From a virus: a stretch of 46,626 nt of DNA. Location of the stretch: UHGV virus genome UHGV-0207793; one strand, 5' to 3'. The stretch's first letter is position 1; the number at the start of each line of letters is the position of its first letter. A program made the translations under genes and the position numbers. The notes under the pieces were generated by a model that was not told the origin of the DNA, did no database searches, and saw nothing but the letters and a program-made list of their open reading frames with translations. Positions 1 to 46,626 of this stretch are shown piece by piece.

Positions 1-8
1 ATTAAGTC

Positions 9-56
9 GGAACTGATAGTTCACGCAAGTGATATTATGATTGAACACATGGTTCA
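9..56. promoter_or_regulatory. OR operator-like sites GGAACTGATAGTTCA (9-23) and TGAACACATGGTTCA (42-56)
   Basis: TGAAC-N5-GTTCA palindromes; second overlaps the first ATG of cI, so cI may start at the second ATG (49). Confidence 0.35.
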
Positions 57-759
57 CGAAGAAAGAGCGCGAAAAGAATTTTCTCTGAGGCTAGCGCTGG
101 CCTGCGATAAAGCTGGATTGATGCCACACGGTCGCCAGGCTGAGATCGCCAAGAGAATGAAGTTGACACCGAAGGCCGTGAGCAAATGGTTTAACGGGGA
201 GTCGATACCAAGGCGGGGAACGCTCCAGGCGTTAGCGTCTCATATAGGCACGTCTGCATCGTACCTGCTTGGCGATGTTGACGAGGATGGTATTGAACCA
301 GGATCGGCATCCAATCGAAAAGACGTCTTTAGAATTGACCTCTTGGATATCGCCGTCAGCGCCGGTCCAGGGGTGATAAATCAGGAATTCGTTGAGATTC
401 TCCGCTCCGTTGAATATGCGCCAGCTGAGGCTAACCATATGTTTGATGGGCGCAAAGCTGAGAACATCAGGATTATCAACGTCCGCGGAGACAGTATGTC
501 AGGTACGATTGAGCCAGGAGATCTGTTGTTCGTCGATGTCAGCGTAAGGAAGTTTGACGGCGATGGAATATACGCCTTTTTGTACGATGACACTGCTCAC
601 GTTAAACGCTTGCAGAAGATGAAGGACAAGCTGCTGGTTATATCGGATAACAAGAGCTATGCCCCTTGGGAACCGATCGAGAAAGACGAGATGAACCGGG
701 TGTTCGTGTTCGGCAAGGTGATCGGCAGCATGCCGCAGACGTACAGGAAGCATGGGTAA
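37..759 (+). CDS. cI: CI-type prophage repressor (N-terminal HTH, C-terminal S24 LexA-like autopeptidase)
   Basis: 240-aa ORF; HTH-like segment QAEIAKRMKLTPKAVSKWFNG; S24 motifs VRGDSMSGTIEPGDLLFVD with a downstream Lys (VKRL); divergent from the cro-like gene across the window ends. Confidence 0.85.
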   Translation: MIEHMVHEERARKEFSLRLALACDKAGLMPHGRQAEIAKRMKLTPKAVSKWFNGESIPRRGTLQALASHIGTSASYLLGDVDEDGIEPGSASNRKDVFRIDLLDIAVSAGPGVINQEFVEILRSVEYAPAEANHMFDGRKAENIRIINVRGDSMSGTIEPGDLLFVDVSVRKFDGDGIYAFLYDDTAHVKRLQKMKDKLLVISDNKSYAPWEPIEKDEMNRVFVFGKVIGSMPQTYRKHG

Positions 760-781
760 AGCCTTAGCACGCAGAGGAAGC

Positions 782-901
782 ATGTCTGATCTGATTATCC
801 CAATACTCATTACTTTGCTAATTGTCGGACTGGTTGGGATAGTGCTCAGGTTGGAGAAGATTTTCTTTAAGCGAAGGGATGATCGTGATGACTTTGAGTG
901 A
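782..901 (+). CDS. 39-aa single-TM peptide (MSDLIIPILITLLIVGLVGIVLRLEKIFFKRRDDRDDFE), hok/type-I-toxin-like architecture
   Basis: ATG preceded by GAGGAAG; hydrophobic helix followed by a charged tail; lies between two 29-bp direct repeats immediately after cI. Confidence 0.4.
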   Translation: MSDLIIPILITLLIVGLVGIVLRLEKIFFKRRDDRDDFE

Positions 902-978
902 GCCAGACCGGTAGTTCGATGTGTTTTTGGTAATGCCGCAGACGTACAGGAAGCATGGGTAGCTAGGCCGGAGGAATT

Positions 979-1413
979 ATGCAAGTTAACCTAGAAAGAA
1001 TATCATTTATAACACCTTTTTCTGATAGTGAGGACCAGACACAGCCAAAGCTTAGTTTTGAGTGCGTGAACTTCCCCGCTCAGTTTTCGATAAATTTCCG
1101 GGTGGGAATGGTAGGTTTGAAGCCAAATACTCGCTATCAACTCGGACTGTTTGTTATACCAGCTCATTTATTTATTAAAGAGGGGCAGGAATTTCAACTT
1201 CCTGACGGCACTCAGGAATCTGTTTCTGTTAACATTGATACTAAAGACAGCAACATGGCGACGGGTGCCAGTGGACAGGTTGTCATTACTCTAAACGAAA
1301 TGCGCCTCCCTGGTAAGGGGCTGTATAGTGTGACTGGCGTCTTACACGCCAACGATTCGATAAAAACCGTGCTTCATAAAAACGAGTCATTTTTCACTGT
1401 TGATAAATTATGA
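979..1413 (+). CDS. hypothetical 144-aa protein, first gene of a cI-linked accessory pair (rexA position)
   Basis: ORF with strong RBS GGAGGAATT-ATG; AT-rich relative to flanks; stop overlaps start of next gene (ATGA). Confidence 0.5.
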   Translation: MQVNLERISFITPFSDSEDQTQPKLSFECVNFPAQFSINFRVGMVGLKPNTRYQLGLFVIPAHLFIKEGQEFQLPDGTQESVSVNIDTKDSNMATGASGQVVITLNEMRLPGKGLYSVTGVLHANDSIKTVLHKNESFFTVDKL

Positions 1414-2057
1414 GTGACGATAAAGAATCAAAAAATCAAGAGAATCAGAGCGCGAGACCAAATAGCCTAAGGAGGCTGAAAGTTATCGGTGGCTCAGATT
1501 TCGATGCTGAATTTGATAATTCCTCTGAGAAGGTGCAAGATCACTTCATAACGTCGCATACTTCGGAGCGAGAAGTGGATAGGATTAGCAGAGAAGAACT
1601 TGAAGCAAGGCTGTCCGCCAATAAAGCGGAAATGGAATCAATAGCCTCTTCAATTCGAGTAGACATGGCCTTAGCCAGAGAAAATACCAATGTCCAGTTC
1701 GCAAATCTCTCCTCCGCAATTAATTCTATCTCTTCAAAAATTGACGGGAAGATGGATAGTGTAGATGGAGAAATGAAAGCAATAACTGGTAAGTTTGATG
1801 GCATCCATGGTCAGATAACTGGCCTGAACACAGCCATTAGCGGAATCCAGTCAGGCATATCTACGCGACTTGCAATTTTTAGCGTAATTATCGCTGTGAT
1901 TGTCGCCTTGCCTGGGATTATCTCCTCATTTAAGGACTCTCCAGCTAAGTCTGATGATAATCCTTCACCCTTGATTATTCAGATGCCAGCGCAGCAACAA
2001 AATCAACAACCCGCCCCCCAAAACCAACAGAAAGCCTCGCCAAATCAGCATAAGTAG
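1410..2057 (+). CDS. hypothetical coiled-coil protein with C-terminal transmembrane anchor and Q/P-rich tail (rexB position)
   Basis: 215-aa ORF; heptad-like repeats (SAINSISSKIDGK, MKAITGKFDG, GQITGLNTAISGIQSG); hydrophobic segment LAIFSVIIAVIVALPGIISSF; translationally coupled to upstream ORF; followed by an intrinsic terminator. Confidence 0.55.
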   Translation: MSDDKESKNQENQSARPNSLRRLKVIGGSDFDAEFDNSSEKVQDHFITSHTSEREVDRISREELEARLSANKAEMESIASSIRVDMALARENTNVQFANLSSAINSISSKIDGKMDSVDGEMKAITGKFDGIHGQITGLNTAISGIQSGISTRLAIFSVIIAVIVALPGIISSFKDSPAKSDDNPSPLIIQMPAQQQNQQPAPQNQQKASPNQHK

Positions 2058-2082
2058 CCCGGCCACCGCGCCGGGTTTTTAT
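2058..2082 (+). terminator. rho-independent terminator ending the cI-cargo operon (tImm-like)
   Basis: stem cccggc / gccggg with 6-nt loop followed by TTTTT. Confidence 0.6.
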
Positions 2083-2224
2083 TGCCCTACCATTCCCTCG
2101 GCAGCATCAGCACGGCTAGCACCAACTTAATTACTATGCGCCCACCAAACTAAACATAACGCAAAAATAAATATACTTTAAGTTCATTAACTTACCTGAA
2201 TATGAACTATCCACAAATCAAAAA

Positions 2225-2267
2225 TGTACTTTTGGTACTTTACAATGATGAACCATTAGTACATTAT
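2225..2267 (+). promoter_or_regulatory. putative OL/pL: two 15-bp operator-like sites (TGTACttttgGTACT, TGAACcattaGTACA) 9 bp apart, overlapping -35 TTTACA / -10 CATTAT
   Basis: AT-rich 240-bp non-coding gap; sites resemble those between cro and cI (TGAAC-N5-GT(T/A)CA); 17-bp promoter spacing. Confidence 0.4.
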
Positions 2268-2346
2268 CATCTCATCCAAACAACAACGTTGGCGCCGGTA
2301 ATAGGTAACAACGCTCCGTTAGCCGCGATAAGGCAAAGGTGAAGAG

Positions 2347-2463
2347 ATGATCCGCGAAGAAGATAAAACTGAGTGGTTTAAGTTTCTGGCACACGCATTC
2401 GCCATCGTCGTATGCGTACTGGTAGCAAGCGCGTTCTGCCTGATGCCTGGTGGTTCAGCATGA
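2347..2463 (+). CDS. 38-aa hydrophobic peptide, first gene after putative pL
   Basis: RBS AGGTGAAGAG-ATG; MIREEDKTEWFKFLAHAFAIVVCVLVASAFCLMPGGSA; ATGA overlap with next ORF. Confidence 0.35.
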   Translation: MIREEDKTEWFKFLAHAFAIVVCVLVASAFCLMPGGSA

Positions 2464-2570
2464 GCAGAAACGGCATTCGTTCACTGATTTACTGCCTGCT
2501 GATCTGCGGCGTTATCTGGACAGCGTTGATTATCAAAATTCTGCACGTTACGGGGGTGTTCAATGGCTAA
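2460..2570 (+). CDS. 36-aa hydrophobic peptide (MSRNGIRSLIYCLLICGVIWTALIIKILHVTGVFNG)
   Basis: translationally coupled to preceding peptide; single predicted TM helix. Confidence 0.3.
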   Translation: MSRNGIRSLIYCLLICGVIWTALIIKILHVTGVFNG

Positions 2571-2757
2571 CTCAATTCCTAACAACGGACGAGCCGTGAT
2601 GATGCGTAATCGCCGTACTGGCGCCGCCTGGCTGGTCAGCTTCGACTATCGCGACGGCAGCTACTGGCATGAGCCGCAGGGAAATCTGCGCCACATCCGC
2701 CGGCCATATGCTTCACGCAGCATTGAGCCGAACCTGGTTCCAGCCGGGACGCATTAA
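2563..2757 (+). CDS. hypothetical 64-aa basic protein (Arg-rich segment MMRNRRTGAAW)
   Basis: ORF with GGGGGTG RBS; overlaps end of the 36-aa peptide in another frame, so only one of the two may be real. Confidence 0.3.
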   Translation: MANSIPNNGRAVMMRNRRTGAAWLVSFDYRDGSYWHEPQGNLRHIRRPYASRSIEPNLVPAGTH

Positions 2758-2845
2758 CCGCGCATATCAGCGCAAGAATTTAACTGAGCTATCAGGCAGC
2801 CAATACGGTGCCGGGATTCTTACAACCAAATTTCAGGAGCGAGCT

Positions 2846-3130
2846 ATGAACGCATACCGCGCATACGACGCTATCGAAGAACGGAAATGGGCTGAACAGT
2901 CGCTCACCGAAGAGAAGCAAAAGTGGATTGACGATCGGGCGCAGGAAATTATCGACGCCCTGCCGAAAGAGCCGTCAGGCCTGTTCCGCTTCTCTGTACC
3001 GATGGACAAAAGCCCATACGAAGGCCTCCGCAGCGATGCAGCTGGCGAGGCATATAACGATCTCATCTCGGTAGTAGCTTACGCCCAGGCGGAATACGAC
3101 TGGGATCACCGCACCGGCTGCCCGTTTTAA
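2846..3130 (+). CDS. gam: Gam-like host nuclease (RecBCD) inhibitor
   Basis: Starts MNAYRAYDAIEERKWAEQSLTEEKQKW, resembling lambda GamS [30 protein letters not shown]; sits immediately upstream of bet/exo homologues as in lambda; AGGAG RBS. Confidence 0.55.
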   Translation: MNAYRAYDAIEERKWAEQSLTEEKQKWIDDRAQEIIDALPKEPSGLFRFSVPMDKSPYEGLRSDAAGEAYNDLISVVAYAQAEYDWDHRTGCPF

Positions 3131-3146
3131 CTTTGAGGGGAATTCT

Positions 3147-3893
3147 ATGAGCACAGCACTTTCTACAATGGCCGGGAAGCTTGCCTCCCGCCTCGGCATG
3201 GATGCCGGAACTGACCTGATGAACACTCTGAAAAATACAGCATTTAAGGGTGGGAATGTCACTGATGAGCAGTTCACGGCACTGCTGATCGTCGCCAACC
3301 AGTACGGACTGAATCCGTGGACAAAAGAGATTTATGCATTCCCGGATAAAGGCGGAATTGTTCCAGTGGTCGGCGTTGACGGCTGGGCTCGAATCATCAA
3401 CGAACATCCTCAGTTTGATGGAATGGAGTTTGCCTACGACAAGGAAGAAGGCGCGTGTACCTGCAAGATATACCGGAAAGACCGCACACACCCGACCATC
3501 GTCACTGAGTACATGGGAGAGTGCAAACGCAACACTCAGCCATGGCAGTCCCACCCTACCCGTATGCTTCGTCACAAGACGCTGATCCAGTGTGCGCGTC
3601 TCGCATTTGGGTTTGCTGGCATCTTCGATCAGGACGAAGCCGAGCGTGTCATTGAAGGGAGTTCGGCAGAGGTTCATGTAGGGCATGAATCTGATAGTCG
3701 CCGCCCGGAACTAATCGCAAAAGGCGAGTCTGCCGCACGCCTTGGAACTATTAAGTATCAGGAATTCTGGGTGGCGTTAAGCGCAGAAGAGAAACAGGTT
3801 ATCGGCGCGGTTGAGAAGCGTCGCATGTATGACATGAGCCTTGCAGTCGACAACGCAGAACCTGTCGATGCCGCAGCGCCGGAGGATAAATGA
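3147..3893 (+). CDS. bet: RecT/Bet-family single-strand annealing protein
   Basis: 248-aa ORF; RecT-like core (GGNVTDEQFTALLIVANQYGLNPWTKEIYAF); followed by and overlapping a YqaJ exonuclease. Confidence 0.85.
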   Translation: MSTALSTMAGKLASRLGMDAGTDLMNTLKNTAFKGGNVTDEQFTALLIVANQYGLNPWTKEIYAFPDKGGIVPVVGVDGWARIINEHPQFDGMEFAYDKEEGACTCKIYRKDRTHPTIVTEYMGECKRNTQPWQSHPTRMLRHKTLIQCARLAFGFAGIFDQDEAERVIEGSSAEVHVGHESDSRRPELIAKGESAARLGTIKYQEFWVALSAEEKQVIGAVEKRRMYDMSLAVDNAEPVDAAAPEDK

Positions 3894-4513
3894 TGGAACA
3901 ACGCACCCCAGAATGGTTTGCCGCTCGCTGCGGAAAAGTTACAGCCAGCCGCCTTGCTGACGTCATGGCCAGAACCAAGTCTGGCTATGCAGCAAGCCGA
4001 CAGAACTACATGGCCGAGCTGATTTGCCAACGCCTCACCGGGAAGCTTGAAGAAGGTTTCTCCAACGCCGCAATGATGCGCGGAACAGAACTCGAGCCGG
4101 TAGCGCGCGAAATGTATGCGCTGAATGAGTTCGATGCCGAAATCACTGAGGTGGGGCTTATCGATCACCCAACTATACCAGGATTCGCAGCAAGCCCTGA
4201 TGGGCTTGTTAATGGTGATGGGCTTATCGAAATTAAGTGCCCCAACACCTGGACTCATCTTGAGACCTTAAAAACTGGCGAGCCAAAACGCCAGTACCTG
4301 CTGCAGATGCACGCTCAGATGATGTGCACAGGGCGTAAATGGTGTGATTTCGTTAGTTTCGACGATCGTCTACCGCCAGACCTCGCCTATTTCAAAAAGC
4401 GCATTCACTTCGACGAAGCACTGGCAAATGAGATTGAGTCCGAAGTGAAAAAGTTCCTGGAAGAGCTGGAGAAAGAAATTTCCAGCATAAAAAACCACGA
4501 CCATGCCGCATGA
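3890..4513 (+). CDS. exo: YqaJ-type viral recombination exonuclease (lambda Exo functional analogue)
   Basis: N-terminus MEQRTPEWFAARCGKVTASRLADVMA typical of the YqaJ family; ATGA overlap with RecT gene. Confidence 0.85.
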   Translation: MMEQRTPEWFAARCGKVTASRLADVMARTKSGYAASRQNYMAELICQRLTGKLEEGFSNAAMMRGTELEPVAREMYALNEFDAEITEVGLIDHPTIPGFAASPDGLVNGDGLIEIKCPNTWTHLETLKTGEPKRQYLLQMHAQMMCTGRKWCDFVSFDDRLPPDLAYFKKRIHFDEALANEIESEVKKFLEELEKEISSIKNHDHAA

Positions 4514-5069
4514 GAAAGGCAGGCACGAAAAGAGGTGCGCAATGACTGATTATGGCGGATCGAAAACTCCAAAAAATGAACGTGACTACTGGCAAACGCC
4601 GATTGAAATTTTCAACGCGCTCGACCGCGAGTTTGGCTTCTGGCTGGATGCTGCAGCCTCTGAGAGTAATGCGCTATGCGCTCACTACCTCACTGAGCTG
4701 GATGACTCGCTGAACAGCGAATGGACGTCGTACGGCGCGATATGGTGTAACCCGCCCTATTCCGATATTGGGCCGTGGGTAGAAAAGGCTGCTGAGCAAT
4801 CCAGGGCGCAGTCTCAGGCTGTAGTGATGTTGTTACCGGCTGACATTTCTACCGGCTGGTTTATTTCAGCCATGCAATCAGCTGATGAACTCAGACTCAT
4901 AACCGGCGGCCGTGTTCAGTTTGTTCCGGCATCCGTTACAGGAAAGCGAAAGAGCAACCCCAAAGGCTCGCTCCTGTTTATCTGGCGCCCGTACATCACC
5001 CCGCGACACATCATCACGTCTGTATCGCTGGCTGAGTTAAAGCGGATCGGGAATCTGGAGGCAGCATGA
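4503..5069 (+). CDS. phage DNA N6-adenine methyltransferase (Dam-like)
   Basis: motif IWCNPPYSD (NPPY catalytic motif); probable true start at MTDYGGSK (about 4542). Confidence 0.8.
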   Translation: MPHEKGRHEKRCAMTDYGGSKTPKNERDYWQTPIEIFNALDREFGFWLDAAASESNALCAHYLTELDDSLNSEWTSYGAIWCNPPYSDIGPWVEKAAEQSRAQSQAVVMLLPADISTGWFISAMQSADELRLITGGRVQFVPASVTGKRKSNPKGSLLFIWRPYITPRHIITSVSLAELKRIGNLEAA

Positions 5070-5287
5070 CGCCAGAAGAAAAAGAAAACGCTCTCCGCGC
5101 CCAGGCTCGTCGCTGCGCAGAAGAGATAACCAAAGCGATGAGCGTAAAGCCTAAACCTAAGTGGAACGCTGTATGCCCCCCCATCCTTCGCAAGCACTAC
5201 GAGAAGGTAAAGCCGATGGGTGTCAGTCTGGTGAAATTTGTCAGTGTTATTGGCCGCATGAATGGTCGGTATGGAGTGGAATCATGA
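5066..5287 (+). CDS. hypothetical 73-aa protein
   Basis: ORF translationally coupled on both sides (ATGA overlaps). Confidence 0.4.
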   Translation: MTPEEKENALRAQARRCAEEITKAMSVKPKPKWNAVCPPILRKHYEKVKPMGVSLVKFVSVIGRMNGRYGVES

Positions 5288-6003
5288 AAGAGCGCGGAAT
5301 GATTTTTAACGGGGAAATGACGCGAGCAATTCTCGACGGTCGGAAGACGCAGACCCGGCGGATTATGAAAGCCCAGCCGTCAGAAGACTTCACGCCGATG
5401 AATATGGCACTTGAAGCAGATTATAAAGCGCGCTGGTACACGCCTGGCATTGTCGATAAGGACGGTTGTTTGCAGCCGGCGGGGAAAGAGGTGTTTGGTG
5501 TTGCCAATGAAAACGAAGGTTATTCCTGCCCGTTCGGCGCTGTCGGCGACCGCATCTGGGTGCGTGAGGCTTATCGTTTCCCGGCATCATTAGACGATGT
5601 TAGCCCAACTGGTGTTGGTGAAATGGCTGTGGCAACAGGATACAGAAAACCATGGGCGCCGACCTTCTACGAGTTTACAGGCACTTTCAGTGATGGATGG
5701 AAAGGATTCGAAACCCCTCCAAAAGTTTCTGACGCCGGAAAGCTTCGCCCATCAATCCACATGCCTCGCTGGGCCAGTCGCATTCTGCTGGAAATCACCG
5801 ACGTGCGGGTTGAACGGTTGAAGAGTATTAGTGATCGCGATGCGCTACGCGAAGGGTGCAGTGCCGCCGACATGAAGAGTGGCGACTGTGTAGCTGATGT
5901 GTTCGCGCGCCTGTGGGCTTCAATCTACGGTGCTGAAAGTTGGAATGCCAACCCCTGGGTTTGGGTTATCGAGTTCAAGCGCGTTGAAGGCGGTGCAGCA
6001 TGA
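5284..6003 (+). CDS. ASCH/PUA-like domain protein
   Basis: MKERGMIFNGEMTRAILDGRKTQTRR N-terminus typical of ASCH; the tool's longer ORF (5161) probably starts at this internal ATG with GGAG RBS. Confidence 0.6.
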   Translation: MKERGMIFNGEMTRAILDGRKTQTRRIMKAQPSEDFTPMNMALEADYKARWYTPGIVDKDGCLQPAGKEVFGVANENEGYSCPFGAVGDRIWVREAYRFPASLDDVSPTGVGEMAVATGYRKPWAPTFYEFTGTFSDGWKGFETPPKVSDAGKLRPSIHMPRWASRILLEITDVRVERLKSISDRDALREGCSAADMKSGDCVADVFARLWASIYGAESWNANPWVWVIEFKRVEGGAA

Positions 6004-6191
6004 ACAGAGCCTCTCCCGTTGATTTAAGGAAATGCCTTGAGGCCGCACATGGCCTAGCTCATATCGGCATCCGTTTTGTGCCGATCCCGGTAGCGACAGA
6101 GGAAGAGTTCCAGGCACTGTCTGCCGAGCTTTCACGAAAGCTTGAGCAGATGGCGGTTGAAGCGGAAAAAAGCGAAGGAGGTGCAGCATGA
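6000..6191 (+). CDS. hypothetical 63-aa protein
   Basis: ORF in operon context, overlapping neighbours. Confidence 0.35.
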   Translation: MNRASPVDLRKCLEAAHGLAHIGIRFVPIPVATEEEFQALSAELSRKLEQMAVEAEKSEGGAA

Positions 6192-6406
6192 GCGCAGAAC
6201 TCATCGATCAGGCCAACGAACTGGCAGAGCGCCGGCTGGAAATGACCATCCAGAACATGCGCATCAACCATAACGCAGTTTCAGCTACTCACTGCCGAGA
6301 CTGCGGGGAAGAGATACCCGAGCGGCGCCGGGAACTGGTGGCGGGCTGCCAGCGCTGCGCTGACTGTCAGGAAGAAGAGGAATTGCGCGGTAAGCATCGG
6401 AGGTGA
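6188..6406 (+). CDS. TraR/DksA-family C4 zinc-finger protein
   Basis: CRDCGEEIPERRRELVAGCQRCADC four-Cys motif. Confidence 0.6.
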   Translation: MSAELIDQANELAERRLEMTIQNMRINHNAVSATHCRDCGEEIPERRRELVAGCQRCADCQEEEELRGKHRR

Positions 6407-6407
6407 T

Positions 6408-6743
6408 ATGGCGTCAGACAAACCGATAACAGCTCAGCAGGCCGCCGACTTACTCATCGTGTCGGCGCGGGTAATCTACCGCCTGATTGAGTCAGGAGAA
6501 CTCGCCGGCCGCAAGGTCGGCAACAAGTACAGAACGACCGAAGCGGCATGTATTGCGTATTTGTCATCCCCGCAGGAAACTAAACGAGCGAACGCGGGTG
6601 AGCATAAAGGAGATATTTTATGTCCATCACCCTCAGAGGCGGCATGTGGCACTGTCATTTCTTTACGCCGTCAGGGAAAAGAGTTAGGCGATCTCTTGGC
6701 ACGGGGGACAAAAAGCAGGCGCAGGAGCTCCACGATAAGCTAA
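6408..6743 (+). CDS. xis: excisionase / AlpA-like HTH DNA-binding protein
   Basis: [35 protein letters not shown] immediately upstream of int; the ORF runs 124 nt into int, so the true stop is uncertain. Confidence 0.5.
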
Positions 6744-7783
6744 AGGCTGAAGCATGGCGGGTTGACCAGATCGGCGACCTGCCTGTCAGAACCTTCGAAG
6801 AGTGCTGTATCCGGTGGCTGCGGGAGAAAGACCACAAGCGGTCGCTGGATGATGACAAAACCAAAATTGAGTTTTGGCTGCAGCATTTTTCCGGCCGTGA
6901 TGTATCAAAAATAACGGCGGAGGAAATTCACGAAGCCGTTAACGGGATGATCAACCGTAAGCACCTGCAGGTATGGGAGAGTAAACGTGATGCCGCGTTG
7001 AGGAAGGGTAAGCCGATACCGGAGTACAAACCACGGCAGGTTTCGCAGGCTACGAAGGCGCAACACCTTTCCTTCATTCGATCCCTTCTCAGGGCCGCGG
7101 CGAATGACTGGGGCTGGATAAAAACAGCTCCTGTTATCAAAACCCGCAAGCCGATCAGTAAGCGGATACGGTGGCTGACCAGAGAAGAAGCTGAGCGGTT
7201 GATCGAGTGCATGCCGGAGAGCATTAAGCCAGTGGTGATATTTGCACTGGCAACCGGCCTGCGCCGCTCAAACATCATCGGGCTTGAGTGGCAGCAGGTC
7301 GATATGCAGAGAAAGGTTGCATGGGTAAATCCGGAGAACGCAAAAGCGGGCAAGGCGATTGGCGTAGCTCTGAATGATACCGCATGCAGGGTATTAAGGG
7401 ATCAGATAGGGAAGCATTCCCGGTGGGTGTTCGTTCACACCACGGCAAAACATCGCCCGGATGGAACACTGACGCCCGCGGTTAGAAAAATGCGTGTGGA
7501 TGACAATAACGCCTGGCGCGCCGGGTTGAAAAAAGCGGGGATCGAGGATTTCCGTTTTCACGACCTCCGGCACACCTGGGCGAGCTGGCTTATTCAGTCC
7601 GGCGTCCCGCTTTCTGTCTTACAGGAAATGGGAGGATGGGAGAGCATCGAGATGGTACGTCGTTATGCTCACCTGGCGCCGAACCACCTGACCGAACACG
7701 CACGGAAAATTGACGCCATTTTTGGCGCTAGCGACACAAATACGACACAAGGAGGAAATCAGGCTGGATTAAAACTGGCGTAA
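6620..7783 (+). CDS. int: tyrosine site-specific integrase
   Basis: 387-aa ORF; C-terminal catalytic region with [15 protein letters not shown] and MVRRYAHL (R..H-x-x-R..Y); strong RBS AAAGGAGA; adjacent to att. Confidence 0.9.
7732..7750 (-). repeat. arm-type repeats (TTGTGTCGT x2) on P side of attP
   Basis: CGACACAA twice, 11 bp apart; same motif repeated in opposite orientation right of the core. Confidence 0.4.
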
Positions 7784-7798
7784 GTTATTGTTTCTTAA

Positions 7799-7843
7799 TG
7801 GTACGCCCTACAGGGTTCGAACCTGTGACCTACGGCTTAGAAG
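7799..7843 (-). other. attP core: 3' half (anticodon loop to CCA) of a tRNA-Arg(UCU) gene
   Basis: Reverse complement reads CTTCTAAGCCGTAGGTCACAGGTTCGAACCCTGTAGGGCGTACCA (anticodon loop, variable loop, T-arm, acceptor 3' strand, CCA); no matching 5' half follows, so it is an att duplication rather than a gene. Confidence 0.6.
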
Positions 7844-7903
7844 AAAGTAGAGCGTTAAATAACTCACTGTAATCACACATATTTACCGCGTTCGCATCCG
7901 GTT

Positions 7904-7921
7904 TTGTGTCGTTTCGTGTCG
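7904..7921 (+). repeat. arm-type repeats (TTGTGTCGTTTCGTGTCGT) on P' side of attP
   Basis: tandem T(T/C)GTGTCGT copies inverted relative to 7732-7750. Confidence 0.4.
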
Positions 7922-8153
7922 TTTGAATACATCCCTGTCTTTATCGTGCATTCCTGTCACGCCACAACTACGACACACCCGTCACGCGAATTCTCCCAGG
8001 ATCAGGATTCCATCCGTTCCATCTCCTGAGATGCCAAAATCTGCGAGCAGCTATCCAGAACGCAAACTCGCCGATTTACCTCATCATCAGAACGGCGCAT
8101 CATTAGCACGCTAGTTAATCATGTAATTTTCGGTGCGCACCACTCTTTCATGG

Positions 8154-8471
8154 TTAAACAGCTACGCTATCGCTTCGCACATCACAAATGACATGCGTCA
8201 CAACGCCGGCGACAGTGACATCGTCCAGGGCCTCGCCTTCTATTGCTTCGCCATCTTCGGTTATCAGCGACCGCCCTCTCAGCGTGGCAAGTTCAGTCCC
8301 GCCGCCGTGCTGGATAAGAACCTGACTACCCTGCTTTGGCTTCAGGGAAATATCCAGCACAACATAACCGCTATCCCTTTCGAAAACGCGAGTGTTAGGC
8401 CCGACATTGCAGATCGAGTTAACGGACAGTCGCTGCTCGACGTAGTCCGTCGCGGGTGAAGGAAAGCCCAT
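8154..8471 (-). CDS. UmuD'-like (HumD-like) S24-family translesion-synthesis accessory protein, begins at the UmuD cleavage-site equivalent
   Basis: MGFPSPATDYVEQRL matches UmuD' N-terminus GFPSPAADYVEQRI; C-terminus EALDDVTVAGVVTHVICDVR matches EDTLDVFGVVIHVVKAMR; TAATG coupling to upstream gene. Confidence 0.6.
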   Translation of the reverse strand: MGFPSPATDYVEQRLSVNSICNVGPNTRVFERDSGYVVLDISLKPKQGSQVLIQHGGGTELATLRGRSLITEDGEAIEGEALDDVTVAGVVTHVICDVRSDSVAV

Positions 8472-8710
8472 TAGATCACCCTCCCCATGTTGGCCATCAT
8501 CCACAGTCTGTTTTCGCTATGGTCCGGCGTCTTATCGACAAAATACGTCTGCTCGCGAGCGATCCAGGAGTTCGCCTCCACCTCGGTAAAGTGAATGCCG
8601 CGCCGGCGAAGCGCAGTAACGAAGTCGCGGGTGTGAAGGTACTGGTATCCTTTGGCGTTGCGCAATACCGACTCGCGGAAAGCCGCGGCGATGTCTGACT
8701 GTCGAAGCAT
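8471..8710 (-). CDS. hypothetical 79-aa protein, first gene of LexA-box-controlled operon
   Basis: internal ATG with GAGGG RBS; the tool's longer ORF (to 8755) would contain the LexA box; no recognisable family. Confidence 0.5.
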   Translation of the reverse strand: MLRQSDIAAAFRESVLRNAKGYQYLHTRDFVTALRRRGIHFTEVEANSWIAREQTYFVDKTPDHSENRLWMMANMGRVI

Positions 8711-8728
8711 GATCTGCCCTCTGATGAA

Positions 8729-8748
8729 TACTGTTTTTATATACAGTA
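8729..8748 (-). promoter_or_regulatory. LexA (SOS) box TACTGTTTTTATATACAGTA overlapping putative -10
   Basis: perfect CTGT-N8-ACAG with AT-rich spacer, 19 bp upstream of the 8710 start; -35 TTGATC 17 bp upstream of TACTGT. Confidence 0.6.
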
Positions 8749-9048
8749 GTTTCATTGGAAGATCTGATCAATACAGGTTACAGCTATCGATCAGACGCAC
8801 CGACGCAACGCAATGATTTTAAGAGGCTGGCAGGTACTTATATAGCGTCTTCACATTCACTCCTATCACATCGGCTACCTGCTGACGAATTGCGCCGTTG
8901 TCCCGTACGGCGATTTGTCTCCTATAAATACCGCCTACACAGTGATTCCATTAAGATAAAAGACTTAAAAACATAGAGGCCGTCACGCAAAAAAAAACCA
9001 ACAACATATTGATAAATAAATGAAATTATAATAATTATTGGGTTTAAT

Positions 9049-9078
9049 TTGTAAATTTCTTTAGGTGCTGTTTATAAT
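9049..9078 (+). promoter_or_regulatory. putative sigma70 promoter for the sugar-transferase gene (-35 TTGTAA, -10 TATAAT)
   Basis: 18-bp spacer in an extremely AT-rich stretch. Confidence 0.3.
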
Positions 9079-9138
9079 TTGAAACTTACTGCAACAAAGC
9101 GTATACTCCATGCATCCACTGCGAGCAGGGTTCATGAA

Positions 9139-9729
9139 ATGCTTAAAATGAGATTTTTCGACATTTTGATAGCATCTATATTTCTGATAATTGCTTGTCC
9201 GTTTTTTATCATTCTATCTATTTTAATATGGACATCAGGATCAAAGCCATTTTTCAAGCATAAACGAGTTGGCCTCAACGGGAAGGAATTTTACTGTTTA
9301 AAATTCACATCAATGAAAGGCCTGAATGAAATAGAAGAAGCAGAACAAGAGCGAGTTATATTTGAACTGGATCATTTTGGCAAAGTCAATAATGATCCAA
9401 GAGTAACAAAAATAGGTAATTTCATCAGAAAGACAAGTATTGACGAAACCCCACAATTTTTTAATGTTCTAAAAGGAGATATGTCGCTGATTGGCCCCAG
9501 ACCTATTACTAAGGCAGAGATGAAGATTTATGGTACAAAGATAAAGTCATACTTATCAGTCAAGCCCGGAATCACTGGATTATGGCAAATATCAGGGAGA
9601 AGCAATACAACATACTCTCGCAGAGTGGCAATTGATCATTATTACGCATTAAAAAGAACAAGAAGGATGAAAATAATGATAATGATGAAAACCGTATATG
9701 TCGTTTTATTTATGAAAGGGGCTCAATAG
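9139..9729 (+). CDS. small monotopic phosphoglycosyl transferase (Bac_transf / PglC-WbaP C-terminal type, undecaprenyl-phosphate sugar-1-phosphate transferase)
   Basis: FDILIASIFLIIACPFFIILSILIW membrane segment, KFTSM, DPRVTKIGNFIRKTSIDETPQFFNVLKGDMSLIGPRP, PGITGLWQISGRS; very AT-rich island; the tool's TTG start at 9079 is unlikely. Confidence 0.8.
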   Translation: MLKMRFFDILIASIFLIIACPFFIILSILIWTSGSKPFFKHKRVGLNGKEFYCLKFTSMKGLNEIEEAEQERVIFELDHFGKVNNDPRVTKIGNFIRKTSIDETPQFFNVLKGDMSLIGPRPITKAEMKIYGTKIKSYLSVKPGITGLWQISGRSNTTYSRRVAIDHYYALKRTRRMKIMIMMKTVYVVLFMKGAQ

Positions 9730-9777
9730 CAGCCCCAACGAAAACCATCACAAATAATAAAACATCATGAATTTATA

Positions 9778-11874
9778 TTAATCTATAGCTTCAATCTCAA
9801 TGGATACCGGATACTCGTCATTAATAACGTTTGGTTGTGTGCCATCCAGATGAATATCGAATCCCTGCTTATTTGTTTCGCTAAATGTATTATCAGGAAG
9901 ATTTCCAGCATTAGTAATAAATACTGGCTCGAAGTTTTTATTTTCAGCAGTTGAGGTACTGGTTGCTAACCCTCCGCTTATAGTGGTTGTTGTCGTTACA
10001 GCTGGAACTGAGTCGGTGCGTGTAGTAATGCCAGCGTTCGCTCCGTTTGGAATATTTACGATATATTGCTGCTGAGAGGTGCTTGATAAATCACACCGGG
10101 TAGTAACTTTATATCTGTGCCATGGCGGCATTCCAACGACAGAGATAACTGAGTTCTGCCCTTTAAATAAAGTCCCCGTTAGTTTGCACTTCATTCCAGG
10201 CACGCTGATTATGCTTTCAGCCGGAAGAGTCGGGTGTGGGGTTGCCACACCGGCAACTGCCTCCGCAATGGCTAACCATGGACGGATTGTTAGCTGTGTA
10301 ACCCCAGCAGTCAGGCCTAAACCTGCATTATGTTTATAGTTTTTGCAGTTTAGTTTTACATACCCAGTCAATCCAGCCTTTCTTACAAGGCGGCATGGTT
10401 GAGAGCTTGATGTAATTGGGTTTGCGGCAAAACCGTCATACCGGAAATCAGCAGATCCGTCAACGCACGCTTTATCAGCTGCATAAAGTGCCGTGCTGTT
10501 ACCGCCGGCCTCCCACCACCCCATCATGTCGATATCGCAGTTATACAGATTATCTGCGCGTGAGCCGTCACCGACATAGATGCCATATGACGCCGCAGTG
10601 ATTCCGTGCTGGAAGTCAAAGTTGGAAATGCTGGCACCGTAAAAAGACAGCGTCTGATCGTCAGTAGATGCAGGGTTTGAGTGGAACCAGATCCCACGCT
10701 GTGACGTCCTGACGACGACATTATCTACCCTGAAAAGCTCAGTCCACCCCTTGTCGTTGTATATATCTATTGCTGTTCCAGTCGTGTAATCTCGAATGAC
10801 GGAATCAAAAATAGATCCGCAGGCGAAATCGGAAAACCGGACGAAAGCAGTAGCCAGCGCATTCCCCACTGCCGTGAAATTTTTAAGAATGACTCTATTA
10901 AACAGGCTCTGTGCCTGTGTTGCCCGCTTAAACGTCAGGGCGACATTCGCACCGGTATGGGTAATTACTGGAGTGCTACCCTTCGTTCCCATGCCAGGGC
11001 CTTCAATGATAAGCCCGTTTGTTGAGTTAATGAACTCCAGCCCACCAACTAACGTATACCCGGCAGGCCCCAGTGACGGGGTTGAGAAGTAACCAATGGA
11101 GTTCTTAATGCAATAGTTAATTGCACTGGTCCAGATGTCGTCAAGAGCAGCACCATCATAAAGACCGAACTCTGTCGCGCAGACTTTGCCAGGGTTTTTT
11201 GGGATGCGTTGCCAGTAGTACTCAGATTGACCTGTCGGCACGCATATATAACCACCATCATCCTCAGCTGAGCCTCGCCTTGAAATAAATTCTCCGCCAC
11301 CAACGGGACCGTGAGACATTGCAGCCCAACCGACAGGATGGGCGCGCAATAAAATACTTTGACCTTCATATGAAGGAACAATAGAGCGCAGAGCAGTAAA
11401 TGATGATACCTGCCCCACCAAAGCAAAGCCTTCGCCTGAACCCAGATTTTGGCGAAGCGTGTCACCATCCATCAGAACGAAGTGAGTAACGTCGTTAGCA
11501 AAGCTGGTTGCATCGGTTCCGGTGGTCGTAAAGCCGACGTCAGTAGCAGCATTCAGGCGGTAATACTGGTTGTTATAGCGGATGTACTGGTTACGTGCAC
11601 TAAACTGAAATGGACCATCCTCATAGTCGCCAAGAAAAACGTAGCCGGAGGACAGAAGGAATTGCTCAAACCGATTAGCTCTGTCCAACTGCGCGGCATC
11701 GAACTGATTATTTCTTCCGGTGTTCGTCAGGCGCTTTACACCAAGACGATCGGTATAAAATTCACCTGTGCCAGTAACTTCTTCGTCAAGCTTCGCGCCT
11801 GCAAATACCGCATTACGTATATCGGTACTAGGCACCGGAGCCTGCGTCGGTGTCGGGAGTGGAACTTCTGCCAT
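9778..11874 (-). CDS. tailspike / tail fibre with beta-helix (pectate-lyase-like depolymerase) domain
   Basis: 698-aa last late gene; Gly/Asn-rich repetitive beta-helix-like middle; conserved N-terminal virion-attachment-like region. Confidence 0.65.
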   Translation of the reverse strand: MAEVPLPTPTQAPVPSTDIRNAVFAGAKLDEEVTGTGEFYTDRLGVKRLTNTGRNNQFDAAQLDRANRFEQFLLSSGYVFLGDYEDGPFQFSARNQYIRYNNQYYRLNAATDVGFTTTGTDATSFANDVTHFVLMDGDTLRQNLGSGEGFALVGQVSSFTALRSIVPSYEGQSILLRAHPVGWAAMSHGPVGGGEFISRRGSAEDDGGYICVPTGQSEYYWQRIPKNPGKVCATEFGLYDGAALDDIWTSAINYCIKNSIGYFSTPSLGPAGYTLVGGLEFINSTNGLIIEGPGMGTKGSTPVITHTGANVALTFKRATQAQSLFNRVILKNFTAVGNALATAFVRFSDFACGSIFDSVIRDYTTGTAIDIYNDKGWTELFRVDNVVVRTSQRGIWFHSNPASTDDQTLSFYGASISNFDFQHGITAASYGIYVGDGSRADNLYNCDIDMMGWWEAGGNSTALYAADKACVDGSADFRYDGFAANPITSSSQPCRLVRKAGLTGYVKLNCKNYKHNAGLGLTAGVTQLTIRPWLAIAEAVAGVATPHPTLPAESIISVPGMKCKLTGTLFKGQNSVISVVGMPPWHRYKVTTRCDLSSTSQQQYIVNIPNGANAGITTRTDSVPAVTTTTTISGGLATSTSTAENKNFEPVFITNAGNLPDNTFSETNKQGFDIHLDGTQPNVINDEYPVSIEIEAID

Positions 11875-11959
11875 TGTGCTTGTCGCCCTATAAATGGCGC
11901 ACGAAACCCTCAGAAGAAAATCCGAAGGAGTGCGCGAAGGTTAATATTGCTGCTGTGCG

Positions 11960-14437
11960 TTACGGGTAAATTGAGTCTGAATATTCGATCAGTGATAACG
12001 TCTGGGTGTCATCACCGTTGGGTTTGGCGCTATCGACGCGCCAGATTGTGGAGTTCAGTTCCGAGTCGGTAGCGATGAAATACCGGCTGGGGTTTTGCAC
12101 ATTTTTGCGGTCATAAATGTTCAGATCGAAAGTATCGGCCGCAGCCTGAAATGCTTTGGGCTTGCCGCTTACCGGAGAGGCCCGCCAGCGCCCGCGGTAA
12201 TTGCCGAGGCTGTCGGTCATCACCACCCACATATCGCCGAGGGAAAAGTCGATACGCTCAGAGGTCGAGAACACATCCCCGGATCGCCCTGTGATGTATC
12301 CGGTCTGCTGCGCGTTGTCGTACATGTCCGGACACTGAACCACCGTGCCGCGCACCACCTGCGTCGACTCCAGCACTTTCACCGTCATAGTGAGGCGTGA
12401 GTAGAGAATTTTCCTCGCCTCAAGCCAGGCACGATCAGTCGCCTGAGTGGAGTTGCGGCAGCCGTCCAGGCTGATCTGCATCGCGTTAACAGTGGCATCC
12501 TCAACCTCAGTGATTCCGCTGCTGTCGATCTGCAGATAGATGTAAGCCTTCTTGTTCGTCAGCGGGTCGACGTAATCCAGCGCCACGCCGTCGTAACCAC
12601 CTGGGAGAGACATTTGCCATGCCACTTTGTACTCGTCCCAGAACATGTTTGAGCGCGCAAAAACCGCATCCGGATTTGTCACCTTCTCATCACGCCAGAA
12701 CGTCAGCACATCGCCGATGTTATTTCCGTCAACGCGGGCCACATTGGCGATCGTCGCTATGCGCTCACCAAGAGGCTGCTTCTCATCCGAGAAGGTGTAA
12801 TCGAAGTACCCAAGCTGGGCATCCGGCAGCGAATCGGCAATGGCATACAGAGCAGCGACGTCAATACTGGCCACGTCCTGCTTACCGACAACCACCCATT
12901 CGTGAAGGATGGCGTCGGCAAACGAGCGACTCGGCCGCAGCGTATAATCGACCGCGCCGGTAGTCCGGTCGTAGCTGATGGTATGCCGCTGCGCCAGCAT
13001 GTTGTACTTCTGCTCACGGTTGCTGTTGCTGTCATTCGAGCCTTTGATAGTGATGCGGGCAATCGTGTCTTCCGGATACACGACGTTTTCGCGCACGTTC
13101 ACTGCGTGGATCGCCATCAGCGTCACGACGTTGGCGTCATTGCTGTTGTCGAGGCGCTCGATGGTCACCGCATAGCGCCCCGCCCCGGCAGACGGAACGA
13201 ACTTATGCGTTGTGCGGAAATACCGGGTCGTCACCTGGAAGTCGTTATCGAAGAAATAATCGTGCTGCTCGGATGTCCCCGGCACCTGATTGTTGTCGTC
13301 ATCGACCTGCCAGAACTTGATCCGGTATTGCGTTGTGCCGGCCGTCGTGCCGAGCTGAACCAGCACATGCACCCATACCTGCGTCGAGACGATCGGCGAC
13401 ACTGACGGCCCGATAACAAGGGGGGTCTGGTCATTCAGCGTGAACAGAGTCGAGTTGATAACCGCATTGCCCGGCAGAGACGTAATCTCTCCGGAGAGTT
13501 CGCCGATATAGAACGTCGTGTAAGAAAGCGTGTCGTCACCGATAAAGCTCTCCGAGGAGATGATATTCCCGGCGCCGGTGACGTTTCGTGTGACGCTTGT
13601 GCCGCCGTCGTTCCAGGTGGCATTGATGACGAATGACACGGGATGAGGTACCGCCAGCGCAGCAAAATAGCTGAAGTTGTCATCGTTCGACAGCACAACA
13701 GCCTTTAGCTGATTACTCTCGATCGCCACCGATGTCGGCGCCGTCGTGGTCGCTGTCTGGGCCGGGAAGTCCTGGCTTTCGTTCAGGCCGGGGACTGTCT
13801 CGTTATCGACGTCATCGAACTGGTACCCCACCTCAATCGTGCCGATCACGTCACCCGGGTTATAAATCGCAGAACTGGCTCCCGCCAGGCTGCCGAGATT
13901 CGATTCCGAGTAGCGGATCGATGAGATGGTGTACCGGCCGTAACCGACTTCAAACCACTCCGTGAGTTGCTTGTTATTGTCTACGAACTCGAACAGTGCT
14001 TCCTGAATCAGGTCAGGAAAGACGCGGCACTGGCCGTAAATATTCGGGCGCCCCTTGTAGAGTCGCGCGCGGTTCGTCTGGCCGGTCAGGTCATTATTGG
14101 GGGATTCGCCTGTCGCCACCGATACTGACGCGCTGGGCTTATTTGACAGGCCGAACACCTTCAGCGCGCCAGAGAGGATTTTCGTAACCGGACGCAATAT
14201 CGTGGTGATGAGCTTTCCCACCCCGCCCTCTGGCTGGTCGAAAACAGCCACGACGTCACCAGATCGCAGTGGCCGGCTGATATCGTAATCGTTAGGCAGC
14301 GCTAGGCCATTCAGTTTCACGATAACATCGCGGTGCAGCTGCAGGGAATCCAGCAGACTCACCAGTGTGGTGCCGGCATCTACCGTCCCCCGCTGCAGCG
14401 GCGCTCCGGGCAGCCTCTGTAACTCATATCGAACCAT
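11960..14437 (-). CDS. host-specificity / tail-tip protein (J-like) with ubiquitin-like TipI-type N-terminus
   Basis: 825-aa ORF directly after K-like gene; N-terminus resembles lambda I. Confidence 0.7.
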   Translation of the reverse strand: MVRYELQRLPGAPLQRGTVDAGTTLVSLLDSLQLHRDVIVKLNGLALPNDYDISRPLRSGDVVAVFDQPEGGVGKLITTILRPVTKILSGALKVFGLSNKPSASVSVATGESPNNDLTGQTNRARLYKGRPNIYGQCRVFPDLIQEALFEFVDNNKQLTEWFEVGYGRYTISSIRYSESNLGSLAGASSAIYNPGDVIGTIEVGYQFDDVDNETVPGLNESQDFPAQTATTTAPTSVAIESNQLKAVVLSNDDNFSYFAALAVPHPVSFVINATWNDGGTSVTRNVTGAGNIISSESFIGDDTLSYTTFYIGELSGEITSLPGNAVINSTLFTLNDQTPLVIGPSVSPIVSTQVWVHVLVQLGTTAGTTQYRIKFWQVDDDNNQVPGTSEQHDYFFDNDFQVTTRYFRTTHKFVPSAGAGRYAVTIERLDNSNDANVVTLMAIHAVNVRENVVYPEDTIARITIKGSNDSNSNREQKYNMLAQRHTISYDRTTGAVDYTLRPSRSFADAILHEWVVVGKQDVASIDVAALYAIADSLPDAQLGYFDYTFSDEKQPLGERIATIANVARVDGNNIGDVLTFWRDEKVTNPDAVFARSNMFWDEYKVAWQMSLPGGYDGVALDYVDPLTNKKAYIYLQIDSSGITEVEDATVNAMQISLDGCRNSTQATDRAWLEARKILYSRLTMTVKVLESTQVVRGTVVQCPDMYDNAQQTGYITGRSGDVFSTSERIDFSLGDMWVVMTDSLGNYRGRWRASPVSGKPKAFQAAADTFDLNIYDRKNVQNPSRYFIATDSELNSTIWRVDSAKPNGDDTQTLSLIEYSDSIYP

Positions 14438-14819
14438 GGATCAGGTACTCCACGCGGCTGTAAACTTTCAGTAATGCCAGCGGGCTATCGCAGCGCACGA
14501 AACCAAATTCCCCGCGGGCATGCAGGCACTTAACCGGGCTGATCATCACACCGATATGCGCCGGCACTTCGCCGCGGTAAAAAACGGCGATGCAGCCGGT
14601 TGCCGCTACCGGCACGCACCGCCAGTGCGCGTGCTCCTGTTCGTAGCAGGTGATGAAATCCGCGCCCGATTCGTAGCCGGCGATGTGATGCAGCTCCAGG
14701 CCGAGCACATGCCGGTAATAGAGAACCACCAGGCCCCAGCAGTCCATCTGCTCAAAACTGCAGGCGCGATTAGCCCAGGGCTTGCCGTTAACAAGCCCGA
14801 TAAAGTCGCTCTGTGTCAT
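14424..14819 (-). CDS. tail assembly protein K-like (NlpC/P60 peptidase)
   Basis: Cys...His motif CWGLVVLYY...HIGVM. Confidence 0.65.
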   Translation of the reverse strand: MTQSDFIGLVNGKPWANRACSFEQMDCWGLVVLYYRHVLGLELHHIAGYESGADFITCYEQEHAHWRCVPVAATGCIAVFYRGEVPAHIGVMISPVKCLHARGEFGFVRCDSPLALLKVYSRVEYLIHGSI

Positions 14820-15286
14820 ACGGTGATTAGCCCGGGATAGTCTTTCGTGGTGTAAATGATGGAGTTGGCCAGCGTCAGCGGGTTAGTCTTTCCGGCGGTC
14901 ACGGTGACGTTGCTGGCATCGGCTGAAATGTCGTTCACGTAAAGCGTCCAATCTTTCAGGGATGTAGTGTCACCGATCGCATTCCACTGCTGATACAGGC
15001 ACTTTATCGGCGTCATGCGCGCCGCCCCGCGCCAGCTTTTCAGTGTCTGCCGGACATGCTCCGTCGCGGCGACAAAGGTTATCGTCATGGATATCACTGC
15101 CGTTCCGTCCTGCGCCGGTTCTGTTACGCTGAACCGCGCAGGCTCGAATGAGTTGCCGCCAAACGTCGCCGGGCGAAAAAGGTTATTGACCACCCGGTAA
15201 TAACCGAAAGCCGGATGGTAAAACTCCACCGTCTGTTTGATGTCGCTCGCCGGCCGGCGCTCCTTCCACTCTCTCAAAGTCGGCAT
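14816..15286 (-). CDS. minor tail protein L-like
   Basis: position between M-like and K-like genes; translational coupling. Confidence 0.55.
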   Translation of the reverse strand: MPTLREWKERRPASDIKQTVEFYHPAFGYYRVVNNLFRPATFGGNSFEPARFSVTEPAQDGTAVISMTITFVAATEHVRQTLKSWRGAARMTPIKCLYQQWNAIGDTTSLKDWTLYVNDISADASNVTVTAGKTNPLTLANSIIYTTKDYPGLITV

Positions 15287-15762
15287 TAGTCAGCCCTCGG
15301 CATCACTTCGGTTATCAGGTAATCCAGCCAGTATCCATAGCCAGGCTGGGCCTCAACAATCCAGTCGTCGTAGTCCTCGGTAATGTCCTCGATACCGTTG
15401 CTTATGACCGTTGCGGTCCAGGTGACAATGTTGCCGTTTTTGCTGGTCTGCACCGGCATATCGACGAAATGCAGCGTCTGCTGCTGAACGCCCTGCGTAT
15501 CACCCAGGTCGATCGGCATCTGGAACCAGTTACGCCCGCGGTCGCAGTAGGTCGGCGATCGCAGCCATGACTTAAACCGCTCGGCTTGAGCAATCGTGAA
15601 TATCCACTGCAGCGTCCAGGTTGCTTTCAGGTCCGTGGTAATCGGCGTAATTATCAGGGGACCAACTGCCGTCTGCGTCGTCTGCCAGGCTGTATCCTGC
15701 GTCATGTTCTGATCGGCGCGCTGGGGAAGCGGCAGGAACGGAGGGTATTGAACTGTTGCCAC
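15286..15762 (-). CDS. minor tail protein M-like
   Basis: follows tape measure; probable GTG start at 15762 after GGAGGA (the tool's MPGGN start lies within the repeated element). Confidence 0.5.
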   Translation of the reverse strand: MATVQYPPFLPLPQRADQNMTQDTAWQTTQTAVGPLIITPITTDLKATWTLQWIFTIAQAERFKSWLRSPTYCDRGRNWFQMPIDLGDTQGVQQQTLHFVDMPVQTSKNGNIVTWTATVISNGIEDITEDYDDWIVEAQPGYGYWLDYLITEVMPRAD

Positions 15763-15764
15763 GT

Positions 15765-15815
15765 TTCCTCCGGGCATTAAAAAACCCGCCGGAGCGGGTT
15801 TGGTTTAGTAAGCAC
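15765..15815 (-). repeat. about 45-bp terminator + RBS + start cassette (copy 1)
   Basis: catttcctccgggcattaaaaaacccgccggagcgggtttggtttag; hairpin cccgc-tccg-gcggg then T6 on the minus strand. Confidence 0.5.
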
Positions 15816-18417
15816 CTTGCGCTTTACGACTTAATCCAAATGTCTGCTGCATCTGAGAGGATACCGGGCCGCCTCTTTCCATGTCGGTGATCAGTAAGTC
15901 CACCACCGCACTACCGTCCTGCATGTAGCCGTTGGCACTCTGTACGGTGGCGCCGGTAGACTGGTTGATGACGTTCACCTGCACGCTGATCCCTCCTCCT
16001 GACTGCATATCCTTATTGCTGATGACCTTCCCGTTATCGCCAGGGATCATGTACTGCTTGCCGGTGCTGGCCTGGTAAATCTCTGGCTTGCCTTTCTCGC
16101 CGATCTGGTACAGGCCGCCGGCTGAGACCGGTCCGCCATTGTAGCGAGCGCCGGCAAGCGCAAGCCCACTGGCAAGCCCAACTGTCGAACTGATACCAGC
16201 TGCAGCCGGACCAGCGTTAGCACCGAACGAGGCGAGCGATGCCATCGCGGCCGCCGGAGCCCAGGCTGATGCGGTAGTTGCCGCCAGCCCGACTGATGTC
16301 GCCACCGATGCAGCGCCAAGCGTCTGACCGAGGATGTAGTTTTTCAGCGCTTCGATGCCCACCTGGACAATGCTGTTGATCACGCTGTTCAAGATGGTGT
16401 TGCCGAGCGACCGCATCGCCTCCTGCGCTGACATTGTGCCGGTTAGCAGGCCGGTGATTGCATTGGAGGCATTCCCGCTAAAGGCATCCACCGCACTCGT
16501 CAGCATGTTATAACCGAGGCTCTGCTGGCTGAGGATTTCCCATTGAGCTGCGATCCGCTGCTGCTCATACTGCCGGTCAGCGGCATTTTTCAGCGCTAAT
16601 GCATTCTCATGGGCGAGAACTCCTTGTTGCTCGAACTGCTGAATCAGCGCCAGCTCCTGCGCGTGCTGGTTGGCCAACTGCTGCACCGGGTCAACTTCGG
16701 CAAGTGCCTGCTGGGTGGGGTTAACCACCTGCTGCGAGCGTATTTTGGCAAGGTTGGCCTGATGCTGCTGCTCCATCTGCTCAGTGGCTGCGTTGTACTC
16801 CTGCAGATCAATCTTCCCGGCGTTCAGCGCCGCTTTCAGGTTCTGCATGGATTCAGCGTAGGATTTATTCTCAGCCTGTTCCGGAATGGCATTAAGCGCC
16901 TCTGTTACCCCCTTCGCCGCTGCGGCTGCATCCCATGCGGCTGCTGCGTATTTGCCTGCTTCCTGGATTTGAGCCTGAGTAGCTGATTTACCGAGAGACT
17001 GCTGCGCACGCAATATCGCCTGCTCACGGCTCAATTCCTGAGTTGAGTCCGCTGCAAGCTCAGACTGCTGGCGAAGGTTTTCGAGTTTTTGGGCAATAGA
17101 ATCTGCGGTAGACGCCGACTGCTTCCCGGCTTTGTCGCTTTCCTTCCTCGCCTCCGTAACCCGATAGGTTTCGGCGTATTCGTCCTGCAGCGCTTTTATT
17201 CGCTTCGGATCGGTCACCCCAGCATCAGCTGCATCATATTGGGCCTGAAGCCTGGCTCGCGCCTCACCCTCAAGTTTGGCCAATGCAAGACGGCGCTCAG
17301 AGTTTTGAACCAGCTTCTTGGTTGCGGCGTCATCACCTTTGGTCGGCGGCGCATTAAACTGGTTGCTTCCGGCGTCCTTCTGAGCCTTTGCTCGAATGTG
17401 GGCTATTTCCCCCTCGATCTGCTTCAGCTGCACTGCTGCCTGCGCCCTTCTGGACTGAAAAACTGAGTCAGTTTCATACCATCTCTGGCCGTCTTTCAGC
17501 TCATTGTTCAGATCCTGCTGGAGTTTGATCAGCTTCGGCATTCTTGAAGAATCGCCGACATTGTTGTTGTAGTAATTGAGGTTATCCGCGACGCTCTGCA
17601 TTAATCCTGCAAGGGTCGTGGTCAGGCCTATTGCCTGGTTCAGGTCGTTAATAGCATTTTTGAAGGCCACATCGAGGCTGTTCTTTGCGCGATCAATGCT
17701 GACCGGCATTTTTTCAAATTCAGCGTTAACTGACCTGGATTGGCTTTGAATAGCATTGAGTGCATCTTGTGCAGTAAGTTTTCCCTCTAGCATTCTTTTA
17801 CGCAGATCGCCGATTGAAATCCCTAAGCCAGCTGCTATTTGCCTTGCCAGTTCTGGCATCTGCTCAATTACTGAGTTGAATTCTTCCGCTTGTATAACGC
17901 CTTTCGCCATCGATTGGCCAAACTGGCGCAAAGCGTTACTCATCTCTTCAGCAGATGACCCTCCTATCGTCCCAATCTTTTGAAGAGTGGCTGTCAAAGA
18001 TAGAACTTGAGCATTGGTTGCCCCTGTTTCCTTGAGAGAGGTTGTTAAAGATTCCCATAATTTTTCCGTCTCATAAAGCCCGCTTCCTGTTTGTGATGCA
18101 ATAGCAGATAAAGAGGCTAAAGTATCTTTAGCTGCATCAATACTGGGGCTTAACCTAGCTATCCTCGCCTGTAGCGTAACCATCTCGTCGCCGATGGCGA
18201 TAAGCTTCTTCGCTGCATCAATGGTGAAAGCTGCTGCAATGGCAACGCCAACCTTGTTTAAAGCACCTTCAAACCGCCCGGCAGATCGTGACGATTGCTC
18301 AAACTTAGAATCCATCTGATCAAGGCGCTTATTAACCTGCTGCTGGGCTTCGATAAGTCTGGCGACATTCATCTCTACTTCGTAAACGATATTGCCAACC
18401 TGTTCAGCGCTTGCCAT
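15805..18417 (-). CDS. tail tape measure protein
   Basis: about 870 aa, Ala/Gln-rich coiled-coil, upstream of M/L/K; start taken as ATG at 18417 after GGAGGAAAC. Confidence 0.85.
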   Translation of the reverse strand: MASAEQVGNIVYEVEMNVARLIEAQQQVNKRLDQMDSKFEQSSRSAGRFEGALNKVGVAIAAAFTIDAAKKLIAIGDEMVTLQARIARLSPSIDAAKDTLASLSAIASQTGSGLYETEKLWESLTTSLKETGATNAQVLSLTATLQKIGTIGGSSAEEMSNALRQFGQSMAKGVIQAEEFNSVIEQMPELARQIAAGLGISIGDLRKRMLEGKLTAQDALNAIQSQSRSVNAEFEKMPVSIDRAKNSLDVAFKNAINDLNQAIGLTTTLAGLMQSVADNLNYYNNNVGDSSRMPKLIKLQQDLNNELKDGQRWYETDSVFQSRRAQAAVQLKQIEGEIAHIRAKAQKDAGSNQFNAPPTKGDDAATKKLVQNSERRLALAKLEGEARARLQAQYDAADAGVTDPKRIKALQDEYAETYRVTEARKESDKAGKQSASTADSIAQKLENLRQQSELAADSTQELSREQAILRAQQSLGKSATQAQIQEAGKYAAAAWDAAAAAKGVTEALNAIPEQAENKSYAESMQNLKAALNAGKIDLQEYNAATEQMEQQHQANLAKIRSQQVVNPTQQALAEVDPVQQLANQHAQELALIQQFEQQGVLAHENALALKNAADRQYEQQRIAAQWEILSQQSLGYNMLTSAVDAFSGNASNAITGLLTGTMSAQEAMRSLGNTILNSVINSIVQVGIEALKNYILGQTLGAASVATSVGLAATTASAWAPAAAMASLASFGANAGPAAAGISSTVGLASGLALAGARYNGGPVSAGGLYQIGEKGKPEIYQASTGKQYMIPGDNGKVISNKDMQSGGGISVQVNVINQSTGATVQSANGYMQDGSAVVDLLITDMERGGPVSSQMQQTFGLSRKAQGAY

Positions 18418-18468
18418 GTTTCCTCCGGGCATAAAAAAACCCGCCGAAGCGGGTTTGCTTTATTTTTA
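18415..18468 (-). repeat. terminator + RBS + start cassette (copy 2)
   Basis: catgtttcctccgggcataaaaaaacccgccgaagcgggtttg, near-identical to 15765-15815. Confidence 0.5.
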
Positions 18469-18473
18469 GAAAA

Positions 18474-18989
18474 TTATATCTTGCCTTGAAGTTTGTATTG
18501 TAAATATTTTAACTTTGATGAGAATCCAGAATTAATTTTATTACCTACTGATTCGATAGTAACGTCAACGGAAGGCAATGCATTACCATCAATTATCACA
18601 GACTCAAGAGAGGCCCAATCCTCACTGAAAATATTGTATTCACATTTACCCAAACCTTTTAGTTGTACTCCAAAAGCATTGCTTGCCTGAAAATCCACAA
18701 ATATATCGGCGTTTTTAAGCGTAAAAAGCCCGTTTCTCACCCCATCGCGCAAAGACTCAACCTGAAGGCTTTCAATCTTTTTGTTAAGTTCTTCTCCTGA
18801 CAGCTGCTTAGAGCTGATAAGGGCCTTTTCCATCGAGTAGGAGGACGGTGATTTCATTCTCGATTTGATTATTGAGCTACATGCTTCTGTCATTGCTGCG
18901 TTTTGAGCATACCGAGTCGGTACCAATGCGATTGCGGCAACAATGCCACCCATTACAACTAACAAACCGAAAACAATAAGCTTCTTCAT
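18474..18989 (-). CDS. AT-rich moron: signal-peptide-bearing secreted/periplasmic protein of unknown function
   Basis: MKKLIVFGLLVVMGGIVAAIALVP signal-like N-terminus from internal ATG; AT-rich; own terminator downstream. Confidence 0.5.
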   Translation of the reverse strand: MKKLIVFGLLVVMGGIVAAIALVPTRYAQNAAMTEACSSIIKSRMKSPSSYSMEKALISSKQLSGEELNKKIESLQVESLRDGVRNGLFTLKNADIFVDFQASNAFGVQLKGLGKCEYNIFSEDWASLESVIIDGNALPSVDVTIESVGNKINSGFSSKLKYLQYKLQGKI

Positions 18990-19088
18990 ATCCCTATCCC
19001 CATCAGTAAATGATGCGGCAATCCTATCAGGTATGCGGGGGAACGACAAAACCCTCCGAAAAAGGTTTGATTTTTAAGTGTTATTGTT

Positions 19089-19499
19089 CTATTGGGCTAC
19101 GTAATCATGTTCTGCAACAATATCATTACGGTAGTCGGATAGAATCCTCAATGCGAAGGCTGTTTCATTCAATTGGGCGTCCCCCATTGCTGCAAGTACT
19201 GTAAGTTTGACCAACTCGAATGAAGCATTTAGCTCATACCCGTTTCCCAATAAGAAAATGCTGGCAGCTTGGAATGCGGTTCGCTTATTTGCATCGTTAA
19301 ATGCGTGAGCCTTGGCGATAGCAATCAGATACATAGCAGCAAAATCAAAGATATCTTTGCATCCTTCATACTCAGCCAAAGTTTCAATTCGGAACAAAGC
19401 CCCACCAAGCTTATCTTCATCAGGAGGTCCACTCATAGGTAGGGTAGAGCGCTGAATTTCGATAACCTGTTCAGTGGTCAGAAACGCAATCTCATCCAT
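19089..19499 (-). CDS. doc: Doc (death-on-curing) toxin, Fic/Doc family
   Basis: AHAFNDANKRTAFQAASIFLLGNG matches P1 Doc GHIFNDANKRTALNSALLFLRRNG. Confidence 0.8.
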   Translation of the reverse strand: MDEIAFLTTEQVIEIQRSTLPMSGPPDEDKLGGALFRIETLAEYEGCKDIFDFAAMYLIAIAKAHAFNDANKRTAFQAASIFLLGNGYELNASFELVKLTVLAAMGDAQLNETAFALRILSDYRNDIVAEHDYVAQ

Positions 19500-19828
19500 T
19501 ACTTATCTTCCAGAGCTTTGATAATTTTGGCGTGCTTCTTCTTGGTCCGCTTAAGAGCGTCCTCAAAAGCATGGGTCGATAAAGTACCAGCAATTACCGA
19601 GCCAACTACCGGAACGATTTTTGTGAAGTCATCGTCACACTCACGATACTTTATCTCTTTGGACATAGTAGAATCGACAAGGTGACAGCAAGCATTCTTC
19701 GCACGCCATCCATTTAAGACAGTATCGGGTTTTCCTCGCTGCGTAACGACAACTGTTTCCCCATCCCGGATTGCATCCAAAATGTCAGAAAGCTCTGCTC
19801 GCATCTGGGTATAGCTGATTTTGCGCAT
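19499..19828 (-). CDS. phd: Phd/YefM-family antitoxin (with C-terminal extension)
   Basis: N-terminus ISYTQMRAELSDILDAIRDGETVVVTQRGKP is YefM/Phd-like; TAATG coupling to doc. Confidence 0.7.
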   Translation of the reverse strand: MRKISYTQMRAELSDILDAIRDGETVVVTQRGKPDTVLNGWRAKNACCHLVDSTMSKEIKYRECDDDFTKIVPVVGSVIAGTLSTHAFEDALKRTKKKHAKIIKALEDK

Positions 19829-19842
19829 ACATCACCTCATCT

Positions 19843-19858
19843 CTTGTACATGTACAAG
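19843..19858. promoter_or_regulatory. perfect 16-bp palindrome CTTGTACATGTACAAG upstream of phd, putative Phd/Doc operator
   Basis: located 15 bp upstream of phd start. Confidence 0.45.
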
Positions 19859-19900
19859 TTAGCATATGGCGATCAGAATTTATAGTAGATGAGGAAATTG

Positions 19901-19936
19901 AAACCCCGCTGGAGCGAGGTTTGGTTTTCGAAGCAC
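19901..19936 (-). repeat. degenerate third copy of the terminator cassette (aaaccccgctggagcgaggtttggttttcgaagcac)
   Basis: about 80 percent identical to copies at 15781-15815 and 18435-18462. Confidence 0.4.
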
Positions 19937-19966
19937 TAATTAGTGCTTAGATTTATTCTCAGATAG

Positions 19967-20710
19967 TTAGGCTACATCTGCGCCATGGATCAGGTGGCGC
20001 AATGCCTTTACACCTTCTGCATTGTAGCGGAACGCCTCAACCTGCTTATCTGAGTGTCTCGACTTATCCAGAAAGAACTTGCCGTACTGCTCTGTTTTCA
20101 GATTGTGTTTATTAGCCACGCGACCGATCTTGTTCGCTGTGCAACCAAGCTGCGCCGCCACTTCACCCGCCGTAGAGTAATGCTCTTCAATCGCTGGCAG
20201 TGGCACAACTTCGTGACCGAGAAGCGGGTTAACAAGGGTGGCAACGATCACCTGGTTAGCCGATTCACCAAGCCGAGGGAACATTGACATCAACTCCCGA
20301 GCCGATGCGATGTTTTTCTCCAGCGCCTGAGCTTTCAGTTGCTCTGCTTTGGCAAGCCGATATTCAGTAAGCCCTGAGGTACTTTTGGTCGGCACCTGGA
20401 TAGCCTGCATGTCTTCCAGCTTATCAACCAAAGAGCGGCGAACAGCCTTAGATTCGCGTGCTGCCACGCGCAGTGCCTGCTTGATGGACATTTCAGCGAT
20501 TTCAATTTCAGCGCCGTTTTTATGACCTACAAAAATTTTGTAGGTCTCCCCCTCTAATTCATCGTGAATGCGCTCGATAAACACATTGTTGCGAACCGGT
20601 TTCTCGCCGCATTGCTTGCGGGCCTGGTTGACCATTTCAAGCAGTGACTGGCTGTCAATAGTTTTATCAGTGACAATTGAACCTACATTTGCTACATTCT
20701 TAGAAGTCAT
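19967..20710 (-). CDS. antirepressor-like protein (Rha/KilA-C-type regulatory protein)
   Basis: 247-aa ORF after Bro-N antirepressor; C-terminal region typical of phage antirepressors. Confidence 0.5.
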   Translation of the reverse strand: MTSKNVANVGSIVTDKTIDSQSLLEMVNQARKQCGEKPVRNNVFIERIHDELEGETYKIFVGHKNGAEIEIAEMSIKQALRVAARESKAVRRSLVDKLEDMQAIQVPTKSTSGLTEYRLAKAEQLKAQALEKNIASARELMSMFPRLGESANQVIVATLVNPLLGHEVVPLPAIEEHYSTAGEVAAQLGCTANKIGRVANKHNLKTEQYGKFFLDKSRHSDKQVEAFRYNAEGVKALRHLIHGADVA

Positions 20711-20782
20711 TCGACATTCCTTATGTGGTAGTAAGGGTGTGACATAAGCCGCCAGCTGTAACTGGCGGTTTTTCTTTTTGCA

Positions 20783-21487
20783 TCATTGCAACATCTCCTG
20801 ACGCAGGTGTGGTAATACCCTGCTCCAGTTATCATCCTTCCATGGGTGAAATTCGATATGCGCTGTCTCGCGCTTGATTACTTCTCTTGCCTTGTTAATC
20901 GATCTCGGATACTCCTGACCGATCGAATGAAAGTGTCCTGCCTGGCGATGCTCTGCCACTCTCAGTAAAGGTGTGACGCTATTGCAGGCTTTGAGCATGA
21001 CGTCGCTGGCCCGCCATAACCATGCCAGAGAGCAAAGATCTTCGTCACTGAACTGCTTCGCAATCGGCGAATGCGCCACTTCCCGATCCAGAATATCCAG
21101 CACCCAGCGGCGGAACTCTTTGGCCTTTGGCGTGCGAGCAAACATCGCTACAAGATGGGCGCCACGCAGAGAAAAAACGCGCGCTTCCTGCTTTCCTGAA
21201 GGGGTGGTCAGTTTGACCACCCCTGTCATTTGTGCTGTAAATTCATCAGCATGGCGTGAGTAGATGCGCTGCACGGCTTTATCGTCAGCGTACTCCAGAG
21301 CCTGACCAACCTCAGCAGCCGTAAGCCAGACCTGACCGCCCATTTCCATATATGAAAAATTGGTATTGTGGAAACTTAGCTCTTTGTTCTGTACAATATT
21401 CATGTCGATATTTCCTTTCCGGGATTTGTTCGATAAGGAGCCCTGACTATCGCAAGTAGTTAGGGCTTCGTCGTTTTTACTGACCAT
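20783..21487 (-). CDS. ant: antirepressor Ant (Bro-N domain)
   Basis: Bro-N signature region FHNTNFSYMEMGGQVWLTAAEVGQALEY...RVFSLRGAHLVAMFARTPKAKEFRRWVLDILD; follows arc-like gene. Confidence 0.7.
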   Translation of the reverse strand: MVSKNDEALTTCDSQGSLSNKSRKGNIDMNIVQNKELSFHNTNFSYMEMGGQVWLTAAEVGQALEYADDKAVQRIYSRHADEFTAQMTGVVKLTTPSGKQEARVFSLRGAHLVAMFARTPKAKEFRRWVLDILDREVAHSPIAKQFSDEDLCSLAWLWRASDVMLKACNSVTPLLRVAEHRQAGHFHSIGQEYPRSINKAREVIKRETAHIEFHPWKDDNWSRVLPHLRQEMLQ

Positions 21488-21662
21488 TCATGCGCTCCTC
21501 ACGCAGGCTTTTTGCCAAACGCTGCACAATTGCAGAGTTAATCGATATCCCATCCATTTCAGCCATACGGCGGATCTCTTCCTTCATTCCTTCTGGCAAA
21601 CGCAATTGGAAGCTAGAGCTTTTTCTTTCTGTATATAAAGTATCCATATCAATCCTCATCAA
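21477..21662 (-). CDS. arc: Arc-like ribbon-helix-helix repressor
   Basis: 61 aa; FQLRLPEGMKEEIRRMAEMDGISINSAIVQRL resembles P22 Arc FNLRWPREVLDLVRKVAEENGRSVNSEIYQRV. Confidence 0.6.
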   Translation of the reverse strand: MMRIDMDTLYTERKSSSFQLRLPEGMKEEIRRMAEMDGISINSAIVQRLAKSLREERMNGQ

Positions 21663-21664
21663 TC

Positions 21665-21679
21665 ATGTCACCGTGACAT
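21665..21679. promoter_or_regulatory. 15-bp perfect palindrome ATGTCACCGTGACAT in the arc/mnt divergent intergenic region (immI operator-like)
   Basis: further half-palindromes TCACTGTGACT and TGATATCA follow. Confidence 0.45.
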
Positions 21680-21740
21680 GATATCACTGTGACTCAATTT
21701 ACGGATAATGTCAATGTGATATCATCAAGAAAAATTTGAG

Positions 21741-22052
21741 GTGCTTATGTCAGATAAACCAGTCCGTGAATACGATAAATTCATGCTCCGTTTCCCAGAT
21801 GGCATGCGCGATGCCATAGCCGAACGCGCCAAGGCTAACGGCAGATCAATGAATTCGGAGATCGTCAGTATTCTCGAGGAAAGATTGTATTGTGGTGATG
21901 GCGATCTCGATGATATGGACGTCAATGAAATGCTGGAAGTCATAAAAATGCAGCGTGATCTTTTGAAGAAATACAGTGAATTAGTTGAAAGAGGCTCTAA
22001 AACCCTTCAGGAGATCTCAGAAACTCTTAAGAACAACAAAAAGTCCACCTGA
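21741..22052 (+). CDS. mnt: Mnt-like RHH repressor
   Basis: FMLRFPDGMRDAIAERAKANGRSMNSEIVSILEE resembles P22 Mnt FNFRMPMEVREKLKFRAEANGRSMNSELLQIV; divergent from arc/ant. Confidence 0.65.
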   Translation: MLMSDKPVREYDKFMLRFPDGMRDAIAERAKANGRSMNSEIVSILEERLYCGDGDLDDMDVNEMLEVIKMQRDLLKKYSELVERGSKTLQEISETLKNNKKST

Positions 22053-22224
22053 ATGTTAAAGAGCGACCGGAAAGGCCATTAAACCGCCTGCTGCCGCTAC
22101 TGTAAACATTTCATTTTCTATCAATTACTTAAGTACGATTACTCACGATTAGATACGATGAATCATGAGTAGATATGGTGAGTTCGAGGTATTTTGTGGG
22201 CATCAATTAAATAGCACTAATTGC

Positions 22225-22254
22225 AAAAAAGCCCACCTGAGTGGGCTGTCTTTT
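22225..22254. terminator. bidirectional intrinsic terminator (gcccac-ctga-gtgggc flanked by A6 and T-run)
   Basis: downstream of mnt on + and of the HNH gene on -. Confidence 0.55.
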
Positions 22255-22257
22255 AAG

Positions 22258-22835
22258 CTATTCAGCCCTTGCAAGCTCAATGGCTTTGATGTTTATGTCA
22301 ACCTTCTTTTGAGCATATGAGCCGTGATACTTTAGCGCGCCCGCGTTGTATGCAAGAGCCGCCTGTATTGGGCAGTCGAACATACCTAAACGTATGTTTT
22401 TCTTATTGTGCGCAACAACTGCCATCCATTTAGCTTCCCGTGACGCCCAAAAGACACCGATAAAACCAGAGCTATTGTTTTTTTGCATGCCAACATTAGA
22501 CATGTTTTGGCTTCTGTTGACACACCGTAGGTTTTCTATGCGGTTGTCACACTTATTGCCATTAATATGATCCACATCGCCTTCAGGCCATAACCCATGA
22601 TGCATGCACCATATAACCCTATGGCAGAGGTGATGCTTCTTGTTCACACGGACATATAAATATCGTCAGTTCAACGAGCTGGACGCCTCCTTTCCGGTAA
22701 ACCTGCCATTAAATCGGTTCATAGCGACTTCGCTAGTGAAATGATGGATTGGACGGCGTCTCCAGGAAAGCAATCCTGTATCAGGAGCATAATCAAAGCA
22801 TTCTAAAAGATAGCGCTGACTTAAATGGTCATTCA
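22258..22835 (-). pseudogene. HNH homing endonuclease with AP2 DNA-binding domain, interrupted by an in-frame TGA at about 22666-22668
   Basis: N-terminal fragment MNDHLSQRYLLECFDYAPDTGLLSWRRRP (HNH_3-type N-terminus) runs to SSSLN-stop and continues in the same frame into RYLYVRVNKKHHLCHRVIWCMHHG...DHINGNKCDNRIENLR (HNH), then the AP2 domain GFIGVFWASREAKWMAVV. Confidence 0.5.
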
Positions 22836-22906
22836 TTCTAAACCTCGTAGCAGGTTCCGTAGATGGCAGGTGCGCCAGAGCGGTCTACGTTCCGCCTTTT
22901 CGGGAG

Positions 22907-23623
22907 CTACCCTAGACGCTTGTTCATTTTACCAGCTTCTTCAGCCGCAAGCATTGCATTCCAACGTTTATCATCCTCACTCATTACGGAGTCAAACTCC
23001 TCTCTGGTGAAGCCCTTTTGGTTTGGATATTTAGCATTCAGAAGTAAGCTGAATTCTGTCATCGTGAGGTTCTCGGCCTCTTCCCGGCTTATGCCGAAAT
23101 GGTTGCGGGCCGCCATGATGTAGTCGGCTGCGCGGAATTCTGCGGTTGTCTCATTCGTTTCGTAACGCTGCAGCTTACGCACCTTCGCTTTGCCGATAAT
23201 GCCGTGCATCATCAGGTTTTGCGCGACGATGACCATGCTTTCTGGCGGCATGCTGCCCGGGCGCCACACGAAGCCACGCTTGCGTGATTTCCCCGGCTTC
23301 ATCCAACCAACCAGATCGCCGATATCATCGTCACAACATGCTGTCAGTACCGTGTGAGCAGCCATGATCGCTTTGCGTGACAGGAGCCCGCTTTGCATAA
23401 ACCGCAGGACGCAATCAGGAAGGCGGCTGTACTCATCGCGGATATAAGCCTCGGCTGCGCGCTGCGCGAATGATGTCGTCTCGTCGTTGCACAGGTCATA
23501 GAACGCCTGAACAATCTCCTCGGGCTCACCGATTCGCGCCATGTTGCGAAACGACGGCCGGAAAAAGAATTCCCGGTCACCGGTACCGATAACGCATTCG
23601 CCTAATTCTTTAATCGGGGTCAT
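22907..23623 (-). CDS. putative tail assembly chaperone (G/T-like)
   Basis: position between major tail and tape-measure genes; C-terminal FGISREEAENLTMTEFSLLLNAK T-like segment. Confidence 0.4.
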   Translation of the reverse strand: MTPIKELGECVIGTGDREFFFRPSFRNMARIGEPEEIVQAFYDLCNDETTSFAQRAAEAYIRDEYSRLPDCVLRFMQSGLLSRKAIMAAHTVLTACCDDDIGDLVGWMKPGKSRKRGFVWRPGSMPPESMVIVAQNLMMHGIIGKAKVRKLQRYETNETTAEFRAADYIMAARNHFGISREEAENLTMTEFSLLLNAKYPNQKGFTREEFDSVMSEDDKRWNAMLAAEEAGKMNKRLG

Positions 23624-23690
23624 AGTCGCTCCATAAACAGTATCAAGGGCGCAGAACGCCCTTTGTACTATTCACGAAATGGCTTGGTGG

Positions 23691-24455
23691 TTAACTGATA
23701 GTGACCGTGCAGGATGCAGACGTGATCTTGACTGGTGTCGCGGAAGAATCGGTAACTTCACAGGTATAGGCCCCGGCATCACCGGAAACAGCGCTGGCCT
23801 TGTTGAAGGTCGCCGTTGTTTGCCCGCTTACAACCGTGCCGTCTTTCTTCCAGACGTAGGTGTAAGGCGAAGTGCCACCCTCAACCACGACCGACATATT
23901 CAGCGCCGATCCGGCCGTCACGCTCTTGGTCGTCGGCAGGTTGGTGGTGAACGCCAGCGCCGGCGGAGCGACCTCAAATACCACGGAGTCTGCATCAGCA
24001 ACTTTCCACTCCCCAGAGAAGGTCGAAATATCCGAGGTGCCGAAATCACCAGACCAGGATGTGGTGTTGAAGTAGCCCATGATATAAGTGCCAGCGTCTT
24101 CACCAGTGAAGTCGAAGCGAACCCATACTGTCGGCTGACGGCCGGCCTGCACTTCATCGAAAATATATTTCGAGATGGCAATAGCGCCGACTTCCGTCGT
24201 CTTGTCCTTCTTGCGGAATTCACCTTCTCCGGAGATGGTGAAGTCCATATTGTTGACCAGGTTCTCAACCAGCCCCTTTGTATCGTCAGCCTCAGAGGAG
24301 ACGGTATTCATGGAGTAGTCGAAGCCCTTGGTGGTCATGGCGCCGAGTCGCTTCCATTCGGAAAGCGCAGGAACCGTATCAGCACAGCCAAAAGCCATGC
24401 GGAGCACGGCCACCTTACCAATCAGCTTGCCGGTGTCATTAGCGCAGCCTTGCAT
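23691..24455 (-). CDS. major tail protein with C-terminal Ig-like (Big_2) domain
   Basis: 254 aa; C-terminal TSPYTYVWKKDGTVVSGQTTATF...GAYTCEVTD Ig-like repeat. Confidence 0.7.
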   Translation of the reverse strand: MQGCANDTGKLIGKVAVLRMAFGCADTVPALSEWKRLGAMTTKGFDYSMNTVSSEADDTKGLVENLVNNMDFTISGEGEFRKKDKTTEVGAIAISKYIFDEVQAGRQPTVWVRFDFTGEDAGTYIMGYFNTTSWSGDFGTSDISTFSGEWKVADADSVVFEVAPPALAFTTNLPTTKSVTAGSALNMSVVVEGGTSPYTYVWKKDGTVVSGQTTATFNKASAVSGDAGAYTCEVTDSSATPVKITSASCTVTIS

Positions 24456-24513
24456 GTATGCCTCTCAATTAAAAAAGGCCGCCATATGGCAGCCTGATGG
24501 GTGATTCTGACGA

Positions 24514-24897
24514 TTATTCGCCGTATGTGCAGGAGACGAGCAGCCGGGTTACTAACCGGCCCTCTTCGGTGGGGATCGGCGCCGGTACATTACCGACAAG
24601 CCGCAGCGCGCCAACGCAATCATCGGCGCCGGATTGCGCGCCGATATACTCGACAATGGCGTTTACCGCGGCGTCAGCAGCATCGGGATTGGCCTTCGAG
24701 GAGATCACATCAACCATCACATACCAGTCTCCGCCGCGGTCGTACTCAATATTGGTACCGCCTGAAGGCCGGAACACGATGAACTGGTCCGTGTCTTTCC
24801 CGGTGTCGCGCCATTGCCGCCACTGGACCTTAAACCCCGCGGTAAGCCCCTCAGCCACAAACAGGTCTTTGAGGCGCATATACATCGGAGGGGTCAT
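24514..24897 (-). CDS. tail completion / terminator protein (U-like), putative
   Basis: 127-aa ORF in head-tail joining block. Confidence 0.4.
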   Translation of the reverse strand: MTPPMYMRLKDLFVAEGLTAGFKVQWRQWRDTGKDTDQFIVFRPSGGTNIEYDRGGDWYVMVDVISSKANPDAADAAVNAIVEYIGAQSGADDCVGALRLVGNVPAPIPTEEGRLVTRLLVSCTYGE

Positions 24898-25262
24898 AGC
24901 GAAAGCTCCTTCTTCACCACCGCGTCAATCTGGCTGCGGGTATCTTCGAAGCCCTTCGTTAAGAACTCCTTACGGGCCGTTGCTCGCGTGAAGTTCTGTT
25001 TCACTGCCGGGTCGTGAACATAAACCGCGTAGTTGGCTGAATAACCAACGCGCCCGGTTACCCTGGTGCCGTTAGCCATGATTTCGCGGAACTGGCTGTT
25101 GATAAGCGTCGACGTATCGATCGGGGTGTAAAGCGCAGCCTGCGCACTGCCAATAAGCATCGCAGACTGGATTGCTCGCACGACTTTACGCCCCTGGACG
25201 TCTTTGATGATGCGATCGAGGTTGGCCTTCGCCTGGCGGATGCCGCGAACTTTAGCGCCCAT
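24894..25262 (-). CDS. HK97 gp10-like tail-component protein, putative
   Basis: 122-aa ORF, translationally coupled. Confidence 0.4.
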   Translation of the reverse strand: MGAKVRGIRQAKANLDRIIKDVQGRKVVRAIQSAMLIGSAQAALYTPIDTSTLINSQFREIMANGTRVTGRVGYSANYAVYVHDPAVKQNFTRATARKEFLTKGFEDTRSQIDAVVKKELSL

Positions 25263-25264
25263 AA

Positions 25265-25627
25265 TCAGACTCCTGTCAAAATCGCATAGTCATCTGCCAG
25301 TCGCTCGAACGTGTCGGCGTAGCGGATTACCTGCCGTATCTCGTCGGCATCATCTGGAGGGGCTGCGGCTGCAGATGCACCAATGAGGATATAGTCACCA
25401 TCCCGCGCCTCAGCGTATTCACTCCATATCGTGTTTTTAACCACGATTTCCCGGCCGAGGTCACCGATTTTTGCAGAGAGACCACCCTGGTAGTCGCAGA
25501 GGATAGCGATCGGCGCTTCCCACCCGTACGGCTGACCTCCGCCGTCGGTATCACTACCGTCAGCATCGCGTATGCGCCGCCAGATTGTCGCCGTCGCGGT
25601 GTATGACCAATTAGCTACCGAAGACAT
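25265..25627 (-). CDS. head-closure / head-tail adaptor protein, putative
   Basis: 120-aa ORF. Confidence 0.4.
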   Translation of the reverse strand: MSSVANWSYTATATIWRRIRDADGSDTDGGGQPYGWEAPIAILCDYQGGLSAKIGDLGREIVVKNTIWSEYAEARDGDYILIGASAAAAPPDDADEIRQVIRYADTFERLADDYAILTGV

Positions 25628-25800
25628 CAGTCATCCCTCCATCGCAGCACAGCGGCGCCTGTGGCGCGTATTCGGTCGCAGTTGATGAACCACTCACCGT
25701 CGCTTTTCACGTACGCCGTCGTTTGTTGGCCGGTATCGGTGATCACCCACACCCGGGTAAACGTCCGCGGCAGCCGTTGCTGAACTGAAATCCAGGCCAT
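25627..25800 (-). CDS. 57-aa protein translationally coupled at both ends (MAWISVQQRLPRTFTRVWVITDTGQQ...)
   Basis: ATGA/TGATG overlaps with flanking genes; below the ORF-track size cutoff. Confidence 0.3.
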   Translation of the reverse strand: MAWISVQQRLPRTFTRVWVITDTGQQTTAYVKSDGEWFINCDRIRATGAAVLRWRDD

Positions 25801-26201
25801 CACTTACTCCCGCACATGCAACCGCCTCGACCTATCCAGATCCCAGCGAATGCCGGCGAGGCGGTAGGGTCTGCAGGAATCAGAGCGCTGGCGCATCCGT
25901 ATTTATCCAGACTGCGCAGCAGGTTTACGGATGCCTTCCATCTGTCTGAAAATGACTGATAACGGAATGAGCGGGATGCTCCGCTTGGCGCCGTCTGGCT
26001 GGAAATGTATTTATCCCCACTCCCGAGCCCCATCAGCGCTAGGAGGTAGAGCTGAATAAGCAAGGCTGTCGATGTCGGGTAATGTGCATCAAGGCAGTCC
26101 TGAATGCTGTTCGCCTCATCAACGAACGCCTGGAGTACAAAGTCAGGGATGGCAATCCCCTGACCTTCCAGATACTCCTTCGCTTGGTCGAGAGTTACCA
26201 T
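25800..26201 (-). CDS. head-tail connector (gp6-like) protein, putative
   Basis: 133-aa ORF first after the capsid-module terminator. Confidence 0.45.
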   Translation of the reverse strand: MVTLDQAKEYLEGQGIAIPDFVLQAFVDEANSIQDCLDAHYPTSTALLIQLYLLALMGLGSGDKYISSQTAPSGASRSFRYQSFSDRWKASVNLLRSLDKYGCASALIPADPTASPAFAGIWIGRGGCMCGSK

Positions 26202-26222
26202 TATCGGCTCCGTGAGAATGAA

Positions 26223-26264
26223 GCCCTGTTTTCACAGGGCATAAAAAAACCGCCTTAGCGGCGG
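26223..26264 (-). terminator. tandem hairpins (gccctg...cagggc; ccgcc-ttagc-ggcgg + T7) after capsid module
   Basis: minus-strand reading gives hairpin then TTTTTTT; likely attenuator between head and connector genes. Confidence 0.5.
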
Positions 26265-26267
26265 CTG

Positions 26268-26561
26268 TTATTCAGCAGGGAAAAGCTTTTCAAGTTCGCC
26301 ATCCGGCAACAGCTCACCAAGCTTTTCAGCCCCCAGGTTTCCTTTAAACTCGATGCCTAATTCCGTCAGGCGGGCCTGAATAATCTCTTTTCGAGATTTT
26401 GTATCAGTGCCTGCTTCTGGTGTTGCCGGAGAGAGTTCCCCACCTGCTTCGCCGCGCATGAGACGAACGTTTGACTTCAGGGCCGGATGAAGATTTTCAA
26501 GTTCAACAACCTGCCCCAGCGCTACGCCATTCCACGGGCGCACCACTTCGTATTTAGCCAT
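26268..26561 (-). CDS. hypothetical 97-aa head-module protein
   Basis: immediately downstream of major capsid gene. Confidence 0.45.
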   Translation of the reverse strand: MAKYEVVRPWNGVALGQVVELENLHPALKSNVRLMRGEAGGELSPATPEAGTDTKSRKEIIQARLTELGIEFKGNLGAEKLGELLPDGELEKLFPAE

Positions 26562-26570
26562 GCTGTTTCC

Positions 26571-27647
26571 TTACGCCAGGTTCGCGCCGTAGACAACGCC
26601 AGACAGGCCCTGATCGTCTGCAGTGATTTGCAGACCTTCAGCAGACATGATCTGGAAGTTGTAGTTAACGTTTGGCAGCGGGCGAGGTAGTGCAATAACG
26701 CCCTGAGCCATACCAACAAGCGGAGAAATCACATCGCGACGGCGGACGTAAGCAATGAACTCATTACCGGACAGAGCGAACGTTGGGCGGATTTCTTTAA
26801 CTGGCGCGAACGGCAGAACCGCCTGCAGAACATTGCCACTAATCACACCGTTCACTACGTACGGTTTTGCCAAGTTAGCCCAGATCTCATCAGATACCCA
26901 CATTACGTCATAGGAAGAAACCTTGTTGGCACGTGCCGTTGTTCCGAAAGCGCCCTTTCCGAAGAACTCAATGATCTGCTCAGTAGTGGCGGTAGTCAGA
27001 TCGATGTTTACGCCACCTGCGCCAGAGCCAAGGTTAATTTTCTTGGTGTTGCGGTGGTTTTTCATACCCTGGGCAGGATAACCCTGCACCTGAATATTGG
27101 CATCACCTGAAAGGTAATAAGCAACACGGCGCTTGTTTACTTTTTTGAGTTTCGCCATTTGCGAGTCGAGCACCAGATCTACACCAACCGAATTAAGACC
27201 TGCTGCGTGACGCCAGTTAACCCCATAGCCGGCGGTAAACACCGGAATAGGGTCGCCATCACTAGCATAGTCGGTGTGGTCAAAGGAGAACGGAGCCTGA
27301 CCGTCGATGCTCACAGAAACATCATCAGCAATATCGCCTACTACGTTATATAGCTTCGCCGTCTTGCCAACTGAAAGTACGGTCTGGACGCCCATCAGGT
27401 CATTGATGATTTCCATACCATCTTCCTGATCGCGTAGCTGCAGGATCTGGTTATCAATCTCAGCCCAGAAATCACGAGAAAAACCTCCAACAGCGTTACA
27501 TGCCAACATTTCTGGCGTCATGTGCGCGCGGTTGACAGCAATCATAGCGTCATGTTGCGCGTTCCACATGTTGCGGTTAGCCCACAACTCATTCCAGTGA
27601 GCGCCAAGGCGAGCATTAGTCGCCAGTGTCTCTTTAGAAAAGTACAT
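26571..27647 (-). CDS. major capsid protein
   Basis: 358 aa, position after scaffold/decoration genes, terminator downstream. Confidence 0.75.
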   Translation of the reverse strand: MYFSKETLATNARLGAHWNELWANRNMWNAQHDAMIAVNRAHMTPEMLACNAVGGFSRDFWAEIDNQILQLRDQEDGMEIINDLMGVQTVLSVGKTAKLYNVVGDIADDVSVSIDGQAPFSFDHTDYASDGDPIPVFTAGYGVNWRHAAGLNSVGVDLVLDSQMAKLKKVNKRRVAYYLSGDANIQVQGYPAQGMKNHRNTKKINLGSGAGGVNIDLTTATTEQIIEFFGKGAFGTTARANKVSSYDVMWVSDEIWANLAKPYVVNGVISGNVLQAVLPFAPVKEIRPTFALSGNEFIAYVRRRDVISPLVGMAQGVIALPRPLPNVNYNFQIMSAEGLQITADDQGLSGVVYGANLA

Positions 27648-27664
27648 ATGCGTTTGTCCTTTTG

Positions 27665-28114
27665 TTACGCGCCAGCTGCGGCGACAGTGCCAACGCGCAT
27701 GCGCACGCGAATGAAATCGGTAGTGCTGGCCGCGATGGTGTATTCATCCTGGCTGTATCCGATCACTGAATCAGTGTCATCGGTTGCCAGGGTAAACTGA
27801 CCAGCCGTCCCAAGTTTGATAGGGCTGTCTTTCTTATACGCACCAGGCAGGCAGCGTAACGCCAGCTCACGTCCCTCTTCGACATAGTTGCCGACCGCGG
27901 AATCACCGGCAGGAATTGCTTCGGTGATAGTCAGTCCTTGGTGGTAGCCGACATCGATAATGTACAGGCGGCCAGTTAGTGCGGTTGCCTGAGCAAATTT
28001 ATCAGAGGAGTTGATGGTGGCCGCGGTGCCAGGAAGAAGATCGGCAGCCGTGGTGCGGGTTTCGGTCTTGTAAAGAGACAGACCGTCGATATTAACGCGA
28101 CGATAACGTGCCAT
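27665..28114 (-). CDS. head decoration/accessory protein, putative
   Basis: 149-aa ORF between scaffold and capsid. Confidence 0.4.
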   Translation of the reverse strand: MARYRRVNIDGLSLYKTETRTTAADLLPGTAATINSSDKFAQATALTGRLYIIDVGYHQGLTITEAIPAGDSAVGNYVEEGRELALRCLPGAYKKDSPIKLGTAGQFTLATDDTDSVIGYSQDEYTIAASTTDFIRVRMRVGTVAAAGA

Positions 28115-28126
28115 TATTCCGGCTCC

Positions 28127-29392
28127 TTATTTAAAGTATTCAGATGCGGCAGGCGCGCCAGTTTCTTTCGGCTGCTGAGCATTGTTGGTTCCCAACGGAG
28201 CGGCTTCACCGATGGTTTTAAACATCGCATCCAGCGCTTCTCCAGACAGCGCATTGGCGACGATATCGCCGTGGACTTTCGCAACTGCTTCACGCTTGGT
28301 TTTTTCTTCAGCGCGGGAGTTGGCTGTCAGGGTTTCTGCCAGTTGCTGCTGATTGGCCTGCAGCGCATCAACCTTTTCTACAAGGGGCTTAATAGCCGCA
28401 TCGGTATTAGTCGCAACAGCCTGGCCGATCATGCTGCCGATTTGTTCCAGTTCTTCTTTGGTTAAAGGCATGTCGCCCTCCGTTTTGTGGTTTGGTGCAG
28501 GCTGTTCCTGCGGTGTGAATAGAGCTTTGAGTTTGTTAGTGACGACAGCCACCCACGACTCCTGTCGTGCAACTGCGGTGCCGGTATCGTCGAAGGTGAT
28601 AATCCCGCCTTCTGACTTGTAGCCAAACACCTCAGCATTGCCGCCGTTACGGATGATTACCGCTTGCGAGTCAGTGAAGTCAGCCACCCAGGCGTATTCG
28701 TCCTGGCCGGCCGCAAACTTAGCTTTGGCAGCTCTATCGAGGCGCTGCTCGCGCTCCCGGTAAGATTCTCCGATCAGCGCGCCAGAATTGGCTTTTAACG
28801 GCTTCGCCATGTCAGCGTTAACCATCAGGCCAACACCTTGCTCAGGGGTGGCCGCTCCGACCTCATGCAGAAGAATCGCGTCATGGTCCATGCTGTGGAT
28901 TTTTGCCACCCAATCAGCGCCTGTTGCGCGCTGCTGCTCATTTGGTTCAAGCTGGTCGAGGAATGCCGCCACACTGGTGTGAATGGGTGGGACGTCTTCA
29001 CCGCGCTCGATAGCCGCGACACGCTCAAGCAATTCTTTACCGCCTTCCGACTCGCCAGCGCGTGCCACATCGACCCACTTTTCGAGATAGATACGGTTAC
29101 CGGACTTCTTAACATTGCGGTTCCACGCACCGATATGGCCGGCATTGATACCCTCCGGTGAGAAGGCAGATACAAACTGACCGTTAACCTGCGGATGTCC
29201 CAGCGGCGCCAGGGTGCCTTCAAGCCCCTGATAATGGGCGTCGATTTCTTCCTGCGTGTACAGACCGCCATTCATGACGACATTGGCCGGCAGCGTGTAA
29301 CTCGGCAGCACCAGATGTTCACGACCGTTGTATGTTTCGCGCCGGATAGACTGGCTGTTCACCTTGGTGGTGATATTGACCTGCATAGGCAT
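28127..29392 (-). CDS. scaffolding / prohead-associated protein (C-terminal coiled coil)
   Basis: 421 aa; ALQANQQQLAETLTANSRAEEKTKREAVAK coiled-coil tail. Confidence 0.5.
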   Translation of the reverse strand: MPMQVNITTKVNSQSIRRETYNGREHLVLPSYTLPANVVMNGGLYTQEEIDAHYQGLEGTLAPLGHPQVNGQFVSAFSPEGINAGHIGAWNRNVKKSGNRIYLEKWVDVARAGESEGGKELLERVAAIERGEDVPPIHTSVAAFLDQLEPNEQQRATGADWVAKIHSMDHDAILLHEVGAATPEQGVGLMVNADMAKPLKANSGALIGESYREREQRLDRAAKAKFAAGQDEYAWVADFTDSQAVIIRNGGNAEVFGYKSEGGIITFDDTGTAVARQESWVAVVTNKLKALFTPQEQPAPNHKTEGDMPLTKEELEQIGSMIGQAVATNTDAAIKPLVEKVDALQANQQQLAETLTANSRAEEKTKREAVAKVHGDIVANALSGEALDAMFKTIGEAAPLGTNNAQQPKETGAPAASEYFK

Positions 29393-29394
29393 AG

Positions 29395-30321
29395 TTATTT
29401 CTCCGCCCAGGCGTAACCCCGCGCCTGCATCGTTTTGTATTCCTGTTTAAGTTTGGTGATGGTGTCCGGATAAATCGGCTTGCCCTCTTCATCGACTAAC
29501 ACTGACTGCTGAGTACACTTGCAGTTAATGCTGTTGGCATCCTTGCTGTACCAGTCACGGACCTCTTCATTTGTGTAGAGGTGTGCGTGACGCACGGCGT
29601 GGGTATGCCTGGTTGTCGGCGAGAGTGCAGAGATGTGAACCAGTAAAGTTTTCAGGCCGTATAGGTCGTTGGCCTCCTGATCTTCATCCCACTTAGCCCG
29701 GCGTAGCGCGGTAGTGACTTCGGTGCGGGCTATACGGTTCGCCCGGCGCTTCTCGATGCCAGTCTGATCTGTGAGGTTGCGAGCAATGTCTCGGGGATTA
29801 AGGCCGCGCCCTACGCCATCAGTCAGCACTCGCGCCATGTCGCGCTTAACGTCAGCAGTAAGGCCCTTCATTTCCTCAAAAACACGGGCATGCACCAACG
29901 CCATTCGTTGCTGGTATGGGTCGCTTGCAAGGATGGATGCCAGGGACTCACGTCCGGCGGCGTACACCGGCGACTGCTGACTAAGGTTGTAGAATGACTG
30001 TCCAGTGCCTTTCTCTGACGCCAAATCGACATACTCATAAAACCACAGGTCGTACTCGTTACCATCCAGAAGCACCTGATCAACCAGATAACTGGCATCA
30101 TTCAGGATGATGGAGAGTATCGTTGGGTTTAGCTGGTATTCGTATCTGGCGTTTACTGCGAGAGAGGAAGGTATTTTGTCGAGTGCTGCTTTGTACGCTT
30201 TGCCAATCTTATTCATCCGCCTGGCGAAGTCTTTCATCGCCCGGCGTTCCAGCGCATCAACTCCGGTCGGGTCCTGATAGTTACGCGGTAGAATCGGTGG
30301 CTTCGTCTTCTTCGCTGCCAT
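29395..30321 (-). CDS. minor head / head morphogenesis protein (MuF / SPP1 gp7-like)
   Basis: 308-aa ORF directly after portal. Confidence 0.65.
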   Translation of the reverse strand: MAAKKTKPPILPRNYQDPTGVDALERRAMKDFARRMNKIGKAYKAALDKIPSSLAVNARYEYQLNPTILSIILNDASYLVDQVLLDGNEYDLWFYEYVDLASEKGTGQSFYNLSQQSPVYAAGRESLASILASDPYQQRMALVHARVFEEMKGLTADVKRDMARVLTDGVGRGLNPRDIARNLTDQTGIEKRRANRIARTEVTTALRRAKWDEDQEANDLYGLKTLLVHISALSPTTRHTHAVRHAHLYTNEEVRDWYSKDANSINCKCTQQSVLVDEEGKPIYPDTITKLKQEYKTMQARGYAWAEK

Positions 30322-31630
30322 CCTCTTCTCCTAACGGTATTTCACCATCGTTTTCATAACCAGCGGCGGTACGAATTTCTTCGCGACTGAATGCCGGTTC
30401 TTCACCGCTTCCCATCATGGCCTGGTTTATCTCGCCCATAGTCTTAGCGTTGGTGAGCTTCTCGGTACCGGTCTGCTCGTTCAGGTCATCCCATACAACC
30501 GCTTTCTGACTGACGGCGTCGATGATTTGCAGGTCAATAAGCTTGTCGCAGAAGTCCTCAATCTCGAATGACAGATCTCCACGGCGTGACTGGCAACGCG
30601 AGTTGAAATATTTCTGGTCTTCAGTGCTGGAACGCTCGGCCTGTTGGTTGCCCACTAAGATGCGCGTGGGGATATCCACCCCGGCAGCGGCGGTCTGAAG
30701 GTTTACGTTGTATGTTGCCGTCGGGTCTGCTACCGAAGTCACCAGAGGGGTAACTGATGCGCCCTGTGTAGTCATCAGCACATCATTGCCACGGTTAATC
30801 TCACCCGCGACTTCGTTGAACTTGTCCTGCAACTCAGTGACAGTGACGCCGTAAAGCGAGGCAAGATTGTTGAAGTCGATTTCCTTTTCGAAATTGACGT
30901 TGAGTTGCCGCGCAGCGTTCTTCAGGAATGACTCGCCCGATCCGCCCTCTACTTTCTCCAGACTCACAAATGCGTTATATGCTGGCTCAAGGAACCCAAT
31001 TGCATCGTCTGAGTAATCGCCCAGGATGAAAATGCGATCGGGGTGGATATTGACGCGGCGGCTTGAACCATTCGGCAACCGTTCCGCGTACTGCCACATC
31101 TTGGGCTGGCCGTATGTCTTCGAGTTCAGGCCGGTATCCCACTCGCTAACCGTGAGCGATCCGGCCCACGCCACGGATATTTTCTGAAGTCCTCGGCCTT
31201 TGGTTACAGGAAGGTTCCAGTCCTTTTCATCGCGGACATGAAGGATGATGCCTGCATATCGACCTACAAGACGACGGCGATCTGCCTCTGCGAATGAGCG
31301 CCAAAACCGATTGGTGAATACCTGTTTTGACTTGCGCTCCCAGGCGGTTTCGTCTTCGCTCTCATCGGCATCATCACCCTCGATGATTTCCGGGTTTGTC
31401 TGCCAGCACTTGCCCACCAGTTTCTCAACAGCACCGTGAGCGATACCACCGCGCCGATACCGCGCGTAAAGGTTTTCGTAGGTGACCTGCTCAGGGAAAC
31501 CATACTCGCACCATGCTGAATGGCGCTTATTGTCCAGTCCCATCGTCGGTGCCATCAGTCCCATACGGGCACGCGCCATCCGCGCATCGTTCAACGCATG
31601 GTTGACGGCGAGTGTTAATTTGTCAGTCAT
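30281..31630 (-). CDS. portal protein
   Basis: 449 aa, acidic C-terminus, follows terminase. Confidence 0.8.
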   Translation of the reverse strand: MTDKLTLAVNHALNDARMARARMGLMAPTMGLDNKRHSAWCEYGFPEQVTYENLYARYRRGGIAHGAVEKLVGKCWQTNPEIIEGDDADESEDETAWERKSKQVFTNRFWRSFAEADRRRLVGRYAGIILHVRDEKDWNLPVTKGRGLQKISVAWAGSLTVSEWDTGLNSKTYGQPKMWQYAERLPNGSSRRVNIHPDRIFILGDYSDDAIGFLEPAYNAFVSLEKVEGGSGESFLKNAARQLNVNFEKEIDFNNLASLYGVTVTELQDKFNEVAGEINRGNDVLMTTQGASVTPLVTSVADPTATYNVNLQTAAAGVDIPTRILVGNQQAERSSTEDQKYFNSRCQSRRGDLSFEIEDFCDKLIDLQIIDAVSQKAVVWDDLNEQTGTEKLTNAKTMGEINQAMMGSGEEPAFSREEIRTAAGYENDGEIPLGEEDGSEEDEATDSTA

Positions 31631-31699
31631 GGTTTGTCCGTTCGTGGGATTTAGGCAATAAAAAAGGCCGCCGTAGCGACCTTTTCGTGAACTTTTAAT

Positions 31700-31966
31700 T
31701 TACTGTGTATTAAGCAAGTAATCGGAAATATTTTCCGCTAACAGCCCATATTTCTGAGCAGTAGGTATGAGAGTGCCATCCGCTAACGTTGAGACTTTTT
31801 TAGTCAAAATGTAATCCCTCACATACTGCTGGTGTATCAGAACTCCCGGGTTTTCTGCAATTACCTTTTCTAACGCTAGGTAGAATAGCCTTGCCTCACT
31901 GGGATGAGATTTATACCAGGTGTTTCTCTCAAGCCAAGCATCGAAATGATGAAGCCCAGAAATCAT
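31700..31966 (-). CDS. AT-rich moron: hypothetical 88-aa protein between terminase and portal
   Basis: AT-rich island 31690-32030 in otherwise GC-rich head module. Confidence 0.5.
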   Translation of the reverse strand: MISGLHHFDAWLERNTWYKSHPSEARLFYLALEKVIAENPGVLIHQQYVRDYILTKKVSTLADGTLIPTAQKYGLLAENISDYLLNTQ

Positions 31967-32027
31967 ATCGTTATCCTTCTCAGTTATGAGGGATATTCAA
32001 TATAACCTGTGGATTTTTATGTTCAAG

Positions 32028-33512
32028 CTATCGACCTTGTAGGCGCTTAGGAATCATCATGCCCATTGGCTGCGCGCCTCCGAGCTCAGTAAGTGCGTAT
32101 ACCATCGCGTCGAGACGGTCAGGCGACTTCTTGGCAGTTGCTGGCACATACTCCATCAGCTGATTTTCCAGCGTGTAAAGGTTGCCATGGTGTGCCACAC
32201 GCCCCTGTTCGTAGAGCGCCGATATCGGCTCCGCGCGCGCATACTTTCCTTTACTAGCATGCACACGAATGATGCGCCCCTTAAACCCGGCGTTACGCAG
32301 CGTTTCTTCCGCCATATCGCCGCCCTGGTTGGTCTCGATAACGATCGCATCAGCGCCGTGTTCCTCATATGCCCACATTGCCTTTTTGGCCCAGCCTGCA
32401 GGAGAGAATTTTCCACTGTAATCTCCGTCAACGGTGTACTGCTTCTTATCACCCGCACCGTATGCACTAGCAACCACGATTCCCGACTCGTCGCTTTCGT
32501 CGCTGTTGGTTGCCTGCGGGTCAATCGCAACGACAGTGCGTACCTTGTCGTGATGAATTTGCAGATCACGTGCTGCGCTGATCATCACCTCTGTCCACAG
32601 CGCGCCCTCAGCATTAAACCGTCGAGGCTTCTGCATATACTGGGCTTCGGCAGTGCGCCGGTGAGAAAATAGCGATACGCGGTGCGATTCGTTATGTTTG
32701 AAAGGCCAGAGCCAGCCATCAGGCAGGCCGTGGTCAATCGGTATAGCGTGTGTGTTTTCTGGGTACTGCGCAGCGTATGGCTGACTATTGTCGATAATCA
32801 CCGGCAGATTCAGGTGATGCCATTTCTCACCACTCCCACCACGCAACAGATAGCCGCTCAGATCGTGGTAGTGGATTCGTTGCATGATGACAATCATTGG
32901 CGTCGTCTCGATCGCCAGTCGTGATTTGATTGTCTCGTTGAAACGGTTGTTGACTCCGTCTCGGACGGTCTCAGAGTAAGCGTCATCCGGCTTAACTGGG
33001 TCATCGATAATCAGAGCGCCCTGCCACCCAGGCTCCATGTGTCCTGCGCGGAACCCGGTAACCTGCCCTGCCGCTGAAGATGCGTAAACGCCACCGCCGT
33101 GCTCGGTCCACCACATCGCCTTGCTGTCTGCGTCATCGCGCAGCGCCATTGGCCACATGGACTGGTACGCCTGCGACTTAATCATGCCGCGAGCGGTTGA
33201 GGAGTTCAGCAGCGCCAGGTTGTGCGAATAGGACAGGTGCATGAAGCGTGCCCGGCAATTCAGCGCCAGACCGCGCCCCATCATATTGATGGTTGCAAGT
33301 TCCGTTTTCGTGTAACCAGGAGGGATGTTGATAATCAGGCGCTGAATCTCACCTTCAATGACGCGGTCCAGTGTTTTCTGAATCACCTTGTGGTGAGGCG
33401 CAACTATCATCTTGCCGCCGGTGCGCTGCTTGAAGAAATAGCGAGCGTAGTAAAGCCCGTCCTCCTCACATTCCACCTTTCTGGCAAACGCCTTTTGCTC
33501 AGCAGTCGTCAT
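32028..33512 (-). CDS. terL: terminase large subunit
   Basis: 494 aa; N-terminal ATPase region (RLIINIPPGYTKT) and C-terminal nuclease region. Confidence 0.9.
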   Translation of the reverse strand: MTTAEQKAFARKVECEEDGLYYARYFFKQRTGGKMIVAPHHKVIQKTLDRVIEGEIQRLIINIPPGYTKTELATINMMGRGLALNCRARFMHLSYSHNLALLNSSTARGMIKSQAYQSMWPMALRDDADSKAMWWTEHGGGVYASSAAGQVTGFRAGHMEPGWQGALIIDDPVKPDDAYSETVRDGVNNRFNETIKSRLAIETTPMIVIMQRIHYHDLSGYLLRGGSGEKWHHLNLPVIIDNSQPYAAQYPENTHAIPIDHGLPDGWLWPFKHNESHRVSLFSHRRTAEAQYMQKPRRFNAEGALWTEVMISAARDLQIHHDKVRTVVAIDPQATNSDESDESGIVVASAYGAGDKKQYTVDGDYSGKFSPAGWAKKAMWAYEEHGADAIVIETNQGGDMAEETLRNAGFKGRIIRVHASKGKYARAEPISALYEQGRVAHHGNLYTLENQLMEYVPATAKKSPDRLDAMVYALTELGGAQPMGMMIPKRLQGR

Positions 33513-33978
33513 CCTCCATCATCTCCTGCCGTGCGGACTTGTATTCCTCTTTGCTCATGGTGATCGTCTGAATGGCGCCACCATTTGGGCCGGAATGTTC
33601 AAACTTGTGCTTATTGGTGTAGGCGTCACCCATTTCTTTGGCGGCCTGCTCGATAAGCTGCGAGGTCATGCCGTAGTTCTTCATCTTTTCAGCATTGGTC
33701 GCCATTCGGTCGAGAACGCGCAGCCGATACGCTTTATTTGCGATCGGGATGTCGGCGATCTCATTCTGGAATCGTTTGCGAGTGGCGTTGAACAGGTCAA
33801 TCCACTTCTGGCTCAACTTGGCCGCCATTGCGTTGCCGGGAGTATATTGCGACACCTGCTGCCGCGAGACATCGATGCCATATTCAGCCTTTACAAGCTC
33901 AATGATTTTTGTCGGGCTTTCGAAACAGGCCAGCGACTGAACGATGAAGGCTTTAACCTCTGTCGATAATGCTGCCAT
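33499..33978 (-). CDS. terS: terminase small subunit
   Basis: 159-aa ORF overlapping terL start. Confidence 0.6.
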   Translation of the reverse strand: MAALSTEVKAFIVQSLACFESPTKIIELVKAEYGIDVSRQQVSQYTPGNAMAAKLSQKWIDLFNATRKRFQNEIADIPIANKAYRLRVLDRMATNAEKMKNYGMTSQLIEQAAKEMGDAYTNKHKFEHSGPNGGAIQTITMSKEEYKSARQEMMEDDDC

Positions 33979-34008
33979 CGGTTACCTCCATGACAATCCA
34001 AATAAAGC

Positions 34009-34662
34009 CTATGCCAGTTTCAGCATGCACGTCCCACACGCTCTGGCAACATCGATTTGCGCAACCTCCGCCGGCCTGTTCGCCGCATCAACCATTTCCT
34101 GCACGTCTTTGCTGGCGCCGTAACGCCGTACAACTCCGACGAACTCCTCGACGTCATGGCCGCGAAGTTTGAGCACCGGCATTCCGGTCTCTTTGTTGAA
34201 CTTCGGCGCGCCATAGTCATCGGTAGCCTGGGCGATGTGGTAAAGCTCATGCTCAACCAGAGCGCAGAACTCCAGATCGTTGCATTGCTCGCAGTAGTCA
34301 GCAGCCAGGGTGATGATGAACTTCGGTATGCGACCGAACCATTCAAGCATCTGCTGCTCCATGCGGGACTTCTGCCAGCCTCCGGCACGCATAATTACCT
34401 GCTCACACTGACCCAGCACAATGCGCCCGCTTTTAGCGAATGAGCCAGAGGCCCACATAAACGCGACATCAGCATCGACCAAGTGCGCATGGTCAGGGTT
34501 ATGGATTCGGCCGTCTTCGGTGAGGATGTTCTGATTTACCCATTCGCCAATTTCGGGAGCAGGGATAAGCCGGGTGTAAGGCAACCAGTTCTCACCAGTG
34601 AAATTGACAGGGGGATATGGCCTAATCACTGTGCTATCAGCCATATTAGCCTCCAATAACAC
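34009..34662 (-). CDS. HExxH-motif putative zinc metallopeptidase (phage-associated, unknown role)
   Basis: EHELYHIAQ motif; between lysis cassette and terS. Confidence 0.5.
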   Translation of the reverse strand: MLLEANMADSTVIRPYPPVNFTGENWLPYTRLIPAPEIGEWVNQNILTEDGRIHNPDHAHLVDADVAFMWASGSFAKSGRIVLGQCEQVIMRAGGWQKSRMEQQMLEWFGRIPKFIITLAADYCEQCNDLEFCALVEHELYHIAQATDDYGAPKFNKETGMPVLKLRGHDVEEFVGVVRRYGASKDVQEMVDAANRPAEVAQIDVARACGTCMLKLA

Positions 34663-34769
34663 GCTAAAATATAACCAGTATCTCAGGCATCGTTTTTGCG
34701 TGGTGTATACTATCTTGACAGCATTTTATTAAATCAAGCCCTAGATAACCGCACAGCAGGAGGCTTTAA

Positions 34770-34988
34770 ATGACTGATGAATATAAAAAGAAAATTGGGA
34801 TTCCAGATAACCATACTCTCGAGGAAGTATCTTCCACCTGGAAGGGGCCACGAAGAGGTCAAGATACTGATGAATATCTTCTACGTGAGCTCGACGAAAA
34901 TGGAGAAGTAGTTGCTCACTATGAAGTATATGACTCAACTTCAACTTACCCGCCGTTTGGTCGTTCGATTACATACAAAAAAGTCTAA
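34770..34988 (+). CDS. AT-rich moron on opposite strand: hypothetical 72-aa protein
   Basis: + strand ORF within the minus-strand late operon; TTGACA upstream; AT-rich. Confidence 0.45.
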   Translation: MTDEYKKKIGIPDNHTLEEVSSTWKGPRRGQDTDEYLLRELDENGEVVAHYEVYDSTSTYPPFGRSITYKKV

Positions 34989-35317
34989 GCATCATCTTAG
35001 ATGATTAGAGCCTCATGACCGCTTCCTTTAAGCTATTAGTGAGGCTATAAAACTACAGCCCCCTTTTCATCTCCGCCTGTCTTATATCAGCCTTATCCCT
35101 GTTGCACTGCCCCAGCGCTGATAGCAGTCCTACGCCAAAACACAGGTGTACTCCTCCGCAATATGGTCCGGGTTGCGAAATGATTAAACATATTTAGATA
35201 CACGATGTATTGTTTAGTCATTAGCTGTTCATTCAGCGCCCCGTTTACTTTTGGATATCCTCTTCGGGGTTTTTTATCACGCCGACCTTGCCATGCAGGA
35301 ACGACAATGTAGCCCCG

Positions 35318-35560
35318 CTACTGACTCACTGCACGGTAGTAGGCCTGCCAACGGTATTTATCTAACCGCAGTTGGCGCAGGCATTGAGCGGTTTCGACGT
35401 CTGACTGCAGGTCTTCGTCGGTGTCCTTCCCTGCGTCACTTGCTTTGCACGGAGGGCTCATCAAATCCGGGGATGGCGTTGGCAGCGTCGATAGCTCGCT
35501 GGCGCAGCTGCACAGCATCATCGTCAAACCGGCACACAGTACGATTCGGAGACTGGACAT
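35318..35560 (-). CDS. Rz1: o-spanin Rz1 (Pro-rich lipoprotein overlapping Rz in another frame)
   Basis: [13 protein letters not shown] proline-rich; overlaps 3' half of Rz and extends beyond. Confidence 0.55.
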   Translation of the reverse strand: MSSLRIVLCAGLTMMLCSCASELSTLPTPSPDLMSPPCKASDAGKDTDEDLQSDVETAQCLRQLRLDKYRWQAYYRAVSQ

Positions 35561-35798
35561 ATTTCACCACGTCGCGGGTTATGGTTCGGTAGATGACCTT
35601 GCCCTCTTCTGTAGCGGCAGCGGCCTTTTGCTCAACTGGCTGGATAGTCTTTTCGGCTTTCTCTTTTTTCTTCGCCGCGAGGGCGTTGACATGGTCAGCG
35701 TGAGAATTCCAGCCAGACCGCCATGAGAAAATGCAGGAAAGCAGCAGAATAACTACAGCGCTGATAATGGCGGTTAACCGGCTCATTTCTGGCCCCAC
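35436..35798 (-). CDS. Rz: i-spanin Rz
   Basis: N-terminal [17 protein letters not shown] then coiled-coil; follows endolysin. Confidence 0.7.
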
Positions 35799-36283
35799 TC
35801 GCAGACTTCACGCTCAATCTCGCGCCTGGTGATCAGCCCCTTCCACTGCTTGCCACCTGCATAAGTCCAGCGCTGCAGTTCCTTGCACGCGCCAGGTACA
35901 TCTCCAGCATTCAGTTTCTTCAACAACGTGGAGCTGGCGAAAGCGCCAGAGCCAACGTTGTAGGTGAATGAGTAAAGCGCGGCGCGGGTGGGATCAGGAA
36001 TGCGAACTTTGATGAGCGGGTCAATGGCGCTTGCCACCTTCCGCAGATCAGCCTTCAGCAGGTTGTCGCATTCTCTGTCGGTGTAGCGGTGGCCGCGGCG
36101 AATATCGGCGCCAGTGTGACCATCACAAACAGTCCAGACGCCGACAACATCCTGATAGGCGTAATAACGCCTTCCTTCCAGGCCGTCAGCATTACCAAGC
36201 ATGACGGAAGCAATGGCTATGGCGCCACCACCGCCGGCGATCACGCCAATCAGTTTTTTCCTCATTGATGGCGTCATGTTCAC
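35783..36283 (-). CDS. SAR endolysin (T4-lysozyme-fold, signal-anchor-release)
   Basis: Gly-rich SAR segment [19 protein letters not shown] then catalytic E...D...T ([16 protein letters not shown]). Confidence 0.85.
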
Positions 36284-36594
36284 CCCTGTGTATCACTTGC
36301 GATCCGCTTCAAAGCCTCGGTAACCACTTCGGCTGAAGCCGGACGGTCACCTCCAGGCTTTGTGGAGACATCAGCCAGATAACTGGCCAACAGCTGCGTG
36401 CGCTTTTTCTCTTCATCAAGTCGCTCTCGCTCTTCCTTGCGCTTTGCGTAATAAGTCTTGATTGTGAAGAAGGCAGAGATCAGGGCGCCAATGATGAAGA
36501 CATAATCCTGCAGACTCAGGACGGAAAAGATACCAAGCAAGGCTGACCACCAGTAAGGCAGATTGTGACCATCGGTTGGGTTCATACGTTGCAT
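36280..36594 (-). CDS. pinholin-type class II holin
   Basis: two TMDs ([14 protein letters not shown]; [15 protein letters not shown]) and charged C-terminus; paired with SAR endolysin. Confidence 0.7.
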
Positions 36595-36621
36595 CTCTCA
36601 CCTCCGATAATGTTCGGGGTG

Positions 36622-36813
36622 CTATCTGTAGTCAGTAAAAGATTCAGGGCCGTCGGGCTGATTTACCAACAAAGCGTCGAGGGTGATTCCCGCGACCCTG
36701 AAAATAAAAAAGCCTGCGGTTAGGCAGGCAATAAGCATGAGGGTAATAGCAATGTCGGTGATGACCGAAAATACCCTAGCTGGGTCTGGCGGCCTGTGAC
36801 GCTGTTGCAGCAA
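36622..36813 (-). CDS. small membrane protein upstream of the holin (possible antiholin/lysis regulator)
   Basis: 63 aa with hydrophobic segment ITDIAITLMLIACLTAGFFIF. Confidence 0.35.
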   Translation of the reverse strand: MLQQRHRPPDPARVFSVITDIAITLMLIACLTAGFFIFRVAGITLDALLVNQPDGPESFTDYR

Positions 36814-36863
36814 CGCCCCTGATAAGTTGGGGTATGAACCCGTTATCAGGTCAGGCCATTATC

Positions 36864-36940
36864 TGGTGCACCATTCAGGACTCGAACCTGAAACCGATAG
36901 CTTAGAAGGCTATTGCTCTCTCCGGTTGAGCTAATGGCGC
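36864..36940 (-). tRNA. tRNA-Arg (anticodon UCU)
   Basis: GCGCCATTAGCTCAACCGGAGAGAGCAATAGCCTTCTAAGCTATCGGTTTCAGGTTCGAGTCCTGAATGGTGCACCA folds as a cloverleaf with CTTCTAA anticodon loop. Confidence 0.8.
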
Positions 36941-36945
36941 TAATT

Positions 36946-37020
36946 TGGCGGGACAGGAAGGATTCGAACCTTCGACCATTCGGTTAACAGCCGAACGCAC
37001 AACCGCTGTGCTTCTGACCC
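36946..37020 (-). tRNA. tRNA-Asn-like (anticodon GUU), one acceptor-stem mismatch
   Basis: GGGTCAGAAGCACAGCGGTTGTGCGTTCGGCTGTTAACCGAATGGTCGAAGGTTCGAATCCTTCCTGTCCCGCCA; D, anticodon and T arms pair; T4:T mismatch in acceptor stem. Confidence 0.6.
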
Positions 37021-37085
37021 TGAAATGAAAAAGGCCGCGAAATAGCGCAGCCCTTAATGCTTTATGGTTTTGCCTGAATTAGGCG

Positions 37086-37112
37086 AAAAAAAGCCCGCTC
37101 AGAGGGGCGGGC
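37086..37112 (-). terminator. intrinsic terminator (gcccgc-loop-gcgggc + T7) upstream of tRNAs
   Basis: minus-strand hairpin followed by TTTTTTT. Confidence 0.45.
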
Positions 37113-37646
37113 AGAAGGTAGGAAATACTGATTCTTCAACGGTTCGAGGCGCACCTAATAGTCCGAGCTACCGATTTACCAGGAGAGCGCTCGTTTTCCG
37201 TTACTACCTTTTAAACATAGCTGGAGAAGCCGAAACGGCAACCCCACTACCAAATAGCTTATGTAGCATTGCATTATGGTGCCGGGTGCCTCCCGGTGAG
37301 CATGTCCCAGTCGACATGGCCCGCGCTGCATTTACAGATCACTGTAAGTGACTGGTCGCCCCTCCGCATAGGGGGATTCACCACACGAATAGATTAACAA
37401 CATGTTAATTTTCTGGTCAATAAGATATAAGCAAATGATGACATGCAGTTTTCTTATTGCTGAGTAACTTCAATCTGGTTCAGGGGTCTGCGCGTGTAGG
37501 GCTTTAACGTGTCGTGCGGCACGTCTCTACCCAAGAGCCCTGACCGGATCGAAGGCATAAAAAAGCCCCGCACAATGGCGAGGCTCGGTGTTCTGATAGG
37601 TCAAACGCAAATACGGCAACCTACACTAAATATATTGCTCATTTGT

Positions 37647-38147
37647 TCATTGAAATGCAAGCGCGTTATGACTATTTTTTGCAATTTTCCTCACGCTTTC
37701 GCGATCGTTAAACGCATTTTGCAGCGGCTGGTACAGGCAGAAGAGCGCCGCGTTGATAATCTGCTTAACTTCCCGGCGGATGGTTGAAATGCTCGGGTGC
37801 TTATACTGGTTTCCGGCGCGGGTCTTCATCAGGCGAGGTTTGCTCACAGCATGCTGCCATGAAGCGATCCTTATCTCGCTTGAGTTACAGACGTAATAGG
37901 CAAAAATAACCTTCCATGCGTTCTCATCTACGTTTTTCAGGTAGTGTCGGATTACGGCATCAATCAGCAACCCATCATCATCGCTGCATACAGGCCTTGA
38001 TGGTGCTTGCGGCTCAACGGTGGCCATGAACTTGGCGATCATATTTATCATCGCCTTGTCTATCTCCCCTGTCTGGCACCATGCGCCCCAAAGCTGGAGC
38101 CACTGATCTATCCACTGGTGCTGTTCGTTGGTTAATTCCAGTTTCAT
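37647..38147 (-). CDS. Q: late antiterminator Q
   Basis: 166-aa ORF after nin genes, upstream of tRNAs/lysis; terminator-like hairpin about 60 nt downstream. Confidence 0.75.
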   Translation of the reverse strand: MKLELTNEQHQWIDQWLQLWGAWCQTGEIDKAMINMIAKFMATVEPQAPSRPVCSDDDGLLIDAVIRHYLKNVDENAWKVIFAYYVCNSSEIRIASWQHAVSKPRLMKTRAGNQYKHPSISTIRREVKQIINAALFCLYQPLQNAFNDRESVRKIAKNSHNALAFQ

Positions 38148-38284
38148 GCTGTCTCTCCCAGGGTCTGATAGATGCGAACGAGATTTCTCAGTATGCGGTA
38201 GTCAACCAGTACGGTTCCGCGGCTACGCAAGAGGCGGAGCTTTTGCCAGCGGTCGCGGATGCGTTCGATAACGTCGTGGTTCAT
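38144..38284 (-). CDS. ninH: NinH-like small DNA-binding protein
   Basis: 46 aa (MNHDVIERIRDRWQKLRLLRSRGTVLVDYRILRN...), SRGTV motif as in lambda NinH; ATGA-coupled to ninG and Q. Confidence 0.45.
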   Translation of the reverse strand: MNHDVIERIRDRWQKLRLLRSRGTVLVDYRILRNLVRIYQTLGETA

Positions 38285-38916
38285 GCGACCTCCCGCTGTT
38301 TCAGTGCTTTGAGCTTGGCGCGGTACTCATCGCGGATACGAATAAAGTCTTCCCGGCGGTAGTTGGTCATTTCGTGGGGTCCGTTAAGCCAGTCGACATA
38401 CTCCTGTCCGTAACGAGCGACCAGGCCAGCTTCGTATTGCTGAGCAACCGTCGACTCTTTGGCGGTGTACTTACCGGCCCCGGCATTGCACGATTTGCAC
38501 TGCTTATGAGCGTTGCGCTCTTCAAAACGCAACTCAGGGTAAGCGCCGACCGTTTTGAAGTGGCCGCAGTCCCACTGGCCGCCATGCAGATCAGGCGGGC
38601 TGGTCTCGCCGCAACTGATGCATGGCAAAGCAGCATCACGAGCGCGGATGTAGGCGTTGAATGCCTTCTGAGCCTGGGCTTTGTAGTAACCGTTAGGTCT
38701 GAGTTCAGCCAATCTTGCTTTACGGCGCTGGCGCCCCTCCTTCTCGGATTCACGCTGGCGCTTCACCGCCCTGGCCTTCGCCGCTTCCCGGGCTTTTGCT
38801 GTCTGTTTTTTGCCGATCGCGGTGGCGCATTCAAAACTGCATACCACCTGCCCCTCCCGGGCAGGATGGAACCATTCGCGGCAGTGGACGCATTTACGGC
38901 GTGCTGGTTTACGCAT
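38281..38916 (-). CDS. ninG: NinG/Rap recombination-promoting endonuclease
   Basis: multiple Cys pairs (CVHCREW, CSFEC, CISCGET...CGHF, CKSCN) as in lambda Rap/NinG. Confidence 0.8.
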   Translation of the reverse strand: MRKPARRKCVHCREWFHPAREGQVVCSFECATAIGKKQTAKAREAAKARAVKRQRESEKEGRQRRKARLAELRPNGYYKAQAQKAFNAYIRARDAALPCISCGETSPPDLHGGQWDCGHFKTVGAYPELRFEERNAHKQCKSCNAGAGKYTAKESTVAQQYEAGLVARYGQEYVDWLNGPHEMTNYRREDFIRIRDEYRAKLKALKQREVA

Positions 38917-39055
38917 GTGGCCTCCTTGCTCTCAGGCGTAGCCACTTCTTATCGACCAGGCGGGCGGTGTAGTCTTTCAGGGTCGGGATGTCGGAAGGCT
39001 TAACTTCGACCTTGCGCTTGCGGCGCGCCGGAACGCGGAAGATGCCGCGCTCCAT
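38909..39055 (-). CDS. ninE: NinE-like small basic protein
   Basis: 48 aa ending YTARLVDKKWLRLRARRPHA, compare lambda NinE ...YTAHLWDIRWLRHRARR; stop overlaps ninG start. Confidence 0.45.
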   Translation of the reverse strand: MERGIFRVPARRKRKVEVKPSDIPTLKDYTARLVDKKWLRLRARRPHA

Positions 39056-39084
39056 TACTTTGGCGAGAAGACATTGCATACCCA

Positions 39085-39681
39085 TCACCCCGCAAAGCTC
39101 AGCAGCTGACTGGCGGCATTTTCAGCCTCAGCTGGCGAGTGGAACTTGCGACGCAGAATGTAGTTCCAGAGCACATTCAGCACTGATTTGTAGACGCCGT
39201 TGAACTGGCTGTCGTCCATGCTGGCGAAGGAGATCGACTTTGCGACGCGGCGACGGCTGCCGTCAGGCATCTGGTATTCGTCGTAAAAGCCAGCCTGAAT
39301 GGTTGCCCACTCGCGGAAGGATTCGAAGTGTTTCAGCAGCGCCATATCGCGGGAACGAGAAATGCCGACCGAGGAGAGATACATCTCGGAGGCGTTCTGG
39401 AGCGCAGCGCGCTGATCGAGGTCTGATGAAAGGAAGTCGATAAACCCGGATATGAGGGTGCGCTCAGCGGGCTCAATGAGACCACCGGAAGGCGTCCAGT
39501 AGTGATACCCGAGGGTCAGAAGTTTGAAGAACTTCTTGTGGAATGCGTAATTCCGGGGCTTCCGGAACTCACCGCAAAGCAGTTGCCCTACCGGAATAAG
39601 TTGCAGGTATTCGCTGGTTCCCGGCTCTGCGGGAATCAGTACGTTTTGATAACTCTTCTCAAATTGCAGTGTTTGCGCCAT
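39085..39681 (-). CDS. hypothetical nin-region protein (about 200 aa, DUF1367-like)
   Basis: 198-aa ORF; family assignment from memory only. Confidence 0.45.
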   Translation of the reverse strand: MAQTLQFEKSYQNVLIPAEPGTSEYLQLIPVGQLLCGEFRKPRNYAFHKKFFKLLTLGYHYWTPSGGLIEPAERTLISGFIDFLSSDLDQRAALQNASEMYLSSVGISRSRDMALLKHFESFREWATIQAGFYDEYQMPDGSRRRVAKSISFASMDDSQFNGVYKSVLNVLWNYILRRKFHSPAEAENAASQLLSFAG

Positions 39682-39786
39682 GTGTCCCCACTTGGCGCCG
39701 GATAATCGTGTCAGTTGCTCAGGCTGACGAGGTAATTATCGCCCTTCCCGGGGATAAAAGCAAAATGAGCATATACGAGAAATTGG

Positions 39787-40044
39787 CTATTTCTTGGCGT
39801 TCTGCTCTGCCATTTCGAGATAGCGCGGATCGGATGCTCGGGGTAACTGGATGCTCTGCTCACGGTAGTAGCGGACGCGTTCCATGAAATACTCGCGCAG
39901 GTGTTCTGGCTGCTCTCTGGCTACCGCTTCGGCAACAACCGGCATATTCAAGCGCTCTTTGTACGCGACGCCGGACGCTGCCAGGTCGACGTTGACCTTG
40001 TCCTGCTCGTCTTTTGACTTTGATGCGATGTTGAAATCAGACAT
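39787..40044 (-). CDS. hypothetical small protein
   Basis: internal ATG with AAAGGA RBS. Confidence 0.4.
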
Positions 40045-40111
40045 AGAAAATATCCTTTCCATGAGCGTGGCTTTGTTTACAAGCCGTAGCCATTCAAACA
40101 TGAGAAATCAT

Positions 40112-40624
40112 TTATTCAGATCTTGAATCTGCAAGATCAGCATCTGTGGCAACCATCAAGTTGAAAAAAGCGACAATATCTTCCCATTGCTCGTAAATAT
40201 TAGCTTCAACAGACGAAACCCCTGTCCCTTTAAAGAAAGCTCCAGGCGCATTTTGGTGGTTCAACTCTTCAAATAGCTCCATATTAATTTGATTTATAAA
40301 ATATTCTTTTAATTCTTCCCTTTCCTTGTTATCACTGTACTCACTATAATCCTGTATGATTTTCATCGCCTGTCGCAGGCTTCTGACAATGTTTGCTCCA
40401 TCATGAAATGTCCAATCAGAACCTTGCTTCCCTTTAGCATATCCGTTAGCCCTCTCTGCGCAGTTCTTTAATGACTCATAAGCATTCATTCTGCTTTGCA
40501 GTTGAAGAGATTTAGCTGCTGTCTGTCTACTTAAGAATGCTGCATACGCCGCAGCCAAGCCACCAAATGCCGTAACTGCTGCAATAACCAGGTTCCAGTC
40601 GGTACTAGTAAATTCCCAATTCAT
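40112..40624 (-). CDS. AT-rich moron: N-terminally membrane-anchored 170-aa protein of unknown function
   Basis: TM WNLVIAAVTAFGGLAAAYAAFLS; AT-rich island 40100-40700 inside the nin region. Confidence 0.5.
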   Translation of the reverse strand: MNWEFTSTDWNLVIAAVTAFGGLAAAYAAFLSRQTAAKSLQLQSRMNAYESLKNCAERANGYAKGKQGSDWTFHDGANIVRSLRQAMKIIQDYSEYSDNKEREELKEYFINQINMELFEELNHQNAPGAFFKGTGVSSVEANIYEQWEDIVAFFNLMVATDADLADSRSE

Positions 40625-40705
40625 AATTACTCCAAAAACTCCCTTCAGTTTGTGAAGGGAGTATACATCACTACACGGCTTTGCGTTCTGCGGGGGATTT
40701 AGGCA

Positions 40706-40903
40706 TCAACTTACCTCCCGCTCAATGTCAGGAATCACTGCTTTAACGGCTTCGCGGACCTCTTTCATTGAACGATCAAACCAGTTTACCGAGGTTGTAT
40801 AACCGTCGAACTTCGCGCCTTTGGCATTAATTTTTGCTACCGTAATATCTCTGGCCGCATTAATCATCGCTACGGCTACAGCTTCAGGGATTTGGTTACT
40901 CAC
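40706..40903 (-). CDS. hypothetical 65-aa protein
   Basis: ORF. Confidence 0.4.
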   Translation of the reverse strand: MSNQIPEAVAVAMINAARDITVAKINAKGAKFDGYTTSVNWFDRSMKEVREAVKAVIPDIEREVS

Positions 40904-41162
40904 CTTTCACCTCCAGACGCCAGACGGCCTGACCAATGCGGCTCTCGTGGGGACATTTGGATACCAGCCCCTCTTTCGCCAGTTCGATAAGCTCTTTGCG
41001 GAGGTCGGCGATCCTCCACTCTACCCCGGGGAATTTACGCTCCATCGCGCAGCGGATATTCCAGGTAGCAATGCGATAGGGGTAATGGCCGTGCGCCCAT
41101 TTTTCCTGCTGTGCTGCACCCTCGATCAACACCTGCATGATTTTGCTTTTGACGTCACTCAC
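40896..41162 (-). CDS. hypothetical 88-aa protein
   Basis: ORF; shares C-terminal EVKGE and a downstream RBS cassette with the next gene. Confidence 0.4.
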   Translation of the reverse strand: MSDVKSKIMQVLIEGAAQQEKWAHGHYPYRIATWNIRCAMERKFPGVEWRIADLRKELIELAKEGLVSKCPHESRIGQAVWRLEVKGE

Positions 41163-41889
41163 CTTTCACCTCCTGCGGGGCGGCTGCGAGTATGGCGGCG
41201 CGACAAAAATTATACCCAGCAATGAAACTTTCAATAGATCCTCTACCGCCTTCCCAGTGTTTTACGGCAATACCTGCTGTCATTTCCTTCGGCACTCCCG
41301 GGGCTGCCTGCGGGGCGGCTGCCAATGTGGAGTCGATGATATGCTGGCGCATCCAGTTAGCCCCACGCGCAAACACGTCTACTGGGTCTCCATAGTAATA
41401 TCCTATTTCATATGCCTGCCCTGATGTCATCTCATCAGGAATGACCAGAGAGTTGCCGCCTTGCGCTGGATTGACGCTGTTTTGCGCCGGACAGCAATCG
41501 GATTGCGCCGGAGAGTTTCCAGCCTGCAGCATGGCGGCGCGGCAGGCGTTCCAGCCCATTTTGTACGCCTGGCCGATAGTTGTTACTGCATCTTCGCTCT
41601 CCAGAGCAGAAATAGCCTCCCGAACGCTGATGGACTTCGGCACTACCGGAGTTGGCTGCGCGGCATATACAGGCATGGTGCAAGCCTTGTTGAAGTCCCT
41701 TCTTGCCAGGATATGCGGATAACCGGCATCAAAGTCTGATTTGCTGATGTACGCCACCGGCTCGCTGTCCAGTGCGGCCAGCGCCATGCGCGCCAATTCT
41801 TCAATTTCAGCGTGAGACGGCGGCAGTGTCATTGCACGATGAAAGTTAGCGATTAGCTCAATGCGCTCTCTGGTTAATTTGCTGGTCAT
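41155..41889 (-). CDS. hypothetical 244-aa protein with internal sequence repeats
   Basis: repeated segments QAYKMGWNACRAAMLQ / QAYEIGYYYG / SFIAGYNFCRAAILAA. Confidence 0.45.
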   Translation of the reverse strand: MTSKLTRERIELIANFHRAMTLPPSHAEIEELARMALAALDSEPVAYISKSDFDAGYPHILARRDFNKACTMPVYAAQPTPVVPKSISVREAISALESEDAVTTIGQAYKMGWNACRAAMLQAGNSPAQSDCCPAQNSVNPAQGGNSLVIPDEMTSGQAYEIGYYYGDPVDVFARGANWMRQHIIDSTLAAAPQAAPGVPKEMTAGIAVKHWEGGRGSIESFIAGYNFCRAAILAAAPQEVKGE

Positions 41890-42125
41890 TGGTTGGCTCC
41901 TTCAATGGTCTGGAATCCAGCAGCAGTTAGCTCTACACGGTCCCGAACAGGGTTGAGGTAAACGGTCTTGATAAGACCTTTTGACTTCAAACGCCTCGCG
42001 ACAGCCGAGCATAATGTGTCGGTGGATTCCCACCAGTAGCGATCGAATCGACCACGGAGCATCACTTGACCTTCGCTAATAGCACGAAGAGTATTGAGCT
42101 GATAATCGGTTAATTTCGTCATCAC
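41886..42125 (-). CDS. hypothetical 79-aa protein
   Basis: ORF. Confidence 0.4.
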   Translation of the reverse strand: MMTKLTDYQLNTLRAISEGQVMLRGRFDRYWWESTDTLCSAVARRLKSKGLIKTVYLNPVRDRVELTAAGFQTIEGANQ

Positions 42126-42652
42126 TCAGCCTCCACCTTGATGCCAGCGGCGGTTAGCATTGCCAGCACATCATCAAACTTGAGATATTCCCCTTCATCG
42201 TCGCTGTGCACATACCAGTCATCCCAACCATCAGCGCCTGGCTGAAGTCGTTGTGGCAGCTTCACGGTGACGGTGCGGGACTCCAGCTCGGCGATGCGCT
42301 GGCGCAGTGCTGCGATCTCCATCTCTGCAGCATCGGCATAATGGACGTTTTCATGCTCCAGCGGCGGCAGGTCCGGGGTTTTCACACCAAACAGCGCCGC
42401 CAATGCGCGATAGTTCTGCTCGCTGTGATAGCGACCTTTGCAGCGAACCAGTTTTTCGGCTGCTGCGTTGATGGCCTGCGCCTTCTCCAGCGCCTCTACC
42501 AGCGCTAGGATGTTGCCTGGGCATGCCGTAATCAGGTATTCGTTAAGCGCGGAGATTCGAGCATCGAAAGACATTATCGGAGCCTCCCCTGCATGTTTTG
42601 CTTTCTCTGCCGCCGCTTTAAGGTTCTGCGCCAGTTCGGTGATATCTGTCAT
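42122..42652 (-). CDS. hypothetical protein (Ead/Ea22-like region)
   Basis: 176-aa ORF in the O/P-to-nin interval. Confidence 0.4.
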   Translation of the reverse strand: MTDITELAQNLKAAAEKAKHAGEAPIMSFDARISALNEYLITACPGNILALVEALEKAQAINAAAEKLVRCKGRYHSEQNYRALAALFGVKTPDLPPLEHENVHYADAAEMEIAALRQRIAELESRTVTVKLPQRLQPGADGWDDWYVHSDDEGEYLKFDDVLAMLTAAGIKVEAE

Positions 42653-42855
42653 GCTGCACGCTCCGCCTTCTGCTTGTTGTATACGGCCCAGCTAAGGGCA
42701 TCGAGTTTGCGCTGACCGGCTTTGTCGAAGAGGTGAATGCCGTTTTGGCAGGCATGATCGGCCTTCACTTGCTCTTCCAGTTGAGCCAGTTGCTCATAGG
42801 TGAGCGTTGCCAGTTTCAGGCGGTTCCAGCCGAAGTTAGGGATACGGTTGCTCAT
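42649..42855 (-). CDS. hypothetical 68-aa protein
   Basis: ORF. Confidence 0.35.
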   Translation of the reverse strand: MSNRIPNFGWNRLKLATLTYEQLAQLEEQVKADHACQNGIHLFDKAGQRKLDALSWAVYNKQKAERAA

Positions 42856-43283
42856 TCTGATGCTCCCTCACGCAGAGAGTCTGCCAGCCACTGCAAATTC
42901 ATGATCTGCACGCCGATATTGCTGAACTTCTTCTCCAGGTGAGCGATAGCCCTCTCAACCCCGCGCGCCTCGGCTTCGGCTACGATGCGATCGGTGGCGG
43001 GGGTTTTTAGCCCATCGCGCAGTTTTACGTATGCGCTCAGCATGGCCAACTCAGGCACGTCGTCAGCTTTCGAATGATAAGTATCAAGCGCTTCCATCAT
43101 CAGCTTACTGAACGGTGCCGGCGCTAATTTTTTCAGCGCCACATTCTCCGCAGCCAGCTGATTAAACGCTTTCGCCAGCTTCAGGAACTTCTGCTCTCTG
43201 ATTGACAGCTCGCCTGCGCTCTCCAGGGAGGCGATGAGCTCGTTTACTGTTGAGATGTTCATTTTCTTACCCCCGCCAGGCAC
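42852..43283 (-). CDS. hypothetical 143-aa protein
   Basis: ORF. Confidence 0.4.
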   Translation of the reverse strand: MPGGGKKMNISTVNELIASLESAGELSIREQKFLKLAKAFNQLAAENVALKKLAPAPFSKLMMEALDTYHSKADDVPELAMLSAYVKLRDGLKTPATDRIVAEAEARGVERAIAHLEKKFSNIGVQIMNLQWLADSLREGASE

Positions 43284-43561
43284 TGGTTAAAAAGGGTGGT
43301 CATTGGGTTTACTCCGCCAGGACGCTGGCGATACTGAACAGACGGATCGCTTTCGGTTACGGCTGTCGTGTCGATCAGGGTGTAGCGGTAGCTCCTGCAC
43401 TCACCCTCACGCTTAACCTGGCCGTCACGGTGCATCTGCCACAGGGAGGAATTGACCACTGAAGAGTCAAGCCCGGTACCGCGGCGGATATCCTGAAAGC
43501 TGCAGCCAGGATGCTGGCCGATGAAGTTAATAACGGCTTGTTTGCCAGAGTTCTTTTTCAT
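43259..43561 (-). CDS. hypothetical 100-aa putative winged-helix protein
   Basis: ORF immediately downstream of helicase. Confidence 0.4.
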   Translation of the reverse strand: MKKNSGKQAVINFIGQHPGCSFQDIRRGTGLDSSVVNSSLWQMHRDGQVKREGECRSYRYTLIDTTAVTESDPSVQYRQRPGGVNPMTTLFNQCLAGVRK

Positions 43562-45024
43562 CAGAATCCACCCCGCTTAGTTGGTTTTTCCTCTTTCTCG
43601 CGCCGGCGCTGACTGGCAGCTTCCTGATCGCAGTCATAAATCGCCCCGTGACGTTGCTCGCAATAGACAACACCAGTCTCACCATGCCTGTTAAGGCGCA
43701 GGAGGAGCTCCGTGTCACTCTGGTTTGCGTTCTCGTCGTAGGCGCCCTCCCGGTATATGGCCAGCCAGTAATCGCAGTCCTGTTCAATCTGCCCGGTGTC
43801 GCGGGAGTCGCTCGGCAAGGGGCGCTTATTGGTTCGCTTCTCAAGCTCACGGTTAAGCTGAGTCAGGAGAACCACGACGCAATCCAGCTCCTTCGCCAGC
43901 GTCTTGAGGCCTTTGGTGATCAGCCCGTAAGCCAGGTCATTTCTCTCTGCCTTATCGGCAGTCATCAGCGTCAGGTAGTCAACGAGGATCATTCCGACCT
44001 TGCCGCGTTCGCGCTTGATGCGACGTGACTCAGCCATAACATGCGCCAGTGAAATGCCCGGGGTGTCATCAATCAGGAGGTTATTGGTGTCAATCAGCGC
44101 TCCCATAACGCCGGTAGCTTTCTTCAGATCGCCGTTCCAGTCGCCGCGATATCCGTAGTCTTCCTTCGTCATATCCGGGTAAAACAGGTTTGGCGAGATC
44201 CGCCCCTTCTGCGCAGTGATTTTCTCCACCATCTGCCCTTCCGGCATTTCCAGAGAAAACATAAGGGCCGGCTCGTTCTCGACCGTCGCGCAGTTAACAC
44301 CCATCTGGGTGTAGAGCGTGGTTTTACCCATCTTCGGGCGTGCGCCGATAACAAACAGGCTGCCGCGCACAATGCGCTTCACACCGAGCAACTCATCCAG
44401 AGAGCGGATCCCGGTAGACAACCCACGGGAACGACCATCCGGCTTGAGCCTTTCGTCGAACTCCGCCGACCAGTCAGTAACAGCGTCATAGAACGTGCGA
44501 AGCCCTGTATGTCGACCTGTTTTTACGTGCTCGGTTATCTCAGTGAATAACCCCTGAATAGCGTCAAATTTCTGCTCTGCCGTCATGCCGTTGCGGGCAT
44601 AAAGCAACTCGATCGCCTTCGTTGTTTTCTCGATGCCGTAGCGCTCCATAGCGGTCTCACGAACACGCATTGCATAGGCCACGATGTTCGCCGCGCTTGG
44701 CGTGTTCTTGGACATTTCAGCCAGGTATGCAAAGCCCCCAACGGTCTCTGTCAGCCCCTTGCTTTCCAGAGCATCAAACAGGGTCAGCAGATCAACCGGC
44801 TTATGGTCCCGGTACATCTGGCGCATTTCAGCGAAAATGACCTGGTGCTGACGCGAGTAGAACGATTCAGGCTTGAGGATAGACAGAACCTTCTGAGTGC
44901 GTTCACTGCTGTCGTCATCCAGCAGAAGTCCGCCAAGTACGCTCTGCTCTGCTTCAATGCTGTGCGGAGGTGTCATGAAATCAGAGGTCATCACAGGCCC
45001 CCTCGCGCGTTTTGGCGTAAACAT
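43561..45024 (-). CDS. replicative DNA helicase, DnaB family
   Basis: PPHSIEAEQSVLGGLLLD N-terminal motif, Walker A GARPKMGKTT, about 480 aa. Confidence 0.9.
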   Translation of the reverse strand: MFTPKRARGPVMTSDFMTPPHSIEAEQSVLGGLLLDDDSSERTQKVLSILKPESFYSRQHQVIFAEMRQMYRDHKPVDLLTLFDALESKGLTETVGGFAYLAEMSKNTPSAANIVAYAMRVRETAMERYGIEKTTKAIELLYARNGMTAEQKFDAIQGLFTEITEHVKTGRHTGLRTFYDAVTDWSAEFDERLKPDGRSRGLSTGIRSLDELLGVKRIVRGSLFVIGARPKMGKTTLYTQMGVNCATVENEPALMFSLEMPEGQMVEKITAQKGRISPNLFYPDMTKEDYGYRGDWNGDLKKATGVMGALIDTNNLLIDDTPGISLAHVMAESRRIKRERGKVGMILVDYLTLMTADKAERNDLAYGLITKGLKTLAKELDCVVVLLTQLNRELEKRTNKRPLPSDSRDTGQIEQDCDYWLAIYREGAYDENANQSDTELLLRLNRHGETGVVYCEQRHGAIYDCDQEAASQRRREKEEKPTKRGGF

Positions 45025-45880
45025 CGACGTTCAGGAAGTATTCCAGCGACTTCCGGCGCCAGGTTTTCCCGGTGCGCTGATCAGGGCGATTCTCAAGCAT
45101 CCAGCGGCAGTTACTGGCGATGTAGCTCAGGTAAGACTCCCAGTCAGCCAGGGTAAAGCTGTGGCCATCAAGCTGACGGGTAATTTTGTTGGCTTTCTGC
45201 CAGAACGAGCGGATCAGGTTGCGGCGCTTATCAGTGAGGACCCTGATGCCCTGCGCTTCCGGTAGCACCTGGTGATAAACATCGACAACCTGCTCACAGC
45301 TGAGAGACTGTTTTTTAGGTTCGGATTTTGGTGACGCTGATGCACTCTCTTCTACGTCAGTAGAAGAGATATTATTTAATATATTGTTTGTGGCACTTTG
45401 TTGGCATTCTGTTGGCACAACCTCGCCGGTACGCAGCGTGGTTACTGGGTTTGCGTTGGCACTTTGTTGGCATTCTGTTGGCACAAAAAATTGCTGATAA
45501 TCGTCATATTTGGTGACGGTTAAGAGTGTAAATTTCTTGTTTGCCAGGGTGGTGATCATGCCCATTTTCGCGAACTTGTTCAGCAGGTACTTAACCCTGT
45601 CAGGTGCTATTCCCGTGTCTTTCGACAGGGTATGTCGCCCGGTGATCACCTGACCGCGGGAAACCGGATACTCACCAAACTCTGTTGTTACCATCCCGTC
45701 AGCTGAATTGACCTCCATGATGAGATGGATCCACAGATGGACGGCTTCACTGTCGGTCTTGTAGAACGGCAGCTCTCTTACTTTACGGTGCAGGAATACC
45801 AACCCCTGCCCTGATGGCTGAGGTTTCTCCATGGGCTTCTGAGACCCTCTAAAATCGGATATGCGGAGAACGTTACTCAC
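44981..45880 (-). CDS. O: replication initiator (lambda O-like) with ori iterons inside gene
   Basis: GTG start after GGAGGAAGG; iterons at 45391-45486 inside ORF; followed by helicase. Confidence 0.75.
   Translation of the reverse strand: MSNVLRISDFRGSQKPMEKPQPSGQGLVFLHRKVRELPFYKTDSEAVHLWIHLIMEVNSADGMVTTEFGEYPVSRGQVITGRHTLSKDTGIAPDRVKYLLNKFAKMGMITTLANKKFTLLTVTKYDDYQQFFVPTECQQSANANPVTTLRTGEVVPTECQQSATNNILNNISSTDVEESASASPKSEPKKQSLSCEQVVDVYHQVLPEAQGIRVLTDKRRNLIRSFWQKANKITRQLDGHSFTLADWESYLSYIASNCRWMLENRPDQRTGKTWRRKSLEYFLNVDVYAKTREGACDDL
45391..45486. repeat. replication origin iterons: two perfect 30-bp direct repeats (TGGCACTTTGTTGGCATTCTGTTGGCACAA), each composed of three TTGGCA-type 11-bp units, flanked by AT-rich DNA
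   Basis: repeats at 45391-45420 and 45457-45486; palindrome TCTCTTCTACGTCAGTAGAAGAGA just upstream. Confidence 0.6.
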
Positions 45881-46019
45881 GGCCTTCCTCCTTCCGTTTC
45901 AGCTCTTCCAGGATGGCGCGCATCTTTTCGGCCACCACTGGATTTACCGAGCGAACAAAACGGTCACGAGTAACATTTTTGTGTGTTTGCGCCTGGTAAA
46001 ATCTGTTGCTCTTAGGCAT
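45873..46019 (-). CDS. 48-aa basic protein between cII and O
   Basis: MPKSNRFYQAQTHKNVTRDRFVRSVNPVVAEKMRAILEELKRKEEGRE; stop overlaps O start codon. Confidence 0.35.
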   Translation of the reverse strand: MPKSNRFYQAQTHKNVTRDRFVRSVNPVVAEKMRAILEELKRKEEGRE

Positions 46020-46104
46020 AATTACTCCTGTGAATTGATCCAGTTAATTCGCGTAGAAAGCCGTTAGTGTTCGCGCACTGCGGCTTTCGCCTTTCTGTTC
46101 CCAC

Positions 46105-46326
46105 TCATGCTTCAAAATCACCTTTCTCTCCCGGCCTGTTAGAAATCAGGATGGCCAGAAGTAGCGACATGTTCGGCAGCAGACTTTCCCGCCAGCGACT
46201 CACCGTCGACTTATTCACTCCGGCCACTTTGGCGATATTTGTGGTTCCCAGTTCAGCTATCTGGCTGTGTAACCAGCTTTCTATCCTGCGAGCCTCCACT
46301 TTGTTGCGTGTCGTTGAACTCTCCAT
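46105..46326 (-). CDS. cII: CII-like transcriptional activator
   Basis: ESWLHSQIAELGTTNIAKVAGVNKSTVSRWRESLLPNMSLLLAIL resembles lambda CII ESALLNKIAMLGTEKTAEAVGVDKSQISRWKRDWIPKFSMLLAVL; the tool's ORF (to 46530) is an upstream extension. Confidence 0.7.
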   Translation of the reverse strand: MESSTTRNKVEARRIESWLHSQIAELGTTNIAKVAGVNKSTVSRWRESLLPNMSLLLAILISNRPGEKGDFEA

Positions 46327-46366
46327 TTGTGATACTTCCTCTGGTGTTGTTTGGTATGGCCGCCAG

Positions 46367-46594
46367 TCAGGCGGCTTTAGGCTTGCTAACTTCCCGGATC
46401 TGCGCAGCAGTAAACTGGCCGCCAGAAGCGAGAGCGATTTTTTCTGCGTAATTGGTCTCGTCGGTGTAGTCCGTTCTCGGCAGGCTTCCGTTGGCAATCC
46501 ACTTGTAAATTGCGCGCGGAGAGCAACCACAGGCTTTAGCTACAACAGGAACGCGAATCTTTTTGATGATTTCGCCAAGACTGTTAGGTGCCAT
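46367..46594 (-). CDS. cro: Cro-like HTH repressor
   Basis: 75-aa ORF divergent from cI, HTH-like AKACGCSPRAIYKWIANG. Confidence 0.6.
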   Translation of the reverse strand: MAPNSLGEIIKKIRVPVVAKACGCSPRAIYKWIANGSLPRTDYTDETNYAEKIALASGGQFTAAQIREVSKPKAA

Positions 46595-46610
46595 GTTTAA
46601 CCCTCAATAA

Positions 46611-46625
46611 TGAACTGTAAGTACA
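46611..46625. promoter_or_regulatory. OR operator-like site TGAACTGTAAGTACA
   Basis: 15-bp near-palindrome sharing half-site TGAAC with sites at 9-23, 42-56 and in OL. Confidence 0.35.
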
Positions 46626-46626
46626 T

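Follow-up and report, generated by a model that had tools for sequence, protein, structure and literature searches.

The stretch of DNA analysed here (the window; 46,626 nt) derives from a Klebsiella lambda-like prophage and carries a block of small genes directly after the repressor gene, where lambda has rexAB. The cI gene, presumed to supply the transcript extending into the block, is followed in order by genes for a 39-aa peptide, a 144-aa protein and a 215-aa protein, and then by an intrinsic terminator. The cro gene is divergent from cI and lies at the circularly permuted end of the 46.6-kb window. The features of the region are as follows.

37-759, + strand: cI-type prophage repressor with HTH_3 and Peptidase_S24 domains (phrog_4, 1.8e-57)
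730-758, + strand: copy 1 of an exact repeat, the true 3' end of cI
782-901, + strand: small membrane protein of 39 aa with a single TM segment, a separate module tied to the cI 3' end and not part of the cassette
933-961, + strand: copy 2 of the repeat, a leftover cI 3' end that forms the left joint of the cargo (from comparison with relatives)
979-1413, + strand: 144-aa partner protein, phrog_5893, modelled as a cytoplasmic Ig-like beta-sandwich
1410-2057, + strand: 215-aa tail-anchored coiled-coil inner-membrane protein, phrog_5820 (profile match, hydropathy and alignment)
2056-2086, + strand: intrinsic terminator, the Timm equivalent and the right joint of the cassette
2172-2186, 2225-2239 and 2249-2263, + strand: putative oL operators (pattern matches only)
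2239-2267, + strand: pL-like promoter, TTTACA-17-CATTAT (pattern match only)
46611-46625, no strand assigned: operator-like palindrome TGAACTGTAAGTACA, of the form TGWAC-N5-GTWCA with 0-1 mismatch
46611-46625, 9-23 and 42-56: putative oR cluster (pattern matches)

Architecture of the immunity region

Each element named by the first-pass annotation (the peptide, the 144-aa protein, the ATGA-coupled 215-aa protein and the terminator) is present at these coordinates. The proposed rexAB position also holds: the block has cI on one side and a Timm-like terminator on the other, with the operators and the pL-like promoter downstream, and the coliphages HK244 and HK542 agree. Sites of the form TGWAC-N5-GTWCA (0-1 mismatch) occur nine times in the 46.6 kb, six of them in two clusters flanking the block, and it is because these operator clusters bracket the block that we assign it to the rexAB slot. 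Lying between cI and oL/pL, this segment is the slot that holds accessory genes in a lambdoid immunity region.

The terminator consists of an 8-pair stem with six G-C pairs (2056-2077) followed by a T run. It folds with -18.6 kcal/mol (z -3.3), an equally good fold appearing in 0 of 200 shuffles, and Timm is annotated at the same place in the HK244 record. Between 759 and 2056, our scan finds no second convincing terminator or promoter on the + strand; the weak items there are a 3-GC stem (1199-1218) and a site resembling a promoter (1400-1428), and the promoter scan as a whole is at chance (4 found versus 3.7 expected). The site at 1400-1428 was considered as an analogue of pLit and dropped, because a transcript from it would begin downstream of the start codon of the 215-aa gene.

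The block comprises two independent modules

The peptide module is flanked by an exact 29-nt direct repeat (730-758 = 933-961), and comparison with related prophages clarifies the origin of the second copy. In L011 and L015, the copy-2 sequence is the actual end of cI, with the cassette following immediately, while in L003, L010 and L056-L059, each cargo begins directly behind it. The peptide occurs without the pair of larger genes in L001, L003 and L056-L059, and the pair, 97-100% identical, occurs without the peptide in L011-L015; in L001 the slot is empty, the cassette is absent, and homology with the window resumes at 2059. On these comparisons, the three-gene unit envisaged earlier separates into two independent modules, the peptide and a mobile two-gene cassette, the latter running from the 29-nt remnant of the cI 3' end at its left boundary to the Timm terminator at its right.

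The evidence for mobility extends beyond this slot. Cassettes 97-100% identical to that of the window lie behind cI alleles that are 65-92% identical to the cI of the window, and in Yersinia, an identical cassette occupies two settings, one behind cI and the other at a Mu-like prophage's edge. Overall, the cassette is seen behind at least six repressor types and also in non-lambdoid prophages. Its GC content is 43.3% versus 51.8% for the window, a value as low being reached in only 6.4% of windows of the same size. The slot shows presence/absence polymorphism in otherwise collinear phages, together with alternative cargos at the same joints, the pattern expected of a moron in a hot spot. Taken at the sequence level, these observations indicate that the cassette moves independently between prophages with different repressors, and horizontal acquisition, which the first-pass annotation had suggested from base composition, is directly visible in the comparison of sibling phages.

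The 39-aa peptide has a single hydrophobic segment (residues 4-22, KD19 3.12). Its ATG at 782 is conserved and is preceded by GAGGAAG, a strong ribosome-binding site directly behind cI. A 49-aa reading of the small ORF (752-901) was rejected because its start is not conserved: L001 has ACG in place of the start at 752, and L057 differs in sequence upstream. The ORF is conserved in seven relatives, and pairwise codon differences (186 synonymous versus 72 non-synonymous) indicate that the gene is under purifying selection, in many lysogens; in numerous prophages of Klebsiella and E. coli it accompanies the cI 3' end, with other cargos or with none. Nothing significant was found for the peptide in Pfam, PHROG or NCBIfam and no match in PADLOC, and a tblastn search against phages gave no match, probably because of low-complexity masking.

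The peptide had been described as Hok-like. It is indeed, like the Hok/Gef type I toxins, a small single-TM peptide, but it lacks their cysteine-containing periplasmic tail, and neither Pfam nor Rfam (positions 1-3000, gathering thresholds) returns Hok, Sok or any other type I toxin. Its strong ribosome-binding site within the cI operon and the purifying selection on it likewise set it apart from those toxins. Judged from its sequence and conservation, the peptide is most likely a small membrane protein in its own right, which lysogens make and which is not toxic.

A soluble partner and a tail-anchored coiled-coil protein

The 144-aa ORF lies behind a GGAGGA ribosome-binding site, and its product matches PHROG 5893 over its full length (1.1e-45, residues 3-143), a family annotated as "unknown function". 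Hydropathy reveals no hydrophobic segment. The protein models as a cytoplasmic Ig-like beta-sandwich when AF2 is supplied with a 19-sequence alignment; the single-sequence model is unusable (pLDDT 36).

The 215-aa gene overlaps the 144-aa gene by ATGA (1410 versus 1413), an overlap kept in HK542, L036 and L041, and is translationally coupled to it. Its product matches PHROG 5820 over its full length (6.1e-73, residues 1-207), again annotated as "unknown function". The protein is laid out as a variable head (1-59), a conserved coiled coil (60-152), a TM segment (153-175) and a P/Q-rich tail (176-215). There is one hydrophobic segment, at the C-terminal end (154-172, KD19 2.73), with none at the N-terminus and no signal peptide, which bears out the C-terminal membrane anchor of the first-pass annotation. 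The pairing of a soluble with a membrane-anchored protein, also part of that annotation, is borne out by hydropathy and by the model of the 144-aa protein. A single TM helix in each chain gives little ground for proposing a channel.

Database searches place the two proteins in families without naming a function. The 144-aa protein has no match in Pfam, NCBIfam or PADLOC, and the 215-aa protein gives only sub-threshold coiled-coil matches in the same three; likewise, the PADLOC-DB 2.0 component models return only coiled-coil noise against the block, such as a ZorA tail at E 0.0012. PDB profile searches with both proteins yield nothing significant. The best lead is the head of the alpha-pore-forming toxin SmhB, matched weakly (E 0.026-0.06), and the weak matches include trimeric coiled coils. 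We found no DNA-binding features in the pair. The earlier statement that neither protein belongs to a known family thus stands for Pfam and PADLOC, where no match is significant, but not for PHROGs, which contain both (5893 and 5820). Of the profile and structure check proposed alongside it, the structural part yielded the Ig-like model and the PDB profile part no significant match. Both proteins have been deposited as hypothetical proteins since the HK244/HK542 immunity-region records, which we take to originate from Degnan et al. 2007. No paper turned up in full-text literature searches for either the PHROG numbers or the locus tags of HK244.

Across the family, the parts of the 215-aa protein differ sharply in conservation. 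Identity between classes is 58-86% in the core and 10-20% in the heads, and the periplasmic tail is least conserved (8-42%); this short predicted tail carries a conserved QPIIIQVP-like motif. The head is short and probably unstructured. There are at least three or four classes of upstream partner, and each corresponds one-to-one to a class of head, with no mixed combinations. Alignment reveals a conserved coiled coil and TM segment, and an upstream partner and head that are exchanged together. In P0088, the same head type sits on a different core subfamily, and L049 is a headless relative that lacks the small partner. The other partner classes have no Pfam match above threshold; PHROGs place 3 of the 10 partners scanned, in families of "unknown function".

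Distribution and company in the slot

A homologous pair replaces rexAB in HK244 and HK542, in the order cI, pair, Timm, oL/pL, N, and in E. coli chromosomes the pair lies between a lambda-type cI and N. In 43 of 49 loci, the gene immediately upstream encodes a repressor and shares the strand of the pair, an arrangement likewise seen in Yersinia, Kosakonia and Providencia. The family spans these three genera as well as Klebsiella, Escherichia, Enterobacter and Citrobacter, and is small (316 members; 107 representatives at E<=1e-10) and nearly confined to prophages. The HK542 type is rare, being present in 51 of 5,426 complete E. coli genomes; a scan of genome contigs recovered a single locus. 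In Xenorhabdus, relatives lie within tail-gene clusters behind the tape-measure gene, a placement that fits a moron but not a lysogen-expressed slot.

Sibling phages carry other cargos in the same slot: BstA (1.6e-20), HipA_2 with DUF3037 (PDC-M66A/B), an MqsA-type cassette (L003), or nothing. The BstA homologue of the E. coli DY612 prophage (L059) occupies the identical slot behind the same peptide module. All recognisable occupants in sibling phages are systems of defence or toxin-antitoxin type, and this company makes the slot, in this lineage, a hot spot for defence, in keeping with the first-pass annotation. In the account of Owen et al., who cite Degnan et al. 2007, the cI-N region is a mosaic hot spot housing rexAB and bstA.

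Comparison with known systems

The closest parallel in position is that of lambda RexA/RexB. The pair occupies the same slot, after cI and before Timm and oL/pL, co-oriented with cI, and similarly consists of two genes, one for a cytoplasmic and one for an inner-membrane protein. Searches of Pfam, PHROG, NCBIfam and PADLOC, however, show no sequence homology to RexA or RexB. Of the lambda proteins, RexA is a dimer that binds DNA and RexB has four TM segments; the 215-aa protein, by contrast, is not polytopic, with a long coiled coil and one C-terminal TM segment, and its soluble partner models as an Ig-like sandwich. BstA is likewise cargo behind the repressor gene in this slot, but is a single KilA-N-domain protein with no similarity to either protein of the pair. 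Published descriptions place gp30/31 of Sbash and gp30/31 of Butters among two-gene prophage defence pairs near the repressor in actinobacteriophages; hosts and proteins are different from those considered here. Each reportedly comprises a soluble and a membrane protein.

In architecture, the 215-aa protein resembles the DUF1640/CCDC90-like proteins (PF07798; MCUR1, CCDC90B), with the same order of head, coiled-coil stalk and C-terminal TM segment. The stalk of the 215-aa family opens with [ILVF]-[ST]-[KR]-x-E-L (I-S-R-E-E-L in the window protein), which by eye and in colinear sub-threshold alignments resembles the beta-layer motif of DUF1640, [aliphatic]-A-T-K-x-[DE]. The PF07798 model matched 24 of 77 relatives, and those scanned individually are colinear from motif to TM segment, with scores (17-26 bits, and 14.5 for the window protein) below the gathering threshold of 33.5 bits. 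The known members differ in being mitochondrial scaffold proteins.

Candidate functions of the pair

We give an even chance to the pair being a prophage-encoded phage-exclusion system, expressed in lysogens like rexAB, a reading favoured by the slot, the mobility, the hot-spot company and the architecture of a stalk with swappable heads. A defence role is plausible because siblings carry BstA, HipA-like with DUF3037, and MqsA-type systems in the slot. In lysogens the cassette would probably share the rexAB mode of expression, with transcripts from the cI promoters reading through into it; with 17 nt between the cI-end remnant and the start codon, it has no room for a promoter of its own. The partner and head would form a specificity or sensing module on the cytoplasmic face of the inner membrane, and the conserved coiled-coil/TM stalk, probably trimeric, would be the membrane-acting effector. 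Upon sensing of phage infection, the stalk would stop the phage, either by perturbing the membrane or by blocking a step linked to it. The co-variation of head and partner could also reflect plain linkage of adjacent DNA. Further points against this reading are the lack of a match to any defence family in PADLOC, Pfam or NCBIfam, the tail-cluster position of the Xenorhabdus relatives, the weakness of the SmhB match, the single TM helix per chain, and the small size and rarity of the family. More tentatively, the pair may found a new prophage defence family, in which the conserved membrane effector would be a tail-anchored coiled-coil stalk, DUF1640/MCUR1-like and probably trimeric, and exchangeable partner and head modules would set the phage cue.

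Two alternatives appear to us equally improbable, though worth weighing. The pair might mediate superinfection exclusion, blocking DNA entry or an early membrane-linked step without killing the cell. The small inner-membrane exclusion proteins P22 SieA, T4 Imm and HK97 gp15 provide precedent, and the inner-membrane anchor, the conserved motif of the short periplasmic tail and the lysogen-expressed slot would suit such a role, whereas the whole partner and nearly all of the protein mass are predicted to be cytoplasmic and the periplasmic tail is the least conserved part of the protein. Alternatively, the pair could be lysogenic-conversion cargo acting on host membrane physiology, stress tolerance or host interaction, with no part in defence, as the non-defence morons lom and bor illustrate. 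The lack of homology to any defence family and an architecture familiar from mitochondrial scaffold proteins would agree with this; against it are the defence or toxin-antitoxin character of every recognisable slot occupant in the siblings, the near confinement of the family to prophages, and an exchange of partners and heads that looks like changing specificity.

Other readings are less probable still. Tight coupling with the soluble protein encoded first is reminiscent of an addiction module, in which the 144-aa partner would neutralise a toxic membrane protein and so stabilise the prophage; L064, where the pair is intact in a prophage missing part of its replication genes, and the MqsA-type cassette of L003 point the same way. 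We nevertheless regard this as unlikely, as toxin and antitoxin families give no match and the headless L049, with no small partner, is hard to square with an obligatory antidote. Slightly further down, the pair might serve the phage's own switch, for instance by biasing the transition from lysogeny to lysis, as lambda RexA/RexB are reported to do in a preprint. The rexAB operon position accords with this, but the cassette is found behind at least six repressor types and also outside lambdoid prophages, L001 has nothing in the slot, and DNA-binding features were not found. Least probable, and very much so, is a three-gene abortive-infection operon in which the peptide acts with the pair as a Hok-like toxin. 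The genes are adjacent and co-oriented with one terminator in common, and an antisense promoter-like site (821-794, - strand) lies inside the peptide ORF; yet peptide and pair occur independently, Hok, Sok and type I toxins are absent from the Pfam and Rfam results, the promoter scan is at chance, and in the alignment L057 has GATAAC as the -10 of that antisense site.

Implications

The classic occupant of the cI-N (or pL) region is rexAB, joined more recently by BstA. If the pair is indeed an exclusion system, it would be a third, unrelated two-gene system recurring in the cI-N/pL slot and would add a defence family, with an unusual layout of a conserved membrane stalk and swappable candidate sensor modules. 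The pair is directly testable because HK542 grows on E. coli K-12. Even if it does not act in defence, it illustrates cleanly how cargo is exchanged as modules at the cI 3' end. A defence role would provide the first function for bacterial DUF1640-like proteins, and it would be relevant to Klebsiella phage therapy, where prophage-encoded exclusion limits host range.

Organization of the immunity region

The window represents a Klebsiella-type lambdoid phage genome in circularly permuted form. At the DNA level it is closest to prophages of Klebsiella, for example phage 2 LV-2017 and Kp4856-1. All of the features described in the first-pass annotation (cI, a small ORF, the 144-aa and 215-aa ORFs, a terminator and low GC content) are present, with the GC content of the 144-aa/215-aa cassette being 43.3% versus 51.8% for the window.

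Features of the immunity region
End at 46595, - strand: cro
46611, 9 and 42: putative oR cluster, by pattern match
37-759, + strand: cI, with HTH_3 and Peptidase_S24 domains
979-1413, + strand: 144-aa ORF, with a GGAGGA ribosome-binding site
1410-2057, + strand: 215-aa ORF, with an ATGA overlap with the 144-aa ORF
2056-2077 plus T run, + strand: terminator (fold -18.6 kcal/mol, z -3.3)
2172, 2225 and 2249: putative oL cluster, by pattern match
2239-2267: pL-like promoter site, TTTACA-17-CATTAT, overlapping the putative oL cluster

The 46.6 kb contain nine operator-like sites that deviate from TGWAC-N5-GTWCA at no more than one position, six of them in the two clusters, and the promoter-like site at 2239-2267 is aimed into the recT/exonuclease operon. 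The flanking operator clusters and this promoter-like site place the block within the immunity region, after cI and before oL/pL. A perfect operator-like palindrome at 42-56, TGAACACATGGTTCA, runs across the initial codons of cI as annotated. Translation of cI may therefore really begin with the ATG at 49, or else its mRNA may lack a leader, as it does in lambda. The first sizeable ORF past the pL-like promoter (2563-2757) encodes 64 aa with an arginine-rich N-terminus (MMRNRRTGAAW), and its product may be an N-like antiterminator.

Among phage records, protein-level homologues of the pair are found only in coliphages HK244 and HK542 (62-68% amino-acid identity by aligned span), for which the depositors give the order cI, two hypothetical genes, Timm terminator, oL/pL and N; the pair has been public as hypothetical genes since these immunity-region deposits. 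This shared order, together with the operator clusters on both sides, bears out the earlier placement of the genes in a rexAB-type slot. In the two E. coli loci examined, the pair takes the position of lambda rexAB, with a lambda-type cI on one side and N on the other. The HK542-type pair is found in 51 of 5,426 complete E. coli genomes, where RefSeq names both genes "hypothetical protein". A passage of Owen et al. citing Degnan et al. 2007 describes the cI-N region as a mosaic hot spot holding rexAB and bstA.

Elsewhere in the window, GC content is lowest in an island at 8100-9730 (34-37% versus 52% overall), with the integrase (6620-7783) to one side and a 698-aa minus-strand ORF to the other. 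A gene for a Bac_transf sugar transferase (9079-9729, 4.8e-57) lies in this island, which is probably a second cargo locus and may serve to modify surface polysaccharides. In the late region, an STnc100 sRNA (Rfam, 81 bits; 37227-37413, - strand) adjoins two tRNA genes (36867-36940 and 36949-37020, - strand).

The peptide and the pair as separate modules

The small ORF was listed as 752-901; the start codon conserved among relatives is the ATG at 782, which is preceded by GAGGAAG and gives a 39-aa peptide. The start at 752 was rejected: it is ACG in one relative's locus (L001) and lies within unrelated sequence in another (L057). The peptide is encoded by a genuine gene; among eight sequences, 24 of the 39 codons vary, mainly by synonymous or conservative changes (186 synonymous versus 72 non-synonymous pairwise codon differences). 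The suggestion that the peptide is hok-like does not hold, as it has no family in Pfam, PHROG, NCBIfam or PADLOC and no Rfam partner. RefSeq annotation leaves the gene uncalled in the E. coli matches. An antisense promoter-like site lies within the ORF (794-821, - strand; TTAGCA-16-GATAAT with TG upstream), in a scan that was at chance level as a whole; RNA from it would cross the peptide start codon and run into the cI 3' end, and by alignment its -35 and -10 are weaker in relatives (e.g., GATAAC in L057).

The peptide module is flanked by two identical 29-nt copies of the cI 3' end (730-758 = 933-961). Four arrangements are observed among relatives. In L001, cI is followed by the peptide and terminator with no equivalent of 917-2058, leaving the slot empty, while in L011 and L015 a 97-99% identical cassette directly follows cI without a peptide, and 933-961 corresponds to the true cI end. 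In L012-L014, the cassette is preceded by a 40-nt cI-end remnant, and in L003, L010 and L056-L059 the order is peptide, remnant and then diverse cargos. This makes the repeat a recombination joint, with peptide and cassette inherited independently of each other. Thus, the genes are not the three-gene unit first proposed, and horizontal acquisition is upheld by presence and absence of the cassette at the slot across relatives.

Architecture of the two proteins

The 144-aa protein matches phrog_5893 (1.1e-45), a small family of about 21 clusters at 90% identity that ranges across Klebsiella, Enterobacter, Citrobacter, Phytobacter, Serratia and Xenorhabdus. The 215-aa protein matches phrog_5820 (6.1e-73), and an exhaustive profile search yields 316 representatives with E<=1e-3 (107 with E<=1e-10), most of them 150-270 aa long. 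Four parts can be told apart in the alignment: residues 1-59 form a variable head, followed by a coiled coil with strong conservation, one TM helix and a P/Q-rich tail with a QPIIIQVP-like motif. The coiled coil opens with I-S-R-E-E-L..L.ANKAE and contains heptads, e.g., KIDGKMDSVDGD.KAI.GKFEGIQGQI.GINTAISGIQSGIS. As anticipated, a soluble protein is paired with a membrane-anchored one: the 144-aa protein has no hydrophobic segment, and the peptide and the 215-aa protein have one each, the latter near the C-terminus (residues 154-172). Lack of a signal peptide and an arginine N-side of the TM suggest an N-in, tail-anchored topology.

Pfam CCDC90-like (formerly DUF1640, MCUR1 family) is matched by 24 of 77 relatives, all below cut-off; in relatives scanned individually, the match is colinear from stalk start to TM, and the motif that opens the stalk is similar to the beta-layer motif of DUF1640. 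On these grounds, we call the protein DUF1640-like in architecture and no more than a candidate member of the family. PDB profile matches are weak, comprising the SmhB pore-forming-toxin head (E 0.026-0.06) and several trimeric coiled coils.

Co-exchange of partner and head

The gene upstream of the anchor protein belongs to several unrelated classes.

Partner classes
144-aa Ig-like protein
Two classes of 84-101 aa
112-aa protein with CxxC...CxxC, phrog_4293
Protein of locus L002, phrog_26809

Partner and head classes correspond one-to-one, with no mixed combinations, and core identity is 58-86% even where heads share 10-20%. One relative, P0008, has a class C-type head, yet its core is 82% identical; another, P0088, carries the window's head type on another core subfamily. 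The exchange unit is therefore partner plus head, joined to a conserved stalk/anchor. Such co-exchange could reflect physical partner-head interaction or plain linkage.

Distribution and candidate function

In 43 of 49 loci, including those of Yersinia, Kosakonia and a lambdoid prophage in a Providencia IncC plasmid, the immediately preceding gene is a repressor gene in the same orientation, and at least six repressor types precede the HK542-type cassette. One identical Yersinia cassette occurs at two sites, behind cI and at a Mu-like prophage edge beside dinI. The Xenorhabdus pair (L060 4159-7417; L009 1015-4501) follows a tape-measure gene and the gene of a small lipoprotein (of the DUF6694 family in L060) within a myovirus-type tail cluster, with no adjacent repressor. 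Such a distribution is typical of autonomous accessory cassettes.

In Yersinia prophages (L006 4214-4588; L043 2502-2984), cI and the pair are separated by an additional gene, whose product of 124-160 aa has a TM segment at its N-terminus and matches no family. One prophage of E. coli (L064 1851-1931), in which replication gene P is truncated and O is missing, keeps cI and an intact pair, which may hint at cassette retention in a decaying prophage.

Slot cargo in sibling loci
L059, 1764-2525: KilA-N protein matching BstA (1.6e-20)
L065, 1354-2930: HipA_2 kinase and DUF3037, matching PADLOC candidate system PDC-M66A/B
L003, 3595-5111: three-gene MqsA-antitoxin cassette; third protein weakly matches PD-T4-9_C
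L002: another allele of the window pair's family
L001: none

Pfam 2025, PADLOC 2023, NCBIfam 2026 and RefSeq 2026 assign no function to the pair. It is the sibling cargos of BstA, PDC-M66A/B and MqsA type that argue most strongly, if indirectly, for a role in defence, and we regard the pair as a plausible candidate defence system, at roughly even chances. A plausible candidate function is that of a two-component exclusion cassette carried by prophages at the rex position. The main interest lies in its layout of a conserved stalk with a swappable candidate sensor, and in HK542, which offers an experimental system in E. coli K-12 that is ready for use.

Follow-up and report, generated by a model that had tools for sequence, protein, structure and literature searches.

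A probable P22 immI-type secondary immunity cassette in the late operon of a Klebsiella-type temperate siphophage

The tail-gene module of the virus genome UHGV-0207793 (46,626 nucleotides, hereafter the window) is interrupted by a block of repressor, antirepressor and toxin-antitoxin genes, which raises the question of what such a set is doing between the tail-chaperone position and the tape-measure gene. The window belongs to a Klebsiella-type temperate, lambdoid siphophage that also carries a primary CI/CII/integrase set, including an S24-type CI repressor (37-759). The sequence comparisons indicate, with a probability that we put at about 0.78, that the block represents an "ant moron" in a known late-operon moron slot: a horizontally mobile secondary immunity cassette of the immI type, with homology to mnt/arc/sar/ant of phage P22. 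In P22, immI is also located inside the late operon, as the "ant moron" (PMC2629481).

Re-checking of the sequence placed the genes and both palindromes of the initial annotation at the positions given there. The interval between the tail-chaperone position and the tape-measure gene was confirmed as a low-GC island (41-51% GC, against 55-59% in the flanks), and its extent was revised from 3.8 kb (18420-22260) to about 4.5 kb (18433-22906), bounded by the tape-measure start and the DUF6246 stop. The upstream flank is a DUF6246 gene in the tail-chaperone position (22907-23623, minus strand; Pfam DUF6246, 8.6e-82), whose product is 27% identical to gp17 of Salmonella phage ES18, annotated as "possible +1 frameshift". 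The downstream flank is the tape-measure gene (15805-18417, minus strand; Pfam TMP_3, 6.5e-52), with ATG 18417 as its likely true start. The late operon runs through the island on the minus strand, as shown by the STnc100 late leader at 37227-37413 on that strand. The island ends in an intrinsic terminator (18437-18456, minus strand; terminator scan), after which the ribosome-binding site and ATG of the tape-measure gene follow at once; the hairpin and tail of this terminator are identical at 24 of 25 positions to the P22 ant terminator region (blastn, P22 15990-16210). A bidirectional terminator-like hairpin (22230-22247, terminator scan) separates the mnt-like gene from an HNH gene.

Profile searches, named at the outset as the refutation test, upheld the Arc, Bro-N, Phd and Doc assignments. 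The two divergent RHH repressor genes both matched Pfam Arc: the mnt-like gene (21747-22052, plus strand; 101 aa, likely start ATG 21747) with an E-value of 4.5e-17 and the arc-like gene (21477-21647, minus strand; 56 aa, likely start ATG 21647) with 7e-12. In BLASTP, the Arc-like protein is 40% identical to P22 Arc, while the 43% identity between the Mnt-like protein and P22 Mnt is confined to the RHH domain; the C-terminal half showed no sequence similarity to the P22 Mnt tetramerisation domain. The perfect palindrome reported between the genes is present, and ATGTCACCGTGACAT forms the central part of a longer perfect palindrome of 21 bp, the first (O1, 21662-21682) of three related predicted operators (21662-21725), of which O2 (21678-21698) and O3 (21705-21725) are imperfect copies. 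As in P22 immI, the palindromic operators lie at overlapping divergent promoters, here a predicted P_mnt (TTTACG-16-TATCAT, 21698-21725) and a putative P_ant, called by eye from an extended -10 on the minus strand (21678-21686). The by-eye P_ant and phd promoters were not picked up by the promoter scan. The promoters of the window stand back to back with shared -35 regions, whereas those of P22 immI are fully superimposed, and O1-O3 look like variants of one site, whereas P22 has distinct O_arc and O_mnt operators. Operator sequences vary among at least five Arc/Mnt specificity types and co-vary with the RHH beta-strand residues and with repressor type.

As in P22, arc is followed by an antirepressor gene with a P22_AR_C domain. 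The product of ant1 (20783-21403, minus strand; 206 aa) bore out the claim of a Bro-N antirepressor, with Pfam matches to Bro-N (1.3e-11) and P22_AR_C (3.5e-16) and a match to phrog_245 Ant (7e-60); its C-terminal domain aligns to residues 206-274 of P22 Ant, and where P22 Ant has its own N-terminal domain, Ant1 has Bro-N. Start-site analysis favoured ATG 21403 over ATG 21487 of the longest open reading frame, although the longer frame is open in most relatives. Unlike P22 immI, the window has a second downstream gene, ant2 (19967-20710, minus strand; 247 aa), which belongs to PHROG family 1726 ("anti-repressor"; 1.3e-89) and matches phrog_130 and phrog_63 "Ant" more weakly. The earlier description of ant2 as a second antirepressor-like gene is backed by this label and by its context, but profile searches gave no Pfam or NCBIfam match, and public genome records list it as a "hypothetical protein", identical at 100% on 297 Klebsiella contigs. 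Foldseek returned no significant fold match for its mediocre AF2 model (pLDDT 68), with only weak matches, to RacA/Xis-type winged-helix domains. The arc-ant1-ant2 transcript probably ends at 19903-19948 (minus strand), where a perfect 18-bp palindrome, AAGCACTAATTAGTGCTT (19931-19948), which recurs 3' of ant2 in many relatives, precedes a weak hairpin resembling a terminator (19903-19915).

Sar-type antisense RNAs did not figure in the initial annotation. In P22 immI, an antisense RNA runs from the ant start codon to a hairpin beside the arc stop, and a unit of the same layout, sar1 (21369-21481, plus strand), was predicted here. Its promoter (TGGAAA-17-TACAAT, 21369-21397) would direct an RNA of about 21404-21480 that crosses the arc-ant1 junction and folds (z -5.9) into two stem-loops of the shape found in P22 sar. 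The full-length match to Rfam RF00262 (30.7 bits, E 0.003) lies below the gathering score of 43; in the reciprocal direction, our own model (R1) matches the annotated P22 sar (15018-15090). In the sar1 alignment 87% of cells are paired and 23 of 25 base pairs have changed on both sides, a result reached in 0 of 500 shuffles. The second downstream gene of the window has a sar-like unit of its own: sar2 (20670-20782, plus strand) is predicted from an extended -10 promoter (GTGACA-17-TGcTACATT, 20670-20698), a terminator hairpin (20746-20771) with T-run, its fold (z -3.2) and covariation. Its RNA, about 20704-20782, would overlap both the start codon and the Shine-Dalgarno sequence of ant2. The corresponding model (R2) has one match immediately 3' of ant1 in 66 loci, with 97.9% pairing and 8 pairs changed on both sides; where variants differ in the N-terminus of the gene after ant1, an antisense promoter close to consensus (TTGACT-17-GATAAT) occupies the same place.

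Both antirepressor genes also hold internal palindromes whose arms change together, altering the encoded amino acids. In ant1, terminator scan and homologue comparison identified the hairpin AGGGGTGGTCAGTTTGACCACCCCT (21200-21224; 11-bp stem, 3-nt loop), 179 nt past the ATG and retained as a hairpin at that distance by remotely related Bro-N antirepressor genes too; its window has a best-hairpin score of at least 8 in 71% of homologues, whereas in four control windows placed elsewhere in the gene the figure is 0-1%. In ant2, a perfect 23-bp palindrome (20524-20546) lies 164 nt past the ATG, and across homologues 93.7% of its pairs are Watson-Crick and 6 of 11 have changes on both sides, a covariation score reached by 0 of 500 shuffles. 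Copies of this palindrome are also present outside coding sequence in P22 and in the locus L130. These co-varying hairpins are an unexpected, conserved feature. All four perfect palindromes with arms of at least 8 nt in the 46.6-kb window fall within 19843-21682; about 1.4 such palindromes are expected per window, and for 10-nt arms the expectation per shuffled window is 0.11.

An unlikely alternative is that the Bro-N and PHROG-1726 proteins bind DNA as effectors serving a different end, such as cross-induction of other resident prophages, host takeover or anti-defence, rather than antirepressors of the phage's own CI, and that Arc, Mnt and sar only limit their toxicity. DNA-binding Bro-N domains are widespread, the C-terminal domain of Ant2 weakly resembles the winged-helix DNA binders RacA, BldC and Xis, Ant1 and P22 Ant have the C-terminal domain alone in common, and the cassette moves among phages whose primary repressors probably differ. 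Against it, that common domain, P22_AR_C, is the one found in a genetically proven antirepressor, the regulatory circuit is conserved in full, sar included, and both proteins are labelled anti-repressor in PHROG.

The reading as an immI-type cassette is further borne on by its distribution. The alignments of Arc, the Mnt RHH domain and the Ant C-terminus sustain the homology to P22 immI that had been claimed, and gene order and orientation to the late operon are as in P22, both cassettes being co-oriented inside a late structural operon. P22 immI lies between genes 16 and 9, and the cassette of the window lies in a siphovirus at the DUF6246/tape-measure site. The arrangement recurs elsewhere: the cassette occupies this site in dozens of public prophage contigs and, among 80 IMG/VR loci retrieved by homology to Ant1, in at least 28, and in other phages it is found among myovirus baseplate genes. 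The island is not a one-off relocation of immI, and Phd-Doc occurs in 2 of the 80 loci. The Klebsiella phages ST11-VIM1phi8.1 (MK448233) and ST512-KPC3phi13.1 (MK448235) carry the same Arc/Arc/Bro-N/antirepressor cassette between a DUF6246 homologue and the tape-measure gene, with an Arc protein 100% identical to that of the window and the same O1 core; they differ in lacking Phd-Doc, in the N-terminal part of the second antirepressor, in the exported protein and in the genes on the mnt side. The junction holds other morons in further Klebsiella phages and in ES18, which has a related tail module. There, between gene 17 (DUF6246) and the tape-measure gene, low-GC genes with their own terminators include a small exported protein gene right before the tape measure, but the cargo is a DUF4041 protein and unrelated small proteins, without RHH or antirepressor genes, and the exported protein, gp20, is a lipoprotein unrelated to that of the window. 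The GC drop, the terminators and the other cargo that relatives carry at this site support the moron character of the island.

A chance juxtaposition of unrelated morons without integrated regulation, in which the palindromes and hairpins would be terminators or recombination scars, is far less probable. The island is mosaic, the exported protein and the HNH gene each occurring, like the rare Phd-Doc, in few loci (3 of 80 each), and the near identity of the end terminator to the P22 ant terminator suggests recombination at boundary sequences; yet the core mnt-arc-sar-ant1-(sar2)-ant2 moves as a unit in 51-59 of the 80 loci and in three late-operon contexts, the RNA structures are backed by covariation and the operators co-vary with repressor type.

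Three independent passengers flank the cassette: a decayed HNH gene, phd-doc and an orphan exported protein. The HNH_3 and AP2 homing-endonuclease gene (22258-22836, minus strand; Pfam, PHROG) is probably a pseudogene, with a single in-frame TGA (22666-22668) where the intact gene of locus L043 has GGA. The predicted toxin-antitoxin pair was corroborated, with phd (19499-19828, minus strand; 109 aa) matching Pfam PhdYeFM (6e-9) and TIGR01552 (33.7 bits, cut-off 20.8), and doc (19089-19499, minus strand; 136 aa, motif HAFNDANKR) matching Pfam Fic (3e-10), TIGR01550 DOC_P1 (70.2 bits, cut-off 38.65) and the Doc-like toxin family phrog_577 (3e-31). The pair resembles Phd-Doc of phage P1 in passing both family profiles, in the antitoxin-toxin order with overlapping stop and start (TAATG), in the Doc catalytic motif and in an upstream palindrome; it differs in that only the first 38 residues of Phd match the family profile and in its location in a phage late operon, the P1 pair being on a plasmid prophage. 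The palindrome reported upstream of phd is a perfect 16-bp one with TGTACA cores, CTTGTACATGTACAAG (19843-19858), 15 nt from the phd ATG and by itself within chance expectation. An operator role for such TGTACA palindromes is known from the YefM/Phd family, and by analogy CTTGTACATGTACAAG may be the autoregulatory operator of a module serving addiction or abortive infection. Phd-Doc accompanies the immI-type module only occasionally and is not integral to it. The third passenger (18474-18989, minus strand; 171 aa, likely start ATG 18989) has a putative promoter of its own, called by eye (TTGTCG-17-TAGGAT, 19017-19045). The description of an AT-rich secreted protein agrees with its roughly 40% GC and with an N-terminal hydrophobic helix (residues 2-22), which is predicted from a poor model (pLDDT 44); the predicted exported or membrane-anchored product belongs to phrog_20018 (function "unknown"), had no match in Pfam, NCBIfam, PADLOC or PDB, and forms only 7 clusters, all from Klebsiella, in 5.8 billion proteins. 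The gene is moron-like and might be expressed in the lysogen. That the RHH genes and those downstream instead form a toxin-antitoxin or abortive-infection system, with an RHH antitoxin and a Bro-N-type toxin, is scarcely credible: the Arc-like protein does weakly match HicB and CopG antitoxin profiles and a bona fide pair adjoins, but none of the four proteins has a PADLOC match, and the divergent two-RHH layout with sar is immI-like and unlike a toxin-antitoxin operon.

By homology with P22, the immI-type cassette would work as follows. In a lysogen, the Mnt-like repressor, transcribed against the late operon, would bind the 21-bp operators over P_ant and keep arc-ant1-ant2 silent, so that the S24-type CI repressor maintains lysogeny. 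In a newly infected cell that has no Mnt, P_ant would fire, Ant1 and probably also Ant2 would inactivate CI-type repressors, and Arc would later turn P_ant off. The two cis-antisense RNAs, beginning at the ant start codons and stopping at antisense-oriented terminators, would block translation of ant1 and ant2, and this block would extend to the Q-antiterminated late transcripts, which can reach the tape-measure gene only by crossing the island.

The window (46.6 kb) is a complete temperate lambdoid phage, which encodes an S24-type CI repressor (37-759, plus strand), CII (within 46105-46530, minus strand), an integrase (6620-7783) and a DnaB-type helicase. Its head and tail genes were 90-95% identical to those of Klebsiella prophages, and the head genes were approximately 80% identical to those of Salmonella phage ES18. 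The presence of a late leader RNA of the Rfam STnc100 type on the minus strand (37227-37413) indicates that the late operon runs leftward through terminase, head, major tail protein (23691-24455), DUF6246 (22907-23623), the island and the tape measure (15805-18417/18432; Pfam TMP_3). By its place ahead of the tape measure in the operon, the DUF6246 gene is a tail-chaperone candidate, and its ES18 homologue is annotated as 'possible +1 frameshift'. Two tRNA genes (36867-36940 and 36949-37020, minus strand) were located immediately 3' of the leader, and a bacterial sugar transferase gene near the tail-fibre end (Pfam Bac_transf, 4.8e-57; 9079-9729, plus strand) may have a lysogenic-conversion function.

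The initial annotation had placed an immunity island resembling P22 immI, with a toxin-antitoxin pair and a secreted protein, at 18420-22260. Such a block exists, with all the listed genes present and both reported palindromes exact, but it was drawn too small: the true span is 18433-22906 and includes an HNH gene. The GC content is 55-59% in the flanks but 41-51% within the island, and terminator-like hairpins were detected at 22230-22247 and, directly ahead of the ribosome-binding site of the tape measure, at 18437-18456. These extra late-operon genes, variable among relatives, with their own terminators and deviant GC, correspond to a moron in the sense of Hendrix and Casjens. The island is an immI-type ant moron plus passengers in a known moron slot, with all functions assigned by homology, and the earlier observation and its interpretation were essentially right. 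Profile searches matched Arc (twice), Bro-N, Phd and Doc, and comparison with P22 immI showed that the Arc-like protein, the Mnt-like RHH domain and the C-terminal domain of Ant1 all align to P22 proteins. PADLOC assigned neither the RHH proteins nor the Ant proteins nor the exported protein to a defence system. Within the tape-measure gene, GC is 46-48% in the 5' third (17300-18432) versus 56-61% in the remainder, and the matches of relatives lie mainly in the C-terminal part, which together point to a mosaic breakpoint seemingly within the gene; the acquired segment may stretch past the island into it. At the upstream edge, an Rfam int-alpA RNA motif (22872-22919, minus strand; 31.7 bits against a gathering score of 35.8, E 0.0009) covers the DUF6246 stop codon.

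As in immI, two Arc-family RHH genes (Pfam Arc, 7e-12 and 4.5e-17) are divergent, the arc-like gene (21477-21647, minus strand) standing at the head of the ant operon and the mnt-like gene (21747-22052) on the plus strand. In BLASTP, the Arc-like protein was 40% identical to P22 Arc, and the Mnt-like protein was 43% identical to the RHH domain of P22 Mnt over residues 6-47 only, its C-terminal half showing no similarity to the P22 Mnt tetramerisation domain. The 100-bp spacer between the two genes contains a perfect 21-bp palindrome, O1 (21662-21682), and two further versions of the same site, O2 (21678-21698) and O3 (21705-21725); shuffled windows would contain on average 0.11 palindromes with 10-nt arms. 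These symmetric candidate operators overlap both predicted promoters: O3 covers the spacer and -10 of P_mnt, while O1 and O2 cover a putative P_ant, read by eye as the minus-strand extended -10 TGATATCAT. In P22, unlike in the window, O_arc and O_mnt are distinct and the promoters are fully superimposed. Relatives fall into at least five specificity types, among which the residues of the RHH beta strand vary in concert with the operator repeats. No LexA box was found by eye in the arc/mnt intergenic region.

The product of ant1 (20783-21403, minus strand; 234/206 aa) contains a Bro-N domain (1.3e-11) and a P22_AR_C domain (3.5e-16); the latter aligns to residues 206-274 of P22 Ant, whereas the N-terminal part is Bro-N and P22_AR_N was unmatched. 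The initial annotation had missed a sar-type antisense RNA. A terminator scan revealed two hairpins followed by T-runs on the plus (antisense) strand, at 21437-21469 and 20746-20771. Each lies 3' of a promoter-like site on the plus strand at the start of an ant gene, which is the geometry of P22 sar. The first unit, sar1 (21369-21481, plus strand), matched Rfam RF00262 at 21405-21473 over model positions 1-68 of 68 (30.7 bits, E 0.003), under the gathering score of 43 bits, a genuine P22-type sar scoring 97.8 bits. It folds into two hairpins, a shape shared with P22 sar (z = -5.9). RNAalifold predicted no pairs at the arc-ant junction from a plain MAFFT alignment, and covariance models were chosen because that alignment was structurally inconsistent. 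The model built from window-type sequences gave, for each of about 60 related loci, a single match at the arc-ant junction and also recovered the annotated P22 sar (15018-15090; 25.4 bits, E 0.004). In the resulting alignment, 87% of cells were paired and 23 of 25 pairs changed on both sides, values attained by none of 500 shuffles, while shifted registers gave 31-58% pairing; fitting to the model biases this alignment toward the structure, and the margin is large nonetheless. By position, fold, reciprocal matches and covariation, a predicted sar antisense RNA thus spans the arc-ant junction as in immI. This arrangement argues for a start of ant1 at ATG 21403, like P22, rather than at 21487. 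Upstream of ATG 21403 the apparent codons vary along with the hairpin and in-frame stops occur in 3 of 50 variants; the longer reading frame is still open in most relatives.

The designation of ant2 (19967-20710, minus strand; 247 aa) as a second antirepressor agrees with PHROG 1726, labelled anti-repressor (1.3e-89), but has no counterpart in Pfam or NCBIfam. The protein is 100% identical to one on 297 Klebsiella contigs, which public genomes label hypothetical. Its AlphaFold model is moderate (pLDDT 68, pTM 0.35) and Foldseek against the PDB returned no match with E <= 0.001, the weak matches being winged-helix, so that no function was assigned from the fold; sequence searches of the PDB gave nothing meaningful for Ant1, Ant2 or the exported protein. 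The second antisense unit, sar2 (20670-20782, plus strand), has a predicted extended -10 promoter, GTGACA-17-TGcTACATT (20670-20698, plus strand). If transcribed as predicted, its RNA would start 4-6 nt inside ant2, cover the start codon and Shine-Dalgarno sequence, and end at the hairpin 20746-20771 and its T-run. A second covariance model placed this unit just 3' of ant1 in 66 loci, with 98% of cells paired and both-sided changes in 8 pairs, and loci with another N-terminus in the downstream gene carry a near-consensus antisense promoter (TTGACT-17-GATAAT) at the same position. The Rfam sar model did not match the sar2 unit. The Bro-N antirepressor, the second downstream gene, the two antisense units and the three similar operators distinguish the island from known immI.

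Among the passengers, the Phd/Doc assignment held at the Pfam and NCBIfam cut-offs (TIGR01552, 33.7 versus 20.8 bits; TIGR01550, 70.2 versus 38.65 bits). The antitoxin gene precedes the toxin gene, the phd stop and doc start overlap as TAATG, and the Doc translation contains HAFNDANKR, an instance of the catalytic motif HxFx(D/N)(A/G)NKR. The palindrome CTTGTACATGTACAAG upstream of phd is a candidate Phd/Doc operator. The predicted exported protein is a Klebsiella-only orphan with an unusable structure model (pLDDT 44). A stretch of about 70 nt 5' of its gene (18981-19054), with a putative promoter, TTGTCG-17-TAGGAT, is 86-95% conserved in those Klebsiella phages in which another small exported-protein gene precedes the tape measure; junction and promoter appear constant and the cargo variable. 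The HNH_3 and AP2 homing-endonuclease gene (22258-22836, minus strand) has a single in-frame TGA (22666-22668), for which the relative L043 has GGA and an intact gene, so that the window copy looks like a recent pseudogene. The island-closing terminator and its TTTTTTTATGCCC tail (18433-18460) are identical at 24 of 25 positions to the P22 ant terminator region (16012-16041), and a similar sequence is carried by the relative L130; it may be a shared boundary or linker for cassette exchange.

In 80 IMG/VR loci fetched via Ant1 homology, the cassette was between DUF6246 and the tape measure in 28, had DUF6246 upstream with the contig ending or the tape measure undetected in nine, and was between the major tail protein and DUF6246 in two. 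The last position (L056 and L057, ~4500-9200) adds a third site of insertion within the same tail module. Among the remaining contexts, the cassette of L023 and L041 is flanked by baseplate hub and wedge genes that belong to another type of tail. Arc and Mnt were both present in 51 of the 80 loci and Ant2 in 59, Phd-Doc in two and the window-type exported protein in three; the full island was identical in one locus (L008). In Klebsiella phage ST11-VIM1phi8.1, the same core occupies the corresponding position. Close cassette-free relatives carry other cargo at the DUF6246/tape-measure junction, and ES18 has 'possible morons' there, including a small lipoprotein gene. An equivalent 'ant moron' with high turnover is found in the late operon of P22-like phages (PMC2629481). 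No description of the siphovirus arrangement, a second sar or the intragenic palindromes was found in the literature.

The conserved palindromes inside the antirepressor genes are the only surprising element of the island. All four perfect palindromes of the window (arms of at least 8, spacer 0-1) lie within 19843-21682, and across relatives long palindromes number 0.65 per kb in the cassette versus 0.054 in the flanks. Two are intragenic, at 20524-20546 in ant2 and at 21200-21224 in ant1; in both, one arm varies along with the other, and no Rfam family covers them. Across 13 DNA variants of the ant2 palindrome, aligned without gaps and anchored on codons, 93.7% of cells were Watson-Crick, 6 of 11 pairs changed on both sides and G-U pairs were almost absent, a covariation score attained by none of 500 shuffles; the encoded amino acids change with them, through reverse-complement codons such as ACC/GGT, TTT/AAA and CAC/GTG. 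The ant1 hairpin is retained at +178 to +181 even in distant Oxalobacter and Marinicellulosiphila homologues, and 71% of homologues reach a hairpin score of at least 8 there, compared with 0-1% for four control windows elsewhere in the gene. P22 ant has a perfect 16-bp palindrome at +184 (15275-15290), and P22 also has a nearly intact copy of the ant2 palindrome (16085-16107) in noncoding DNA between the ant terminator and gene 9, in a short ant2-like remnant. In L130 (4555-4604), two variants of it form a noncoding tandem pair between an antirepressor stop codon and a terminator.

These palindromes may, at a probability of roughly 0.4, be an undescribed cis-acting element of ant morons, kept despite coordinated amino-acid changes. 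They could be RNA hairpins, self-correcting quasipalindromes, recombination boundaries or DNA sites at which a symmetric protein binds. As such an element, they could serve as RNase III-type or other sites of mRNA processing or decay that would limit Ant expression to a short period, as sites bound by a symmetric DNA-binding protein of varying specificity, or as recombination boundaries mobilising or diversifying the cassette. Covariation of beta-strand residues in the protein was rejected, since the paired residues are linked only as reverse-complement codons and one palindrome is also noncoding. An Arc or Mnt operator in ant2 was likewise rejected, because the palindrome variant differs between loci of one and the same Arc/Mnt type.

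The P22 immunity I circuit, together with its antisense RNA, extends beyond P22-like podoviruses and forms a mobile cassette that enters the late operons of siphoviruses and baseplate phages of Klebsiella and related Enterobacteriaceae. Since an antirepressor can cross-induce other prophages of the same host, the stability of prophages in clinical Klebsiella strains may depend in part on the cassette. The duplicated layout, with two ant genes and an antisense unit for each, and the covarying intragenic palindromes are testable extensions of a textbook regulatory system.
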